A stretch of DNA of 64,000 bases, from contig OZ287703.1 of the NCBI GenBank assembly GCA_965649825.1, forward strand, positions 1 through 64,000. Direction: 5' to 3'. The first letter of the stretch is position 1; every line of letters starts with the position of its first letter. The notes under the pieces were generated by a model. That model saw only the letters and a program-made list of their open reading frames with translations. It was not told the DNA's origin and ran no database searches. The DNA comes from Penicillus capitatus (Eukaryota > Plantae > Chlorophyta). Positions 1 through 64,000 of this stretch are shown here, piece by piece. The position numbers were made by a program, and so were the translations under genes.

Positions 1-1698
1 CATCATGCCGCCGAGCAGGGACACATAGAGGTCGTTCAGGTGAGCATTGGACGAGTTTTCTGCGTCCACTAGACCGCTCGCTTCTAGGTTCTTCTGGAAG
101 CCGGGGCGAATGTTAACGTCAGAAACGAATTCGGACTGGGGCCGCTTCACTTAGCCGCCGAAGGAGGACATACAGATGTCGTCCAGGCGAGGACCGAACG
201 TTATAGTACGTCCACTCACTCAGTCGCGTTCAGGCTCTCCTGTCGGCCGGGGCGATTGTCGATGCTACTACCGGTCGAAGAATAACACCGCTTTACTTAG
301 CAGCCGCAAACGGACATCTGGAGATTGTTCAGGCGAGCTTTGGACGCGTTTTTACGTCCATTAGACGGTTCGCTTCTAGGTTCTTTTGGCAGCCGGGGCG
401 AAAATCGACGGTGACCGCCGGCATAAATACACACCGCTTCATTATGCCGCCGAACACGGAGACGTAGAGGTCGTCCGGGTGCTCACCTGAACGCCATTGT
501 GTGTCCACTAGTTCGCTCGCTTCTAGGCTCTTTTGGCAGCCGGGGCTAGTGTCGACGCCTTAAGCTTCCTTGTATTCACAGCCCTTCACTATGCCGCCAT
601 TGAAGGACACACAGAAGTCGTTCAGGTGAGCACCGAACGCCAATGTACGTTCAGTAGCTCCATCACGTCTAGGCTCTCTTGTCGGCCGGAGCGAGTGTCG
701 ACGCCGTAGACGACTACGACTCCACACCACTTCACTTGTCCGCCAAAAAAGGACACACAGAAGTCGTTCAGGTGAGCACCGAACGCCAATGTACGTCCAG
801 TAGCTCCATCACGTCTAGGCTCTCTTGTCGGCCGGAGCGAGTGTCGACGCCGTAGACGACTACGACTCCACACCACTTCACTTGTCCGCCAAAAAAGGAC
901 ACACAGAAGTCGTCCAGGTGAGCACCGAACGCCATTGTGCGTCCACTAGATCGCTCGCTTTTAGGCTCTCTTGTCGGCCGGATCAGACATCGACGCCTTA
1001 AACAGAAATGCATGCACACCGCTTCATTATGCCGCCGAACACGGATACATAGAGATCGTCCAGGTGAGCACCGAACGCCAATGTACGTCCAGTAGCTCCA
1101 TCGCGTCTAGGCTCTCTTGTCGGCTGGAGCGAGTGTCGACGCTGTAACTGGCGACGAAGAGACACCACTTCACTATGCCGCCGAAAAAGGACACACAGAA
1201 GTCGTTCAGGTGAGCATTGGATGCGTTTTCTGCGTCCACTAGACAGCTTGCTTCTAGGCTCTTCTAACAGCCGGGGCGAATATTGAAGCTGTGGGGCCTG
1301 AGGGAACCAGGCCACTTCACTTTGCAGCCCGTTTCGGACATCCGAAAATCGCTGAGGTGAACATTGGACGCCATTGTGTGCCCACTAGATCTATTGCTTT
1401 TAGGCTCTCGTGGCAGCGGGGGCGGCTGTCAACTCTCTAAGCACAGCCGGATATACGCCGCTTCATGTAGCATCGGCGTACGGAAACTTGGAAATCGCGA
1501 CAGTGAGTCGTCATGTTTCATTTTGGCACCTAAATCTCTTTTCAGGATCTCATCAACGCTGGGGCATCAAAGTCCATCGCCGCGAATCATGGAGAATTGG
1601 CTGTCGACCTCGTCTGCAACATGGCCGGCGGTCCTTACTCTCCCAGCCCATGTTCCGATGATACTCGCGCCAGCCTTATTGACCTGTTGAAGATCTGA
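1..1698 (+). CDS. ANK1: ankyrin-repeat cassette gene, 5'-truncated by the window edge (at least 11 cassette exons plus a C-cap exon)
   Basis: Introns such as 40-87 and 187-233 separate 99-nt exons (88-186, 234-332, ...) that translate to ankyrin units, e.g. [33 protein letters not shown]. The last exon reads [10 protein letters not shown]...DLVC...[15 protein letters not shown] with TGA at 1696-1698. Confidence 0.9.
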
Positions 1699-4337
1699 TG
1701 CACCTTGGATTCAACCATCACTCAGATCTACAGTATCGTTCTTTTTTGAAAAGACTCAACAACGACACTCTGCATGGTACACTGCTTATTTGTCTGGGCA
1801 GAGTTAAAAAGTGTTAATGAAACTCCGCCATTCTGTTAGACATTGTCATATGCATAAACATTATTGAATCTGTTTTTTGTGCCAGTGGTAACAAACACAG
1901 TGGGTTATGCATCATTAACATTTTTCGACAGATCCTCCTTGTGTGAGGAGTCTGGGTGCATCCGCACCTAAGGGAACGCACTGTGCCATTCACTAGCGTT
2001 CCTCTTTCATTTATAAGTCTTAATGGGGTGGCAGATTTCTGGAAGAAGTTCAGTCTTTCGGGTTGTGCGAATCTGGACGGTATTGAAATCAACAAAGGGG
2101 GTTATTCAATCTCTCCGACCATCGCGCTTCGCGAGTTCTCTCTTCGATTGCTCTACCGACACTGTTTGCGTTGACGTGCCATAGACTAACGCACGTGGCA
2201 TCCCTCGTCTGTGGTTCAGTCTTCTCGCGTCCGAGCGCTGCCGGCTATTGCCAAGACGACGAGGCCTTCATCGATGGCTACGATCCTCTTTAGAAGGCCT
2301 GGCAAACGAGTGACTGTCACGCACGTGGTGTTTGTGCTCTCTGACAATCCGCATCGAGTGCTCTTCTCGGATGACACTGCCGCAAGAGCGATCATTCATC
2401 CGTTCGTCAAACCACAGTTGCGACGTGTTTTGAAAACAAAAGCATAACGATGTATTTCCACATCTCCGGCGCCAGAAAGTTGTGACAAGTCGACCACGTG
2501 AGTCCGCAACTTCGCTTGTAAACCTGCAAGACCTCTGTTGTGTCATTGGGTCGAATGGAGTTCCCGTATTCCGTCGTCTACGATTTTAGAGGAAAACATG
2601 CAATACGGTAAGCGTTCCGCCGTTTCTCGCTACGCTATACTTCCGCTTTATAGAGCAAATTTCATGATTTCAAACAGAGCGCAAATCACAAAACAACATT
2701 TGCTGTCGTCTCGACTGAGTGTTGCTATGTAAAGAGGTTTTATCACAATCCCTCAATGCAATCTGTTACCAAAGGTATACAGCGCAAGTGAAGGAACATT
2801 CAGCTTCACCGACGTTTCGTTACCTTGACTCTCAAAACGTGATGTCGTCACTCAAGAGCGAATCTCGAGAAACTTGAACATACACGACGCGCTTCGTGAT
2901 CGTCAGTTTTCGAAGAAGTAAATCCATGTCGCTTGGTATAGACTACTGTCGAGTTGGAATCGCCGACATTGGAGTGCTCGGCGTGCAAGGTCGAAGTAGT
3001 CTGTTGCTGCAAGCTTCGACGACTGGCCACGTCTGAACCTCAACGAGCAGAACGCAGAGTGCTTCCTCGTTATCGAGGACGACGATCGAAGTGTTGGTTA
3101 GGAACGTCTCGTCGAGCAGTGGAGTGAGCGACACATGCACGCGTCCACATCTCCACAATCCTGTATCGTCAACGGATTGCGTGTACCTCACTGGATCCGC
3201 CTTTTTCGGGTGTCATTGTATTCAGGTTTGCAGTGTTCTTTCACATGATTGATTCGTCGATGGCCGATGGAGTCAATCAACCTTCCTCGCGCATCGCAGC
3301 GGTGACGTGAATGGATCGACGAGAATTTGTGAAGACATCATTACTCATGAACACCTCTGATTTGCATTATGACCGACAGCATATTGGTAATGTTAGGACA
3401 AGAGAGTTATAAAGGGTTAAGAATTTAGTTGCCTTAGAGAGTAGAAGCAAATAGTTGTCGTCCAGAAGATCTTATGGGGCAGCTCAGATGTGCCTAATGA
3501 ATGATCTTCGATGCTGTCATATCGTTTGTCGATTGCTCTTGTCTGTGTCGCGTTCGGCAGGAAAACTGGTAAGACAATCTCGCATCGTCTAGAACACATC
3601 GGTCATGGAGGTGCGACAACTGAAAAGCTAGCACCTCGTTCAAAATTCCAAGGTCTCCCCGAAAAACGACATTTTGCGAAGGCAGGGAAGGGTCTTCCAC
3701 ATTGCTCTGCAGATATTGGCATCAGTGCTACTGAGAGGGAAATCCAGTTCCCTGAGCTTTGGCAAGTACAACTGCGGGAATTCGTCATTGCGGATAGAGG
3801 TCAACGCAAGACAGGAAATCTTCAGCTCGATCAGTTCAGTGAGATTGCTCAAATGGAGACATAGCGCGTAGGGGTCAACAGATGCTGTGTGGCCACCGAA
3901 AACGAGGGACGTCAGCTGAGTCAGCATACCCACAGCATCGAGAAATAAGTCATCGACGGCCACAGGCCGTATCGACAGATGCTTCAGTTTCGCTAGTTTT
4001 CCAGAAAACTGAGATGGTGTCACATCGTCACTGTGAAAAAGATGCAGCTCTTTGAGACAATCCCTGATCACCAGCGACGTCAGATTTGTCATAGACATTA
4101 GAGTCTCGACGAAATCCGCCGGTGGACTGTAAAGAAACCAGAAATCAAGGGACCGAAGTCCCGTCGGAAAGCTTCGGCCGATTGGATAATGCACCATACT
4201 GAACTCCGTGAGATGCTTCAGGGATTTAAGGTGTCGTTCATCGACTGGTGGAATGAACCACATACCACTTCCAGAAAGAGTGAGGGATCCGAGTCCAGTG
4301 AGTGGGGACGCGGACGCGGCTATAGCCTCAAGAAATC

Positions 4338-4673
4338 TGTAGAGGTTAGCTATGCGAATCGACAGAGATGACCCTCGCGACAGTTGCGCGCGACAATAAC
4401 CACCCTGGCGCCTCTGAGCCAAGGAGAGCGACGGATCGTGAACCTCCGTGCAACTTCCTAATAACAGTAGGGGTATGGTTATCGAACTCGAACACAAGTT
4501 CGCAACAGTTAGAACATAAGGTTAGGAATCCTTAACCGACGGGGTATTTAAGGTTGACATTCGCCCTTGTAATCATTCCTGTTCGTACCTCGGCAAATCT
4601 GATTGCTTTCCGTCGTATCGGCGCGCTAAGGGTCGGCTCTTAGTAAAACACATTGCCTACATCGATCCCAACA
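4338..4673 (+). repeat. Gypsy-1 5' LTR
   Basis: TGTAGAGG...CCCAACA, direct repeat of 9265-9600. Confidence 0.95.
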
Positions 4674-4727
4674 GTTTGGCGGACCTCCGGCGCACGGCGA
4701 GCATCTTGTCTTTCGCCTGACGAAGCT

Positions 4728-7700
4728 ATGCAAGCGAAGCCAGTTCCTTACCCGCGCTACGACGGGCGCAGTGACCCCCGACGATGGATTAATAAAATGA
4801 ACACGCTGTTCCGCCTACATCAAGTGGACGACCTCCCAGGGACGCGAGCGGAAATCGCCGTCACCTTACTGGATGGGCCAGCAGCTGACTGGGCTGAGCT
4901 CCGCTTTGACGCAGTCGCGAACTTGCCAATGCCATGGGCTTCGTGGAGTCGAGCGCTGACCGAGCGGTTCGTGCGCGAGCTTGACCCGGAACGCGCGAAA
5001 GAACAAATCCGCCATATCTTCCAAAAGCGCGGGGAACCGCTGGTGGCTTACGCCGAGCGTTTCATGCTTATGTGTTCCAGGGCCCGTCCTGCCGTGAATC
5101 ATGACAAATACTACAAGTACTGGTTAAGGGGCTTGCGCGATGAACGCGCGGCAGAGTACGCCTTTACTCGAATCGCGGCGACCAAGTTAGCCGTGACATT
5201 CGACTACGCTTTCCGCCAGGCCAAAAACGCAACCGAAGCACGGAAGAACGCTCGCGGATTTGAGGAAACCGACGAAGAAGAAGAGGACGAACTAGGACTC
5301 GAAGAGAAAACCCTAGCCACAGAGCTCCGGCCCACAAGGAAAGGAGCCCGTCGGCTTGAGAACCCGGACCGGAAAGTAACAACCGCCAAGGAAGACCCGG
5401 CGGTAGATGACTCCGAAGACGAAGAACTCCGTCAACTCATCTCCGGACTGACAGGCCTGCTTGCGAAGAGGCAGGAAAAGCGACGCGCAAGACGCGCAGA
5501 AGGCAACGCGTCTCGCTTCGTTGAGTCTATGTCCGAGGGTGAAGACGACGTGGAGGCTGAAGCAACCGCCAGAATGGCGGATGAAGATGAGCAGCAACCC
5601 AGCAAGCGACGCCGAGGCGCGGCTGGAAAGAAAGCGCGGAAACCGCGTAAGAAGCCCGAGCTCGACCGTGAATGGGCGGATTACGCTGCTCAAGCATGGG
5701 CCATCCCGCTGCGTTTCCTGAAAGGACGCAGCAAACGTGAAGTCTACTCCCAAGTGATACTGGCGCTGAGAGACGCGTTCGGTTTCACTCCAAAGCCTAA
5801 AAAGAAGAAGGGCGAAGATGAGCCTTCTGCCTCAGCACCACCGCAGCAGACCGACGTATATATGGAACCGGCAGCGCAACAACCGCAAGGACCGCAGCCG
5901 TACCAAGCCACCCTCGCGCAGAAACAAGGCGGCAGGGACTGGCTCGAGCGATGCAAGGTATTCGTCGCAGGGCAGTTCGTGCCCAAGGTGATTGTAGACC
6001 CTGGCTCCTCGAACTCCATAATGGATGCGGAGTTCGCCCGTCAATTCCGCATCAAGCACACTATGCCCAGCCGAGGAACGTTACTGCTTGCGGATGGTTC
6101 TGTCCAGAAGCCGCTAGGACGCACTGACGAAGTTCGCGTCGAAGTGGGCGGTGTTTGGATACAGCAAGCGTTCAGTGTCCTGCCGACGAAGAATTCATAT
6201 GACATTCTTCTCGGTACGGACTGGCTGCGCACCGTCCGCAGCCGAGCCGACTTCGAAGAAGGAACATATACCTTCGGAGTGAAGAAGCGCATTACGGTCG
6301 TGCCGAAGTGGCGCAAACTGTTTTTCGCGAAAAAGCAACCCGCAGCTGTTGAAGACGATACCTCCGATGCCAGCAGCGAATCCGATATGGCCGCTGCACT
6401 GGAGGAGTTGATCGAGCAAATGCAAGCCCTCGCCAGCGATAGCGAGAGTGAGGACGAGGACGAATGCTTCCTTGCACTGAGTGACCAGGTGCTTGGCGAA
6501 TTGCACGTCAACCCGAAATTGAAGCCTGAGGTGCTTTCGGATATCCGCTCTCTCGTCAGTGAATACGTAGACTGCTTTGCACTAACCTTTCAAGACATGG
6601 TCAGGACGCCTTTAATGCAATTCGAGATCGAGTTGCGTCAAGGAGAAGTCGCGAAGCGCTGTGGCCGGACCCGACGCCTGGCGCCAAAAGAAACTGAGTT
6701 CGTCAAGGCACAAATCGACGAGCTGCTTGAAGCCAAGCTAATCATTCCGTGGGAAGAGGCCGCGAAAAAATACGGCTGCCCAAAACGCAAGAATCGTTGG
6801 CTGTCGCCAATAACAATCGCACCAAAGAAGGATGGTTCGTTTCGTTTCTGCTGTGCGTACCAAAGGCTGAACGACGCGACCATCCCAGATAAATTCGTTC
6901 TACCTCGAGCAGACGACTTGCTCGATCGCGTGATGGGTCACGCGTGCTACTCAGCCCTCGATGGATTCAGTGGGTATTACTCCCTTGGGCTGCATCCCGA
7001 GTCCGTATTGAAGACGGCGTTTGCGACGAGCTTTGGAGTCTTCTGTTGGCTCGTCCTACCTTTCGGGGTAACGAATGGTCCCGCTGCCTACTCGCGTTTG
7101 GTCGAGCAGGTCTATGGCGGACTGGACCGAGTCGGCGTCTTCATTGACGACGTCTGCTGCGCACACCAAAGCGAAGCAGGTATCGTGGAAGACTTGCGAC
7201 GTGTGTTCGCGCGTTGTCGCGACGGAGGACTCCGGTTGAAGCCGAAGAAGTGCTTCGTGGGGTATCGCGAAGTCGATTTCCTTGGCCACCGGCTGTGCCC
7301 CGAGGGGATGAGAATGGATGAAGCCAAAGTCGAGAAGATCTCGAGGATGCCCTCGCCGACGGACAGAAAACAATTGCAATCTCTTTACGGCATGTTCTCT
7401 TATTATCGCCGATTCCTGAAGAACTTCGCGGGCGTAAGTGCGCCGATGTCGAGCCTCCTTTCGACACGACGAGACTTCTTGTGGACTCCCGAAGTCCAGA
7501 AGGCACTGGAGGAGTTGAAGAAGCTCCTTGTTGACGGAGCCGTGTTAACGGCAGTCAACGAAGACCTGCCCTTTCTCGTCGACACGGATGCCAGCGCCTA
7601 CGGAATCGGGGCCGTCTTGTCACAAGAGCAAGACGGCGAAGAGCGTCCGATCTACTTCTACTCGAGGCTCCTTAAAGATGCTGAGACACGATACTCAGCC

Positions 7701-9158
7701 ACCGAGCGAGAAGGGTTGGCATTGGTCGCCGGACTCGAGAAATTCCGCGTCTATGTCTTAGGACGCAAAGTGGTCGCTCGAACCGACCATGCAGCATTAT
7801 CACATATGCTGCGCAAAACAGACCTGACGGGTCGTATTGCCCGTTGGAAGCTCATCTTGTCAGAGTACGATGTCCATTACGTGACAAGGCCCGGAGAAAG
7901 ACACCGCAACGCTGATGGACTGAGTCGCCTGGTCGACGAAGACTCGGAACCTCGACCAGTTAATAAAGAAGAGGAATGCGATGAATGTCCAGCGCTCGTA
8001 GCCGAAGACGTTGCTGCCGCTTTCCAAGCCTGCCGCGAATACGCGGAAATCCTCCCCTTGGTCAACGAACAGGACAGTCGATTTCGATGGGGTGAGCGCA
8101 ATCTTTTCTTGGAAGACTTAGATGGACGGCGCAAGATTTGTCTGCTGCCGAACCAAGTCCGCGCAGTCGTCAGTGATGAACACTGCGTCGGGCACTTCTC
8201 CGCCGAAATAACCTTACAACGAGTGAGACAGCGATACTGGTTCGCGAAGATGCGCAAGCAAGTACAGGACATCGTGAAGACTTGCCAGACCTGTCAGATG
8301 TTTGGCTCAAGACCCCCGATTCGGAGCACCCTCCCCATAGCTGTAGAAGAACCATGGGAGCTGGTTGAGCTGGATACGGTCGTCGGGCTGCCGACGACAC
8401 CTCGGAAGGCTGTTGGATTCGTGACAGCGATCGACTGCTTCACAGGCTACGCGATAACAGATGCGTTGACGTCCCTGGGAGCTGCGAAGACCCTCAAGTT
8501 CCTTGTTAATAAAATTATTTACGCTTGGGGCGTGCCGCAGAAGATCCTGACGGACAACGGGACAGAGTTTCGAGGCGTTTTCAGCGAGACAGTGAAGAAC
8601 CTGAAGATCGAGCATAAATGGTCTACACCACGTTACCCGCGCAGCCATGGCAAGGTCGAGAACGTGCAGCGCCTCCTACTCGACCGCCTGAGGAAGTGTC
8701 CGAACCCGCGAAGCTGGGATGAAAACCTTCCGGCCGCGACCTTCGCCGTGAACGCGCGTCGAGGCAAGTTCCTGTCACCACTCGAACTTCTTACAGGGGT
8801 CATCCCGAAAAGCCGCACAGAAGTGGATCTGTTGTCCGGCGAACCTAGAGGTAGTGCAGAGCCGCTACAATCCGCCCTCGCCGATCGTCTGACAAACATG
8901 GCGCTCTGCCGCGAGCAGTTTCGTGACTCGTCTAAGAAGAGCCGCGAGTCCTGGACCAAGGAGGCCGGGGCGCAGCGTGTTGATCCCGGAACGGAGGTCC
9001 GTGTCTATCGACTTGAAAACCACGGAAAACTCGAGGCGACGTTCGAGAAGGGTGTCGTAACGTGGTGGGGAAATCAAGGAGCTTGCAAGGTGTTAGTGGG
9101 TGACCGTGTGAAGAGAATGCCGCAGTTCTGTGTGAAGCCGTGGGTCGCGCCTCAATAA
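4728..9158 (+). CDS. Gypsy-1 single-ORF Gag-Pol polyprotein
   Basis: Gag-like N-terminus, protease VIVDPGSS, RT FIDD, RNase H DTDASAYGIGAVL, integrase His/Cys zinc motif and D..D..E (ELDT/TDNGTEF/GKVEN). First ATG after the PBS is at 4728. Confidence 0.93.
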   Translation: MQAKPVPYPRYDGRSDPRRWINKMNTLFRLHQVDDLPGTRAEIAVTLLDGPAADWAELRFDAVANLPMPWASWSRALTERFVRELDPERAKEQIRHIFQKRGEPLVAYAERFMLMCSRARPAVNHDKYYKYWLRGLRDERAAEYAFTRIAATKLAVTFDYAFRQAKNATEARKNARGFEETDEEEEDELGLEEKTLATELRPTRKGARRLENPDRKVTTAKEDPAVDDSEDEELRQLISGLTGLLAKRQEKRRARRAEGNASRFVESMSEGEDDVEAEATARMADEDEQQPSKRRRGAAGKKARKPRKKPELDREWADYAAQAWAIPLRFLKGRSKREVYSQVILALRDAFGFTPKPKKKKGEDEPSASAPPQQTDVYMEPAAQQPQGPQPYQATLAQKQGGRDWLERCKVFVAGQFVPKVIVDPGSSNSIMDAEFARQFRIKHTMPSRGTLLLADGSVQKPLGRTDEVRVEVGGVWIQQAFSVLPTKNSYDILLGTDWLRTVRSRADFEEGTYTFGVKKRITVVPKWRKLFFAKKQPAAVEDDTSDASSESDMAAALEELIEQMQALASDSESEDEDECFLALSDQVLGELHVNPKLKPEVLSDIRSLVSEYVDCFALTFQDMVRTPLMQFEIELRQGEVAKRCGRTRRLAPKETEFVKAQIDELLEAKLIIPWEEAAKKYGCPKRKNRWLSPITIAPKKDGSFRFCCAYQRLNDATIPDKFVLPRADDLLDRVMGHACYSALDGFSGYYSLGLHPESVLKTAFATSFGVFCWLVLPFGVTNGPAAYSRLVEQVYGGLDRVGVFIDDVCCAHQSEAGIVEDLRRVFARCRDGGLRLKPKKCFVGYREVDFLGHRLCPEGMRMDEAKVEKISRMPSPTDRKQLQSLYGMFSYYRRFLKNFAGVSAPMSSLLSTRRDFLWTPEVQKALEELKKLLVDGAVLTAVNEDLPFLVDTDASAYGIGAVLSQEQDGEERPIYFYSRLLKDAETRYSATEREGLALVAGLEKFRVYVLGRKVVARTDHAALSHMLRKTDLTGRIARWKLILSEYDVHYVTRPGERHRNADGLSRLVDEDSEPRPVNKEEECDECPALVAEDVAAAFQACREYAEILPLVNEQDSRFRWGERNLFLEDLDGRRKICLLPNQVRAVVSDEHCVGHFSAEITLQRVRQRYWFAKMRKQVQDIVKTCQTCQMFGSRPPIRSTLPIAVEEPWELVELDTVVGLPTTPRKAVGFVTAIDCFTGYAITDALTSLGAAKTLKFLVNKIIYAWGVPQKILTDNGTEFRGVFSETVKNLKIEHKWSTPRYPRSHGKVENVQRLLLDRLRKCPNPRSWDENLPAATFAVNARRGKFLSPLELLTGVIPKSRTEVDLLSGEPRGSAEPLQSALADRLTNMALCREQFRDSSKKSRESWTKEAGAQRVDPGTEVRVYRLENHGKLEATFEKGVVTWWGNQGACKVLVGDRVKRMPQFCVKPWVAPQ

Positions 9159-9264
9159 AGTTTCTAGATGCCCATTGGTTCTACCTTTTCCATGAAAACT
9201 GTGCTTTTCTTTTCACTGTATCACTTAAACGTCGGGACGTGACGTATTAAGTGAGGAGGAGTAC

Positions 9265-9600
9265 TGTAGAGGTTAGCTATGCGAATCGACAGAGATGACC
9301 CTCGCGACAGTTGCGCGCGACAATAACCACCCTGGCGCCTCTGAGCCAAGGAGAGCGACGGATCGTGAACCTCCGTGCAACTTCCTAATAACAGTAGGGG
9401 TATGGTTATCGAACTCGAACACAAGTTCGCAACAGTTAGAACATAAGGTTAGGAATCCTTAACCGACGGGGTATTTAAGGTTGACATTCGCCCTTGTAAT
9501 CATTCCTGTTCGTACCTCGGCAAATCTGATTGCTTTCCGTCGTATCGGCGCGCTAAGGGTCGGCTCTTAGTAAAACACATTGCCTACATCGATCCCAACA
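9265..9600 (+). repeat. Gypsy-1 3' LTR
   Basis: Direct repeat of 4338-4673, preceded by the purine tract AAGTGAGGAGGAG. Confidence 0.95.
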
Positions 9601-11973
9601 AAATCCCTCGTCTTGGATGGGCAACTCCAGTTTTGTCAGATGATGCATTTTCTTCAATGCGTCGAGAAAGCTGTTGTCTGGTTGGTCGTAGGATTTGATG
9701 GACAGACTGCGTAACATCAGAAACGCCTTCAACAGATGCTCTTTATCGGACCACAATCCCTGACAGTCAGCGGGAAAATCGACCATAAGCGACTGCAGTG
9801 TTTGCGCATAGGGAACGATAGACTAGAACAACTGACGCTTTGAAGTACGAGACGCGTTTTCGGAATTTGCATACCTTCAGGATGTCGGACGTGTTCAGTT
9901 CGTGTTCATGGATGTTGTTAAAAAGCTCGAGGCGCGTCAGCTTTGTCAACGAGGGGAATAACAGTTCTCCACTGCTGTTAACGATCAGTGAAAATTCTGT
10001 AATCAAGCATCCGAGGCCTCGAAGCTCAGTCACAGGCTCCAGGTCCGTCTGGACGAAACCAGAAGCATAGAGAATCAATGTCTCCAGATTCGTCACGATA
10101 CGCAACACATGCACGACGTCGTTGAACTTGTCTTTTTGGTCGACGAATACCTCGAACGAGCGTAAAACATCGGTCGATGGCAGCAATGTCACGAGGCTGA
10201 TCACATCTGCCGTCGTGGATTCGATGGACAAATCCAGATTCTGCAGATGCTTCAAGCGCGACAAGTGTTGAATTGCCTGTCTTTCCACGATGTTATTATC
10301 GTCATCTGGACTTCCTAAACTCAATGACACGGCGTCTGGGAACAAGTCCACCAGTTTATCCAGCTTGTCTGGGTGCGAACCTCCCAGCTTGACTGGCAAC
10401 TTCCTGCAAACATCTCGCCAGCGACGGCAGACACGACGGCACTCATGAAGGCCGTCTTCCATGACGCAAACGAGCACCTTGAACAGGATATGATCCTGTT
10501 CGAGAAGAGCCCCCAGGGTCTTCTCACACGCCGTGGCCGAGTCCGCGCCGCTCACCAAGTTGTCGCCTGTATCCACAGGAGCATCTGAAATGCCACTGAA
10601 GATGTCGCTGTGAGCATTCTGCGTTTTCGACTGAGTGTGCGAACCTCATCTTTGAGTCGATAGGGTTTGCCGATTAATTCGAAACGAAAACGTGACGGAC
10701 TGTCGGCAGAATAGCTGTCGATTCGATCCGTAGCTGCGAAATGTATTCCTTCTGCTTTACGCGGTTCGAATCGGAATTTCGCACCGGATGTGACTCGATG
10801 TCTGATATCGTCGCTCTGTTTTCTGTCCATCTTCTTTCCGAGAACACCCGAGTCCTTTGAAGAACATTGCTATCGAGACTGAGATGCGCTTTATGCGTTT
10901 TTCCTCTGGCGACGAATCGCGCACATGGATACGATACCGCTGGCAGGTTCGCTATCCGTACCTTATGCTATGCTCCGTGACTTGCACGGAGTTCTTTGTC
11001 CATTTGGCAAGAGAGCGACAAATTCGCAAGATGTCTGTCTCTTTTCCCGTCTCCTTTTCACGTGTGCTTCGTTCATTTCGCACAGTGCCGCCAAAACGAA
11101 GGGTTTAGATTCTGTAGCGTCAGCAATTTAACTCAGGGTACGGTGAAACGTTCACACCCCGCCGTGGATAAGCGAGTTAGCTGCGACGAGTCGAAAAACA
11201 AGATCAATTGTGATACACGTAGCGACAAGCCTCTTGTCTGACGGCTCGCACGTTATTCGTTATTCGTGTAGACGAAGTGCCCGTGTTATTATCAGTCAAC
11301 GGCAATATGCCTTATGGTTGTCTTTTCGATAGACGACTCTTTTTCTCTCGCACGGGAGCGTCGTTCTCCAGAATCTTGAAAGTCATTCGGTTTCTACTGC
11401 GTGTAGCTTTTGTCGAACGAAGGACTGCTTGTACAGAGAACTGGTCGAGGAGGAGGCACTTCTCTCATGTCGATCCACTGTCGTCGAATGAGGCGGTCTG
11501 AGAAGAACACGCTGAAAGAGAAGCCGCGTTACGCGTCGCTCGGAAGTTGCACAACCCTCCTTACTGATTTCAATGCCGTCCACAAGCAAGCAACCCGAAA
11601 GACTGAACTCTCTCCCCAAATCTGCCCCCGTCAAGACTTGTAAATGAGAATGTGGAACGCTAGTGAATGGCACAGTGCGTTCCCTTAGGTGCAGACGCAC
11701 CGAGACTCCTCACACAATGAGGATCTGTTAAAACCCTTCATATATGTTCAAGGAACAGTGCGTTGTCGTTATCAAGAAACGAACATCAAAAACAATCGTA
11801 GAACCGGACAGACACAGCAGAACGGCGGGATAGAATTCATTACCACTTTCTAATCGCCGCCCAGACGTACTTCTCAACAGCGTAACATGTACGCAGCATA
11901 CAGAGTGACAAAAAACTATCAAAAAACAACGATGATGCAGATTTGGCAAATGGTTAGATGGAAGGCGTGTCCG

Positions 11974-13417
11974 TCAGGGAGTCAACAGCTCAATGAGGAA
12001 GGCTTCAGTAGCCTCGGAACAGCTGGTGCCAGAAGCTTCGCAAACGAGATCAACAGGCTTCTCTCCGGAGCTCGTCACACTCGACGTCGATGCTCCGGCA
12101 GCAACAAGATCCTGGAAGGAAGCTCAGGCAATAAAGGGAGGTCATCCACTCACTACTGCGAACTGCGAAAGCCCCTTGTGCGCTGCATAGTGAAGCGGCG
12201 TCCATTGGTCTTTGTCAGCGGCGTCGACGTTTGCCCCGCCAGTTAGCAGCACCTGAAGACATAGAGACCGTCGAAGAGATTAGCGAAAAGGCTTCGAGTG
12301 TTCACCCAGATGACTATCGTTCTTCTGTTAAGCACTGCATAGTGAAGTGGTACTTTTCCGTATCTGTCGACGGCATCGATGTCCGCCCCACTGTCCAAAA
12401 GGACCTGGAAACACAGCATCGAAAAAGGAAACTGCGAGAACGCTTAGATCGCCCACTTCAGCGATATCTTTGTGTCCTGCACGCACTGCCAAGGTAAGCG
12501 GTGTCGATCGATAATAAGTTAGCTCTTTGACATCAGCCATATGAGCAAGGAGAACCTAAACGCGATGGGTCGATTGGAGAAACACAGGCGTCAGCATGTT
12601 CACCTCGACGACCTCCAAAGGGCCATAGTACGCGGACAGGAGAAGCGGTGTCCATCGATTTGTTTTGGCAACAGCGTGGACATTGACCCCGGCCTCCAGG
12701 AGAGTCTAAACGCTATGGATCGAGTGGACGAAGAACAAGCGTCCCGTGCTTACTTCGACGATATCTGCGTGTCCCTTCATGGCTGCATAGTGAAGCGGCG
12801 TCATTCCTTCTTCTTCGTCGACGGAATCGACACACGCCCCGCCAGCCAAGAGTTCCTGTGTACATAAGATATGTTAAGCAACAGCAAAACACCTCCGTCG
12901 AGTACTCACCTTGACCGTCTCCAGTTTTCCGTCGCGCGCTGCCTCGTGAAGCGGTGTCAACTCGTTTGCCGAGGGATTCTTGACGTCGACTTCTTCGTCG
13001 TTGTGAGCCTGTGAGACAAGAGCCCGTCGAAACATTGTTCGTGCTGCGACAACCGTACTGCATTGTTCGCCTTGGCACAATCGCGCGAAGCAGCGAATTC
13101 GCCGTTCTCTGCAGAACGAGACAGTTGTGCCGAGCAGAGCACAGTGGAGACCTTACCGTGCAGCGACTCTTCCGTCTTCTAGAGGGGAACGCACTCACAG
13201 CACGTCGTTGTATGCAGAATTACGAGCGAAGCTTACCGTGGCTTCGCGTTTAACGAACCCGTTGATCGTGGCCTCTGGGCTGCGACGCTCTGCCAAAGCA
13301 CGAGAAAAGGTCAGCTGCGAAGACATCCGTGCATTGCCGACCTTGGCTGCCGACAGACGGATGCGGTCCGCAGATCAGCAGCCACAACGAAACGAAGAGC
13401 AGCCACTGTCTCGTCAT
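11974..13417 (-). CDS. ANK2: predicted secreted ankyrin cassette protein (signal exon, linker exons, N-cap, 5 cassettes, C-cap)
   Basis: Spliced model [25 protein letters not shown]|ERRSPEAT...|...[19 protein letters not shown]| then 5 cassette exons |DLVAAGAST...[25 protein letters not shown]. All introns GT-AG and frame-consistent. Confidence 0.85.
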
Positions 13418-15441
13418 CCTTCAAGTGCGGCTCGCTGGCAGACTGCAGAAGAGTCGAGTGCTGACTGGAACTGAAACGTGAAATGGACGAATGGACGGTG
13501 CGACTGGTGTTTTATGCATGCGCATCGTACCCTGATGGACCCGAGCACAGCCAAAGGTCATTACGTAACTGCATCGTAAAGCATGGCTGTGCCACACAAT
13601 GCGTCTCCACGTTCCATGCGCCTCCTCTGCTGTGCTGTGCTAGGGTTTTGCCCTAGAAGCTTTTGTGGATGGAAGCCCATCCACAGATGTCACAGATCGT
13701 GTCTCCTGACTCTGCTGTGAACTGTATTGCATCTTGTCATTGTGTCTGTACAACATCCATCCTCACACGTTGTTCATGATGTGCTACACTCAGCACCAGG
13801 TGCTCTGCTGCTCTGTGCTCTCTACTTGCCATCCAGCAGCATAGCACCCGAGATTCGTCAGAATGACATGCACTAGACGCGGTTGAATGGCTCCTTCGAT
13901 ATCTCAGTTCCGGTGCAGATCTTCTATGCTGAGACACCTCCTCCAGCTTGGACTACTGCTTCACGTCGACGAGAGACATCCAGTTCCCTTTTCCTTGCCG
14001 ATTGTCGTTGCTGGCATGAAATCTACTAATTCATCATAGAGGCCATGGAGTGCAGAAGATGCTCACCTCTGGCGGGATCGCCGCCATGTGACGGAGAATC
14101 GAACAGTGCTCTTACCTTGGGAAAAAGGCATCAAACTCAAAGAGACGACGACAGCAGCCATCGAACTCCTCTTCGTCGTCTTGCCAACATCATTGTCGAG
14201 TCGTCCGACAGAAGTCTGGTTCCCGACTTCACTGAGCACACAACCTACTTAATGGTCTTCGTCCTGCGACGACCAACAGATCGCGCAGTTCGCTATTTCC
14301 ACTTTCCTGTTCAGCACAAATACATAACACTGACCACCACCGACATTGTTACCCACGCGTTTCAGCCCACTGTGGATGATGCCTCGCCTTTCTTGATCCG
14401 TCAGTCGCTACGGTGACAACGGGATAGCCGCGAGTTCCCTAACGCAACCAGATGGCATCGCCGTTGTATGCCGTCATCCAGTGGAAAATGTAGGCAGTGG
14501 GCGGATTTAAGGATCAGTCACCCCTGCGAGAATCTGGCCATTGCTACGGCCACATTTCTGTCTTGTCTTTGTGCCGTGTCTGCATCGAAGTTACGACTCG
14601 GAGTACGACGGGCGCCTCGTTTGTTCGACTGACCAAGATGCCTTCCACACCAGCAACTCTGTTCCTGACTTTATCTTTTATCTCTGGCCCATCCGTTCGT
14701 TCGCGCTTCTTTCGGAAAGCACATCCCGTGCTTTAGCGCACCTACAAGTTGAGCGTGTCTGGCACGTGAACCTCCATTGCGAGAAACATGCCGCTGAGGC
14801 AGGAATCAAAACGCTGCTGCGCCGACTCTTCTTTCAGCGCCATTGTCTCAGAGACTCTTGAAGGCGGCCGACCGGGCCTCTTCGGAAAACTTTCAATTCA
14901 GTCTGCGGTCGTTTTTTATCGCTCGTGAAAGCGAGTCCTTCGGACTGATCGCGATGCCGAAAAGGGGCCTGGTCACCCACGTAACCTACGGAGAACTCTC
15001 AGAACGCACACACGCGTTCGATTCTCAACCCAACGAAGGGATTAAAAGATAGCTCCAGGGTTTAATGTCTTCAGCCCATCGAGACCTTCTTCAAACGGCT
15101 ATCCGTTCTCTGGATCGTCTCGAAGGCGAACACCTTAGATTGTAGGTTCCTTGTGTGCTTCGCCGTCGCCAGGCTAACACGCTCGACATAAGTCTGATAG
15201 GAAGGAGTCTTTAGCAGGAGAGTCGATCATGGACTCATTAAGATCTGCAATATTCACGTTGACGGGGAAGGTTGATCAAGGAGGAGCGGCCTACGGGATC
15301 GTGGGACAGATCGTTTTCAGTCGAACATGAAGAAAGGATAGGAGCGCTAAGTTATCGGCGATTCCAATCTTGGCCGCCGTCGTAATCGACTGCCGCTTGA
15401 AACGAATGGCGCTAAACCCAGCTTACCAAAAAGGTGAAAGC

Positions 15442-15765
15442 ATGGAAGCAGATGGAGACGGGTTGTGTAGAAGAAGACTTTCCTCGGAAGTTGCATCGAG
15501 TCTGTCAAATGCTCTACTGTTGCAGAAATCTCTGGCCGAGTTGCTCAACACAGAGGACTATATGTTCAAGGTCTTTAAATCCTCCATCGACACCAAACTT
15601 GCTTCTGCCGAATCCTGGTCGCATTGCTTGAAGCGATCATCTTCGTTTGGGACTTTATCCAGCAATCAAGATTCCGACCTCGGCCTCTTTCCACTCAGGA
15701 ATCCATCCTCGAGTGAACCTGACTGTCTTGCGTATTTCCATCACTCATCCGCATCCAGCCGGTGA
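15442..15765 (+). pseudogene. Degenerate F-box/LRR 5' relic
   Basis: SLAELLNTEDYMFKVFKSSID resembles the family's LGELLDDEYFLSKVL lead-in, but the F-box core is decayed and no LRR exon follows. Confidence 0.3.
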
Positions 15766-16897
15766 TGGGACGTCTGTCATAGAAGCATTTAAGAAGACAT
15801 CAGACGTTGCATGTGCCCACCTACAATACGAGCGGAAGTCTACGTGGACAGTTTTTGAGAAGACTGCTGTCTCCTGCCAACTCTTTGGTCGCGCCTCAGA
15901 TCGTCTTTGGTTTTGAATATCTGCTCAGTCGCGTTATGTGTTCTTGCGTTTCTTGATGTACTAGAAAGGCGCTGGACTGTGCTCTACCAAGGAAGATGTA
16001 TCTCACTCACATATGCGTTTAATAGAGTCTTTGATGCTTGGCGATCTTCGCACTAACAGTGACCACACGGTGAAAAATGGATCTCTTCACGTCCACTTGC
16101 GAGATGCGACTCGCGTTAAGGACAAGCGTCCGTCATCCGACCGAGTTCTGGTTTTCTTCTTATTGTCTACGCGACGCTTTCGGATAGACAGAGCTTTTCG
16201 GAAGTTTATCACCGCAAACGTCTGCTGTGACACAAGGCGGAGTGGAAGGACACGATTGTGGCTTCAGTCCATTCGTCCAGGTTAAAAGCAGCGGCAGGTC
16301 GTTACCGAATCGAAAAACTATGTCAGTCGTCCAACGTTGGTGATGGCGATAGCATCTTCGCAAACCTACACCGTCGACGTGCGACGCGCTCTACGTACTG
16401 CTGTCGACTAAACCCACGAACAGCTTTGTCTGTCGTCCCTTGATACGTAGAGTCCAACAAGTGGTCTTAACTTCGACGTCAAGCCGTCACTGCTCTTTTG
16501 CGTATCGTCCGTCTTCTCATCTGTTTTCGCCGACGACGTTGACAGTAGTTCATTAGGAGGTCCCATTTCAGTAAAAGGAAAACGGCTGAGAGCACGACGA
16601 TTGCCATTGATTCGTTCAGAGGCATTCTCTCAAACAGGCACAGCCTTAGAAGGAGAGGGAGTCAGAAGAGTAGGTCTCCAAAACCAGCTTTGCGTTTAGG
16701 TTCAGTGTTCGGGCAGTGGAGTGCAAGAGAAAAATGAGGCAATAATAGCGTAGTACGATGAGGCTAGACTGATCCATATGATCCACGAACTGCGCCTGAA
16801 GTTCACACAGGTAACATCGACGGAAACAGTAACGGCCGACTTGTTTTCGCTTGTCGCGTTAAGCTTCGCGTCCGTCGACGCAGCTCTCTTTCCACCA

Positions 16898-18626
16898 ATG
16901 GAGACCGTACATCGGAGGAAATGTCGCCGACGCACAAGCAGTCTCCAGTCACACGAGTCCGATGCGGAAGACGCTGTCGGTAGAGAGTCCGGCTCGGAGA
17001 GGACGTTGGGCGCTCTCCTACAGAATCACGAGGACTTGTTTCTCAAGGTTCTTTCTTACGTCATGGACGACGGGCTGCACGAATGCCGACGCGTCTGTCG
17101 TCTTTGGCGAGACGCCTGCAGCAAGCTGCCGGTCCACCTGGGGGGTTCGTCCCTGGACAAGCTGAACAGAGTGATGGACTTGTTCCCGAACACCGTGTCA
17201 TTGAGTTTGGACAAGTTGTTCGATATTTATGACATCCTGGGAAGACAGGCGATTCAAAACCTGACGCGATTGAGCCATCTACGAAGTCTGAGTTTTTCCA
17301 CGTTCTTCGAAGAGGCAAGCATGGAGAGACTGACGGCATTGTTGCCATCGACGGACTGTTTACGTTCCTTCGACGTGTGGATACAAACAAAAGACGCCTT
17401 GAACGACGTCATACAACTGCTGCGTCTTCTGACGAACCTAGAGGCATTGACTCTCTTCGTTCCCCATTTCATACAAACAGACCTGGAGCCCGTCACCGAG
17501 ATTCGAAGACTCAGATATCTCGATGCAGATCTTCCGCTTTTTGTCAACAGCCGCCGAGAGCTGCTGTTCCCATCACTGACAAAGCTTACGTACCTCAAGC
17601 TTAGCGGCAACGTCTATGAACATGACGAGCCACGGCCTTCTTTCAGATTACGGGTATGCAAGTTCCGATAAAGCATCGCGTATCTCTAGGTGTCTGTTTT
17701 AGTCGCTCCTTCGGTATGCCACCACACTTACGGCGCTTGATCTCGAACTTCTCGATCAGAGACGCGATTTGCCGTCGACAGAAGAGCATCTCTGGAGCCG
17801 GTTTTGGTGCTTGTCAAGTCTCTCAATCATGTTCTCACACCGACAAGAAAACAGCTTCCTCGAGGCATTGATGGACATCCATCATCTGACAAGCCTGGTG
17901 TTGCAAGTCACAGATGAAGGAGACTTCAAGGCTCTCGCTGAGTTCATGTCCCCACTCACTGGACTCAGATCGCTCACTCTCTCTGGAAGTCGTCGATCGG
18001 GCACTCGATCTGATATCGAGGTAAGACACCTTATGACCCTGACGCAACTCACACAGCTCTCTTTGAACCATTATCGACTTGATCGTTGCCAACAACTTCC
18101 AACGGCAATTCGGTCTCTTCATTTCTGGTTTTGTGAGAGCCCCCCGGTGGACTTCGTTGAAGTACTGGTGACTATGACAGATCTGACGTCGCTGGAGATC
18201 GATTTTATCTCTAAAGATCTTCGTCTCTTTCCGAATAACGGTGTGACGCCATCTCAGTTTTCTGAGAAACTCGGAAGATTAAAGCATCTGTCGATACAGC
18301 ATGTGCTCAACAATCACTGGTTTCTGGACGCCGTTGGTATGCTGACTCAACTGACGTCCCTTAAACTTGTTGATAACAAAGCATCTCTTGACCCGCACCT
18401 CGCCTGTCGTCAATTGAGTCATCTCACAGAACTGGTGGAGCTGGTGATCTCCTTTCAGGAAACCTTACACTCTGTGAGCGATTTCAATTTCCCGCAACTG
18501 TATTTGCCGAAGCTCAGGGTATTAGAGCTTCCATATGATGACGTCTATGACAATTCGCACCGAGCACTGTGGAAGGGACTGTGGAAAAGCTTTCCTTGTC
18601 TTCGCTCACTTTCGCAGTCCAAATAA
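16898..18626 (+). CDS. FBL2: F-box/LRR protein, two exons
   Basis: LLQNHEDLFLKVLSYVMDDGLHECRRVCRLWRDAC plus LRRs. A ~49-nt intron near 17654-17702 joins ORFs 16778-17671 and 17769-18626 in frame. Confidence 0.85.
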
Positions 18627-18959
18627 TCTCGGATCTCTACATAAGGTGCTGCCTTTTCATGAATTGCGACCCACAGAGCGGTGCGTTCCAGATCGTAAGA
18701 GTTCACAAGATCGGTTTTCCTGGTGAATCCGACACAGAATAAAACGGTCAACAAACCCAATGACAATACTGTCGGTGTCATTAAGCACGTCCGAGCTGCC
18801 CTATAGGAGCTGCTGGACGATACCTATTTGATTCTACTCTCTAAGGCGACTGAATTCACAACCACTCAGCATCATTATCGTAGCATTACTGTTCTGCTAT
18901 CGGCCATAATGCCGATCAGAGCGACATTTGTTTATGAGTAATGATGTCTTGACAGATTC

Positions 18960-20570
18960 TCAGTGATCCAGTCCCGTCACCGCTGCGATGCGCGAGGAAG
19001 GTTGTTTGACTCCATCGGCCATCGACGAATCAATCATGTAAAAGAACACTGCAAACCTGAATACAATGACACCCGAAAAAGGCGGATCCAGTGAGGTACA
19101 CGCAATGCGTTGGCGATACAGGATTGTGGAGATGTGGACGCGTGCGTGTGTCGCTCACTCCACTACTTGACGCGACGTTCCTAACCAACACTTCGATCGT
19201 CGTCCTCGATAACGAGGAAGCACTCTGCGTTCTGCTCGTTGAGGTTCAGACGTGGCCAGTCGTCGAAGCTTACAGCAACATACAAACTGCTTTTATGCTG
19301 CGCGCCAAGCACTCCAATACCAGCGATTCCAATTCGACGGTAGTCTATACCGAGCGACATGGATTTACTTCTCTGAAAACTGACGATCGCGAAGCGCGTC
19401 GTGTATGTTCAAGTTTCTCGAGATTCGCTCTTGAGTGACGACATCACGTTTTGGGAGTCAAGGAAATGAAACGTCGGTGAAGCTGAATGTTCCTTCACTT
19501 GCGCTGTATACCTTTGGTAACAGATTGCATTGAGGGATTGTGATAAAACCTCTTTACATAGCAACACTCCGTCGAGACGACAGCAAATGTTGTTTTGTGA
19601 TTTGCGCTCTGTTTGAAATCATGAAATTTGCTCTATAAAGCGGTGGTATAGCGTAGCGAGAAACGGCGGAACGCTTACCGTATTGCATGTTTTCCTCTAA
19701 AATCGTAGACGACGGAATACGGGAACTCCATTCGACTCAATGACACAACAGAGGTCTGGCCAGGGCCGACAAGCGAAGTTGCGGTTTCGCGTGGTCGACT
19801 TGTCACAACTTTCTGGCGCCGGAGATGTGGAAATACATCGTTATGCTTTTGTTTTCAAAACACGTCGCAACTGTGGTTTGACGAACGGATGAATGATCGC
19901 TCTTGCGGCAGTGTCATCCGAGAAGAGCACTCGATGCGGATTGTCAGAGAGCACAAACACCACGTGCGTGACAGTCACTCGTTTGCCAGGCCTTCTAAAG
20001 AGGATCGTAGCCATCGATGAAGGCCTCGTCGTCTTGGCAATAGCCGGCAGCGCTGAACCACAGACGAGGGATGCCACGTGCGTTAGTCTACGGCACGTCA
20101 ACGCAAACAGTGTCGGTAGAGCAATCGAAGAGAGAACTCGCGAAGCGCGATGGTCGGAGAGATTGAATAACCCCTTTGTTGATTTCAATACCGTCCACAT
20201 GCAAACAACCCGAAAGACTGAACTTCTTTCAGAAATCTGCCGACCCCATTAAGACTTATAAACGAAAGAGGAACGCTAGTGAATGGCACAGTGCGTTCCC
20301 TTAGGTGCAGATGCACCGAGACTCCTCACACAAGGAGGATCTGTCGAAAAATGTAAATGTTGCTTAACCCACTGTGTTTGTTACCACTGGCACAAAAAAA
20401 CAGATTCAATAATGTTTATGCATATGACAACGTCCAACAGAATGGCGGAGTTTCATTAACACTTTTCAACTCCGCCCAGACAGATAAGCAGTGTACCATG
20501 CAGAGTGTCGTTGTACGAGACTTTTCAAAAAAGAAATAATACCGCAGATTTGAGTAATGCTTGGATCCAA
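18960..20570. repeat. Third copy of the ANK-FBL spacer (also ~1700-3340 inverted and ~53490-55130 direct)
   Basis: The same ORF-track translations recur in all three copies, e.g. ...ARRVCSSFSRFALE and NTSQLWFDERMNDRSCGSV. Confidence 0.85.
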
Positions 20571-20576
20571 GGCGCG

Positions 20577-21862
20577 TCAGCGCTGCAGCAGTTCCGTGAG
20601 GAAGGATCGAGTACATTCAGAACACTTGGCGTCCGATGAATTGCAGATGACGTCGAAGGGGATTTCTCCATCGTCGCTGGCGATCGACTTTGACGCCCCG
20701 ACATAGACAAGACCCTGAGAAGAGATTCAGAGAGTAAACGAAACATAATCACTCACTGTCGCGATTTGCAACTGTCCGGCATACGATGCTAGATTGAGCG
20801 GTGTCCATCCGTAGTTGTTTTCGACGTCGACACTCGCCCCGCGAGCCACGAGAGCCTGGAGAAACGTGAGCAGTCGAACGGACGAAGAAAAGTATCTAAT
20901 GCTTACTTGAACGATTTCTGCATGTCCGTAACGCGCTGAGTGGTGAAGCGGTGTCCATTGTTTGTCGTTTGCGGCGTTGACATTCGCCCCGGCCTCCATG
21001 AGAGCCTAGAGCGAGAGATATAGGACACAAAAAGAGACGTTCAGTGCTCACCGATGCAGCTTCTGTCTGCCCGTAATGGGCAGCCGTGTGAAGCGGTGTC
21101 CATCCTTCATTGTCTATGGCGTAGACACTCGCGTCATGCGCGAGAAGGACCTAAACGCGATAGACAGTGTGGACGAAAAAGGCATTCAATCCTCACCCAG
21201 ACGATATCTGTGTGTCCGTGACGGGCTGCATAGTGAAGCGGTGTCCATCCGTCTTCGTCGTCGGCATCGACATCCGCCCCATTGGCCAGAAGTTCCTGAA
21301 GACACAAGATAGGTCAAGTGAAAGCAAAAACGCGTCTGTCTGTCTAGCGCGCACCTTGACCCTGTCGGTTTGCCCGTCGCGCGCTGCCTCGTGAAGCGGT
21401 GTCAACGCGTTTGCCGAGGGATTCTTGACGTCGACTTCTTCGTCGTTGTGAGCCTGTGAGACAAGAGCCCGTCGAAACATTGTTCGTGCTGCGACAACCG
21501 TACTGCATTGTTCGCCTTGGCACAATCGCGCGAAGCAGCGAATTCGCCGTTCTCTGCAGAACGAGACAGTTGTGCCGAGCAGAGCACAGTGGAGACCTTA
21601 CCGTGCAGCGACTCTTCCGTCTTCTAGAGGGGAACGCACTCACAGCACGTCGTTGTATGCAGAATTACGAGCGAAGCTTACCGTGGCTTCGCGTTTAACG
21701 AACCCGTTGATCGTGGCCTCTGGGCTGCGACGCTCTGCCAAAGCACGAGAAAAGGTCAGCTGCGAAGACATCCGTGCATTGCCGACCTTGGCTGCCGACA
21801 GACGGATGCGGTCCGCAGATCAGCAGCCACAACGAAACGAAGAGCAGCCACTGTCTCGTCAT
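20577..21862 (-). CDS. ANK3: predicted secreted ankyrin cassette protein (4 cassettes)
   Basis: 5' exons nearly identical to ANK2; four 99-nt cassettes (ELLANG, VLLAHD, ALMEAG, ALVARG); C-cap ...[24 protein letters not shown]. Confidence 0.85.
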
Positions 21863-22050
21863 CCTTCAAGTGCGGCTCGCTGGTAGACTGCAGAAGAGTC
21901 GAGTGCTGGCTGGAACTGAAACGTGAAATGGACGAATGGACGGTGCGACTGGTGTTTTATGCATGCGCATCGTACCCTGATGGACCCGAGCACAGCCAAG
22001 GGTCATTACGTAACTGCATCGTAAGGCATGGCTGTGCCACACGATGCGTC
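21370..22050. repeat. Direct duplicate of ~12940-13620 (ANK2/ANK3 5' exons and upstream region)
   Basis: Near-identical sequence; weaker homology continues outward for several hundred bases. Confidence 0.85.
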
Positions 22051-24311
22051 TCCACGTTCCATGTGCTTTCCTCTGTTTGCTGTTGTATGCCATGGGTCTT
22101 GTCACACACTTGGGGTTAGAGATCCATCCATACATGTACACAGGGAGTGTCTTTCAACTGTGCTGTCGAAGTGAGATTGCTGTTTGAGATCAAGTGTCTT
22201 GTCATTTGGTTTTCGTGCAATGTCCCAGGCATGTTGTCTCTATCTGCTCCATCCAGCACCTGGCGCTCTGCTGTTGCTCTCTACTTTCTACTTGTCATCC
22301 AGCAAGCAGTATAAGCGGAGAGATTCGTCAGAATGAGATGCAATAGACTTGGTTGAAGGGCCCCTTCGATATCTCAGTTCCTGCGAAGATCTCCTGTGCT
22401 TAGACAGACACCTTCTCCAGCTTGGACTACAGCTTCAACTTGACGAGAGACATTCAGTTCCCTTTTCCCTGCGAATGGTCGATGCCGACATGACATCCAA
22501 TGATTCACTGTCGAAGCTGTGAAGCGCAGAAGATGCCAAACCTCAGCAGGATCGCCACCATATGACCGAGAATCGAATCGTATTCTTGCCTTGGGAAGAG
22601 AAGGTATCAACCTCAAAGAGACCACCGCGACCGTCCAACATCGACAATGGAACGAACATCTTCGGATCGGCGGTCTCTTCCGTCGTTTATTGTTAGCAGC
22701 GTCGTTCGTCGAGTCGTCCGACGAAACCATGAATCCTATCTCCGCTTGGCAGATAGCTTCCCGAATAGTCTTTGCGCTTCGGTGGCCAGAACGTGCAGTT
22801 CACCGTTCCCGCTCTGCTGAACTGCCTCATTGCACATATTTATTCATCGATAGAGGCACTCACACATTCCAGTTGGTCTGGATGATGCCTCCTCTCCTTT
22901 CTGGTTTTGTCGCTCGCCTCAGCGAGTCATCGGGAACAACGATAAGGTCGACGTTGGCAGTGCTGCGCTGCGCACGACGTCTTTCTCCCTCCACTCGAAG
23001 TCTCTTTCTTCTCCACAGCGACAGACGATCACGCTGCCGACAGCACCATTCTCACTCTGAACCAGGTTTCATTTTGCCGAGAGCAGTCAGGCAATGAGTA
23101 AACTGGAAAAGACATTAGCATTGCTACAGTATGCGGTCACCACTGCAGATACTGCAGAGCGAGAAGAGCGGCCATCTGTTCCAGTCAAGCCGGGGCTCCA
23201 GAAACAATGTTTCCCTCAGACAAAGGTAACTTGACCAGATCTGTCGCATCTTAGGGTGACAGTCTCGCTGACTGAAGGTCTCTCGCCAAAGAAGTTTCCT
23301 CGGACTCATTCTAGTTCAAGTCGGCGGCGACCTTCAAGAATACCGTCCCTACACAGAAGACAAACGTGAGGACTCTACCGCGCAAATCACTCCTGTCGAG
23401 CAGTGCCAGATCGTCGGCAAGTTGCATGGATTAACAGCACTTCGACGATGAAGGCGCAGCAACCTCGACAAGCGAAGTCTTGGCGCTGTCTGCACACAGA
23501 AAACAGAAACCACAATTCCTAAGAGATGCTAACGTTTCTAAGGACAGAGAAGTGTTGAAATCGATGGATGGCGACGCTTCGCGCCTCTCAATGGCGGACA
23601 TCGTTGATTCTGCACACGTTCGTGGGAAAGACTCCCACAGTCTGGACACACCTTGGGCTACAGAAAACCATCCTGGAATACTGCCAGGGTCGACACGGAC
23701 ATGAAACAAACGACGATCCATCTCATGGCATCGTAGGTCCACATAAGCAAACCGCGACGAGAGAAGAATACGCGACTGCCTTACCTGTTACGTTCGCTTG
23801 ATCATCCGCGAGACTCGATTGCGCATTCCAATGTAATATACAATGCGGCCCAGTCCGTGTAAAACAGACCAGTGGAGCAGACCTGTTTTCTTGCGTCCAG
23901 CTCTGGATCGTAGAACTCCTTTGTTTCGAATCGTTGAATGTTCACTGCATCAGTCGTCGGAGTCGGTGATGCGGAAGGTGTATCTTGATGTGACAGGAGC
24001 ATACCATCGCTGCCAAAATGGCTGTCGATCGATCTTCTCTCTTCTCTGTTTACTCATTCTGTACGTGCCAAGGGTGAGGTTACATAGACTGAGACAATCT
24101 GTCGTTCGTGCATGTCAGGAATGGAAGAGTGAGAAACATCGAAATTGGTCAACACACACAACTAATAATGCGTTCTGAAGTAAAAATTGCTTTCGTTTTA
24201 ATGCGTTCATTCTCCCCACATTAGAGTGCATGGCATCTGCCTCTCTTATCCTACACAGGTACCGAGCCTTATAAAGAGCGAAAACGTTTTGTGAGTAGTG
24301 GACGCAGACAG

Positions 24312-25988
24312 CTACTCCAGATGGTTCAGACAAGGGAGCTTTCTTTTCAACTCTCGACGCGCACCATCCGTTAAGTTCTCGGCGCCGGTGCAGAGGGAGC
24401 GCAATCTTGGGAAGCTCCCTTCGACGAGGTAACCTCGCACACCCGTCAGCAGATCGAAGAAGTCCAAGTGCGTGATCATCAGAGTCAGCTCCCTCAACTT
24501 CGTCAGAAGCGTGATTCTGCAGAATCGCTGACGCGAATCGAAATCCATCGGCCCGTTCGAGCACACCGCGAGGGACGTCAGACTCTTCAGAGATCCCAGC
24601 GCCGGAAAGAAATCCTCTTCGATCTTCAGATCGGCCATTATCAGCGAGAAACTCTCCAATCGGGTCAGCGAAGCGAAGACAGACCCGGAGAGACCTCTAT
24701 CCAGGTAGCAGTTCAGAACCAGGTCCTCCAGCAGAGGCAGATGAGAGAGCGTTCGAGTCAGGTCGAGGTTAGGGTCTGCGCCGACGCACAGTCCCAGACG
24801 GACGAGTCCTGTGAGTTCGCTGACGGACGATGTCACTGGGGTGTGCACGGCAAGAAGCTGTGTCAGGTTGGACAAGAGCGCCAGCGAATCGAATCCCGGG
24901 TCGATCCGATTCCTGTTGCAGCCTCCGATCGTCAGCGACTTCAGCTGACTCAATCCGAAGAACGCCTCCGCGTCCGCAATCGTCGAGATTCTCAAGGGAC
25001 TGAGTGCGAGCTCCGTGACGGTGCCCATCTCTCTGAGCTTTGCCCAGAGTTGGGAACTCCATCGCGACATGTCGGACTTCGAGACGCAGAGCGTTTCCAG
25101 GCTCGTGAAGTGGTCGAGCACAGACCAGTCCGCTGTCGGCAGAATCCACATTTCATTGCGCCCGTTGGTGTCGTCGAACGACTTCAGCGTGGAAGCGTAA
25201 GGGAGCAGGATCTGGAAGATGCACACAGGCTTCCTTACATGAGGTCAGCGACGGACGGGAGTCACCTCGAGCAGTCTGCCTTCGCACTGCGGTCTCGTTC
25301 TTCTCGACAGCGCGCTTGTCAGCTCCAGTGTCGTTAGATTCGTCAGGGAAGGAAACACAAGCTGGCCTTGTCGGTCGATCAGGAGGCTGGGACCGACGCA
25401 CAGTTCCTCGATCTTGCGCATGTCGGCGAGCGGCTCCAGGTCGATGTCGACATTCTTCGGTTCCATCACCCACAGGCGTGTCAGATTCGTGAGGTGCTTC
25501 AGCGCCGATGCCGTCTGGGAATGCAATTGGTCGGAGTGCAGTCGCACCGAAAGCGACAGCAGTCGCTGCAGGGAAGGCAATGCGATTAACAGGCCAAAGT
25601 GCATACAGAGGGAGGACGATGCGCTTTCGGGCGGATGCTCTCCTTCGATGGACAGTTGTTCGATGTTCGGGAAACGGGTGAGGACGTCCAGGTAGTAGTA
25701 GAGGTCGCCCGGGTAGTAGTAGAGGTCGTCCGTGGATGCCTCGTTGTCCACCGACACGGAAACGGCGTTGGGAAACTTCGAGGCGGCGTCCGGCATCTTC
25801 TCCCAAGGAACGCGTGCGAGTCTGGGGTGCATCCGCAGACTCAGACTGCGCCATCTCCGACAGACGCGCGAACACTCGTGGAGCCCGTCGTCCACGAGAT
25901 ACCTTAAGACCTTAGACAGAAAGTACTCATCGTCCAGCAGTTCTCCGAGACGGCTCTCCTGCTGCGTACAGCGCGACACGTTGCTCAT
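24312..25988 (-). CDS. FBL3: F-box/LRR protein, two exons
   Basis: LLDDEYFLSKVLRYLVDDGLHECSRVCRRWRSL plus LRRs; short intron near 25210-25263; small internal duplication giving DDLYYYPGDLYYYLD. Confidence 0.85.
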
Positions 25989-27210
25989 TTTTCTCCTCGA
26001 CGTCACCTCATGCGAACTGTCCGTGCACCGCAGAAGAAATGGGAAGAAATGGAGTCCGACGTCACATCAGAAGCTCCTCTGTCGACGACAGATCGTCAGT
26101 CTGAAGTTATTCCAGTCTAAGAAACGTCGTCCTGTAGACCGACGACATTACCGTCGAAGAAGCGGCGAGCGAGGTTTCCAAGAATCCGAAGAACCGAGAA
26201 TCGCCCAGTCGCGCAATCCGTTCGCAGAGAAGGTTTACCGTACTCCTGAGCACTCGGCGCCGGTTGCCTTTCCGTTCGACTGATGGAGTGAAACAGGGCG
26301 ACTGCAGGATAGTGTTGTCGGCCTCCTATCCAGAGCAGCGCAAAAGCGACAGCGCGTTTCAAGCCGTCCAGTAAACGCGTGAACGCGAGAGAGCGAAGTG
26401 GATCACTGAAGAGGTTTTCGATATGCAAAGGTCGCGTCATCATCCTCGCTGTCCTGACGCTATTCTGAGACGACAGAATTCTAGTCCGTAGATGTCATGT
26501 ACTTGTCCCTCGATGACAGTGCCGCAGATTCGCTCCGCTGTTTGGAAAGTTTCGCGAGTCGCCGTCCGTGTCTTCGTCACGCGTCGAAAGATCACACGAT
26601 CGATTAACACTCCTGCCATTTTCAGACATCGCCGCCGGTGACATGCTGAGAATCGGAGGGTGTCAGCGTTAGCGTTTCATTCGAACTGTCCAGCACTGGA
26701 TGTCATCCGTGGAACTCTCTTTTTGGCGACGCGTCTCGAACACATATCTCTCCGTAGGGAAAAGGCAGACAGCTTGCAGAATCTCTGTCTTCACGGACAG
26801 GTCCAGGAAGCAATGGAAATCTCTTCTCGGCAAGATGGCATTCCCGCAATGGTAACACAAGTGAACCGACGATGCTTTCTGCCGGGGCGCAGTTTATCGA
26901 CTGGTCCATCAGGAGCGTCTTGTACGAATAGGTCCGAAGAACGACAGGCGTTAAGATCAGCAGGGCAATCGGAACGCTAGATAACAATACGCGTCGATAA
27001 GCACATGGTTGCTAATGAACTTCGAATACAACGGAGTTCGACCAAACAGATCTTAGGGGCAACTGGGATGTGCCTGATGGTCTTTAATGCAATCCTTCAG
27101 TCCCTCACTCATGACCCTCTGTCTTAAGCTTGCTCTGAAAACTGATATGACGATCGGATACCAACTTGGACAGACGACACGTTAAGAGACGATTTCTGGA
27201 GGAGATGGAT

Positions 27211-28980
27211 TTATTCGTAAGCTGAGGTCCTCCTTCCAGACAGCGAGAACTCTCGAAGACACGGAAACATCTGCCACACCTCTCTGCGCGCACTGAGGTC
27301 AGTGTTTGCAAGAGGCAGATTCAGTTCTCTGAGCTTCGGCAAACGCATTTGCGGCAATCCAACTCTACTGTTGAAACGGCTCTCGATACACGAAATCTTC
27401 AGCACCTCCAGGTTTGACAGAAGACTCAGCCGCGGGCAAACGGTGTAGGGATCCACGACACTGAGACGATTGACTAGGCAGAGCTTTGTCAGTCCTGTCA
27501 TATCTGCCAGAGCGTCGACAAACAAATCGTCCACGCGGACATTCCTCGTCTCCAGATCCTTCAGTCCACTGAGTTGTCTGGAAAACTGGGAAGGCGTCGC
27601 GCAGTTGGGATGAAAAAGACGCAGCTCGTCGCTGCTCTTGATCGACAAGGAGGTGAGATTGGTCAGTGATGCGAGACATATCAAGTATTCGTTCGCGTTA
27701 AGCGAGGCTCCCACAAGACTCATAGTGTATCCGAGATGGAGGTCGACGATGCCCGTTGGAAGACGAAGAGAGTAGCTCCTCGATATCGGATCCAAATACA
27801 GCTCAGTGAGTTGCGTCAGGATTGTGAGACGTTCCGTGATCTCGGGTAAAATCGCTCGATGCTTGTCTCTGAGTGTGAGCGATCGGATCCCGGCGAACGA
27901 GGACATGCATTCCGCAAATGCTCGCAGTCCTCCGTGGCCCAGTTTGTAAAAATCCACCTTCGTCAGATGACGCACTTCCATAAGGCCTTCGAAAAAAATG
28001 TCTTCTCCTCGGAAAAAATGGTGAACCGAGAGGCTTGACAGACACGCGAACATTCTCCAAAACGACCGCCCACGCGTCGACAGAGGTTCGAACCACCACC
28101 ACGAACAAACGTCCAGCTCCTGTAGGGTCACGGCATACGGCAAGATGCACTACAACAAAAAACTTAAGGAGAGATCCAATGCGATTCCGAATTCTCACAC
28201 CTGCAAGTCGATTGTAAACGGTGTGTGTATTCCGAGAGAACCGCCAGCGATGTAGAGGGACGTAAGCCTTGTCAGCGAAGGGAAAAGGAGCTCGCCGCGT
28301 TTGTTGACGATCAACTGAACAGCAATCTTCAGCTCTCTGAGCCCGCGGATCTCCGTAACGGGCTCCAGATCTGTCTGCTCAGAACAGTAAACGGCGAGAC
28401 ACAGCGACTCCAGGTTCGTCAGACGACGCAATGCCTGGACGACGTCGCCCAAGACGTCTTTCTCCATCCATAAGGAGAGAGACTGGAGACGATCCATCAT
28501 CGGGAGGCATGTTACCAGGCTGCCCGCTTTCTCTAGCTTGGTGTAGGACAGATGCAGATGCTGCAGATTCTTTAGGCGCGACAGCTGCGGAATGACTTGC
28601 CCTTCGACAGTGTTCTCGCCGCCAGAGACCCTCTCCAACTTTAGCGACACGGCCTTCGGGAACAAGGAGACTACTCTCTGCAGCTGGTCCGGATGAATAC
28701 CGCGGAGTTCTACCGGCAGCTTCCCGCAGGCGTCTCTCCAACGACGGCACACACGGCGGCATTCATGGAGTCCATCCTCCATGACGCATGTTAGCGTTTT
28801 GAGCAGCAAATCCTCGTGCTCGTCCAGGAGAACGCCAAGGGTCCTCTCCGAGTCGGCTGCTGTCACAGACGGACTCGCGACGCTGTGCTGTGCACCGTCT
28901 GAGCTGGCGGACGCGTCAGACTTCGATAAGCGTCTGCTCTCCGTGCGTTGATAAATCTCTTTCGAATGTACGCACCCCAT
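27211..28980 (-). CDS. FBL4: F-box/LRR protein starting MGCVHSK
   Basis: F-box LLDEHEDLLLKTLTCVMEDGLHECRRVCRRW; ORFs 28195-29124 and 27211-28143 joined by a short intron. Confidence 0.85.
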
Positions 28981-30414
28981 CGGAACATGGGCGAAGTTTC
29001 TTCCAGAAACGCGGTGTAAAGCCGTGACAGACTTGCGTCGATTGAACTTCGCGCTTATTCGTTGAATCGTTGTTAGGTGTACGAAGTTCACGCGAATTTC
29101 GTTGCGCATTACGATCGTCGCCACTGTACTGCGTCATCACTCATGCCTTCGATTCTCTCAGGCATTGAATACTCAATCGGAACACAACCTTAACACCCCG
29201 AACAGCAGCAGCTCTGCGAAATGACATCGTTTTCTTTGTCCTTAGTTAGACGCGTATACTCTTCTTTGAGCGTTTAGAACAAATATAGTCCCTTACTAAG
29301 CCGTGCACTGACTGAGACGAACAAATGGGAAATGCGCACCAGTATTGCACAACTGACAACGAAATCAGATCCCAAACGTCACACGCGCAAAGTGGCAGAT
29401 GTCTTAATCGGAAGAGAAACGACGGAGAGACGGAAATCTGGAGAACAGGTAGTTCTTCTGGCTATCGTCCAACTTGCAGCGGGGCAATTCCAGCACCTGG
29501 AGCCTGCTCAGTTGAACTCCAGACAGATTCTCAAGCACGCGACTTTGGTATGGATCAAGGACGTACAGGCGCAGAAACAACAGGTTCTGGAGGCAGTTGG
29601 CCTCGGCATGAAAACGGACCGAATGAGCAGCATCTGTGTTCTCCTGAACCCACAATCGAAGCGCCGTCAAGTGTTCTAAAGAGGCCAGAACTTCGAAAAA
29701 AATCAGATCGACATCCACTCCGTCAGGCTGAGTGATCGCAAACCTTCCATGCGAACGAACATGCAACTTGGGATGTAAAACGCACAGAGGTAGTTATGAA
29801 TTTCCAGAGATTCCAGACGCGGCATGATCTCTGCCATTTGTAGCAGTTGCTTTGGTGTCATCGGATAAAAAATGTGAACAGTGAGATGCGTCATCGTCTC
29901 CGATAATGGCAATCGGTACGCAGGTATGCGAAAATCAAAAGAAAGCCTCCTTAAGTGCACGAACCTATTAGTGGCGGCCTCGATCCAGCGCCACACGAAG
30001 TTGGCTCGCCAGTGAAACAGTCGGAACTCAAACGACGTGAGTCGTGTCAACGAGCAGTGGAAAATCGGTGACGGTGTATCAATCAAGAACGACATTCTGA
30101 CGATGGACAGATCGGCCAGCAAAGGCATGGCGCCAAGTGCAGAGCAAAAACAAGTATCTCCGATGCTCACGTCCTTCAGATGAAGCGTCCTCAGATGGGA
30201 GAATGCTGCTAAACTCTTCCCATCTTTAAGCTCCAGATTTCGAGTGATCACTCCTGTTACAGTCAAGTGATGCAATGTCGATGCGTACGGACGCATGATC
30301 TACACAAAAACTAGAAATGGCTCCAGTATTCGGACGATAAGGTGATACCTGCAACAGAGGAACGTCGAAGTGAACAAGTTCGTAGTTTAGCGGGATAGAG
30401 TAACGGGTGCATAG

Positions 30415-30663
30415 TGTCGTGATGATGAAGAGCTGAAGGATGATGGTCCAATAAATGCCTCATCATCGTAAGAGGCACTGATGGCCAAACAGCTCATAAT
30501 GGCCACGTCACATCAGAACCTACCCAGAACCTACCCAGAACCTACCCGGCACCTATTCAGCACCTATGAAACCCAACACTATAAAAAGGGGATTATTGTT
30601 ACATTGATTATCTTTGTAAGAAACTTTGTTGCGTCTACCACCGTCACGTACTTGCCCATGTCA
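30415..30663 (+). repeat. Gypsy-2 5' LTR (contains an 11-bp CAGAACCTACC tandem repeat)
   Basis: Direct repeat of 34661-34909. Confidence 0.93.
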
Positions 30664-33600
30664 ATTGGTTTCGGAGCGGCGACTTTCGAAGATGGACTGT
30701 GAGGAGTTCACGTCCCTTCTCAACTCGGCAGCCTTCGTCGAGGACGATTACCGCCCTCGCATCAAGTACGTGGTTCAGAGGGTGGAGCCCAGATCGCCTG
30801 CCTTCGATCTGATACAGCGGGTCCTCGACCGAGTCGGACCGCGCTTTCGAACGCAGGCAGCATTCAATGAGGCCTTTTGCCGGACCCGCGGCCATAGTTT
30901 GCACTATTTTTGCCGACGAGGTTCTGCGCCTCAAAACTGAGGACATGACCACTGTCCTCAGGAACGCTAGCTTCTGGGAGTCGAGCATGTTGACGCGAAC
31001 GGACGCAGATCATGATCCTATTGACCCCGATGTGGCGACGACGCCATTGGTCAACGTTGCCGCCGACGGAAGAGTGATTGGCGACGACGGCTCGATCAAC
31101 TTTTCAGCGATCTCTAACGCTGGAAGAATCATGATCGGAGCCAGGGACATCTGCAGAACCTCCAGACGAGAGGCGCTCAACATGCTGAAGTTCTTACAAA
31201 AGATCAACAATTCGAGCAATGCATCGACAAGGCCACGAAGAGCAGCAGGCCAGTCGAGGAATGGAATGGGCGTCGTGCCTTCGCCGCAGAGAAGTCTCTG
31301 CCGAAAGGAAACGAAGCACACGTCTGCGAGACCATCAGCGAGACAGAAGAAGACCCAACGGAACAGGATGTGCAGTTCGCACACACCGTTAGAGCGGTCA
31401 CCAAGACCAGGAGAGTTTAAAACTTGGTCTCATCTCCCCGAGCCATTTGGGGTATCCACGCCATATTAACGCTTTAGTTGATTTTGGCGCCGAGTCCTCC
31501 ATTGTATCCCCGGCACGAGCGAAAGAACTGGGAGTGAAGGTCAGGCCAGACGAGACCCGTCTGCTGTTGGCCCATGGAGATACCGCGAAGGTCACCGGAC
31601 GATGCGACTTCCAGGCAGCCCTGGCGCAATCCTCCGACCAACAATTCTCCATGAGTTGCCTCGTACTACCGAGGTACGGCTACCATCTACTACTGTGCAT
31701 GCGCGCGATGATCGACAGTAAGATCTCCGCGCATCCCCACGACAGATCTATCAGCATCAGAGGCGACAGGTCAAATGCCACTTCACAGGACCGAAAGCCG
31801 ACAAAAGGGCGGCCAATGAGATCGCGCATGAGAAGATATGCCGCTGCACCGAAAAAGTCGATCATCTACCGAGAATCACCGAAGAACGGCTGCAGGTGCC
31901 GTTGAACCGGTCAATCGTGCTCGGACCACGAGAGAGCAGGATGCTCAGACGCCGAACGTGCTCCCCGGCGCACTCGTGTACAAGAGGGTTCCGACCGTGG
32001 CACCGCGATACTCGGTACACCTCGGTGTGCAGTACCACACGTTCTCAACGCTCGCCAACCATGCCGCGGAACCAGTGAAGATAACTGGAAGAACGACGAT
32101 CTTGGACGTGCCCACAAGACAAGACGTCGAGTATACCGCGTGCGATTGCAACGGAAACCCACATCCGTTGAGAAGCAACAGACCACCTTTTCCCCAACGG
32201 CAGTACGCTTGCAGTCAGGTATACTGTCGCAGAAGCCTAAAATTGGCTGCTGCAGTCTCGAACAGCTGCTGGCCCGATTCCCAGACGTACTTTGTGAAAA
32301 ATTGGACGTTCTTCGGGATGGGAGGTCGGCATCCGCGACGTACAAGGGCAACTACATTCGGTCTTTACCAAAGTTCCCTACACGTTCGCTGCTGAACCGA
32401 CGGCATGCAGAAACGAGATCGACGCACTCATCGAAGCCGGAGTCGTCAGCCGATTTCACGGAAAACCGAAGCACATCATCCCTTGGTTTTCTGTTCCGAA
32501 GAAGAACTCGCTCGAGCGGCGAGTAGTGCTAGACTTTCGCGGACTCAACACGCTGACCACAAGGAGTCCCGCGCTGCCCATGCATCGAGAAGGCGCAGTT
32601 CAGAACCTGTCCGGGATGCGCCACTACGCGCAGTTTGATTTCCGACACGGATTCTAGCAGATACCTCTGGCACATGGCCTCCAGCCGTATTTCGTCACCG
32701 TGTCCGACCGAAAGCCCTACGCCTTCACACGGCTTCCGATGGGTTGGATCAACTCAATGGCTTTCTTCGACCAAGATGTTCAAGAAACCATAGCGGAAGC
32801 ACGAGACCAGTTGAAGCAGCAGAAGACTCGAACGGCAATCGAGAGCTATGCCGACGACGTCTGCGTAGGAGCACGGACACAAGAAGATCTCGAGAGAGCA
32901 GTTCTCCAACTGCTGACGGTCTATGACAAATACCGGTGGACGGCATCTCCGAAGAAGTGCCAGGACGGTGTTAACGAGGTCGAGCTCCTCGGACACCGCT
33001 TCACGCCCGAAGGCGTTTTGCCCCCCAAAGCACGCTGCAGCAGTTGCCCCCTGCAGCGCCGCATCAACGAAGACCGCAATCCGATCGTTTTCAGGACTCC
33101 TTCGCACCTTGCTGGACTATTGCAAGTGCGACCTCCGCCGCAGCTTAGCGGCCCCGCTGCAGCAGTCGCTCAATGCAGCGCAGCCTCAAACGAAGACCCC
33201 AGTCCGTTCGTTTTCGGGACTCTTTCGCACGTTGCTGAACTCTTGCAAGTGCGACCGCCGCAGCTTAGCGGCCCTGTCGAAACTCACGAACGCCAATACC
33301 AAAGTCATCCAACGATACTGGGCGGAGGATCCCAACCGCTGGGCCACCCTCCTCCGCTCTCTCAACCGCATCTGGATGGCTTTGGGTACGCGTTGTTCGA
33401 CAGTGACTCTAAACGTCTCCTCCGCCTTCGAGCTGGCGGATTCCAACGTGAACCGTTCCGATCCAGTGGCAACGCTGAGCTACTCGGAATGAAAGAGGCG
33501 CTGAAGAAACAGGCACCTGCTCATGGGCAAACATCTCACCATCTTCACTGACGCCACCGTTGTCAAACAAGCGAGTCGAAGCAGCGAGCAGAGCTTCCTC

Positions 33601-34660
33601 GTGCAGTGTCATCTAGACACCCTCAACCTCTCTGCAGGAAAGGACCAACGACGACCGAAGCTCCCGCGCTTGCGGCCACCGCACACCACAACTGCTGGCC
33701 AGTGTGGTACCTGCAGATGGAAAACTATCTGAAGACAGGTCGATGTCCCGATGACGCCAACCCCCAGTGCCAACACTTTGCCCGCCACGATTCGCCCGTC
33801 GCGCAGTCATTGAATACGTGGCAACCTATGAGGCAGTGCGTAGGCATGGACGTCATCGACCCCATGAAGCCTGACGGCTCCTCAAACTATATCATCGCCG
33901 CAGTGAACCTCTGCGCACGATTTTGTCTTCTCTCGGCATCCTCGCAAGCCAAAGCGACATCCACCATCAGACTGCTCGAGCGCTGGACAGCCCTTTTCGG
34001 CAACCCCGAGTGTCTGCAGACAGACAACGATTCAGCGCTCGTAGGCAATCAGTTATCCAATTGGATGTCGGCCCGAGGAATTCAACGCCGCACCATCCCG
34101 TGATCGCACCATCCTGTGATCGCACCATCCTGTGATCCCAATGCATAGGGACCTCCGAGCGTCTCAGCCGAGACGTCATCCGCCGTCCACACTGCCTTCA
34201 AAACTCAAGGCAAATGGACATCAGCTCTTCCCCAGATTCAGGCACTGCTAAACGCGCTTCCGAACTCGGTGACCAAACTCAGCGCCGCACAGACCGCTTT
34301 CGGTTCTCAACCTCGCACGCACTTCATTCCCGCGCCACTCACTTTCACCGCGCCCTTCTTGCACCTCGTTGGACCGCCATCGATCACCAGATGCAGCACC
34401 AGCAACCACACCAACAACTGTCCCACTCTCACCGTTGCTCCGACATCCTAGTCGGCTCCCTCGTGCTGCTTTTTGACAATCAACACGCGCAGACGCACGG
34501 CAACCAGCTTCCTCCGCAGTGGCTCGGACCGTAGACGATTCACGATACATTTTCTTCCTAACGTTACCGTTTCGTTTCTTCTTCTTCCAAGAAACCCTTT
34601 CTCGCACATCGCGATCATCTACGACGTTTTTTCAATCGGAGTTCAGCGCAGGGAAGCGAT

Positions 34661-34909
34661 TGTCGTGATGATGAAGAGCTGAAGGATGATGGTCCAATAA
34701 ATGCCTCATCATCGTAAGAGGCACTGATGGCCAAACAGCTCATAATGGCCACGTCACATCAGAACCTACCCAGAACCTACCCAGAACCTACCCGGCACCT
34801 ATTCAGCACCTATGAAACCCAACACTATAAAAAGGGGATTATTGTTACATTGATTATCTTTGTAAGAAACTTTGTTGCGTCTACCACCGTCACGTACTTG
34901 CCCATGTCA
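34661..34909 (+). repeat. Gypsy-2 3' LTR
   Basis: Direct repeat of 30415-30663, preceded by the purine tract GCAGGGAAGCG. Confidence 0.93.
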
Positions 34910-37813
34910 ATAGGACGTCGAGTCTTGTCAGCTGTGTTGAAGCTGCGAAGATCAACTGTCCGTTCTCCTTTGCAAGGAAAGGAAGAGTGGCAGTCAAGGA
35001 TTTTAGATTCCGAATCTCGGTGATGAGATTCGTATCCTGAACGTCTCCTGGTTCTCCTGTAATTCTCAACTCAGTCAGCCCCGTCAAGAACTTCAAGAAG
35101 ACCAGAAAATCGGAACAAGTAAAACGATTGGTCAGTCTAACGGACAATGACACTAATACTGCCAGGATTCTGAGCCTGGTTCAAGTTGGTTGAGGAGAAG
35201 AGGCCACTGTACAGATCTCCCGATGCCGAGATGTCTGAGGTTCCTCAACGAAGACATACAAGACCCAAGCAACGTTTCCACGAAGCCGCCGTCTTCGTCC
35301 GCTATCTTCTCCACCTCGAGCGAAACCGTGGAGTTTGGAAATGTGTCTGTGAACGCAGGTATGTTGTCATCCAAGGAGAGCTTGAGTTTCACGGGGAGCT
35401 GGTTACAAACTTCGCACCACATGCGACAGACGCGACGGCATTCGTGGAGTCCGCTGTCGACAAGGTGAACGAGAATCTTCGACAGGAAGTATCTCTGCGA
35501 CAGGAGGTCTGCTATTCCCTCGTCAGCGGACATCTCCGTGACGGACACGGTCAGCGGAACAAGAAACGAGATGACCCTTAGAGACGGCGAGAACTGAAAA
35601 GACCAATGCTGCACTACGGCAACCCGTCTGTCTGTGCGTTAGATTCGACTGCCGCGTTGTCGATGACATGACTTCGTTGCATCCGAAGGAGGATTTCTCA
35701 GTCGTGTCTCCTTTTCTGCGAGTCGAGTGACGAACACAAGCGAAATGCATGTGCTGCGCAAACAAACCCAAAGCTTGTGTCTGATTCAAGTGACAACGGT
35801 GTATCCAGAGCTTCAGACATGCGTCGTTCACGGGATGATCATGGAAACTGGACGGAGATGGTGTCTTCAGCCATCGTCTTGATAAGAGCTTCAGCATACC
35901 GGCCAGACGTGAGTGGACAATGAAATGACAGCGGCCGGCTCGAGAGAGAACTGAGTCTCGGAGTGGCGAAGGGCGAGAACTGAAGCTGGACTCCCGGAGC
36001 GCGACTGCTGATAGAACTCGGCCGTTGAAGACTTTTCGCGGTCCGCGATTGGCCGAGGGATGATTCTGAAACCTCCTCTCTGAGATTAAACCGAGTTCGT
36101 CTTGTCTCTCTACCAACACAATTCGACATTTTGCCGCTTGTCGAACCCATCTTATTCGAGAAGAGGGAACGAATTGTCGAGTCTGCTTCACGCTGGTCGA
36201 CCGGTGGCAAACGTGTCACGCTTGCTACGCGTGGCCGCGGTTGCAGTACATGAACCTCCTACCAGCGCACGATCGGTTTGACCGAATCGTCTGGCGACGA
36301 CGCGTATTGGCTGCTCCACGCGGCCACTTGAGGACCTCGACGTTGGCTGTCTGGACATCCAGTATCAGTCTAGACTAGTTGAGTGGCGCGACCGGCATTG
36401 TGTAAAAACTGGAACTTGATGAAGCGTTCGACCTTTTCCCTGGTTCTGGCTCTGAAGGAACGGCAAAGACGTTGCCGAATCGGAAAGAGATCACAGCAGG
36501 GTGGCGGCTGGTACGAGTATCGTGTTGGATGCGTCTGCAATGTATGGATCGACGCGGCGACGCTTGACAATTGCAGTGCTGCGAACAAAAGATGATAGAT
36601 ACCCTTTAACCCAAAACAATGGACTTGAAAAATAAAGCCACGAAGAACTGAAACAATGATAATTAAGCAAGCATGCCCCTATGTCTGTCCCATGGACCAA
36701 TCTGTCATCAAGATTATGCGTGTCTCGAAGAAGAAGTGTATCGATGGTTACGATACGCGTCGTTTGGTGTTTCGGAACGGGAGGTTTCGGCAGTTCGATG
36801 CGAGAACGAATGACGAGGATAAGGAGCAAAGGTAGACAGAGTTGCGTAGCGAGCTCCGTGACGTGACATTCGCCTACTGTGACGTGACGTCGACGCGGAT
36901 ATCAGTTTGTTTCTCCCGTTTACTGACCACCTGGCACATCTTCTCACTCTTTATAAAAGGGAGGTATCACACGGCGATGAATGCAGTGTTATGATCGTGC
37001 TCTTCGCAACTGCAAGCTAGTTTTGCGTTTGGTTCCTTCCTGGGAAGCCCTTTCCTAGTTATCACCCTGCTGTCTTAAGGACAGAACTTGCCGAGCCTGA
37101 TTGCCTTTGCCAAGTTGCACTCCTCCAGGCCTTCGTCATCTCATCTATTCTTTTATTTGTGGAGTTTTGAGCGGATGCGAGTTTCTGCTCATCGCATCAA
37201 TGCCGAGAATTTTAACGATGGCAGGCATTTGGCGCTGTGTTGTTTTGAAATGGCCCAGAATCTGGTGCATGGAAAACAGAGCAGTCAGTTTTGTGAGCAG
37301 AAACACTCTTCCCTTTGCAACATCGTTTAGTCTGTGTAAGGGACTCTTTATATCTCTTGTCTGATCTGCGCTCGACGGACAGAGGACATCGGAAGCTCTC
37401 ATCACCGTAATGCGTTGCCTCGCTTACTGAGTGAGAAATTGACTGACCTCCAGTGTCTTGTGTTCTTCAGGAAGTCAAGAATGCTTATCAGATGAACCGG
37501 GTTGACTTCAGAACTTGAATCGTGCGAACATGGACCTCTTATCATCATTGCAGTCTATCAGGGAGAGAACCCTAACACAGCACAGCACAGCAGAGGATGC
37601 AGATGACAGGTGGCTGGCAGGCGAAGACGCATCGTGTGGCACAGACATGTCTTACGATGCAGTTACGTAATGGCCTTTTGCAGTCGGTGGGTCCATCTTG
37701 GTACGATGCGCATGCATAAAAGGCCAGTCGCACCGTCCATTCGTCCATTTCACGTTTCGACTGCAGCCAGCACTGCACTCTTCTACCGTCTGTCAGCGCG
37801 CCGCACTCGGAAG

Positions 37814-40716
37814 ATGAAAAAACTCGATCTTCTCTTCGTTTCGTTGTGTCTGTTGATCTACGGACCGCATCTGTCGGTCGGTAGTCACGGTCGGCTAAAC
37901 ATGGATTTCTTCGCAGCTGACTCTTTGTCGTGCTTTGCCAGAGAGTGGTCGTCCAGAGGCCATGTCCACCGCGTTCGTCGAGCGCGAAATCACGGTGAGC
38001 TTCGCTCGTCATGCCGAATGCGGCGACGCGCTGTGACTGCCTCGTGCCCTAGAAGACGGAAGACTCGCTGCATGGTGGACGCTCCACTGTGCCCAGTGCG
38101 GCAGAACTGTCTCGTTCCGCCGAGAACGGCGGATTCGCTGCCTCGCGCGACTCTGCAAAAACGAATACTGCGGTACGGCTGTTGTACCACGAACGCTGTT
38201 GTGACACTTGTGTCCCATGACAGTGTCTTACTGATGACAAGGAAAACGTCGAGAATCCCTCAGTCAACCAATTGACACCACTTCACGAGGCAGCGCGCGA
38301 CGGACGAACTGAGGAGGTCAAGGTCAGCACTAGACGGACACGTTCTGCTGTTACCCAACCAGTATTGTCTGCGTACGCAGGATCTCGTGTCGGCCGTGGC
38401 GAATGTCGACGCCGTAAGCGACGAGCACGAATACACACCGCTTCACTATGCAGCCGAACGCGGACATCCGGAGATCGTTCAGGTGAGTATTGAACGCGTT
38501 TTTGCGCCCATTAGACAGCTCGCCTTTAGGTTCTTCTGGCAGCCGGGGCGAATATCCACGCTGTAGATGTGGATGGAAATACACCGGTTAACATTGCCGC
38601 CAAAGAGGGACACAGAGATGTCGTCCAAGTTAGTATTTGACGCGTTTTCTGCGTCTGTTAGATCCGTCGCGTTCAGGATCTCCTGGATGCCGGGGCGAGT
38701 GTGTCGTTCCCACGCCGTGCTCTGAGAACACCGCTTCACTGTGCAGCGTACGGTAACCATCCAGAGATTATCCAGGTGAGCACCGAACACCTTTTCTGCA
38801 ACTGTTAGATCCATCGCGTTCAGGATCTCCTGGATGCCGGGGCGCACATCGACTCCAAAGAGAGGGGGACTGGAAACACACCGCTTCATTATGCCGCCAA
38901 AGAGGGACACACAGAGGCCGTCCAGGTGGGCACCGAACGCCATTACGCGTTCACTAGCTCCATCGCATCTAGGCTCTAGTGTCGGCCGGCGCGGCTGTCA
39001 ATATTGCTAACAGGGAAGAAGACACACCGCTTCTCATTGCCGCCGAAGAGGGAAACGCAGAGGTCGTTCAGGTGAGCATCGGAAGCGTTCTCTGCGTCCA
39101 CTAGACGGCTCGCTTCTAGACTCTTCTGACAGCCGGGGCGAAAATCGACGCAATAAGCAGATGGGGAGATACACCGCTTCACATTGCAGCCCATTTCGGG
39201 CGTCTGGATGTTGTCCAGGCGAGCACCGGTTGCCATCACCCGTTCACTAGCTCCATCGTGTTCAGGCTCTCGTGTTGGCCGGGGCGACTGTCGACGCCTT
39301 AGGCTACGACGGAGATACACCGCTTCACATTGCAGCCCATTTCGGGCGTCTGGATGTTGTCCAGGCGAGCACCGGTTGCCATCACCCGTTCACTAGCTCC
39401 ATCGTGTTCAGGCTCTCGTGTTGGCCGGGGCGACTGTCGACGCCTTAGGCGACGACGGAGAAACACCGCTTCACTATGCCGCCGAAGAGAGACACAGAGA
39501 TGTCGTCCAGGTTAGCATTGGTCGCGTTTTTGTGTCTGCTGGATACAACGCCTCTAGGCTCTCGTGTCGGCCGGGGCGAACGTCAACGCCTTAAGCGAAT
39601 GGAACGGTACACCGCTTCACCGTGCAGCGTTTGGTGGCGATCCACAGATTGTCCAGGTAAGCATTGGACGCGTTTTTGCGTCTGTTAGATCCATCGCGTT
39701 CAGGATCTCTTGGATGCCGGGGCGTATTTTAACGCCACCGACGCAGGGAATGGAACACCGCTTCACATTGCAGCGTTTGGCGGCCACACAGAGGCCATCC
39801 AGGTGAGCACGAAACGCTATTGGTGTCCACCAGCTCCATTGCGTCTAGGTTCTCTTGTCGGCCGGTGCGGATGTCAACGCCGCGGACAGGATGGGGGATA
39901 TACCGCTTCACCGGGCCGCCGACGGTGGAGACACAGAGGCCGTCCAGGTTAGCATTGGACGCGTTTTTGCGTCTCTTGGATACATCGCGTCTAGGTTCTC
40001 TTGTCTGCCGGTGCGTATGTCAACGCCGTAGGCTATGAAGAATACACACCGCTTCACTATGCCGCCAACAGGGGACATGCAGAGGTTGTCCAAGTAAGCA
40101 CCGAACGCCATAGTGCATTCATTAGCTCCATCGTGTCTAGGCTCTTCTGACGGCCGGGGCGACTGTCGACGCTCTAAGCGAGGACAGATGGACACCGCTT
40201 CACCGAGCAGCCTGTTTCGGAAATCAGGAGACCGTTCAGGCGAGCACTGGACGCGTTTTCTGCGTTCACTAGATGATCCATTGTATCTAGGCTCTTCTGG
40301 GAGCCGGGGCGAACATCAACGCTGTAAGCGACGGGGGATGGACACCGCTTCACCGAGCAGCCGATTTCGAAAATCCGGAGACCGCTGCGGTGAGCATTGG
40401 ACGCGTTTTCTGCGTTCATTAGACCGATCGCGTCTAGGCTCTTCTAGCAGCCGGGGCGAATGTCGACACTGTAAACGACGATGGATATACACCGCTTCAT
40501 ATAGCATCGTCTATCGGAAACCTGAAAATCGCGACAGTGAGTCGTCAAAGTTCATTTACCGCCTAAATCTCTTTCTAGGATCTCGTCAACACTGGGGCAT
40601 CAAAGTCGATTGCTGACAAAAATGGAGATTTGCCTGTCGACCTCGTCTGCGTGTCTACGTACAACGAGTGTTCTGAATGTACTCGATCCTTCCTCACGGA
40701 ACTGCTGCAGCGCTGA
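37814..40716 (+). CDS. ANK4: predicted secreted ankyrin cassette protein (15 cassettes)
   Basis: Exon 1 at 37814-37889 ([25 protein letters not shown]), 52-nt intron 37890-37941, linker and N-cap exons, 15 cassette exons 38381-40536, C-cap exon 40579-40716 ending [10 protein letters not shown]. Confidence 0.88.
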
Positions 40717-41169
40717 CGCGCCTTGGATCCAACCATTACTCAGATTTACAGTATCGTCTTTTTTTTTGAAAAGTCTCGTACAACGACACTCTGCATGGTA
40801 CACTGCTTATCTGTCTGGGCGGAGTTGAAAAGTGTTAATGAAACGCCGCCATTCTGTTGGACGTTGTCATATGCATAAACATTATTGAATCTGTTTTTTG
40901 TGCCAGTGGTAACAAACACAGTGGGTTAAGCAACATTTACATTTTTCGACAGATCCTCCTTGTGTGAGGAGTCTCGGTGCATCTGCACCTAAGGGAACGC
41001 ACTGTGCCATTCACTAGCGTTCCTCTTTCGTTTATAAGTCTTAAAGAGGTGGCAGATTCGAGAAGGAAGTTCAGTTTTTCGAGTTGTGAGAATCTAAACG
41101 GAATTTACATCGACGAAGGGGGTTACCGAATTTCCGGAGCGGCGCGTAACACGGTTTCTCTTTCTGTGT

Positions 41170-41860
41170 GTTCTTCTCAGACCGCCTCATTCGACGCACC
41201 GTGGATCGACATGAGAGAAGTACCTCCTCCTCAACCAGTTCTCTGTACAAGCAGTCCTTCGTTCGACAAAAGCTACATGCAGTAGAAACCGAATGACTTT
41301 TAAGATTCTGGAGAACGACGCTCCCGTGCGAGAGAAAAAGAGTCGTCTATCGAAAAGACAACCATAAGGCATATTGCCGTTGACTGATAATAACACGGGC
41401 ACTTCGTCTACACGAATAACGAATAACGTGCGAGCCGTCAGACAAGAGGCTTTTCGCTACGTGTATCACAATTGATCTTGTTTTTCGACTCGTCGCAGCT
41501 AACTCGCTTATCCACGGCGGGGTGTGAACGTTTCACCGTACCCTGAGTTAAATTGCTGACGCTACAGAATCTAAACCCTTCGTTTTGGCGGCACTGTGCG
41601 AAATGAACGAAGCACACGTGAAAAGGAGACGGGAAAAGAGACAGACATCTTGCGAATTTGTCGCTCTCTTGCCAAATGGACAAAGAACTCCGTGCAAGTC
41701 ACGGAGCATAGCATAAGGTACGGATAGCGAACCTGCCAGCGGTATCGTATCCATGTGCGCGATTCGTCGCCAGAGGAAAAACGCATAAAGCGCATCTCGG
41801 TCTCGACAGCAATGCGCTTCAAAGGACGCGGGTGTTCTCGGAAAGAAGATGGACAGAAAA
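41170..41860. repeat. Inverted duplicate of ~10830-11520 (FBL6/FBL1 upstream region)
   Basis: ORF-track peptides recur on the opposite strand, e.g. MSIWQESDKFARCL and MDTIPLAGSLSVPY. Confidence 0.85.
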
Positions 41861-42031
41861 CAAGGCGGCGATATCACTCAGGTGTCGAGTCACGTCAAGT
41901 GCGAACTTCCAAGAGGGGCCGCGTAGAGCAGGAGTTTGAATTCGCAGCTACGGATTGAATCCACAGCGATTTTTCAACAGTCCGTCGCGTTTCCGTTTCG
42001 GATTCGTCTGTTAAACCCTATCGAATCACCG

Positions 42032-43882
42032 ATGGGGTGGTTACATTCAAAACGGATTTCCCAACGCGCAGACAGCAGACGCCTACCGCAGTCTGAAGAG
42101 TCCGCCAGCTCGGAAGATGCGCAGAACAGCGTCGAAAGTCCAACCATGACAGGAACGGACACGACAAGGACACTCGGGGTTCTCCTGGATGAGTACGAGG
42201 ATGTGCTGCTCAAGACTCTAGAATGCGTTATGGAAGACGGCCTTCACGAGTGCCGCCTCGTTTGTCGCCGCTGGCGGGACGCTTGTCGTCGACTGCCCGT
42301 CACCATTCAACCAGGTATCGCTTTCGACGCATCCAAAGTGGTGAAGGCGGCGGCGGAGCGATTCCCAAACGCAACAGCTCTGCGTCTCGGAGAATGGCGA
42401 CGCCGAAAAGATCCATTGGATGAGGATTCGATGCGTTCGCTGCAACGACTTGAGAATCTGCGCACATTGCAGATGCGCTTCATGGGAGAGCGTCCGGCGG
42501 CGGAGACGCTGCTTTCCACTCTGTTGTCGATGCGGCTTCTCCGATCCCTTTCGTTCAGTTTCAAACGCAAAAGCGACTCCTCTGCATGCATCGCCATCCT
42601 GCAATACCTGACGCAGCTCACTTCGCTGCATCTCCGAGCACCTACTATCATACGAACGCATCTGGAGCCGATTACTGAGCTCCAGGGACTGCTGAACTTG
42701 ACCGGCGATTTTCATCTGTTGGTCACTTTTGGCGATCGCCTCATCTTCCCTTCACTGACCCGACTCACGGCGCTCACAGTCTACTGGATCTGCACGCGTC
42801 AGAATAGAGAAAAAAGAACACAGTTGCGAGTGATGATCCACTCTGATGCCAGTTCTTGTGGGATCTCGTGTGTTGTGTAGACGTTCTTGCCTTACGCTGC
42901 TCAATTGAAAACATTGGACTTCCGAAAGCAAGCGTGCGATCCTCCGTTTCAAGACTGGCCCTTGCTGAGAGCGTTTTCGAGACTGAAGACGCTTAAACTA
43001 CGGCATTTAAATTTGGAAGTTGACGATTTCTACACAACCCTCTCGGACATGACTAGACTGACCAAACTGGAAATCGCCTTTCGAAACGCCGCCGCCCGGC
43101 CCATTATGGTTTCCGTGCTCTCCCTCACCCAGCTCAACTCACTTCTCCTCGATCGTGTTTGGGGTGAGGACGTCACATCAGAAATGATAGAAGCCATCAC
43201 AGGCATGGTGCAGTTGACGCGTTTCGCGTTGACACCGTCCATGGTCGGAGATTCCTTGAGCTGCCTGACGAAGCTGGTCGATCTCAAGATCGTTGGCTAC
43301 GGTAACTTTACGACGGACCTGTCGGACACTCTTTCCTCCTTGCGTCATCTGACGTCCCTTCACGTCTACAAGTCGGGCCAGAAGTGCATGCTGGCGTCCT
43401 CCGCACTGCAGCAACTGACAGAACTCAGGGTTTTGAATCTGTGGGAGATAGACACGGAATCAGATCTTCTCCAAGTACTGACAACGTTGCCGTGCTTAAC
43501 GGAACTGAGCGTCATCTCTTCTTATAACTGCGATCCTGGAGATTGTTTCTTTGCCCAGCTCTTACCGTTCTCCAATCTGACGGTGCTGGGAGTTTCGCGC
43601 CGTTGGGGGATGTCAAAGACACGGATTGAATCGCTCGGGAGATGTATGCCGAGGATCCAGAAGATCCAATTCCTCTCACACGATGGCGCGTACAAGAAAA
43701 ATTACAAAGAAGAAGTGGCGTTAATGGAGAACTCCATGAACTGGTCGGATCTGGCAGATGCGTTTCCATGCCTTCGCCGTATCCGTCTCGTTTTCGTCCG
43801 CAACTGTCTGCGTCCATATCGTGAGTATTTAATGTTCTCAGAAATCGACCTCTTCTGCAAAGAACTGCAAAACGATGATTGA
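42032..43882 (+). CDS. FBL6: F-box/LRR protein starting MGWLHSK
   Basis: F-box LLDEYEDVLLKTLECVMEDGLHECRLVCRRW; ORFs 41936-42880 and 42887-43882 joined by a short intron. Confidence 0.85.
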
Positions 43883-44719
43883 ACTATCCGCTATTGTGGA
43901 TTCCTATACATACATATCATGTTCATTATTTTGTCATCTGTCTCTGAAAAGACTTCAATAAATCGAATATGCATGAAAGAAAGCAAAGGCGCATACCCTG
44001 TCGAGGCAACACCCTCTCATCTGCCACCTATTGCACTGTTCAGTCGTTTCGACAGAGTCATCGGCAAAGTGTCGTGTGGCTGCCCGTTCGACAACAGACT
44101 CCTCCTTTCTCGCAGAAGAGCGTTCGTTGTTATCTGAATTTAAGAAATCATTTGGTCACTACTGCGTTTGAGCCTTGTTGATTGTGAGAGGAGTAAACAG
44201 AGGGCGAGGAAGCATTTTTCGCGTGTCGATATATTGCGCGTCGAACGCGTCATTGCGGGAAGAGCAGGCAGAGAGAGAAGTCGCGATGCGCGACGCTCGG
44301 TGAGATTCGACAACCCCCTTCATCCATTTCTAGTCCGTCCATATGCAAAGAACCCGAAAGACTGCGTTTTCCGAAAACTGCCCTTCGTAAATGATTGAAA
44401 AGGAACACTGGTGAATAGCACAGTGTGTTCCCTTAGGCGCAGATGCACGGAGTCTCCCCGTACAATAAGGATGTGTTGAAAATGCTCATGACGTTTAAGC
44501 CAGCGTGTTACTGTTAATACAAAAGACAGAATAAAAAGGTTTTTAGAATCCGACACACTTAGAGCAGAAGGGCGGGATGTAGTGCATCAACACTTTTAAA
44601 TTCTCCGCCCGGATAAAACTTTCGACAACGTAACATGCAGACTGTGAAAAAAAACCTCGTCAAAAATCCGAGGTATATTACTGCAGATTTAGGCAATGGC
44701 GACATAGAAGGTGTGTCAG

Positions 44720-45045
44720 TCAAGGAGTCAACAGCTCAAGGAGGAAGGATCGAGTAGCATCGGAACAATTGGCATCCGGATAACTACAAACCACGTCGAC
44801 AGGGAATTCTCCTTCGTCGTTGACAAACGACTTTGATGCCCCAGCGTCGACGAGATTCTGAAAAGAGATCTAGGCTGTAGATAGAAGCTATTGACTCACT
44901 GATGCGACTAGTGAACGTCCGCGAGACAATGCTACGTGAAGCGGTGTACTTCCGTCAGTGGCAGCAGCTTCGACATTCTCCCCGGCCACCAAGAGAGCCT
45001 GCAACACCGCAAAAAGTCCAGCCAGATGCGGTACCGGACGATGCG
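44720..45045 (-). pseudogene. ANK5: truncated ankyrin gene remnant (last cassette plus C-cap)
   Basis: 99-nt cassette 44900-44998 (ALLVAGENVEAAATDGSTPLHVALSRGRSLVAS) and C-cap ...FLLELLTP*. The upstream part is replaced by retroelement debris, and a homologue of the ANK 5' flank survives at ~46830-47160. Confidence 0.75.
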
Positions 45046-45249
45046 CCTGCAGTAATAACGGTTGCGCAGGGTGCTGTGGCGTTGGCAAGAAATGTAGCTC
45101 ATCTTCTCAGCTTCGTGTGTGTTCAAAGATAGGGTTGGCGTTATCGACCGCGTTGGTGCTTGTGCTCTTGAACATCGCAAGCTGGCTGTTATTGCATCTG
45201 CTGGATGGGGCAGTCTGTAGTGGCCTCGGCAGGTGGCTCAATCAGCTGG

Positions 45250-46017
45250 TGTCAGTGGACAGCTGTCCACCTTCGTGCAGCTGTCCAAAGAATTACATAA
45301 ATTCTAACATTTAATGTACAAACAGTCTTTGTAAGCTTTACGCCTTCGTCGTTAACTCGTCCGTTCAAACACGACATGGTTTCGGAGCGACAAAGATTCC
45401 GGCGATAGAATCCCGTCATCGAAGAATGAAGACTTTCCAAGACACGTCCGTGGTGACAGCGTTCTACCTACCACCTGCAGTCTGTAGTTCGTTCCATCGT
45501 CCGAGTTGCTGCGTTTCAGTTCCATTGTCCGAGTTGCTGCGTTTCAGTTCCATCGTCCGAGTTGCTGCGTTTCAGTTTCACGCTGCGATAAGCGTACTGT
45601 TGCGCATTGTTGTGTTTACGTTCGTTGTTACTTTGTCTGTGTTTACGTTTTCTATCTGGGTCATCACGGACGTGTTGTCGCTGTGAAGTACGGTTCAAAT
45701 TTCCAGAGTCGGCGTTGAAGTCTCAGAGACATAAGAGCTACAAAGCTGCGGTGAATGGGCCGCAGAGGGAGAAGCCACGTGACGATGGCCCTGGCTCGAC
45801 TCCTGGCCAGCCTGATGACATCCCGACTGTCATGAAATGTGTTCCGTTCGCATCATTCGGAGTCTGCACAACGGAAAGGGGGTGGGCACATGTCAGTGGA
45901 AAGCTGTCCACCTTCGTGCAGCTGTCCAAAGAATTACATAGATTCTAACATTTAATGTACAAACAGTCTTTGTAAGCTTTACGCCTTCGTCGTTAACTCG
46001 TCCGTTCAAACACGACA
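45250..46017 (+). mobile_element. TRIM (terminal-repeat retrotransposon in miniature), 768 bp
   Basis: 127-bp TG...CA LTRs at 45250-45376 and 45891-46017 (2 mismatches), TSD CTGG, PBS TGGTTTCGGAGCG at 45377-45389, purine tract GGAAAGGGGGTGGG, non-coding interior with three ~27-bp repeats. Confidence 0.88.
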
Positions 46018-46021
46018 CTGG

Positions 46022-46680
46022 TTGTCGTTCGCCTTTATCGTCGATGTCAGCACTGGAGACGCGGAGGAGAGAGTGCGAATCGGTTCGAGCAGAAAATTCA
46101 AAAGCGAGTCGATCAAGTGATTGCTCAGCGGATGTGTCGTCACAATATGACAGACTGGGGGATACGGCTGCGGCTGAGGTTAATCTCATCTGTCGTCGTT
46201 GTGGTCGTAAAGGTCACATAGCACGAGAGTGTCCGGTGCATGTGGTGCCGATGTCAAAGCAAAACCAGAGAGATGGTGGGATGATGCACGTGAATCGAGA
46301 CTTGGTTCCAGAAGCAGACAAGTCTGCGAGGCGAAGAGCAACGCAGGGACACCCAGCAGCTTTACGTGCCAGCCTTCTTAGGGGCTTATGGACGACGTTG
46401 CCATCTACTTGTTGATACATGTAGTTCCGTAAATGTCCTGCCCGAAGCTCACGCAAGAAAGTGTGCGGTGAACCGGAAAACTGTGGACGGCAATAAGTCC
46501 ATCCGCGGTTTTAATGGCTCTGTCTCCTCTGTATTGGGTCAAGTAGTCTTACCAGTGCGGGCTGGCTTGTGAACTACCGATGTTGTGTTTTGTGTCGTTG
46601 TTGGGGTGGATAAGATTATCCTTGGCGTCCCAGGGTTTGCTAGTTTGGGTGTTAATGTGGATGTCGCAAACGCCGACTCA
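46022..46680 (+). mobile_element. Older LTR-retrotransposon gag/protease remnant that received the TRIM
   Basis: CCHC zinc knuckle CRRCGRKGHIAREC and protease-like LLVDTCSSVNVL in different frames; no RT and no LTRs found. Confidence 0.7.
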
Positions 46681-47560
46681 CTCTAAGAGATGATGCAGCG
46701 CTGTGTGATGCGTATCAAGATGGTCCCACCGCGAAGCGCGTGAAGGCATTAGTAAGTAAACGTTTGATGTTATTGTGAAAACAGGATTATTCGTATTAGA
46801 AGATTTTCAGTTTGATGTCGACTGCCCGTTTACGCTCTAACAAAGGGCCATTACGTAACGACATCGTAAGGCATGTCTGTGCCATACCATGTGACTTCAC
46901 CTGTCCGTCACCTGTCACCTGTCATCTCTGCTTGCTGTGGTGTGCTAGGGGTATTACCCCAGAAGCCTGTGGGGATGGAAGCCCATCCACGAATGTCACA
47001 GATTGTGTCTCCGGACTCTGCTGTGAAAACTGAAAATCGCACTGTGTTGTTTGGTGTTTGTACAACATCCATCCATCCCCAAACGCCGTTCGTAACGTGC
47101 TCTATCCAGCACCTGGCGCGCTGCTGTGGCTTTGCGCTCTCTCGTTGCCATCCAGCAGAACACGAACTACGATGCTTGAGATATGCTAGTGTTTCGAAGG
47201 ACGGAGCGCGATTGAACTCGATAAACGGGACGCTTCACGTCGCGCAGCTGGGATGTTAACGATTCTGCACACATTCGAGGGGAGAGGCTTGGCGAAAAAT
47301 CTGAAACTGCTGTAGATCCTGGAAAGACGCATCTTCGAGATGCCCGTTCTGCTGTCGCGTTCGACGCGGATTCGACGTCACATCACATCGAACAAACTGC
47401 ATACGTCAAAATGGATGTTCTTTTCATCTGCTGACAAGATTGGAATTGTGAGAGCCTCCTGGCAAACGGCTCTCTTCGCTAAGAAAGAATCATTGCGCAT
47501 CATACGAGATGCACAGCTTGGATTCACAACAAAGAATTATCGTTTTCTTTCCACTTGACT

Positions 47561-48046
47561 TCAGATCCTCCCCGTTTGCTCTGAGGATTCTGGAAGGGAT
47601 CCGGAAACAGGACCTGCCACATGGCGCTGTCCCGTTGGGTGCATTGGCAATTCGGACAGCATTTCTGTCTCCCTTGCCTTCAGCTCTCTCGCTTCTTGAC
47701 ACTGGGCACAGAGATGGCACCAGAAATGCACGCAGCAGTCGGTACACGGTCCTTCAGGCAGCCCGTACTTGACGCGGAGCATGCGTCTTCGCTCCATGGC
47801 CAAGAAGCACTGGCAGCCGAAGCAGCAGCACCCGGTGAGATTGCCACACAGCCAGCAGAGAAACCCATAGGCGGCGAAGTCGACGAGGTAACGAGGTCCG
47901 GAATCGCCAGACAGTCTTCGGCCGTTTTCGGCATAGAGCAGACAGGGTATCCAACATCCTATGCAGCACGTTTCTCGATCTTCCATGCAACCATAAAGAC
48001 GGAAGCGCCAGTCTTGTCTTGAAGGGTTCAACGGAGCGTATTCCAT
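47561..48046 (-). CDS. PLAC8-family cysteine-rich protein
   Basis: Single exon with W...LYGCMED..TCCIGCWIPC.LY..N, CCCFGCQC, R..LR.KYGLP..PC.DCCVHFWC..CA.CQE.RELK, which is the PLAC8 pattern. Confidence 0.9.
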   Translation of the reverse strand: MEYAPLNPSRQDWRFRLYGCMEDRETCCIGCWIPCLLYAENGRRLSGDSGPRYLVDFAAYGFLCWLCGNLTGCCCFGCQCFLAMERRRMLRVKYGLPEGPCTDCCVHFWCHLCAQCQEARELKARETEMLSELPMHPTGQRHVAGPVSGSLPESSEQTGRI

Positions 48047-48710
48047 GTTAGCGACTTAAGAACACGAACAGCTGACCAAACGCAGTCAATATAAGGGTAT
48101 GCCGAGAGTAGTACACCAGCAGCTGCTCCTCCGCGGCACGATGCTGCCTCGTGGATGATCCGCGGGTCACGTCGAATGCGTGTTCGGTGGACTGGACACA
48201 TCTATTCTATCTGCCATCCATTCACGCTGCATGACTAAGGCAAACGTCGCATCGGATTGTTTCTGTTTGGCAGGAACGGTTTTTTGAATGTGGACGATTG
48301 ATCGAATAGGTGTAACCAAACCCTGGAGACGGTTTCGGTTCAGATGTCCAGTTCATCTGCAATGCACTCGATCTGGGTATCCTTTCGGTTCGCTGAAAGG
48401 AGTGAAGCCTCACAAATCGTCAAGATGCTTCTCACTCTTCCAAGATCGACACGAAGCGAAGGTATTTATTTCTCCGAAAAAGTTACTTAAAGAGACGGAC
48501 ACCGAATTCCAACAGCATAAATGGATGACGTGTTTTCAGACTGCGGGCAGTGCTCCCTACGCACTAAGCAATTCGGGAAAATGGCCTCGTTAGACAAACC
48601 AACCCCCTCAGCGACGCTGCCGAAGATGCAGCTCGCAGGTCCGAAGAAAGAAAGACTGAACCTGTTCTCAGGGCCAAGCGAAAACGGAGACGAATAAGGT
48701 TCCAGGGAAC

Positions 48711-50324
48711 TCAGGTCGAGGCAGCCCGAGGGACTACGTCCAACCAGATACCCCCGATGGCTTCTGTGCTGAGACCTGACCTCGTCTTGCTGGTCAACTC
48801 GCCGAGCGGTTTCTTGAGTCCGAATCGGTAGCGCGTCATCAGGCGGATGATCGCCATGCGCATCTCGAGCATGGCTAACTTCTGTCCGGCGCAGTCCCTT
48901 GGGCCATAGGAGAAAGGAAAGTAGCGTTTCTTCGACGTGTCTTCCCCGCTCAGCCATCTTTCCGGCCTGAAAGCCTGGTGGTCCTCCCAGTCCTCGTCAG
49001 CTCCAATCCAACGGTTGCCTGGAATTCGTAGACGTGTGCCCTTAGGGACGCGGTAGCCCATGATCACCGTGTCTTCGACGACCACACGATTTATGTGCAG
49101 CAGAACGACATGGGCGATCCGCATCCCTTCCTTGATGACGGCGTTCAGATAGGACAGCTTTCCGAGAACCTCAAAGTCTACATCCACGGAAGGCGAATCG
49201 CACAATCCGTTTTCTCGCAGCTCCTCCAACAGTTTGTCAGTAACGCGATCGTGCGCTGCCAGATAGGCGAGTATCCATGCCAGCTGATGCCCAGTTGTGT
49301 GCATGCCTGCCATGATTATCGTCCCGATCTCGCTGATCATCTCCTTGTCGGTCAGCAGCGCACCCGTGTCGGGATCGATCGTGTTCCGCAGCGTGTACCA
49401 CATCGGTTCGTCTCCGTCGACGGGGTCTTCCTTCTCCCTCACGGCCTCCACCAGCTTCTTCCACTCATCGGACAGGCGGTTGATCGTCGCACGCCGATGC
49501 TTTGCGCCTTCGGAGTGCGGAAAGAGCTTGTAGTACATTCGCTTCAACGGATCCGCAACAGCATTCGACATAACGTGACCGACGTCTATCATTGCTTCCT
49601 GGAGGTGTCTGCTGCCGTCCAGTCCGCCGAGATTGATGTCCAAGGCGACCGCTCCGATGGCGTCGAGCGTCAGCTTGACACACAGCTCTTGGAGATCGAC
49701 AGCACCGTCCCTGCGCCTCTTCTCGATGACGTCGATCATGCCTTCCAAGGCAGTGTCTATCTTGGGAATCGCCGTCTTGAGACGGCTTGTCTGCATGGCG
49801 GACGCGTAGACGGCTCGAATGGCTTTGGTATAGGGCGTGATGTGCTGAAACATCAGCATGGACTTGGCTGTGGGGTCGTTGCCGATCATCTGAACACCAC
49901 GACAGGGAATGGACTGCATACTGCACGAGAAACTTACCGGAAGGAAGAAACGGTCAGTGGGTGACCTCACCAGAGCTTTCGTCCTCGACAACACGAACCC
50001 TTTGATGCACTCGACGTCGCGAATGTGAAGCTGTGTGCTGCCTAGGAGGTCGACCTAAAGATAGGCATGCCGTTCTCGGTTATAAGAGTGCGAAGACGCG
50101 TTCCATACGCGCATGATTTGTGGATTGCCGACTTCTGCCAGCCAGCGTGCATAGAGAGAGTTTTGATCGATGCCTTGGCGGTGAACGTCTATGACTTCAA
50201 ACACCTTTCCAAAATACGGCCAAGCAGAAGGCGAGGGGATCTTGTGCAGATCGTATCGCCATCTTCTCCACAGTGTGCGGCTGAGTAGCAGCGCGAGAAG
50301 ACTAAGCAGCAGTTCGACGAACAT
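48711..50324 (-). CDS. Cytochrome P450 (three exons)
   Basis: Hydrophobic N-terminal anchor, I-helix AGMHTT, ExxR (EGMR), FRPERW and heme motif FSYGPRDCAG; introns at ~50108-50055 and a ~48-nt intron near 49936-49889. Confidence 0.92.
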
Positions 50325-50476
50325 AGTGACACTACGTTACAGGAGAGAGACGCTTAACGCCAAACGCGGGTCAATGCGGGTCGCTTTCACGATGTGACCC
50401 GGGACCTATCGCGCGACACAGCCCCTGAATTTTTCGAGTCATTGCAGGTAACTCGCTCATCCACGGCAGTGACGTC

Positions 50477-50800
50477 GTGGTGAATAGACATCTCGTGCCT
50501 CATCTACGGCGATTCGAGAAAGTGAACCACCACTGTCTGCTACTTTCCGTGATGCCTCTAGATTTCGCCAGCCTTGTGCCGTGCGTTCAGTCTATGAGAC
50601 ACCTTCGGTCATTCTCCCTCGGAATTGGATGCAAGGAGACGGTGCACGAAGCAATGTGTGGTGTGAAATGTCTAAAGAAGCTGGTGTGCCGGAAGTCCGT
50701 CTGATCTGTGTGTGACCTCTATATCGAAACGGAGCCTGCCACCGAGCTACGAGATCTCAGAGAACTGTACGTGCCTCAAAGCTGTTTTCTGAGCGTCAAG
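50477..50800 (+). pseudogene. Degenerate LRR fragment
   Basis: MRHLRSFSLGI and ETEPATELRDLRELYV resemble the family's QTDLEPVTELRGL region; broken frames and no F-box. Confidence 0.35.
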
Positions 50801-51239
50801 GCGCACGCTGCGTTGTTCGGAGCATTTCCACGCCTTCATCGTCTTCTTTAGCACAACCAACAGAAGACCTGTGAACGTGCAGCACCTTTGCTCACGCAGA
50901 GGGACAAGCAAACCTCCCATCTTTTGACCGAAATCGCGTCGGACATTTCGCCTCCGATCGCGAGATTTCGACCCGGTCGTCGCTTCTCTATGAAGCGTTC
51001 GACATCCATCGCACAAGAGCGTGACACGACTAAACAGTTTAGACATAGAATCCTTTCGCCTACTTGCCGTTGTTCTTTGGACATGGTCATTTTCCATTCC
51101 TGTGACGGTTTCCTTGCCCGGAGAGGGATGAATGGATGTTCAAGTGGTCGGCGACGGTGTCCTGGTGTGTGGTGCGTCGCCAGTGGAGAAACGCCCGAAC
51201 TGCGTCTCAGTCTCGACGGCAATGTGTTCCACAGGCCTC

Positions 51240-54200
51240 GGGTGTTCTCGGTAAGAGAGTCGACAGGAAACAGAGCGACGATATCGGATATCGAGTCACA
51301 TCCGGTGCGAAATTCCGATTCGGACCGCGTAAAGCAGAAGGAATACATTTCGCTGTTACGGATCGAATCGACAGCGATTTTTCCGACAGTCCGTCACGTT
51401 TCCGTTTCGAATTCGTCGGCAAACCCTATCGACTCAAAGATGAGGTTCGCACACTCAGTCGAAAACGCAGAATGCTTACAGCGACATGTTCAGTGGCATT
51501 TCAGATGCTCCTGTGGATACAGGCGACAGCTTAGTGAGCGGCGCGGACTCGGCCACGGCGCGTGAGAAGACGCTGGGGGCTCTTCTCGAACAGGATCATA
51601 TCCTGTTCAAGGTGCTCGTTTGCGTCATGGAAGACGGCCTTCATGAGTGCCGTCGTGTCTGCCGTCGCTGGCGCGATGTTTGTGGGAAGTTGCCAGTCAA
51701 GCTGGGAGGTTCGCACCCAGACAAGCTGGATAAACTGGTGGACTTGTTCCCGAACGCCACATCGTTGAGTTTAGGAAGTCCAGATGACAATAACAACATC
51801 GTGGGAAGACAGGCGATTCAACACTTGTCGCGCTTGAAGCATCTGCAGAATCTGGATTTGTCCATCGAATCCACGACGGCAGATGTGATCAGCCTCGTGA
51901 CATTGCTGCCATCGACCGATGTTTTACGCTCGTTCGAGGTATTCGTCGACCAAAAAGACAAGTTCAACGACGTCGTGCATGTGTTGCGTATCGTGACGAA
52001 TCTGGAGACATTGATTCTCTATGCTTCTGGTTTCGTCCAGACGGACCTGGAGCCTGTGACTGAGCTTCGAGGCCTCGGATGCTTGATTACAGAATTTTCA
52101 CTGATCGTTAACAGCAGTGGAGAACTGTTATTCCCCTCGTTGACAAAGCTGACGCGCCTCGAGCTTTTTAACAACATCCATGAACACGAACTGAACACTT
52201 CCGACATCCTGAAGGTATGCAAACTCCGAAAACGCGTCTCGTATTTCAAAACGTCAGTTGTTCTAGTCTATCCTTCCCTATGCGCAAACACTGCAGTCGC
52301 TTATGGTCGATTTTCCCGCTGACTGTCAGGGATTGTGGTCCGATGAAGAGCATCTGTTGAAGGCGTTTCTGATGTTACGCAGTCTGTCCATCAAATCCTA
52401 CGACCAACCGGACAACAGCTTTCTCGACGCATTGAAGGAAATGCATCATCTGACAGAACTGGAGTTGCCCATCCAAGACGAGGGATTTCTTGAGGCTTTA
52501 GCCGCGTCCGCGTCCCCACTCACTGGACTCGGATCCCTCACTCTTTCTGGAAGTGGTATGTGGTTCATTCCACCAGTCGATGAACGACACCTTAAATCCC
52601 TGAAGCATCTCACGGAGTTCAGTATGGTGCATTATCCAGTCGGCCGAAGCTTTCCGACTGGACTTCGATCGCTTGATTTGATATTTCGTGATTGCCCCCC
52701 GGTAGACTTCGCTGAAGTATTGGTAACCATGACAAATCTGACGTCGCTGGATATCCAGATTCCTCACTATCGCCAAGAGCTGAATCTTTTTCACAGTGAC
52801 GGTGTGACACCAGCTCAGTTTTCTGGAAAACTCGCGAAACTGAAGCGTCTGTCGATACGGCATGTGGCCGTCGACGACTCATTTCTCGACGCTGTGGGTA
52901 TGCTGACTCAGCTGACGTCGCTTTTTTTCGAAAACTACATAACATCTGTCGACCCATACGTACTATATCCCCAGTTGAGTAATCTCACTGAACTGATCGA
53001 GCTGAATATTTTCTGTCTTGCATTGCCACCTACCCGCAATAACGAATTCCCGCAGTTGTGCTTGCCAAAGCTCAGGAAACTAGATTTCTCTCTCAGTAGC
53101 ATTGATGCCAATGTGTGCAGAGCGATGTGGAAGACCCTTCCCTGCCTTCGCAAAATGTCACTTCTCGGGAAGACCTTGGAACTTTGAACGAGGTGCTAGC
53201 TTTACAGTTGTCGCACCTTAACGAGCGATGTGTTCTAGAGAGTAAGTGAGATCGTCTTACCAGTTTTCCTGCCGAACGCGACACAGACAAGAGCAATCGA
53301 CAAACCGAATGACAGCATCGAAGATCATTAGGCACATCTGAGTTGCCCCATAAGATCTTCTGGACGATACACCTGTTTGGAATGTAGACCTTCTCCAGTT
53401 ATTGCGTATACAATCATTCAATGCTGTTATCGTATGATTCGTATTCAGCTATCGGCCTTAGTGCAAATTAGAACGACAGTTGTTTTGTGTAACGATGTCT
53501 TGACAGATTCTCAACGATCCAGTCACGTCACCGCTGCGATGCGCGAGAGTTTGACTCACTCCATCGGCCATCGACGAATCAAACATGTAGGAGGAGCACT
53601 GCAATCCTGACGACAAGGTTACTGTAAAGGCAGACCCAGTAAGCCGCACGCAATTCGTTGGCGATACAAGATTGCGGAGATGTGGACGCGTGCATGTGTC
53701 GCGCACTCCACTGCTTGACGCGACGTTCATATCCAATACTTCGATCGTCGTCTTGGATAACGAAGAAGCACTTTGCGTTCTGCGCGTTGTCGTTCAGAGG
53801 TGGCCAGTCGTCGAAGCTTGCAGCAACAGACTGCTTCAACCTTGCGTGCCGAGCACTCCAATGTCAGCGATTCCAATTCGACAGTAGACGATACCGAGCG
53901 ACATGGATTTACTTCTCTGAAAACTGACGATCGCGAAGCGCGTCGTGTATGTTCAAGTTTCTCGAGATTCGCTCTTGAGTGACGACATCACGTTTTGAGA
54001 GTCAAGGAAATGGAACGTCGGTGAAGCTGAATGTTCCTTCACTTGTGCTGTATACCTTTGGTAACAGATTGCTTTGGGGGTTGCGATCAAACATCTTCAC
54101 ATAGCAACACTCCGTCGAGACGACAGCAAATGTTGCTTTGTGATTTGCGCTCTGTTTGAAATCATGAAATTCGCTCTATAAAGCGGAAGTATAGCGTAGC

Positions 54201-57000
54201 GAGAAACGGCGGAACTCTCACTGTATTGCATGTTTTCCTCTAAAATCGTAGATGACGGAATACGGGAACTCCATTCGACTCAATGACACAACAGAGGTCG
54301 TCTGGCCAGGGTCGACAAGCGAAGTTGCGGACTCGCGTGGTCGACTTGTCACAACTTTCTGGCGCCGGAGATGTGAAAATACATCGTTATGCTTTTGTTT
54401 TCAAAACACGTCGCAACTGTGGTTTGACGGACGGATGAATGATCGCTCTTGCGGCAGTGTCATCCGAGAAGAGCACTCGATGCGCATTGTGTCAGGGAGC
54501 ACAAACACCACGTGCATGACAGTCACTCGTTTGCCAGGCCTTCTAAGGAGGATCGTAGCCATCGATGAAGGCTTCATCGTTTTGGCAGTAGCCGGCAGCG
54601 CTCAGCTGCGAGAAGACTGAACCACAGACGAGGGATTCCACGTGCGTTGGTCTACTGCACGTCAACGCAAACAGTGTCGGTAGAGCAGTCGAAGAGAGAA
54701 GACGCGTTGGCGCGACGCTCGGCGAGATTCACTAACCCCCTTTGTTGATTCAATACCGTCCAGATTCGCACAACCCGAAAGACTGAACTTCTTCCAGAAA
54801 TCTGCCACCCCATTAAGACTTATAAACGAAAGAGGAACGCTAGTGAATGGCACAGTGCGTTCCCTTAGGTGCGGATGCACCGAGACTCCTCACACAAGGA
54901 GGATCTGTCGAAAAATGTAAATGATGCATAACCCAATGTGTTTGTTACCACTGACACAAAAAACAGATTCAATAATGTTTATGCTTATGACAATGTCCAA
55001 CAGAATGGCGGAGTTTCATTAACACTTTTTAACTCTGCTAGACAAATAAGCAGTGTACCATGCAGAGTGTCGTTGTACGAGACTTTTCAGAAAAGAACGA
55101 TACTGTAGATCTGAGTAATGGTTGGATCCAAGGTGCATCAGATCTTCAACAGGTCAATAAGGCTGGCGCGAGTATCATCGGTACACTCGATGTCCGTGTA
55201 AGGAACGCTGACAGCGTTGCAGACGAGGTCGACAGGCAAATCTCCATTATTGTCAGCAATCGACTTTGATGCCCCAGCGTTGATGAGATCCTGAAAAGAG
55301 ATTTAGGTGCCAAAACGAAACATGACGACTCACTGTCGCGATTTCCAGTTTTCCGAAATACGATGCTGCATGAAGCGGTGTATATCCGTCGGTGCTTAGA
55401 GCGTTGACAGCCGCCCCCGCTGCCAGGAGAGCCTAAAAGCAATGGATCTAGTGGACGCACAATGGCGTCCAATGTTCACCTCAACGGTTTCCCGATGTCC
55501 GCATTGGACTGCCATGTGAAGTGGCCTGGCTCCCCCAAGCCCCGCAGCTTCAGCTTCAATATTCGCCCCCGCTGCCAGGAGAGCCTAAAAGCAAGCTGTC
55601 TAGTGGACGAAGAAAAGTATCTAATGCTTACTTGAACGACTTCTGTGTGTCCTTTTACGGCGGCAAGGTAAAGTGGTGTCTCTTCGTAAATAGTTACAGC
55701 GTCGACACTCGCTTTGGCCGACAAGAGAGCCTAGACGCGATGGAGCTACTGGACGTACATTGGCGTTCGGTGCTCACCTGGACGATCTCTACGTGTCCGT
55801 GTTCGGCGGCATGATGAAGCGGTGTCTCTTCGTCGATATCTACAGCGTCGACACTCGCTTTGGCCGACAAGAGAGCCTAGACGCGAGCGATCTAGTGGAC
55901 GTACATTGGCGTTCGGTGCTCACCTGGACGATCTCTACGTGTCCGTGTTCGGCGGCATGATGAAGCGGTGTGTAATCATTTGGGCCTAAGACGTCGATGC
56001 CTGCTCCGGCCGACAAGAGAGCCTAGAAGCGAGCGATCTAGTGGACGTACATTGGCGTTCGGTGCTCACCTGGACGATCTCTACGTGTCCGTGTTCGGCG
56101 GCATAATGAAGCGGTGTGTAACCATATCTGTTTAAGCCGTCGACTTTCGCCCCGGCTGCCAGAAGAGCCTAAGAAGCGAACCGTCTAATGGACGCAGAAG
56201 AAGCGTTCGGTGCTCACCTGAACGACTTCTGTGTGTCCTTTTTTGGCGGAAAAGTGAAGTGGTGTGGAGTCGTAGTAACCTACGGCGTCGACACTCGCTC
56301 CGGCCGACAAGAGAGCCTAGAAGCGAGCGATCTAGTGGACGTACATTGGCGTTCGGTGCTCACCTGGACGATCTCTACGTGTCCGTGTTCGGCGGCATAG
56401 TGAAGGGCTGTGTATACTTGGAAGCTTAAGGCGTCGACACTAGCCCCGGCTGCCAAAAGAGCCTAGAAGCGAGCGAACTAGTGGACGCACAATGGCGTTC
56501 GGTGCTCACCCGGACGAGCTTTACGTCTCCGTGTTCGGCGGCATAATGAAGCGGTGTGTATTCATGCCGGCGGTCACCGTCGACTTTCGCCCCGGCTGCC
56601 AAAAGAACCTAGAAGCGAACCGTCTAATGGACGTAAAACCGCGTCCAAAGCTCGCCTGAACAATCTCCAGATGTCCGTTTGCGGCTGCTAAGTAAAGCGG
56701 TGTTAATCCTCGACCGGCAATAGTATCGACAATCGCCCCGGCCGACAGGAGAGCCTGAACGCGACTAAGTGAGTGGACGTACTATAACGTTCGGTCCTTG
56801 CCTGGACGACATCTGTATGTCCTCCTTGGGCGGCAAAGTGAAGCGGCCTCCATCCGTATTCGTTTCTGGCGTTAACATTCGCCCCGGCTGCCAGAAGAAC
56901 CTAGAAGCGAGCGGTCTAGTGGACGCAGGAAACGCGTCCAATGCTCACCTGGACGATCTCTACGTGTCCGTGTTCGGCGGCATATTGAAGTGGTGTCCGG
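51240..57000 (-). repeat. Inverted segmental duplicate of ~1-10850 (without Gypsy-1)
   Basis: FBL7/FBL1, the spacer and the ANK6/ANK1 cassettes are collinear in reverse orientation. Confidence 0.85.
51486..53187 (+). CDS. FBL7: F-box/LRR protein, uninterrupted paralogue of FBL1
   Basis: ORFs 51486-52322 and 52303-53187 joined by a ~52-nt intron near 52215-52266. The start codon is uncertain because the family-like MRFAHS start just upstream is in another frame. Confidence 0.8.
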
Positions 57001-57614
57001 TTTCCGGAGGTTACAGCATCGACATTCGCTCCGGCTGCCAAGAGATCCTACATACACAGACAATACTGGTTGAGTAATTGCAGAACGTGTCTGTGTAGTG
57101 TTAACCTTGACCTCCTCAGTTCGTCCGTCGCGCGCTGCCTCGTGAAGTGGTGTCAATTGGTTGACTGAGGGATTCTCGACGTTTTCCTTGTCATCAGTAA
57201 GACACTGTCATGGGACACAAGTGTCACAACAGCGTTCGTGGTACAACAACCGTACCGCAGTATTCGTTTCTGCAGAGTCGCGCGAGGCAGCGAATCCGCC
57301 GTTCTCGGCGGAACGAGACAGTTCTGCCGCACTGGGCACAGTGGAGCGTCCACCATGCAGCGAGTCTTCCGCCTTCTAGGGCACGAGGCAGTCACAGCGC
57401 GTCGCCGCATTCGGCATGACAAGCGAAGCTCACCGTGATTTCGCGCTCGACGAACGCGTTGGATATGGCCTCTGGACGACCACTCTCTGCCAAAGCACGA
57501 CAAAGAGTCAGCTGCGAAGAAATCCATGTTGAGCCGACCGTGACTACCGACCGACAGATGCGGTCCGTAGATCAACAGACACAACGAAACGAAGAGAAGA
57601 TCGAGTTTTGTCAT
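55138..57614 (-). CDS. ANK6: predicted secreted ankyrin cassette protein (12 cassettes)
   Basis: Exon 1 [25 protein letters not shown]; 5' exons nearly identical to ANK4; 12 cassettes (one of 105 nt), several homologous to ANK1; C-cap ...[13 protein letters not shown]. Confidence 0.88.
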
Positions 57615-60600
57615 CTTCCGAGTGCGGCGCGCTGACAGACGGTAGAAGAGTCCAGTGCTGGCTGCAGTCGAAACGTGAAATGGACGAATGGACGGTGCGA
57701 CTGGCCTTTTATGCATGCGTATCGTACCCAGATGGACCCACCGACTGCAAAAGGCCATTACGTAACTGCATCGTGAGACATGTCTGTGCCACACGATGCG
57801 TCTTCGCCTGCCAGCCACCTGTCATCTGCATCCTCTGCTGTGCTGTGTTAGGGTTCTTGCCCTGACAGTCTGCAATGATGATAACAGGTCCATGCGCGCA
57901 CGATTCAAGTCCTGGAGTCAACCCGATTCATCTGATAAGCATTCTTGACTTCGTGAAGAACACAAGACACTGGAGGTCAGTCAATTTCTCGCTCAGTAAG
58001 CGAGGCAACGCATTACGGTGATGAGAGATTCCGATGTCCTCTGTCCGTCGAGCGCAGATCAGACAAGAGATCCAAAGAGTCCCTTACACAGACTAAACGA
58101 TGTTGCAAAGGGAAGAGTGTTTCTGCTCACAAAACTGACTCCTCTGTTTTCCATGCACTAGATTCTGGGCCATTTCAAAACAACACAGCGCCAAATGCCT
58201 GCCATCGTTAGAATTCTCGGCATTGATGCGGTGAGCAGAAACTCGCATCAGCTCAAAATTCCACAAATAAAAGAAGAGATGAGATGACGAAGGCCTGGAG
58301 GAGTGCAACTTGGCAAAGGCAATCAGGCTCGGCAAGTTCTGTCCTTAAGACAGCAGGGTGATAACTAGGAAAGAGCTTCCCAGGAAGGAACCAAACGCAA
58401 AACTAGCTTGCAGTTGCGAAGAGCCGAACACGACGCTGCATCCATCCAAACCAGATACCTCCCTCACACAAAAGAGTGAGAAGATGTGCCAGGTGGTCAG
58501 TAAACGGGAGAAACAAACTGATATCCGCGTCGACGTCACATCACAGTAGGCGAATGTATGGTCACGGAGCTCGCTACGCAACTCTGTCTACCTTTGCTCC
58601 TTATCCTCATCATTCGTTCTCGCATTGAATTGCCGAAACCTCCCGTTCCGAAACACCAGACGACGCATGCACACCGTCGGTGCACTTCTTCGAGACACGC
58701 ACTATCTTGATGACAGATTGGTCCATAAAACAGACATAGGGGCATGTTCGCTTGACCATCATTGTTTCAGTTCTTCGTGGCTTTATTTTCCAAGTCCGTT
58801 GTTTTGGGTAAAAGGGTATCTATCATCTTTTGTTCGCAGCACTGCAATTGTCAAGCGTCGCCGCGTCGATCCATACATTGCAGATGCATCCAACACGATA
58901 CTCGTACCAGCCGCCGCTGTACTGTGATCTCTTTCCGATTCGGCAACGTCTTTGCCGTTCCTTCAGAGCCAGAACCAGGGAAAAGGTCGGACGCTTCATC
59001 AAGTTCCAGTTTTTACACCATGCCGGTTGCGCCACTCAAATAGATTGGACTGATACTGGATGTCCAGACAGCCAATGTCGATGTCCTCAAGTAGTCGCGA
59101 GATGTAGCCAATACGCGTCGTCGCCAGACGATTCGGTCAAACCGATTGTGCGCTGGTAGGAGGAGGTTCATGTACTGCAACCGCGGCCACCACCCGTGGC
59201 AAGCGTGACACCTTTGCCACCGGTCGACATGCGTGAAGCAGACTCGACAATCCGTTCCCTCTTCTCGAATAAGATGGGTTCGACAAGCGGCAAAATGTCG
59301 AATTGTGTTGGTAGAGAGACAAGACGAACTTGGTTTAATCTGAGAGAGGAGGTTTCAGAATCATCCATCAGCAGTCGCGCTCCGGGAGTCCAGCTTCAGT
59401 TCTCGCCCTTCGCCACTCCGAGACTCAGTTCTCTCTAGCCGGCCGCTGTCATTTCATTGTTCACTCACGTCTGGCCGGTATGCTGAAGCTCTTATCAAGA
59501 CGATGGCTGAAGAGATCATCTCCGTCCAGTTTCCATGATCATCCTGTGAACGACGCATGTCTGAAGCTCTGGATACACCGTTGTCACTTCAATCAGACAC
59601 AACAAGCCTTGGGTTTGTTTGCGCAGCACATGCATTTCGCTTGTGTTCGTCACTTGGCTTACTGGAAAGGAAAGACGACTGAGAAATCCTCCTTCGGATG
59701 CAACGAAGTCATGTCATCGACAACGCGGCAGTCGAATCTAACGCACAGACAGACGGGTTGCCGTAGTGCGGCATTGGTCTTTTCAGTTCTCGCCGTCTCT
59801 AAGGGTCATCTCGTTTCTTGTCCCGCTGACCGTGTCCGTCTCGGAGATGGCCGCTGACGAGGGAATAGCAGACCTCCTGTCGCAGAGATACTTTCTGTCG
59901 AAGATTCTCGTTCACCTTGTCGACAGCGGACTCCACGAATGCCGTCGCGTCTGTCGCATGTGGTGCGAAGTTTGTAACCAGCTCCCCGTGAAACTCAAGC
60001 TCTCCTTGGATGACAACATACCTGCGTTCACAGACACATTTCCAAACTCCACGGTTTCGCTCGAGGTGGAGAAGGTAGCGGACGAAGATGGCGGCTTCGT
60101 GGAAACGTTGCTTGCGTCTAGTATGTCTTCGTTGAGGAACCTCAGACATCTCGGCATCGGGAGATCTGTACAGTGGCCTCTTCTCCTCAACCAACTTGAA
60201 CCAGGCTCAGAATCCTGGCCAGTATTAGTGTCATTGTCCGTTAGACTGACCAATCGTTTTACTTGTTCCGATTTTCTGGTCTTCTTGAAGTTCTTGACGG
60301 GGCTGACTGAGTTGAGAATTACAGGAGAACCAGGAGACGTTCAGGATACGAATCTCATCACCGAGATTCGGAATCTAAAATCCTTGACTGTCACTCTTCC
60401 TTTCCTTGCAAAGGAGAATGGGCAGTTGATCTTCGCAGCTTCAACACAGCTGACAAGACTCGACGTCCTATGCACACGTTACTCTATCCCGCTAAACTAC
60501 GAACTTGTTCACTTCGACGTTCCTCTGTTGCAGGTATCACCTTATCGTTCGAATTCTTGAGCCATTTCTAGTTTTTGTGTAGATCATGCGTCCGTACGCA

Positions 60601-61004
60601 TCGACATTGCATCATTTGACTGTAACAGGAGTGATCACTCGAAATCTGGAGCTTAAAGATGGGAAGAGTTTGGCAGCATTCTCCCATCTGAGGACGCTTC
60701 ATCTGAAGGACGTGAGCATCGGAGATACTTGTTTCTGCTCTGCACTTGGCGCCATGCCTTTGCTGGCCGATCTGTCCATCGTCAGAATGTCGTTCTTGAT
60801 TGACACACCGTCACCGACTTTCCACTGCTCGTTGACACGACTCACGTCGTTTGAGTTCCGACTGTTTCACTGGCGAGCCAACTTCGTGTGGCGCTGGATC
60901 GAGGCCGCCACTAATAGGTTCGTGCACTTAAGGAGGCTTTCTTTTGATTTTCGCATACCTGCGTACTTGTTGCCATTATCGGAGACGATGACGCATCTCA
61001 CTGT
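57080..61004 (-). repeat. Inverted segmental duplicate of ~29876-38350 (without Gypsy-2)
   Basis: ANK6/ANK4 5' exons, the intergenic region and FBL8/FBL5 are near-identical in reverse orientation. Confidence 0.88.
59847..61004 (+). pseudogene. FBL8: F-box/LRR gene interrupted by Gypsy-3 (paralogue of FBL5)
   Basis: MAADEGIADLLSQRYFLSKILVHLVDSGLHECRRVC... Identity to FBL5 stops abruptly at ...CATCTCACTGT (61004), where an LTR begins. Confidence 0.85.
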
Positions 61005-61178
61005 TGTGGAAATGAATGACTACAACTGACACAATCAAATGAATCATGTGTCATTATAAAAGGAGGAAGTCAAACAGTCTTTTAGAGATTAGTTCTCCCG
61101 ACTCTTCGTCTTGTTTTCCCGCGCCATCGACTGTCAACTTACATGGTTTCGGAGCGCACGGACAACGAATCCTTGGAG

Positions 61179-62819
61179 ATGACGAGAAGTACGGCGGTCT
61201 CATGTCAGGTGTCATGGAACGGACGTACAGTCGAAATTGAAGTTGACGCGTCGATGAGTTACGCGCAGCTGCGTGACGCTGCGTGTGATTTTTTCCGTCT
61301 TGAGCGCGGACGCGTCGCTCTCTTGACGGCGCAAGGGAGATACGGTGTGCGAATGCGGGATTCGATTTTGGTCAACGCGACGGTACTGATCGCTCGAGAC
61401 TGCGTCGGAGGCTCAGGACTCGAAGCGCCGCCAGTACCTCTTCACCCATGGGACCGAAAAACGTATAGAAGAGTCGTCAATCATTTGGAGTCCTGCACAA
61501 ATGCGGGCAATGAACGTCTGCGGTTGTTTCTGTCGTGGATTGACTACGCCAATCCTCTGGGAGAGTCCCTTCTCGAGGCTGTTCACTGCGTGAAGAGATT
61601 ACCGTCAGAACAAGTCAAAACGGGGTACTATGCTGAAAAAGACGAGGCATTCTTCCGAACTCAGACTGATGAACTGCTGAGATGGGGTGCCATCAAGTGT
61701 GAGTTGAAGAAATTGGTTCCACAAGAGAGCGCTCTTGAGCCCCTCGCTCAACTGAAGGCTTTAGAGAAGAAACCTACAGAGACGCTCCTCGAATTCGTTG
61801 TTCGATTCGGAAGAGCCGGGAAAACGTATATTGATGAGAAACTCCTATCAGAAGAAAATGTGACTCATCTTTTAGTCCAGAAACTTCCTGTCGACTTTGT
61901 GTATCATCTGTCGACTGTGGCCATCAATCAGCTCACTCTCCAGTTCATCTACGACAGAGTCTGTGTGGTGATGGATTACATTCGATTAAGATCTGGAGAG
62001 GTCCGACCTTCGATGAAACTTGGTGACTACATGGATCTCGGATCGATGCAAACGATGTGTAATGCAGCCGTAGACGAAGACGAAACATGTCGCGCTGTGA
62101 GGGACGTTATCGTGAGGGATGGCAAGCTACAATTCCCTCTGACACTGAAGACGAAGAATCAGATCATGATTGCGTTCAAAGAATTACTCTCTGAAGATCG
62201 CTATTTTGAAGAGAGCCAACGCGCAATCAGAGCTGAGGCTGACCGACGTCGAACGCATTCTTCGAAAGCCAAAGAAGCGCGCCATGCCAATATGGATGAA
62301 GAAGAAGCTCTTGACAGAGCTCATCTTTGCGAAGTTGAAAGCATAAGTAGAACTGAATCGCCGCTTGTGTGCAGAAGTGTCCAACCTAAGAAAGCATCTA
62401 TGCATGCTAACCTTGAGATGGCAGGAAAGTCAATCCGTGCTCTCATTGATACTGGAGCCACGGATAATTTCCTACAAGAGGAAACCGTGAAAGCCCTCGG
62501 ACTGGCCTCAAGCATGCTCCCTTCAGACAGGCATGTGGTCTTGGCCAACGGGGAGCGAGAGAAGATCACGGGACATCTAGATGTGCCCGCGAAGCTGGAT
62601 GGTCGCCCGGTTAATTTCAGCGCTTACTGTTTTAAGGGAAAAGGCCAAGAAGCGATAATAGGGTATAAATTCCTCGAAACAAACGGCTACCTCGTTGATT
62701 GTAGCTCCAAGAAGCTGATCAAAGTCGGCGAACCAGAAGTACAATGCTTCAAGGCATACGAACCTGAGCAAAAAAACGGATGTGGTCTGGCTGTGAATCC
62801 GGCAAACAGCCAGGCCTAG
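61179..62819 (+). CDS. Gypsy-3 ubiquitin-like domain-Gag-protease ORF
   Basis: First ATG after the PBS at 61179; 78-aa ubiquitin-like segment ending VGG; Gag-like helical region; protease ALIDTGAT; TAG at 62817-62819. Confidence 0.85.
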   Translation: MTRSTAVSCQVSWNGRTVEIEVDASMSYAQLRDAACDFFRLERGRVALLTAQGRYGVRMRDSILVNATVLIARDCVGGSGLEAPPVPLHPWDRKTYRRVVNHLESCTNAGNERLRLFLSWIDYANPLGESLLEAVHCVKRLPSEQVKTGYYAEKDEAFFRTQTDELLRWGAIKCELKKLVPQESALEPLAQLKALEKKPTETLLEFVVRFGRAGKTYIDEKLLSEENVTHLLVQKLPVDFVYHLSTVAINQLTLQFIYDRVCVVMDYIRLRSGEVRPSMKLGDYMDLGSMQTMCNAAVDEDETCRAVRDVIVRDGKLQFPLTLKTKNQIMIAFKELLSEDRYFEESQRAIRAEADRRRTHSSKAKEARHANMDEEEALDRAHLCEVESISRTESPLVCRSVQPKKASMHANLEMAGKSIRALIDTGATDNFLQEETVKALGLASSMLPSDRHVVLANGEREKITGHLDVPAKLDGRPVNFSAYCFKGKGQEAIIGYKFLETNGYLVDCSSKKLIKVGEPEVQCFKAYEPEQKNGCGLAVNPANSQA

Positions 62820-62832
62820 TGCGATTGCTGGA
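62771..62832 (+). promoter_or_regulatory. Predicted -1 programmed ribosomal frameshift signal
   Basis: In-register A_AAA_AAC at 62771-62777, 6-nt spacer, stem 62784-62794/62806-62816, and loop TCCGGCAA able to pair with TTGCTGGA at 62825-62832. Confidence 0.8.
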
Positions 62833-64000
62833 GCCTCTCAAATACATGCCATTCAAACGAAACAATCGATTAGTGATTCCCTTTAATAGGAATTGGATGT
62901 TGGGGCCACAAGAAAAGAGAGCCATCAACATCCAGATCCAATTTAGTGACATTAAACAGATCGAAGACGCTACCCGACCAAGTTACATAGAGTTTCATGC
63001 GAAGACTGATGGGAAGCGCATCTGGGGTGTGATAACAAATCACTCGAAAACGGCTGTTGCGCTTACACCGAAGAGTGATCTATGCAACGTGATGACTACA
63101 TCTACAAGCATAATGATTCCTGACCAAGGCATCCGAATCATTGAAGACCGAGAGAAGGTGTCGATGTGTCGAAGCGCAGCACTCGACGGAGAAAGATGGA
63201 AAGAAGAGTTCCCAGAGCTATTTGAGGAAACGTTAGGTAAATGTCAACATTATGTTGTCAACCATATTCCCCTCAAATGTCCGCTTGACCCACGCCAGCA
63301 ACCGAAACCACCTCCAAGAGGACCGGCTCAAGAGCAAGCTCTGCAGAAAGATCTGGATCAGTTGATAAAAGATGGTATTGTCAGCGAAGCAGCCCAAGAA
63401 CCTCTACTCATGCCTATTTTCGGCGTTCCTAAAAAGGAAGGCGGCGATCGAATTGTGGCTGATTTGCGAAGACTCAACAGTTTCGTGAGAAAAGAGCCTT
63501 ACTCGAAAACTTCGAGAACTAATGTCGTGGCAAGCATTCAACCGTTTTCTGTTGGTTCAAGCTTGGACATTTCCAGGGCTTACAACCAGATAGTGTTGGG
63601 CCAACAGATCAGACAGTTTTTCGGCTTCTCTCACCGAAACAAACAGTACGTTTTTAATCGACTGCCGTTTGGTTATTCGAATTCTCCATTCGAATTCCAG
63701 CGGGCGCTCGATAAGACTTTGCGTAATGTTAAAATACAATCGCAACTAATAGTGTACGCAGATGACATCTTGGTGCTGAGTTGTTCCGATGAACAGCATG
63801 AAAAGGACCTTCAACTGCTCTTGAAGGCACTGGTCAAAGACGGCTGGAAACTCAATCCCAAGAAGAGTAAATTTGGAAGAACAAGCTTCCAGTATCTGGG
63901 CATGGAATTGTCAACTGAAGGGTGGACCCCAGAATCAGCGGTACTCACCCAATGGAAAGACATGAAGCCCCCTCAAGGAATAAAAGAGTGGCGCAAGGTG
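62771..64000 (+). CDS. Gypsy-3 Pol (RT) in the -1 frame, open to the window end
   Basis: Manual translation gives ...PIFGVPKKEGGDRIVADLRRLN...LDISRAYNQ...RLPFG...VYADDILV...KLNPKKSKF with no stop. It is absent from the ORF track because it has no stop codon. Confidence 0.9.

Follow-up and report, generated by a model that had tools for sequence, protein, structure and literature searches.

The window, that is the whole stretch of 64,000 nucleotides that was analysed, harbors six paralogues of an ankyrin-repeat gene family (ANK1 to ANK6; Table 1) in which one repeat period is encoded by one exon. TRF applied to the 64-kb window finds period-146 arrays at 142-1262, 39165-40499 and 55671-56996. 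The motif ACACCGCTTCA, which represents the TPLH codons, occurs 65 times where 21 occurrences are expected, a number reached in 0 of 100 shuffles, and an nhmmer search of the window with a profile of the 146-nt unit yields 52 matches with best E-values of 1e-38. The 146-nt periodicity is genuine and goes well beyond what chance would produce.

Exon plan of the ANK genes

Each unit is composed of a cassette exon and a very short intron. The 47 complete cassettes are 99 nt long in 42 cases, 102 nt in 4 and 105 nt in a single case, which belongs to ANK6 (ANK4 is without any 105-nt exon); none of the 47 contains a stop codon. The 41 internal introns have lengths of 46 to 53 nt (47 nt in 24 of them), and reading through them is blocked by a frame shift or a stop in 40 of the 41. 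Every exon is in phase 0, and with their constant length, a multiple of three, the cassettes have the properties of a one-exon-per-repeat gene. An earlier note on this DNA had described cassettes of 99 nt (some of 102 or 105 nt) and phase-0 introns of ~47 nt with a period of ~146 nt; all 47 cassettes and 41 introns fit this description. Its cassette counts for the six paralogues (at least 11, 5, 4, 15, 1 and 12) are all correct, as is its plan of fixed cap exons around 4 to 15 symmetric phase-0 exons with one repeat period each.

In the four complete models (ANK2, ANK3, ANK4 and ANK6) all exons are multiples of 3 nt, and the spliced models are intact, encoding, with splicing as modelled, 338, 303, 668 and 574 aa, respectively. 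The donor is GC instead of GT in 7 of the 47 cassettes (15%) and gtgctc in one, so that some cassettes may splice poorly; in ANK4 the 14 internal donors are GT in 11 cases and GC in 3 (39219, 39365 and 40240). Searched with the nhmmer profile, the window has no oppositely oriented cassettes in the arrays or next to them, and the ANK5 remnant has neither an N-cap nor 5′ exons upstream.

Table 1. Positions of the ANK paralogues, of the parts of ANK4 and of the duplicated unit in the window.
Feature	Position	Strand	Details
ANK1, cut by window start	1..1698	+	partial cassette 1-39; 10 complete cassettes 88-1502; C-cap 1546-1698
ANK2, complete model, 338 aa	11974..13417	-	exon 1, exon 2, N-cap, 5 cassettes, C-cap
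ANK3, complete model, 303 aa	20577..21862	-	exon 1, exon 2, N-cap, 4 cassettes, C-cap
Conserved upstream block of ANK4 with TATA-like box GCATGCATAAAAGG	37700..37760	+	~55-115 nt upstream of the ATG; near-invariant columns in a four-gene alignment
ANK4 exon 1, 159 nt, 53 aa	37814..37972	+	signal-peptide-like start; donor GTTCGT inferred
ANK4 exon 2, 120 nt, 40 aa	38053..38172	+	no known domain matched
ANK4 N-cap exon, 99 nt, 33 aa	38224..38322	+	
ANK4 cassettes, n = 15	38381..40536	+	spans cassettes 1 to 15 exactly to the base; lengths 99 nt (13 cassettes) and 102 nt (2 cassettes); 14 introns, 46-51 nt long
Recent in-register 146-bp tandem duplication in ANK4	39165..39474	+	copies 98% identical; TRF; match profiles of unit 7 versus units 6 and 8
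ANK4 C-cap exon	40579..40716	+	45 aa plus TGA stop; two Cys invariant family-wide
ANK5 remnant	44720..44998	-	last cassette 44998-44900; C-cap 44857-44720
ANK6, complete model, 574 aa	55138..57614	-	12 cassettes (one of 105 nt); collinear with ANK1

The donor of ANK4 exon 1 (GTTCGT at 37973) was chosen because no other donor both joins exon 2 in phase 0 and leaves the TAA of ANK2 and ANK3 inside the intron. The donor GTGAGC at 37995, used in the first 5′ model, was rejected, since it leaves phase 1 and needs read-through of this TAA. In the chosen frame the differences between exons 2 of ANK4 and ANK2, as read from their alignment, are mostly at synonymous third positions. Pfam gives no match in the N-terminal 126 aa of ANK4. 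The TATA-like block is also found upstream of ANK2, ANK3, ANK6 and gene A of L052, another contig of the same metagenome.

L052 (ctg340239) carries two apparently intact genes of the same exon plan, with 5 and 6 cassettes, and one remnant; its ~11 cassettes are without a stop or frameshift. A syntenic contig (L003), ~90% identical to the window, has at the position of ANK3 a gene with a 5′ end of the ANK4/6 type, which is interrupted by an insertion in intron 2. Among 5.8 billion proteins the spliced ANK4 protein matched only generic ankyrin proteins (identity up to 44%) and no family-specific or spliced homologue, and the N-terminal module has only 2 solid relatives among 1.84 billion representative proteins (HMMER). 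Relatives were not found in JGI metagenome or metatranscriptome contigs: of 600 pattern matches to the N-terminal alignment in the metagenomes not one was confirmed, and a DNA pattern that required a pair of TPLH motifs spaced by one 146-nt period matched 47 loci without a cassette-like one among them. The only weak match of the latter scan (L051; 33% GC) turned out to be an intron-less ankyrin ORF.

The window also contains a P450 gene with introns of 54 and 48 nt, which indicates that a size of ~47 nt is the norm in this genome and not peculiar to the cassettes. The close relatives of this P450 are all ENA or JGI metagenome proteins; among named proteins its best matches are fungal or plant P450s, 30-36% identical along half of the length. 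The ANK cluster has active transposable elements, one of them an LTR element whose two LTRs are identical. Scanning the window for Rfam families and tRNAs gave no matches. The window holds no pointers to photosynthesis, and "alga" in the earlier note is an interpretation rather than an observation.

Probable turnover of the arrays and likeness of the gene ends

Cassette 7 of ANK4 (39266-39364), which lies in the duplication given in Table 1, is chimeric: unit 7 equals unit 8 over positions 1 to ~62 and equals unit 6, including the intron, over positions ~46 to 146, with the crossover within the TPLH codons. The exons of ANK1 cassettes 5 and 6 are 99% identical, and the full 146-nt units match in 136 of 146 positions. 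ANK1 and ANK6 are collinear with exon identities of 87-96%, cassettes having been inserted or deleted between them. We read these patterns as array length changing through unequal recombination, in register, between 146-bp units of exon plus intron. The intron sequences are homologous across all paralogues (gtgagcaYYgaacgcc...ccactag...tctag), which indicates that the ancestral unit already had its intron.

The ends of the genes behave differently from the arrays. ANK2 and ANK3 are 100% identical over ~600 bp (~13616-13016) versus 55-74% in the arrays; for ANK4 and ANK6 the identity is 96-100% in the 5′ ~1.3-1.4 kb (~36999-38299) and 92-96% in the 3′ flank, compared with 60-75% in the arrays. 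The gene ends look homogenised by gene conversion.

We consider it probable that the locus holds a germline nuclear multigene family of an uncultured microbial eukaryote, whose members change in length by duplication of the 146-bp unit, are kept alike at their ends by conversion and encode proteins that are probably secreted. The gene layout is a signal-peptide-like exon, a 40-aa exon without a known fold, an N-cap, 4 to 15 cassettes and a Cys-containing C-cap. A cassette corresponds to one 33-residue ankyrin period from mid-helix 2 to mid-helix 2, with minimal spliceosomal introns in between. The family would have arisen by tandem duplication of the 146-bp exon-plus-intron unit and would still be changing its length in the same manner: at any point of the unit, unequal crossing-over in register or slippage during replication could add or remove whole repeats and form hybrid repeats, with the reading frame kept because the exons are symmetric (phase 0-0) and the units homologous along their entire length. 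Ectopic gene conversion would keep the 5′ and 3′ ends of the paralogues near-identical while the arrays differ. The architecture, the intact ORFs, the recent duplication and chimera events and the mosaic identity on which this proposal builds are observed directly.

Between ANK1 and ANK6, pN is 0.100, pS 0.060 and intron divergence 0.101, which is statistically indistinguishable from neutrality (Fisher p = 0.09 versus synonymous sites and 1.0 versus introns). Omega is ~1-1.7 (1.7 overall, 1.3 in the binding set and 1.7 in the framework); with pN equal to intron divergence, relaxed constraint fits as well as diversification. Over all cassette pairs the framework has a pN of 0.28 versus a pS of 0.45. 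The conserved introns, with a mean pairwise distance of 0.30 versus 0.45 at synonymous framework sites, do not call for a special explanation, since donor, branch and acceptor signals probably fill about one third of a 47-nt intron and ordinary splicing constraint is enough.

Fold and predicted secretion

Spliced ANK3 matches the Pfam families Ank_2 with 235.6 bits (cut-off 27.3; E = 5.6e-71) and Ank with 142.1 bits (cut-off 21.1), each in 4 stretches. In its AlphaFold model a pair of helices recurs every 33 residues between residues 112 and 250, as a core of pLDDT ~85-97 that is continuous across the modelled junctions; for residues 1-110 and the C-cap the pLDDT is below 60. The exon boundaries 126/127 and 159/160 lie inside the helices 122-130 and 155-163 of this model. 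The boundary thus falls into the middle of helix 2 and not at its start, where the earlier note had placed it. A NB-ARC, ROC-COR or other signalling domain was not detected by Pfam, which reports only ankyrin families in ANK3.

The most variable residues of the cassette are 14, 15, 17, 25 and 26, the same positions that vary in ankyrin repeats generally. They coincide with the positions randomised in designed ankyrin binders (DARPin). At L2, P19, L20 and A23 nonsynonymous diversity is near zero. By analogy, the ANK proteins may act as variable protein-binding scaffolds, either effector-like or in the recognition of surfaces or prey.

On inspection, and with the putative exon 1 donor, the N-termini of four divergent members share positive residues, a hydrophobic core of 11 aa (mean Kyte-Doolittle value 2.6-3.1; 2.8 in ANK4) and, at -3/-1 of the putative cleavage site, small residues (S-V-G). 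From this signal-peptide-like exon 1 it is plausible that the ANK proteins are secreted; the word "secreted" in the earlier note is a plausible interpretation rather than an observation. The introns are presumably spliced as modelled and the proteins would then enter the secretory pathway. Alternatively, the hydrophobic stretch could be a membrane anchor or an organelle-targeting sequence, or the 5′ model could be wrong and the proteins be cytosolic adaptors. Ankyrin-repeat proteins are mostly cytosolic, the donor of exon 1 is non-consensus, and the low-confidence parts of the AlphaFold model are precisely the N-terminal region and the C-cap. But four divergent members have kept the TATA-like block, the ATG, the hydrophobic core and S-V-G, the Cys residues of the C-cap are invariant, and other protists have secreted ankyrin families. 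We regard proteins that stay inside the cell or in a membrane as unlikely, although worth bearing in mind.

A more far-reaching version of secretion is that the genes form a small repertoire of secreted ankyrin binders made for fast germline turnover, in which conversion would keep the secretion and cap modules uniform, while selection for diversity on the binding face would act on internal 146-bp modules that expand, are deleted and recombine in register. Such a repertoire would be the ankyrin counterpart of the LRR/TPR candidate receptors of Ectocarpus or of the effector repertoires of pathogens, and its symmetric exons could in addition buffer the loss of splice sites via harmless exon skipping. 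This we hold to be rather speculative.

Comparison with known systems and competing explanations

The closest precedent in gene architecture are the ROCO-LRR and NB-ARC-TPR genes of the brown alga Ectocarpus, in which each repeat is encoded by a phase-0 exon of equal length, a multiple of three, in tandemly duplicated genes of variable repeat number (Zambounis et al., 2012, PMC3341825; also PMC11378527). This exon-per-repeat precedent for LRR and TPR proteins, to which the earlier note had referred, exists as cited (PMC3341825). Inactivated and inverted repeat exons in the introns are the signature of shuffling in Ectocarpus, and variation was proposed to lie in the ligand-binding solenoid (PMC3341825). 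The ANK genes share with the Ectocarpus genes the one repeat per constant-length phase-0 exon, the tandem gene duplicates and the variable repeat number. They differ in encoding ankyrin repeats on 99 nt instead of LRR on 72 nt or TPR, in having minimal introns (~47 nt) without inactivated or inverted repeat exons, and in lacking ROC-COR or NB-ARC while having a signal-peptide-like N-terminus. In Ectocarpus there is also EST support and a positive-selection result.

The variable lymphocyte-receptor-like design of constant caps around a variable number of internal modules in a solenoid binder is also that of lamprey VLRs. The germline VLR gene is incomplete and is completed somatically by copying flanking donor LRR cassettes. 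In contrast, ANK2, ANK3, ANK4 and ANK6 are complete and without donor cassettes; the only orphan cassette, that of the ANK5 remnant, has its own C-cap.

For the vertebrate ankyrin genes ANK1, ANK2 and ANK3, Gallagher et al. are said to have described in 1997 (J Biol Chem) that the membrane-binding repeats lie largely on 99-bp (or 198-bp) exons. In this the window genes resemble the vertebrate ankyrins, with a 33-residue repeat per symmetric 99-nt exon. The vertebrate proteins are cytosolic adaptors with a fixed number of 24 repeats, long introns and conservation throughout vertebrates, whereas the window genes have 4 to 15 repeats among recent paralogues, exon-plus-intron units that can still be aligned and a secretory-looking N-terminus. 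Our literature searches turned up no paper to cite for 99-bp ankyrin exons or for tandem exon duplication in ankyrin genes.

The earlier note knew of no secreted ankyrin version in an alga; for protists a precedent has already been described in the plasmodiophorids Plasmodiophora brassicae and Spongospora subterranea, where expanded secreted ankyrin effectors form the largest cluster of the secretome (PMC12503489). These effectors combine a signal peptide with a conserved hydrophobic framework and highly polymorphic surface residues (PMC12503489), a set of features that the ANK family would share. The likeness is one of protein features; in sequence, the matches of spliced ANK4 to ankyrin proteins are generic with at most 44% identity.

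The earlier note had proposed a diversity-generating locus. In its strong form this would be a dedicated system in which cassettes are shuffled, skipped or alternatively spliced into an immune-like repertoire of binders, as with the ROCO-LRR genes in Ectocarpus or the VLRs of lampreys. Equal-length symmetric exons that can be skipped without a frameshift, a module number from 4 to 15, constant ends with variable middles, the coincidence of the five most variable residues with the DARPin positions and the point estimate of 1.7 for the ANK1/ANK6 omega are what such a system would look like. However, an omega above 1 is not significant here with pN equal to intron divergence, the variable positions are those of ankyrin repeats generally, signalling domains are absent, and with 2 solid relatives of the N-terminal module the family looks small. 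Tiny introns go with intron-definition splicing, in which exon skipping is uncommon, and this probably holds for the cassettes as well. Of the proposed diversity-generating locus the recent change of module number at the DNA level stands (ANK4 cassette 7, ANK1 cassettes 5 and 6, gains and losses between ANK1 and ANK6); the dedicated system is not supported, all genes being complete in the germline and silent, inverted or inactivated cassettes being absent in and beside the arrays. No sign of programmed or splicing-based diversification was found, and we consider such a system improbable.

We give a similarly low probability to the view that the arrays are relics drifting towards pseudogenes, whose variation is without function. 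The near-equality of pN and intron divergence between ANK1 and ANK6, both above pS, would agree with it, as would the GC donors and the aberrant one, the remnants (ANK5 and a copy in L052), the broken homologue in L003 and the active transposable elements of the cluster. But in 47 of 47 cassettes and the ~11 of L052 there is no stop or frameshift, despite many pairs being only 55-75% identical; the framework is strongly conserved (L2, P19, L20 and A23, and a pN well below pS over all pairs); and splice sites, caps and promoter block are kept in divergent members.

The ANK family adds one more neat case to a gene architecture that is already known; it is not a new kind of system and opens no new class of mechanism. 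It is an unusually clean natural case of repeat-protein growth by an exon-plus-intron unit whose descendants can still be aligned, and the chimeric cassette 7 of ANK4, caught in the act, shows unequal recombination in register, its crossover falling on the TPLH codons, which are the most conserved ones. Provided that they are secreted and evolve fast, the proteins would extend the secreted-ankyrin effector theme of the plasmodiophorids to another eukaryote and would be an ankyrin parallel to the brown-algal exon-per-repeat LRR/TPR genes.

That the tandem units were mis-assembled or collapsed is very improbable: two ENA contigs (assembly ERZ25074695) do have ends within the window (15813 and 50333), and L003 stops just past the 5′ part of an ANK gene, but the independently named ctg327160_11x is 100% identical to the window along 13,668 bp, in which all 12 cassettes of the ANK6 array are contained, the arrays are at most 2.2 kb long, their units are mostly only 60-85% identical within an array and therefore easy to place, and frame and splice sites are kept in every cassette, which random mis-joins would not do.

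Cassette units and gene models

With TRF, arrays with a period of 146 bp were found at three places in the window, and the TPLH-codon motif is threefold over-represented there, its count being reached by no shuffle. A profile built from the 15 units (cassette exon plus intron) of ANK4 detected 52 units in six blocks; the counts were 10 complete and one cut in ANK1, 5 in ANK2, 4 in ANK3, 15 in ANK4, 1 in ANK5 and 12 in ANK6, matching those of the earlier note for these six ankyrin genes or remnants. None of the 47 complete cassette exons contains a stop codon; 42 are 99 nt long, four 102 nt and one 105 nt, and the 41 internal introns have 46–53 nt (mode 47), in agreement with the sizes reported before (99, occasionally 102 or 105 nt; introns about 47 nt). 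All but one of these introns (40/41) cannot be read through, their length not being a multiple of 3 or an in-frame stop being present. The cassette donors are GT (40/47) or GC (7/47), two of the GC donors being common to the paralogue pair ANK1/ANK6, and the acceptors are all AG. GC-AG introns usually make up about 1% in eukaryotes; their share in the cassettes (15%) is far higher, so that GC donors may be tolerated in this organism at large or the cassettes concerned may be poorly spliced. An intron of 47 nt is ordinary for this genome, since those of the cytochrome P450 gene have 54 and 48 nt, and the exon-per-repeat plan is specific to the ankyrin family, since most F-box/LRR genes are long ORFs. 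Vertebrate ANK genes have 99-bp ankyrin exons.

For the 5′ models the upstream regions of ANK2, ANK3, ANK4 and ANK6 were aligned, which revealed a retained TATA-like block and a conserved ATG, behind which a signal-peptide-like sequence is encoded. Exon 2 has 120 nt, and the differences between ANK4 and ANK2 within it are mostly synonymous in one frame. The GTTCGT donor after codon 53 is the only one that joins exon 2 in phase 0; with it, the TAA that is in frame in ANK2/3 falls within intron 1 and the four complete genes have intact spliced ORFs (ANK4, 668 aa; ANK6, 574 aa; ANK2, 338 aa; ANK3, 303 aa), with exons of 159, 120 and 99 nt, the cassettes, and 138 or 153 nt, all multiples of 3.

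Spliced ANK3 matches Pfam Ank_2 (E = 5.6e-71), and AlphaFold (single sequence) predicts for it a continuous ankyrin stack (pLDDT ~85–97), confidence being low for the first 110 residues and for the C-cap. The exon junctions of ANK3 (126/127, 159/160 etc.) lie inside helix 2 of this model (122–130, 155–163). A cassette exon thus extends from mid-helix 2 to mid-helix 2 and does not begin at the start of helix 2, where the earlier note had put it.

Array turnover and probable homogenisation of gene ends

The best-supported reading is that of an ordinary germline multigene family, in which repeat number would evolve by unequal recombination of the symmetric exon-plus-intron unit and the constant gene ends would be homogenised by gene conversion. 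Because the introns of all paralogues are homologous, the ancestral duplicated unit comprised exon and intron. Unit 7 of ANK4 is identical to unit 6 from about position 46 onward and to unit 8 over positions 1 to about 62, which makes cassette 7 a hybrid; the crossover that formed it was in register and fell within the TPLH codons. Within ANK1, the exons of cassettes 5 and 6 share 99% identity, and the full 146-nt units agree at 136/146 positions. ANK1 and ANK6 are collinear (87–96% exon identity), each holding cassettes absent from the other.

Sliding identity reveals strong mosaicism: between ANK2 and ANK3 it is 100% for about 600 bp (promoter and exons 1–2, to the N-cap) and 55–74% in the arrays; ANK4 and ANK6 show 96–100% over the 5′ ~1.4 kb, 92–96% in the 3′ flank and 60–75% in the arrays. 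On contig L003, which is syntenic with the surroundings of ANK3 at about 90% identity, the gene at the position of ANK3 has a 5′ end of the ANK4/6 type, which fits ectopic conversion overwriting 5′ ends. This copy is broken in intron 2 by unrelated sequence reaching to the contig end (L003 10520–10980), which suggests that a transposon inserted there or that the assembly broke at a repeat.

Selection and probable function

Entropy per position peaks at residues 14, 15, 17, 25 and 26 of the cassette and is also high at residue 12; these correspond to the residues that are randomised when ankyrin binders are designed. The same positions vary in ankyrin repeats generally, so that the peaks alone are not evidence of diversifying selection. 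Across all cassette pairs, pN is 0.28 versus a pS of 0.45 at framework codons, which indicates purifying selection there, and 0.64 versus 0.64 at the six 'binding' codons. For the eight collinear cassette pairs of ANK1/ANK6, pN is 0.100 and pS 0.060 (omega 1.7), the eight paired introns diverge by 0.101, and Fisher's test gives p = 0.09 for nonsynonymous versus synonymous sites and p = 1.0 versus introns. These values are compatible with neutrality or weak diversification in recent evolution; they are not those of uniform purifying selection, nor do they demonstrate positive selection.

The stronger proposal of that note, a dedicated diversity-generating locus for binding proteins, is improbable. 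Silent or inverted donor cassettes, which mark shuffling in Ectocarpus, were not found in the window by profile search, Pfam revealed no signalling domain in ANK3 or in the N-terminal 126 aa of ANK4, and positive selection is not significant. Simple decay of the family is argued against by the long-term ORF integrity of all cassettes.

The multigene family probably encodes secreted protein-binding solenoids, as suggested by the N-terminus, the invariant cysteines of the C-cap and a precedent, the secreted ankyrin expansions of plasmodiophorids (PMC12503489). Symmetric exons formally permit skipping, which would be less expected with minimal introns. Symmetric exon-per-repeat architectures are known from LRR and TPR genes of brown algae (PMC3341825, PMC11378527), as are secreted ankyrin families from protists; new is the combination of ankyrin cassettes, minimal introns, still-homologous 146-bp units, 4–15 modules among recent paralogues and a secretory-looking leader.

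Relatives and genomic neighbourhood

A search with the read-through N-terminal ORF returned, besides its own copies, only one relative, on ctg340142. A HMMER profile of exons 1–2 gave two solid matches and one marginal match among 1.84 billion representative proteins, and one of these led to ctg340239_14x (L052). Its genes also have the TATA block, signal-peptide-like exon, exon 2, N-cap, 99-nt cassettes, short introns and a Cys-containing C-cap. None of its members could be aligned by blastn with the window copies, the nucleotide divergence being too high; since the plan is kept despite this, the architecture is old and has stayed stable in this family. No relatives turned up in two scans of contigs from JGI metagenomes.

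The window (~52% GC) is eukaryotic nuclear DNA, in which Rfam and tRNA scans found no family and no tRNA.

Features of the window and ankyrin genes of L052
Feature	Position	Strand	Remarks
Six ankyrin arrays	window		
ANK4 array	38381-40536		15 cassettes; exact first and last base
146-bp duplication	39165-39474		98% identical; TRF
GC-AG intron donors	39219, 39365, 40240, 187, 333, 56801, 56655		7/47
Ty3/gypsy gag-pol	4653-9158		apparently intact; single 1501-aa gag-protease-RT-RNaseH-integrase ORF
Second gag-protease ORF	61143-62819		558 aa; RT/integrase next, element at 61143-64000; full form on contigs L001/L004
LTR element	LTRs 30415-30668, 34661-34914		254 nt each, 100% identical; encloses reverse-transcriptase fragment (ORF 32700-33551)
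Cytochrome P450 gene	~48711-50324	minus	N-terminal membrane-anchor exon, two short introns
F-box and/or LRR ORFs (at least 8)	3640-4497, 9767-10576, 16778-18626, 24312-25226, 27211-29124, 41936-43882, 51486-53187, 59766-60560		interleaved with ankyrin genes
L052 ankyrin members	5061-5905, 10001-11600, 17421-17531	-, +, -	two apparently intact genes (5 and 6 cassettes), remnant (lone last cassette)

An ANK gene and the adjoining F-box/LRR gene are duplicated as joint segments (86–91% identity), a pairing also present on L003, L004 and L052; it seems that both families expanded together, as one unit. The LTR element is a very recent insertion, since it is missing from its paralogous counterpart upstream of ANK6, where the L001 matches to window 36012–34910 and 30414–29877 abut directly.

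Dozens of P450 paralogues (40–86% identity) lie on megabase-scale contigs of the metagenome assembled in ENA as ERZ25074695, and named relatives do not exceed 36% identity. The assembly lacks eukaryotic annotation because prokaryote-style gene calling was used. Two of its contigs are 100% identical to the window, ctg339784_20x_l (166,925 bp) from 15813 on and ctg327160_11x_l over 50333–64000; as their ends map at 15813 and 50333, the window must derive from a different record or an overlapping assembly of that organism, and it bridges contig ends of ERZ25074695.

What the first reader, a model, noticed from the sequence alone, without database searches (positions are those of the whole stretch)
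37814..37941. The ankyrin genes carry a hidden signal-peptide exon, predicting secreted, anchorless ankyrin proteins
Seen: all four complete copies start with a 76-nt exon ([32 protein letters not shown]..., and [25 protein letters not shown] twice). It is followed by a 52-nt GT-AG intron with a CTGAC branch motif and a pyrimidine tract. Removing that intron places this exon in frame with the ankyrins in both sequence types, whereas the unspliced frame never reaches the ankyrin frame. The C-cap has two conserved Cys (DLVC...C) and no TM or GPI-like tail. Established: ankyrin repeats are mostly intracellular, and the n/h/c layout with V-G-S fits a Sec signal. Inference: extracellular, antibody-like binders.
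Basis: partly seen in the sequence, partly recalled or inferred. Interest (0 to 1): 0.82.

Follow-up and report, generated by a model that had tools for sequence, protein, structure and literature searches.

The report
Signal-peptide first exon on ankyrin genes
A family of ankyrin-repeat genes in an unidentified eukaryote from a metagenome really does begin with a short spliced exon that looks like a secretion signal, so the proteins probably enter the secretory pathway; this kind of protein is already known from plant-pathogenic protists.

Summary
All four complete ankyrin (ANK) genes in the window start with a 76-nt exon followed by a 52-nt GT-AG intron. Removing that intron joins the exon in frame to the ANK repeats. 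Comparison of seven copies (four in the window, three on related contigs) supports a translated exon:
- It is the only frame open in every copy.
- The amino acid stays the same while the codon varies at 9 codons, against 1 and 5 in the other frames.
- Type B has a stop codon just upstream of the ATG and no other usable start.
- A TATA-like box sits at -99 in all copies.

The peptide has the classic n/h/c layout, an invariant G-P and an invariant SVGS cleavage motif. No transmembrane segment, GPI-type tail or KDEL-type signal follows. One cysteine pair in the C-terminal cap is conserved in 9 of 10 caps.

The limits are these. There is no transcript evidence, no trained signal-peptide predictor was available, and the donor GTCGGC departs from the local consensus. 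The organism is unidentified. "Antibody-like binder" remains speculation. Secreted ANK families are already described in plasmodiophorids and oomycetes, so I class this as a new, orphan member of a known kind. Interest is moderate.

The parts
37614..37813 (+). Conserved promoter / 5'UTR block of gene A1, with a TATA-like CATAAAA at 37715-37721 (-99) and no ATG between it and the start codon
   Evidence: 84% identical between types A and B, which is higher than the exons. The TATA-like element is at -99 in all 7 copies, and -3 is A.
37814..37889 (+). A1 exon 1 (76 nt): [25 protein letters not shown] plus the first base of the next codon; predicted signal peptide
37890..37941 (+). A1 intron 1 (52 nt, phase 1): GTCGGC donor, CTGAC branch-like motif, pyrimidine-rich tract, CAG acceptor
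   Evidence: the length is not a multiple of 3, and it is 51 nt in the L003 copy
37942..38322 (+). A1 exons 2-4 (53, 120 and 99 nt) with introns 2 and 3: an acidic, probably disordered linker followed by the N-terminal capping ANK repeat
   Evidence: Exon lengths are identical in all copies. The AF2 model of B2 has pLDDT below 50 for residues 23-47.
38381..40536 (+). A1 ANK array: 15 exons, each one 33/34-residue repeat, separated by phase-0 introns of 46-51 nt
40579..40716 (+). A1 last exon: C-terminal cap [45 protein letters not shown] plus stop codon, with the conserved Cys pair
55138..57614 (-). Gene A2 (564 aa, 17 exons); exon 1 at 57614-57539, intron 1 at 57538-57487
11974..13417 (-). 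Gene B1 (328 aa, 10 exons); exon 1 at 13417-13342, intron 1 at 13341-13290; in-frame TGA at 13423-13421, two codons upstream of the ATG
20577..21862 (-). Gene B2 (293 aa, 9 exons); exon 1 at 21862-21787, intron 1 at 21786-21735
1..1692 (+). 3' part of a fifth family member, cut by the window edge (ANK array and C-cap with the Cys pair). A 94.5%-identical relative on another contig (L008) has the full gene, including the signal exon.
44744..44998 (-). 3' relic of a sixth member: one ANK repeat plus the C-cap with the Cys pair, with no 5' module

Best explanation
Exon 1 is the true first coding exon of a lineage-specific ankyrin-repeat gene family. Transcription probably starts about 30 nt downstream of a conserved TATA-like box at -99. 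The first ATG opens a 25-codon exon. A 52-nt U2-type intron is then removed, joining this exon in phase 1 to exon 2.

The encoded N-terminus is a cleavable ER signal peptide. It has a basic n-region and an 11-12 residue hydrophobic core. An invariant G-P break follows, then an invariant S-V-G-S motif, with cleavage after G23 or S24.

The mature protein has three parts: an acidic linker of about 70 residues, a solenoid of 5-17 ANK repeats, and a C-terminal cap. The two invariant cysteines of the cap can close the loop between its two helices.

With no transmembrane segment, GPI-type tail or KDEL/HDEL, the protein is most likely released as a soluble protein outside the cell or into a lumenal compartment. 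There the variable concave ANK surface would bind some partner.

Shown here: the gene structure, the frame logic, the coding signature and the signal-peptide-like features. Inferred: splicing, cleavage, secretion, the disulfide and binding.
For: Gene structure:
- The exon/intron architecture is identical (76/52/53/58/120 nt) in two sequence types that are 72-84% identical.
- The only indels fall in introns: intron 3 is 51 versus 50 nt, and intron 1 is 51 nt in L003.

Coding signature of exon 1:
- Frame 0 is the only frame open in all 7 copies.
- 9 codons vary while the amino acid is invariant, against 1 and 5 in the other frames. Variable sites at codon positions 1/2/3 are 5/9/13.
- pN/pS is 0.36-0.55 in frame 0 against 0.7-4.6 in the other frames. 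For spliced exons 1-4 it is 0.5 against 0.9-1.3.

Start codon:
- Type B has a TGA two codons upstream of the ATG and no other ATG until the second ANK repeat.
- The exon-2 ATG of A1 is ATA in A2 and ACG in L008g and type B.
- The TATA-like box is at -99, no ATG intervenes, and -3 is A in all copies.
- The unspliced frame ends after 153 codons (A) or 55 codons (B).

Signal-peptide features:
- n-region net charge 0 to +1; uncharged core of 11-12 residues with mean Kyte-Doolittle 2.5-3.0.
- Cut sites compatible with the (-3,-1) rule at 23/24.
- Only 9 of 935 ATG-initiated open frames in the window pass the same filter.

Rest of the protein:
- No later hydrophobic segment, and hydrophilic C-termini.
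- The Cys pair is conserved in 9 of 10 known C-caps. L008g's mature protein has only these two Cys.
- The AF2 model shows an N-terminal helix (residues 2-16), a disordered stretch (23-47) and an ANK solenoid with pLDDT above 94. Cys272 lies in cap helix 1. Cys279 lies in the loop before cap helix 2 and Cys282 at its first turn.
Against: - There is no transcript or proteome evidence. The spliced protein and its N-terminal 99 residues have no match among 5.8 billion predicted proteins, and two scans of JGI metagenomes found nothing.
- The intron-1 donor GTCGGC departs from the family consensus GTGAGC at +3 and +4.
- The signal peptide was judged with my own heuristic, not a trained predictor.
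- In type A the exon-1 frame stays open upstream, with in-frame ATGs beyond the TATA-like box.
- The copy in the related assembly (L003) looks decayed: its intron-2 donor is ATAAGC, tblastn shows a frame change in exon 3, and its C-cap has no Cys.
- Two short family members on L004 lack exon 1.
- B1 and B2 have an odd number of Cys in the mature protein.
- Most ANK proteins are cytosolic (general knowledge).
Confidence: 0.62

Rival explanations
1. Exon 1 is a real signal peptide, but the proteins are effectors. After secretion they enter, or act on, the cells of a host, partner or prey and bind cytosolic targets there, as proposed for the secreted ANK families of plasmodiophorids and oomycetes. 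They would not be extracellular 'antibody-like' binders.
For: - SP+ANK proteins form the largest secretome cluster in Plasmodiophora brassicae and Spongospora subterranea, and PbANK1 binds host MPK3 (PMC12503489).
- Secreted ANKs are reported as an expanded effector family in oomycetes (PMC11139960).
- The genes here lie in a duplication-rich, retrotransposon-rich, recombining region and evolve fast: pN/pS is about 1 at framework positions and about 2 at binding positions for A2 versus L008g.
- The source is a metagenome, so an associated lifestyle is possible.
Against: - The organism and its lifestyle are unknown. The only named P450 relatives are from green algae: Caulerpa at 41% and Chlamydomonas at 29%.
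- I saw no conserved translocation motif (RxLR/PEXEL-like) when reading the linker sequences (models).
- A conserved cap Cys pair suits an oxidising, extracellular environment better than a host cytosol.
Confidence: 0.2
2. Exon 1 is not part of the coding sequence. Either it is an upstream ORF or a 5'UTR element, or transcripts start downstream, and the ANK proteins are ordinary cytosolic proteins. The conservation would then reflect promoter or UTR function.
For: - The upstream 200 nt are even more conserved than exon 1 (84% against 78%), so nucleotide conservation alone does not prove coding.
- The intron-1 donor is off-consensus.
- A1 and L007g have an in-frame ATG in exon 2.
- L004 copies lack exon 1 but keep an open frame into exon 2.
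- There is no expression evidence.
Against: - Type B, A2 and L008g have no ATG in exons 2-4, so no start would exist for them.
- The third-position and synonymous substitution pattern is specific to frame 0.
- Amino-acid replacements keep the core hydrophobic (F/C, S/M, I/V, C/W), and G-P and SVGS are invariant.
- Exon length and phase are strictly kept.
Confidence: 0.1
3. The hydrophobic N-terminus is an uncleaved signal anchor, so the ANK domain is tethered to a membrane (type II topology) rather than released.
For: The n-region is positively charged. Cleavage has not been shown.
Against: - The uncharged core is only 11-12 residues and ends at an invariant G-P break. That is too short for a typical 18-20 residue membrane span.
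- The best 19-residue Kyte-Doolittle mean is 1.4-1.75.
- An invariant SVGS motif with small residues at -3 and -1 follows at the usual distance.
Confidence: 0.06

Closest known systems
Secreted ankyrin-repeat effector candidates of plasmodiophorids (Plasmodiophora brassicae, Spongospora subterranea; e.g. PbANK1)
   Same: - An N-terminal Sec signal peptide followed by an ANK solenoid.
- Large, fast-diverging, lineage-specific families.
- Secretomes also rich in LRR proteins, and genomes with short (about 60 bp) introns (PMC4471660, PMC12503489).
   Different: - No sequence relationship outside the ANK repeats was detected: the N-terminal 99 residues have no hit at all.
- No BTB/SKP1 domain here.
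- This family has an acidic linker of about 70 residues and a Cys pair in the C-cap.
- The organism is unidentified, and its only named P450 relatives are green algae.
Secreted ANK effector family of oomycetes (Phytophthora sojae ANKs; PMC11139960)
   Same: Signal peptide plus ANK repeats; expansion by duplication in dynamic genome regions.
   Different: - Oomycete genes are intron-poor (own knowledge). Here every repeat is a separate exon.
- No oomycete hits appeared in the P450 search.
- No homology of the N- or C-terminal modules.
Consensus-designed ankyrin repeat proteins (DARPins) and natural ANK binders such as gankyrin
   Same: - The predicted fold superposes on DARPins and gankyrin at 0.6-2 A rmsd, with up to 52% identity.
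- The family's variable positions coincide with the positions randomised in DARPin libraries.
   Different: DARPins and gankyrin are cytosolic or made in E. coli and lack cysteines in the caps (own knowledge). This family carries a signal peptide, a linker and a conserved Cys pair in the C-cap.
Variable lymphocyte receptors of jawless vertebrates (functional analogy only; own knowledge)
   Same: A signal peptide, a solenoid repeat array of variable length with hypervariable concave-surface positions, and cysteine-containing caps.
   Different: VLRs are LRR proteins assembled somatically and are GPI-anchored or secreted. Here there is only germline paralogue diversity with recombination between copies, no evidence of somatic assembly and a different fold.
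Bacterial ANK effectors (type IV secretion substrates of Legionella, Coxiella and Anaplasma; sponge-symbiont ANK proteins)
   Same: ANK repeats exported to act on another organism.
   Different: Those are prokaryotic, intronless, and exported by type IV systems (own knowledge; cited in PMC4471660). Here the genes are eukaryotic, with spliceosomal introns and a Sec-type leader.

Membership tests
Ankyrin repeat proteins (Pfam PF00023 / PF12796) | Tandem 33-residue repeats that match the Ank profiles above the gathering score | tested here: met
   B1 scores: Ank E=3.2e-45 (150 bits against a cut-off of 21.1) and Ank_2 E=1.3e-41. AF2 solenoid pLDDT above 94. Foldseek top hits are DARPins, gankyrin and AnkB.
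Spliceosomal U2-type GT-AG intron (intron 1) | GT...AG termini; a branch-like motif 18-40 nt upstream of the acceptor followed by a pyrimidine-rich tract; a length within the local intron range | tested here: met
   GT/AG in all copies. CTGAC (CTAAC in L007g) sits about 25 nt before the CAG. The length, 52 nt, falls within the 42-58 nt range of the 65 family introns.
Spliceosomal U2-type GT-AG intron (intron 1) | Donor matching the local consensus (GTGAGC) | tested here: inconclusive
   GTCGGC keeps +1, +2, +5 and +6 but differs at +3 and +4. It is conserved in 6 of 7 copies (GTCCTC in L003). Other family introns also tolerate GTACGG, GTGAAC, GTGGGC and GC donors.
Spliceosomal U2-type GT-AG intron (intron 1) | Removal seen in transcripts | not testable with these tools
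   No transcript-derived protein or contig was found.
Cleavable Sec/ER signal peptide | At the very N-terminus of the translated ORF | tested here: met
   It is the first ATG after the TATA-like box. Type B has a stop two codons upstream, and there is no conserved downstream ATG.
Cleavable Sec/ER signal peptide | n-region not net negative, h-region of 7-15 hydrophobic residues, polar c-region with small residues at -3 and -1 | tested here: met
   Net charge 0 to +1. Core of 11-12 residues with mean Kyte-Doolittle 2.5-3.0. G-P break. SVG|S or VGS|H/Q. This is my own heuristic; 1% of ATG-initiated open frames in the window pass it.
Cleavable Sec/ER signal peptide | Positive call by a trained predictor (SignalP/DeepLoc) and experimental cleavage or secretion | not testable with these tools
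Secreted ANK effector families (plasmodiophorid / oomycete) | Sequence homology to those families beyond the generic ANK repeat | tested here: not met
   The N-terminal 99 residues give no hit in 5.8 billion proteins. The full-length query returns only generic ANK proteins at 52% identity or less over about half the query.
Secreted ANK effector families (plasmodiophorid / oomycete) | Producer is a pathogen or symbiont, and the genes are induced during interaction | not testable with these tools
   The organism is unidentified. The contigs come from ENA metagenome assemblies ERZ25074695 and ERZ26696514.
Diversifying binder repertoire (VLR/DARPin-like logic) | Variability concentrated on the target-binding surface, with excess non-synonymous change there | tested here: inconclusive
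   Entropy is 2.82 bits at the seven DARPin variable positions (six randomised plus position 26) against 1.35 elsewhere, over 41 repeats. For A2 versus L008g, pN/pS is 2.1 at the six randomised positions against 1.0 elsewhere, but this rests on 2.5 synonymous changes. Other pairs give 0.7-3.1.
Disulfide-stabilised extracellular domain | Conserved, paired cysteines positioned to bond | tested here: inconclusive
   A Cys pair spaced 6 or 11 residues apart is conserved in 9 of 10 C-caps. It lies at the end of cap helix 1 and just before cap helix 2. B1 and B2 have odd Cys totals.

The most novel reading that the evidence does not exclude
The family is a germline-encoded, recombining repertoire of secreted ankyrin binders with a disulfide-closed cap. 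A constant cassette (promoter, signal peptide, linker and N-cap) is kept homogeneous by gene conversion. Exon-per-repeat ANK arrays are shuffled, duplicated and selected for diversity behind it. This would be an ANK-based counterpart of LRR-based extracellular recognition receptors, used by a protist or alga to recognise microbes or partners outside the cell.
Probability: 0.1. Interest if true: 0.8.

Novelty: new member of a known kind. Interest (0 to 1): 0.4.

Why it matters
If the proteins are secreted, this unidentified eukaryote exports a fast-evolving set of protein-binding solenoids. Such proteins are prime candidates for mediating contact with other organisms, whether as effectors, adhesins or recognition molecules.

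It would extend secreted ANK families beyond plasmodiophorids and oomycetes, possibly into a green-algal lineage. It would also offer a natural ANK scaffold with a disulfide-closed C-cap, which could interest protein engineers who use DARPins in oxidising environments.

There is a practical lesson too. Prokaryote-style gene calling on metagenome contigs misses such genes entirely. Even eukaryotic gene finders could drop a 76-nt first exon that is followed by an off-consensus donor.

Tried and rejected
- **Naive 'longest spliced ORF' dynamic programming** gave nonsense models. I replaced it with donor-scored and then exon-length-guided models, checked by eye. The last exons of A2 and L008g and exon 4 of B2 had to be corrected by hand.
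- **Full-length protein search** was swamped by generic ANK proteins.
- **N-terminal 99-residue search** found nothing.
- **Exhaustive HMMER search with the unspliced 221-aa ORF** found a single cluster. It led to two more copies, on L007 and L008.
- **Two pattern scans of JGI metagenomes** (exon 1, exon 3) found nothing.
- **Loci around two further P450 paralogues** (L005, L006) held no family member.
- **Rfam** found nothing in the window or four loci, and there are no tRNAs, so no RNA marker helps identify the organism.
- **Literature search for the ENA accessions** found nothing.
- **Bipartite plastid-targeting leader: rejected.** The region after the signal peptide is net acidic, with 7-10 K+R against 10-14 D+E.
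- **The 153-codon unspliced ORF as the real product: rejected.** It is cut to 55 codons in type B.
- **ER retention: rejected.** The C-termini are LLQR, LLKI and LLTP.
- **Taxon.** A siphonous green alga is only a guess. It rests on the best named P450 hit (Caulerpa lentillifera, 41%) and on a window GC of about 52%, compared with 52.4% in Ostreobium (10.1101/2020.07.21.211367).
Full report
**What is there**

The window is eukaryotic DNA with about 52% GC and no tRNAs. Besides the ANK genes, it carries:
- two Ty3/gypsy retrotransposons;
- at least eight pairs of F-box-like and LRR ORFs;
- a cytochrome P450 and a PLAC8 gene.

At 37814 an ATG opens a 76-nt exon (37814-37889). A 52-nt intron follows (37890-37941): GTCGGC...CTGAC...pyrimidine-rich...CAG. 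A degenerate 41-nt pattern from this exon finds exactly four sites in the window, at 37829 (+), 57599 (-), 13402 (-) and 21847 (-). Dinucleotide-preserving shuffles give none.

Alignment of the four 5' regions shows two sequence types, A (37814+, 57614-) and B (13417-, 21862-).

**Gene models**

With donor-scored and then exon-length-guided dynamic programming, checked by eye, all four genes give uninterrupted reading frames:

| Gene | Coordinates | Strand | Length | Exons |
|---|---|---|---|---|
| A1 | 37814-40716 | + | 658 aa | 20 |
| A2 | 57614-55138 | - | 564 aa | 17 |
| B1 | 13417-11974 | - | 328 aa | 10 |
| B2 | 21862-20577 | - | 293 aa | 9 |

- The first four exons are 76, 53, 120 and 99 nt in every copy. 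Introns 1-3 are 52, 58 and 51 nt (50 nt for intron 3 in type B).
- After that, almost every ANK repeat is one 99-nt phase-0 exon followed by a 46-48 nt intron, giving the 146-nt period seen by TRF.
- Pfam confirms ankyrin repeats (Ank E=3e-45 for B1).
- Without splicing, the frame from the exon-1 ATG ends after 153 codons (type A) or 55 codons (type B) and never enters the ANK frame.

The window also holds a 5'-truncated copy (1-1692) and a 3' relic (44744-44998, -).

**Is exon 1 really coding?**

No annotation or transcript could be reached.
- The window matches contigs of an ENA metagenome assembly (ERZ25074695). That assembly has only prokaryote-style gene calls.
- The spliced B2 protein retrieves only generic ANK proteins, at 52% identity or less.
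- The N-terminal 99 residues retrieve nothing among 5.8 billion proteins.
- Two pattern scans of JGI metagenomes were empty.

The case therefore rests on comparison. I recovered three more copies that carry exon 1:
- L008g is intact. Its exon 1 encodes [25 protein letters not shown].
- L007g is interrupted after exon 3 near a contig end. Its exon 1 encodes [25 protein letters not shown].
- L003g comes from a second assembly, ERZ26696514. Its exon 1 encodes MTKQGLLCVMLCLLVYGPRPSVGSH.

Across the seven copies:
- Frame 0 is the only frame free of stops.
- 9 codons change while the amino acid stays the same, against 1 and 5 in the other frames. Variable sites at codon positions 1/2/3 number 5/9/13.
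- Pairwise pN/pS is 0.36-0.55 in frame 0 and 0.7-4.6 in the others. Over spliced exons 1-4 it is 0.5 against 0.9-1.3.
- Replacements in the core keep it hydrophobic (F/C, S/M, I/V, C/W). G17-P18 and S21-V22-G23-S24 are invariant.
- Indels occur only in introns: intron 3 is 51 versus 50 nt, and intron 1 is 51 nt in L003.

On the start codon:
- Type B has an in-frame TGA two codons upstream of the ATG.
- A TATA-like CATAAAA or TACAAAA sits at -99 in all seven copies, with no ATG in between and an A at -3.
- The in-frame ATG that A1 has in exon 2 is ATA in A2 and ACG in L008g and type B. Type B has no other ATG before the second ANK repeat.

Together these make exon 1 the only conserved start.

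Points against:
- The donor GTCGGC departs from the family consensus GTGAGC at +3 and +4. Other family introns also tolerate GTACGG, GTGAAC, GTGGGC and GC donors.
- The upstream 200 nt are even better conserved than the exon (84% against 78%), so nucleotide conservation alone proves nothing.
- L003g looks decayed. Its intron-2 donor is ATAAGC, tblastn shows a frame change in exon 3, and its cap has no Cys.
- Two short family members on L004 lack exon 1. Their homology begins in the 3' half of intron 1.

**Is it a signal peptide?**

No trained predictor was available. By my own heuristic, the four distinct peptides scored (A1, A2, type B and L003g) have:
- an n-region with net charge 0 to +1;
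- an uncharged core of 11-12 residues with mean Kyte-Doolittle 2.5-3.0;
- a G-P break;
- cut sites compatible with the (-3,-1) rule after G23 or S24.

Only 9 of 935 ATG-initiated open frames in the window pass the same filter, and these presumably include the four exon-1 ATGs.

The core is too short for a membrane span. No later segment exceeds a 19-residue Kyte-Doolittle mean of 1.49. The C-termini (LLQR, LLKI, LLTP) are neither hydrophobic tails nor KDEL-like.

The region after the leader is net acidic (7-10 K+R against 10-14 D+E). That argues against a transit-peptide-like second targeting signal.

An AlphaFold2 model of B2 (mean pLDDT 81) shows:
- a helix at residues 2-16;
- a disordered stretch at 23-47;
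- two low-confidence helices;
- an ANK solenoid with pLDDT above 94;
- a two-helix C-cap.

Foldseek places the solenoid on DARPins and gankyrin at 0.6-2 A rmsd.

**The cysteine pair**

A Cys pair, with 6 or 11 residues between the two cysteines, is present in 9 of the 10 C-caps known. These are the six in the window, L008g and both L004 copies. The decayed L003 copy lacks it.

The first Cys lies in cap helix 1. The second lies just before cap helix 2. A disulfide there would close the loop between the two helices, which varies in length. L008g's mature protein has only these two cysteines, while B1 and B2 have odd totals. This supports an oxidising destination but does not prove it. The S-S distance could not be measured.

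**Binder repertoire?**

- Within each type, the 5' cassette (promoter, exons 1-3 and their introns) is 96-100% identical, while the ANK arrays differ in number and sequence.
- L008 is a mosaic of three window regions.
- A1 contains a 98%-identical tandem duplication of one exon-plus-intron unit.
- Across 41 repeats, entropy peaks at the positions that are randomised in DARPin libraries (2.82 against 1.35 bits).
- For the closest pair (A2 and L008g), pN/pS is 2.1 at those positions and 1.0 elsewhere. This rests on very few synonymous changes, and other pairs vary from 0.7 to 3.1.

This fits diversification of a binding surface, but the pattern is common in ANK families.

**Comparison with what is known**

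Signal-peptide-bearing ANK proteins are not new.
- They are enriched in plasmodiophorid secretomes (PMC4471660).
- They form the largest structural cluster of the P. brassicae and S. subterranea secretomes, and PbANK1 binds host MPK3 (PMC12503489).
- They were reported as an expanded effector family in oomycetes (PMC11139960).

The present family shares the architecture but no detectable homology outside the repeats. It adds three features of its own: an acidic linker, a Cys pair in the C-cap, and a one-repeat-per-exon gene structure.

The organism is unidentified. The only named relatives of the neighbouring P450 are from Caulerpa lentillifera (41%) and Chlamydomonas (29%). The window's GC matches the 52.4% reported for Ostreobium (10.1101/2020.07.21.211367). 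A siphonous green alga is therefore a guess, not a result.

**Verdict**

- Exon 1 as the true first coding exon: about 0.8.
- Exon 1 as a cleavable ER signal peptide leading to a soluble secretory protein: about 0.6.
- An extracellular, antibody-like repertoire: about 0.1.
- Class: a new, orphan member of a known kind (secreted ANK proteins of eukaryotic microbes). Interest is moderate.

Noticed in passing
window 38381-40536, 55334-57047, 1-1500; 39120-39411: Almost every internal ANK repeat is one 99-nt phase-0 exon followed by a 46-48 nt intron, giving a 146-nt unit. The stretch 39120-39411 is a 98%-identical tandem duplication of one exon-plus-intron unit. This layout allows repeats to be gained or lost without breaking the reading frame.
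   Followed up: partly
window 39219, 39365, 40240 (A1); 56801, 56655 (A2): GC-AG introns (GCGAGC / GCAAGG donors) make up 7 of the 65 family introns. That is well above the roughly 1% usual in eukaryotes, although several are recent duplicates of one another.
   Followed up: partly
window 13417-13059 vs 21862-21504; 37614-38322 vs 57814-57106; L008: Within each type the 5' cassette (promoter, exons 1-3 and introns) is 96-100% identical, while the ANK arrays behind it differ in number (17/14/7/6) and sequence. L008 is a mosaic of window regions 24190-21481, 1-3566 and 20857-12357. This points to gene conversion or recombination among copies.
   Followed up: partly
window 37700-37772 and the equivalent positions upstream of the other three genes: A block of about 60 nt is nearly invariant between types A and B (GGTACGATGCGCATGCATAAAA...CCAGTCGCACCGTCCATTCGTCCATTTCACGTTTC). 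It contains the TATA-like box and a GCATGC palindrome, and is probably a shared core promoter or regulatory element.
   Followed up: no
L004:3037-3750 (+) and L004:12687-11959 (-): Two short family members have about 3 ANK repeats and a C-cap with the Cys pair, but lack the signal exon. Their homology starts in the 3' half of intron 1. Both keep an ATG-initiated frame (MRQRFIL...) that runs through the former intron into exon 2. One has lost the intron-2 donor. They may be leaderless variants or pseudogenes.
   Followed up: partly
L003:1939-3080: The copy in the second assembly (ERZ26696514) keeps an intact signal-like exon 1. However, it has an ATAAGC intron-2 donor, a frame change in exon 3 in the tblastn alignment, and a C-cap without cysteines. 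It is probably a pseudogene.
   Followed up: partly
window 44744-44998 (-); 45491-45577: A 3' relic of a family member (one ANK repeat plus the C-cap) with no 5' module. A 28-nt x 3 tandem repeat lies nearby.
   Followed up: partly
window 3640-4497, 9767-10576, 16778-18626, 24312-26006, 27211-29124, 41936-43882, 51486-53187, 59766-61026: At least eight pairs of adjacent ORFs, one F-box-like and one LRR (weak Pfam F-box and LRR_14 hits), are interspersed with the ANK genes. Each pair is probably one gene with a small intron. Some contain an internal 'MGCVHSK' or 'MGWLHSK' that may be the true start; the MGC form resembles an N-myristoylation/palmitoylation motif.
   Followed up: no
window 4653-9158 (+), 61143-64000 (+), about 30800-34100: Ty3/gypsy retrotransposons. 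One has an intact 1501-aa gag-protease-RT-RNaseH-integrase ORF, a second runs off the window end, and there are degraded remains. The first lies between sequences that are adjacent in the related contig L008.
   Followed up: partly
window 47564-49994 (-); L003, L004: A cytochrome P450 and a PLAC8 gene sit next to each other. The P450-PLAC8-LRR-ANK neighbourhood recurs on L003. L004 keeps the P450-LRR-ANK neighbourhood, but no PLAC8 gene was called there. The P450 has many paralogues on megabase-size ENA contigs. Its best named relative is from Caulerpa lentillifera (41%).
   Followed up: partly
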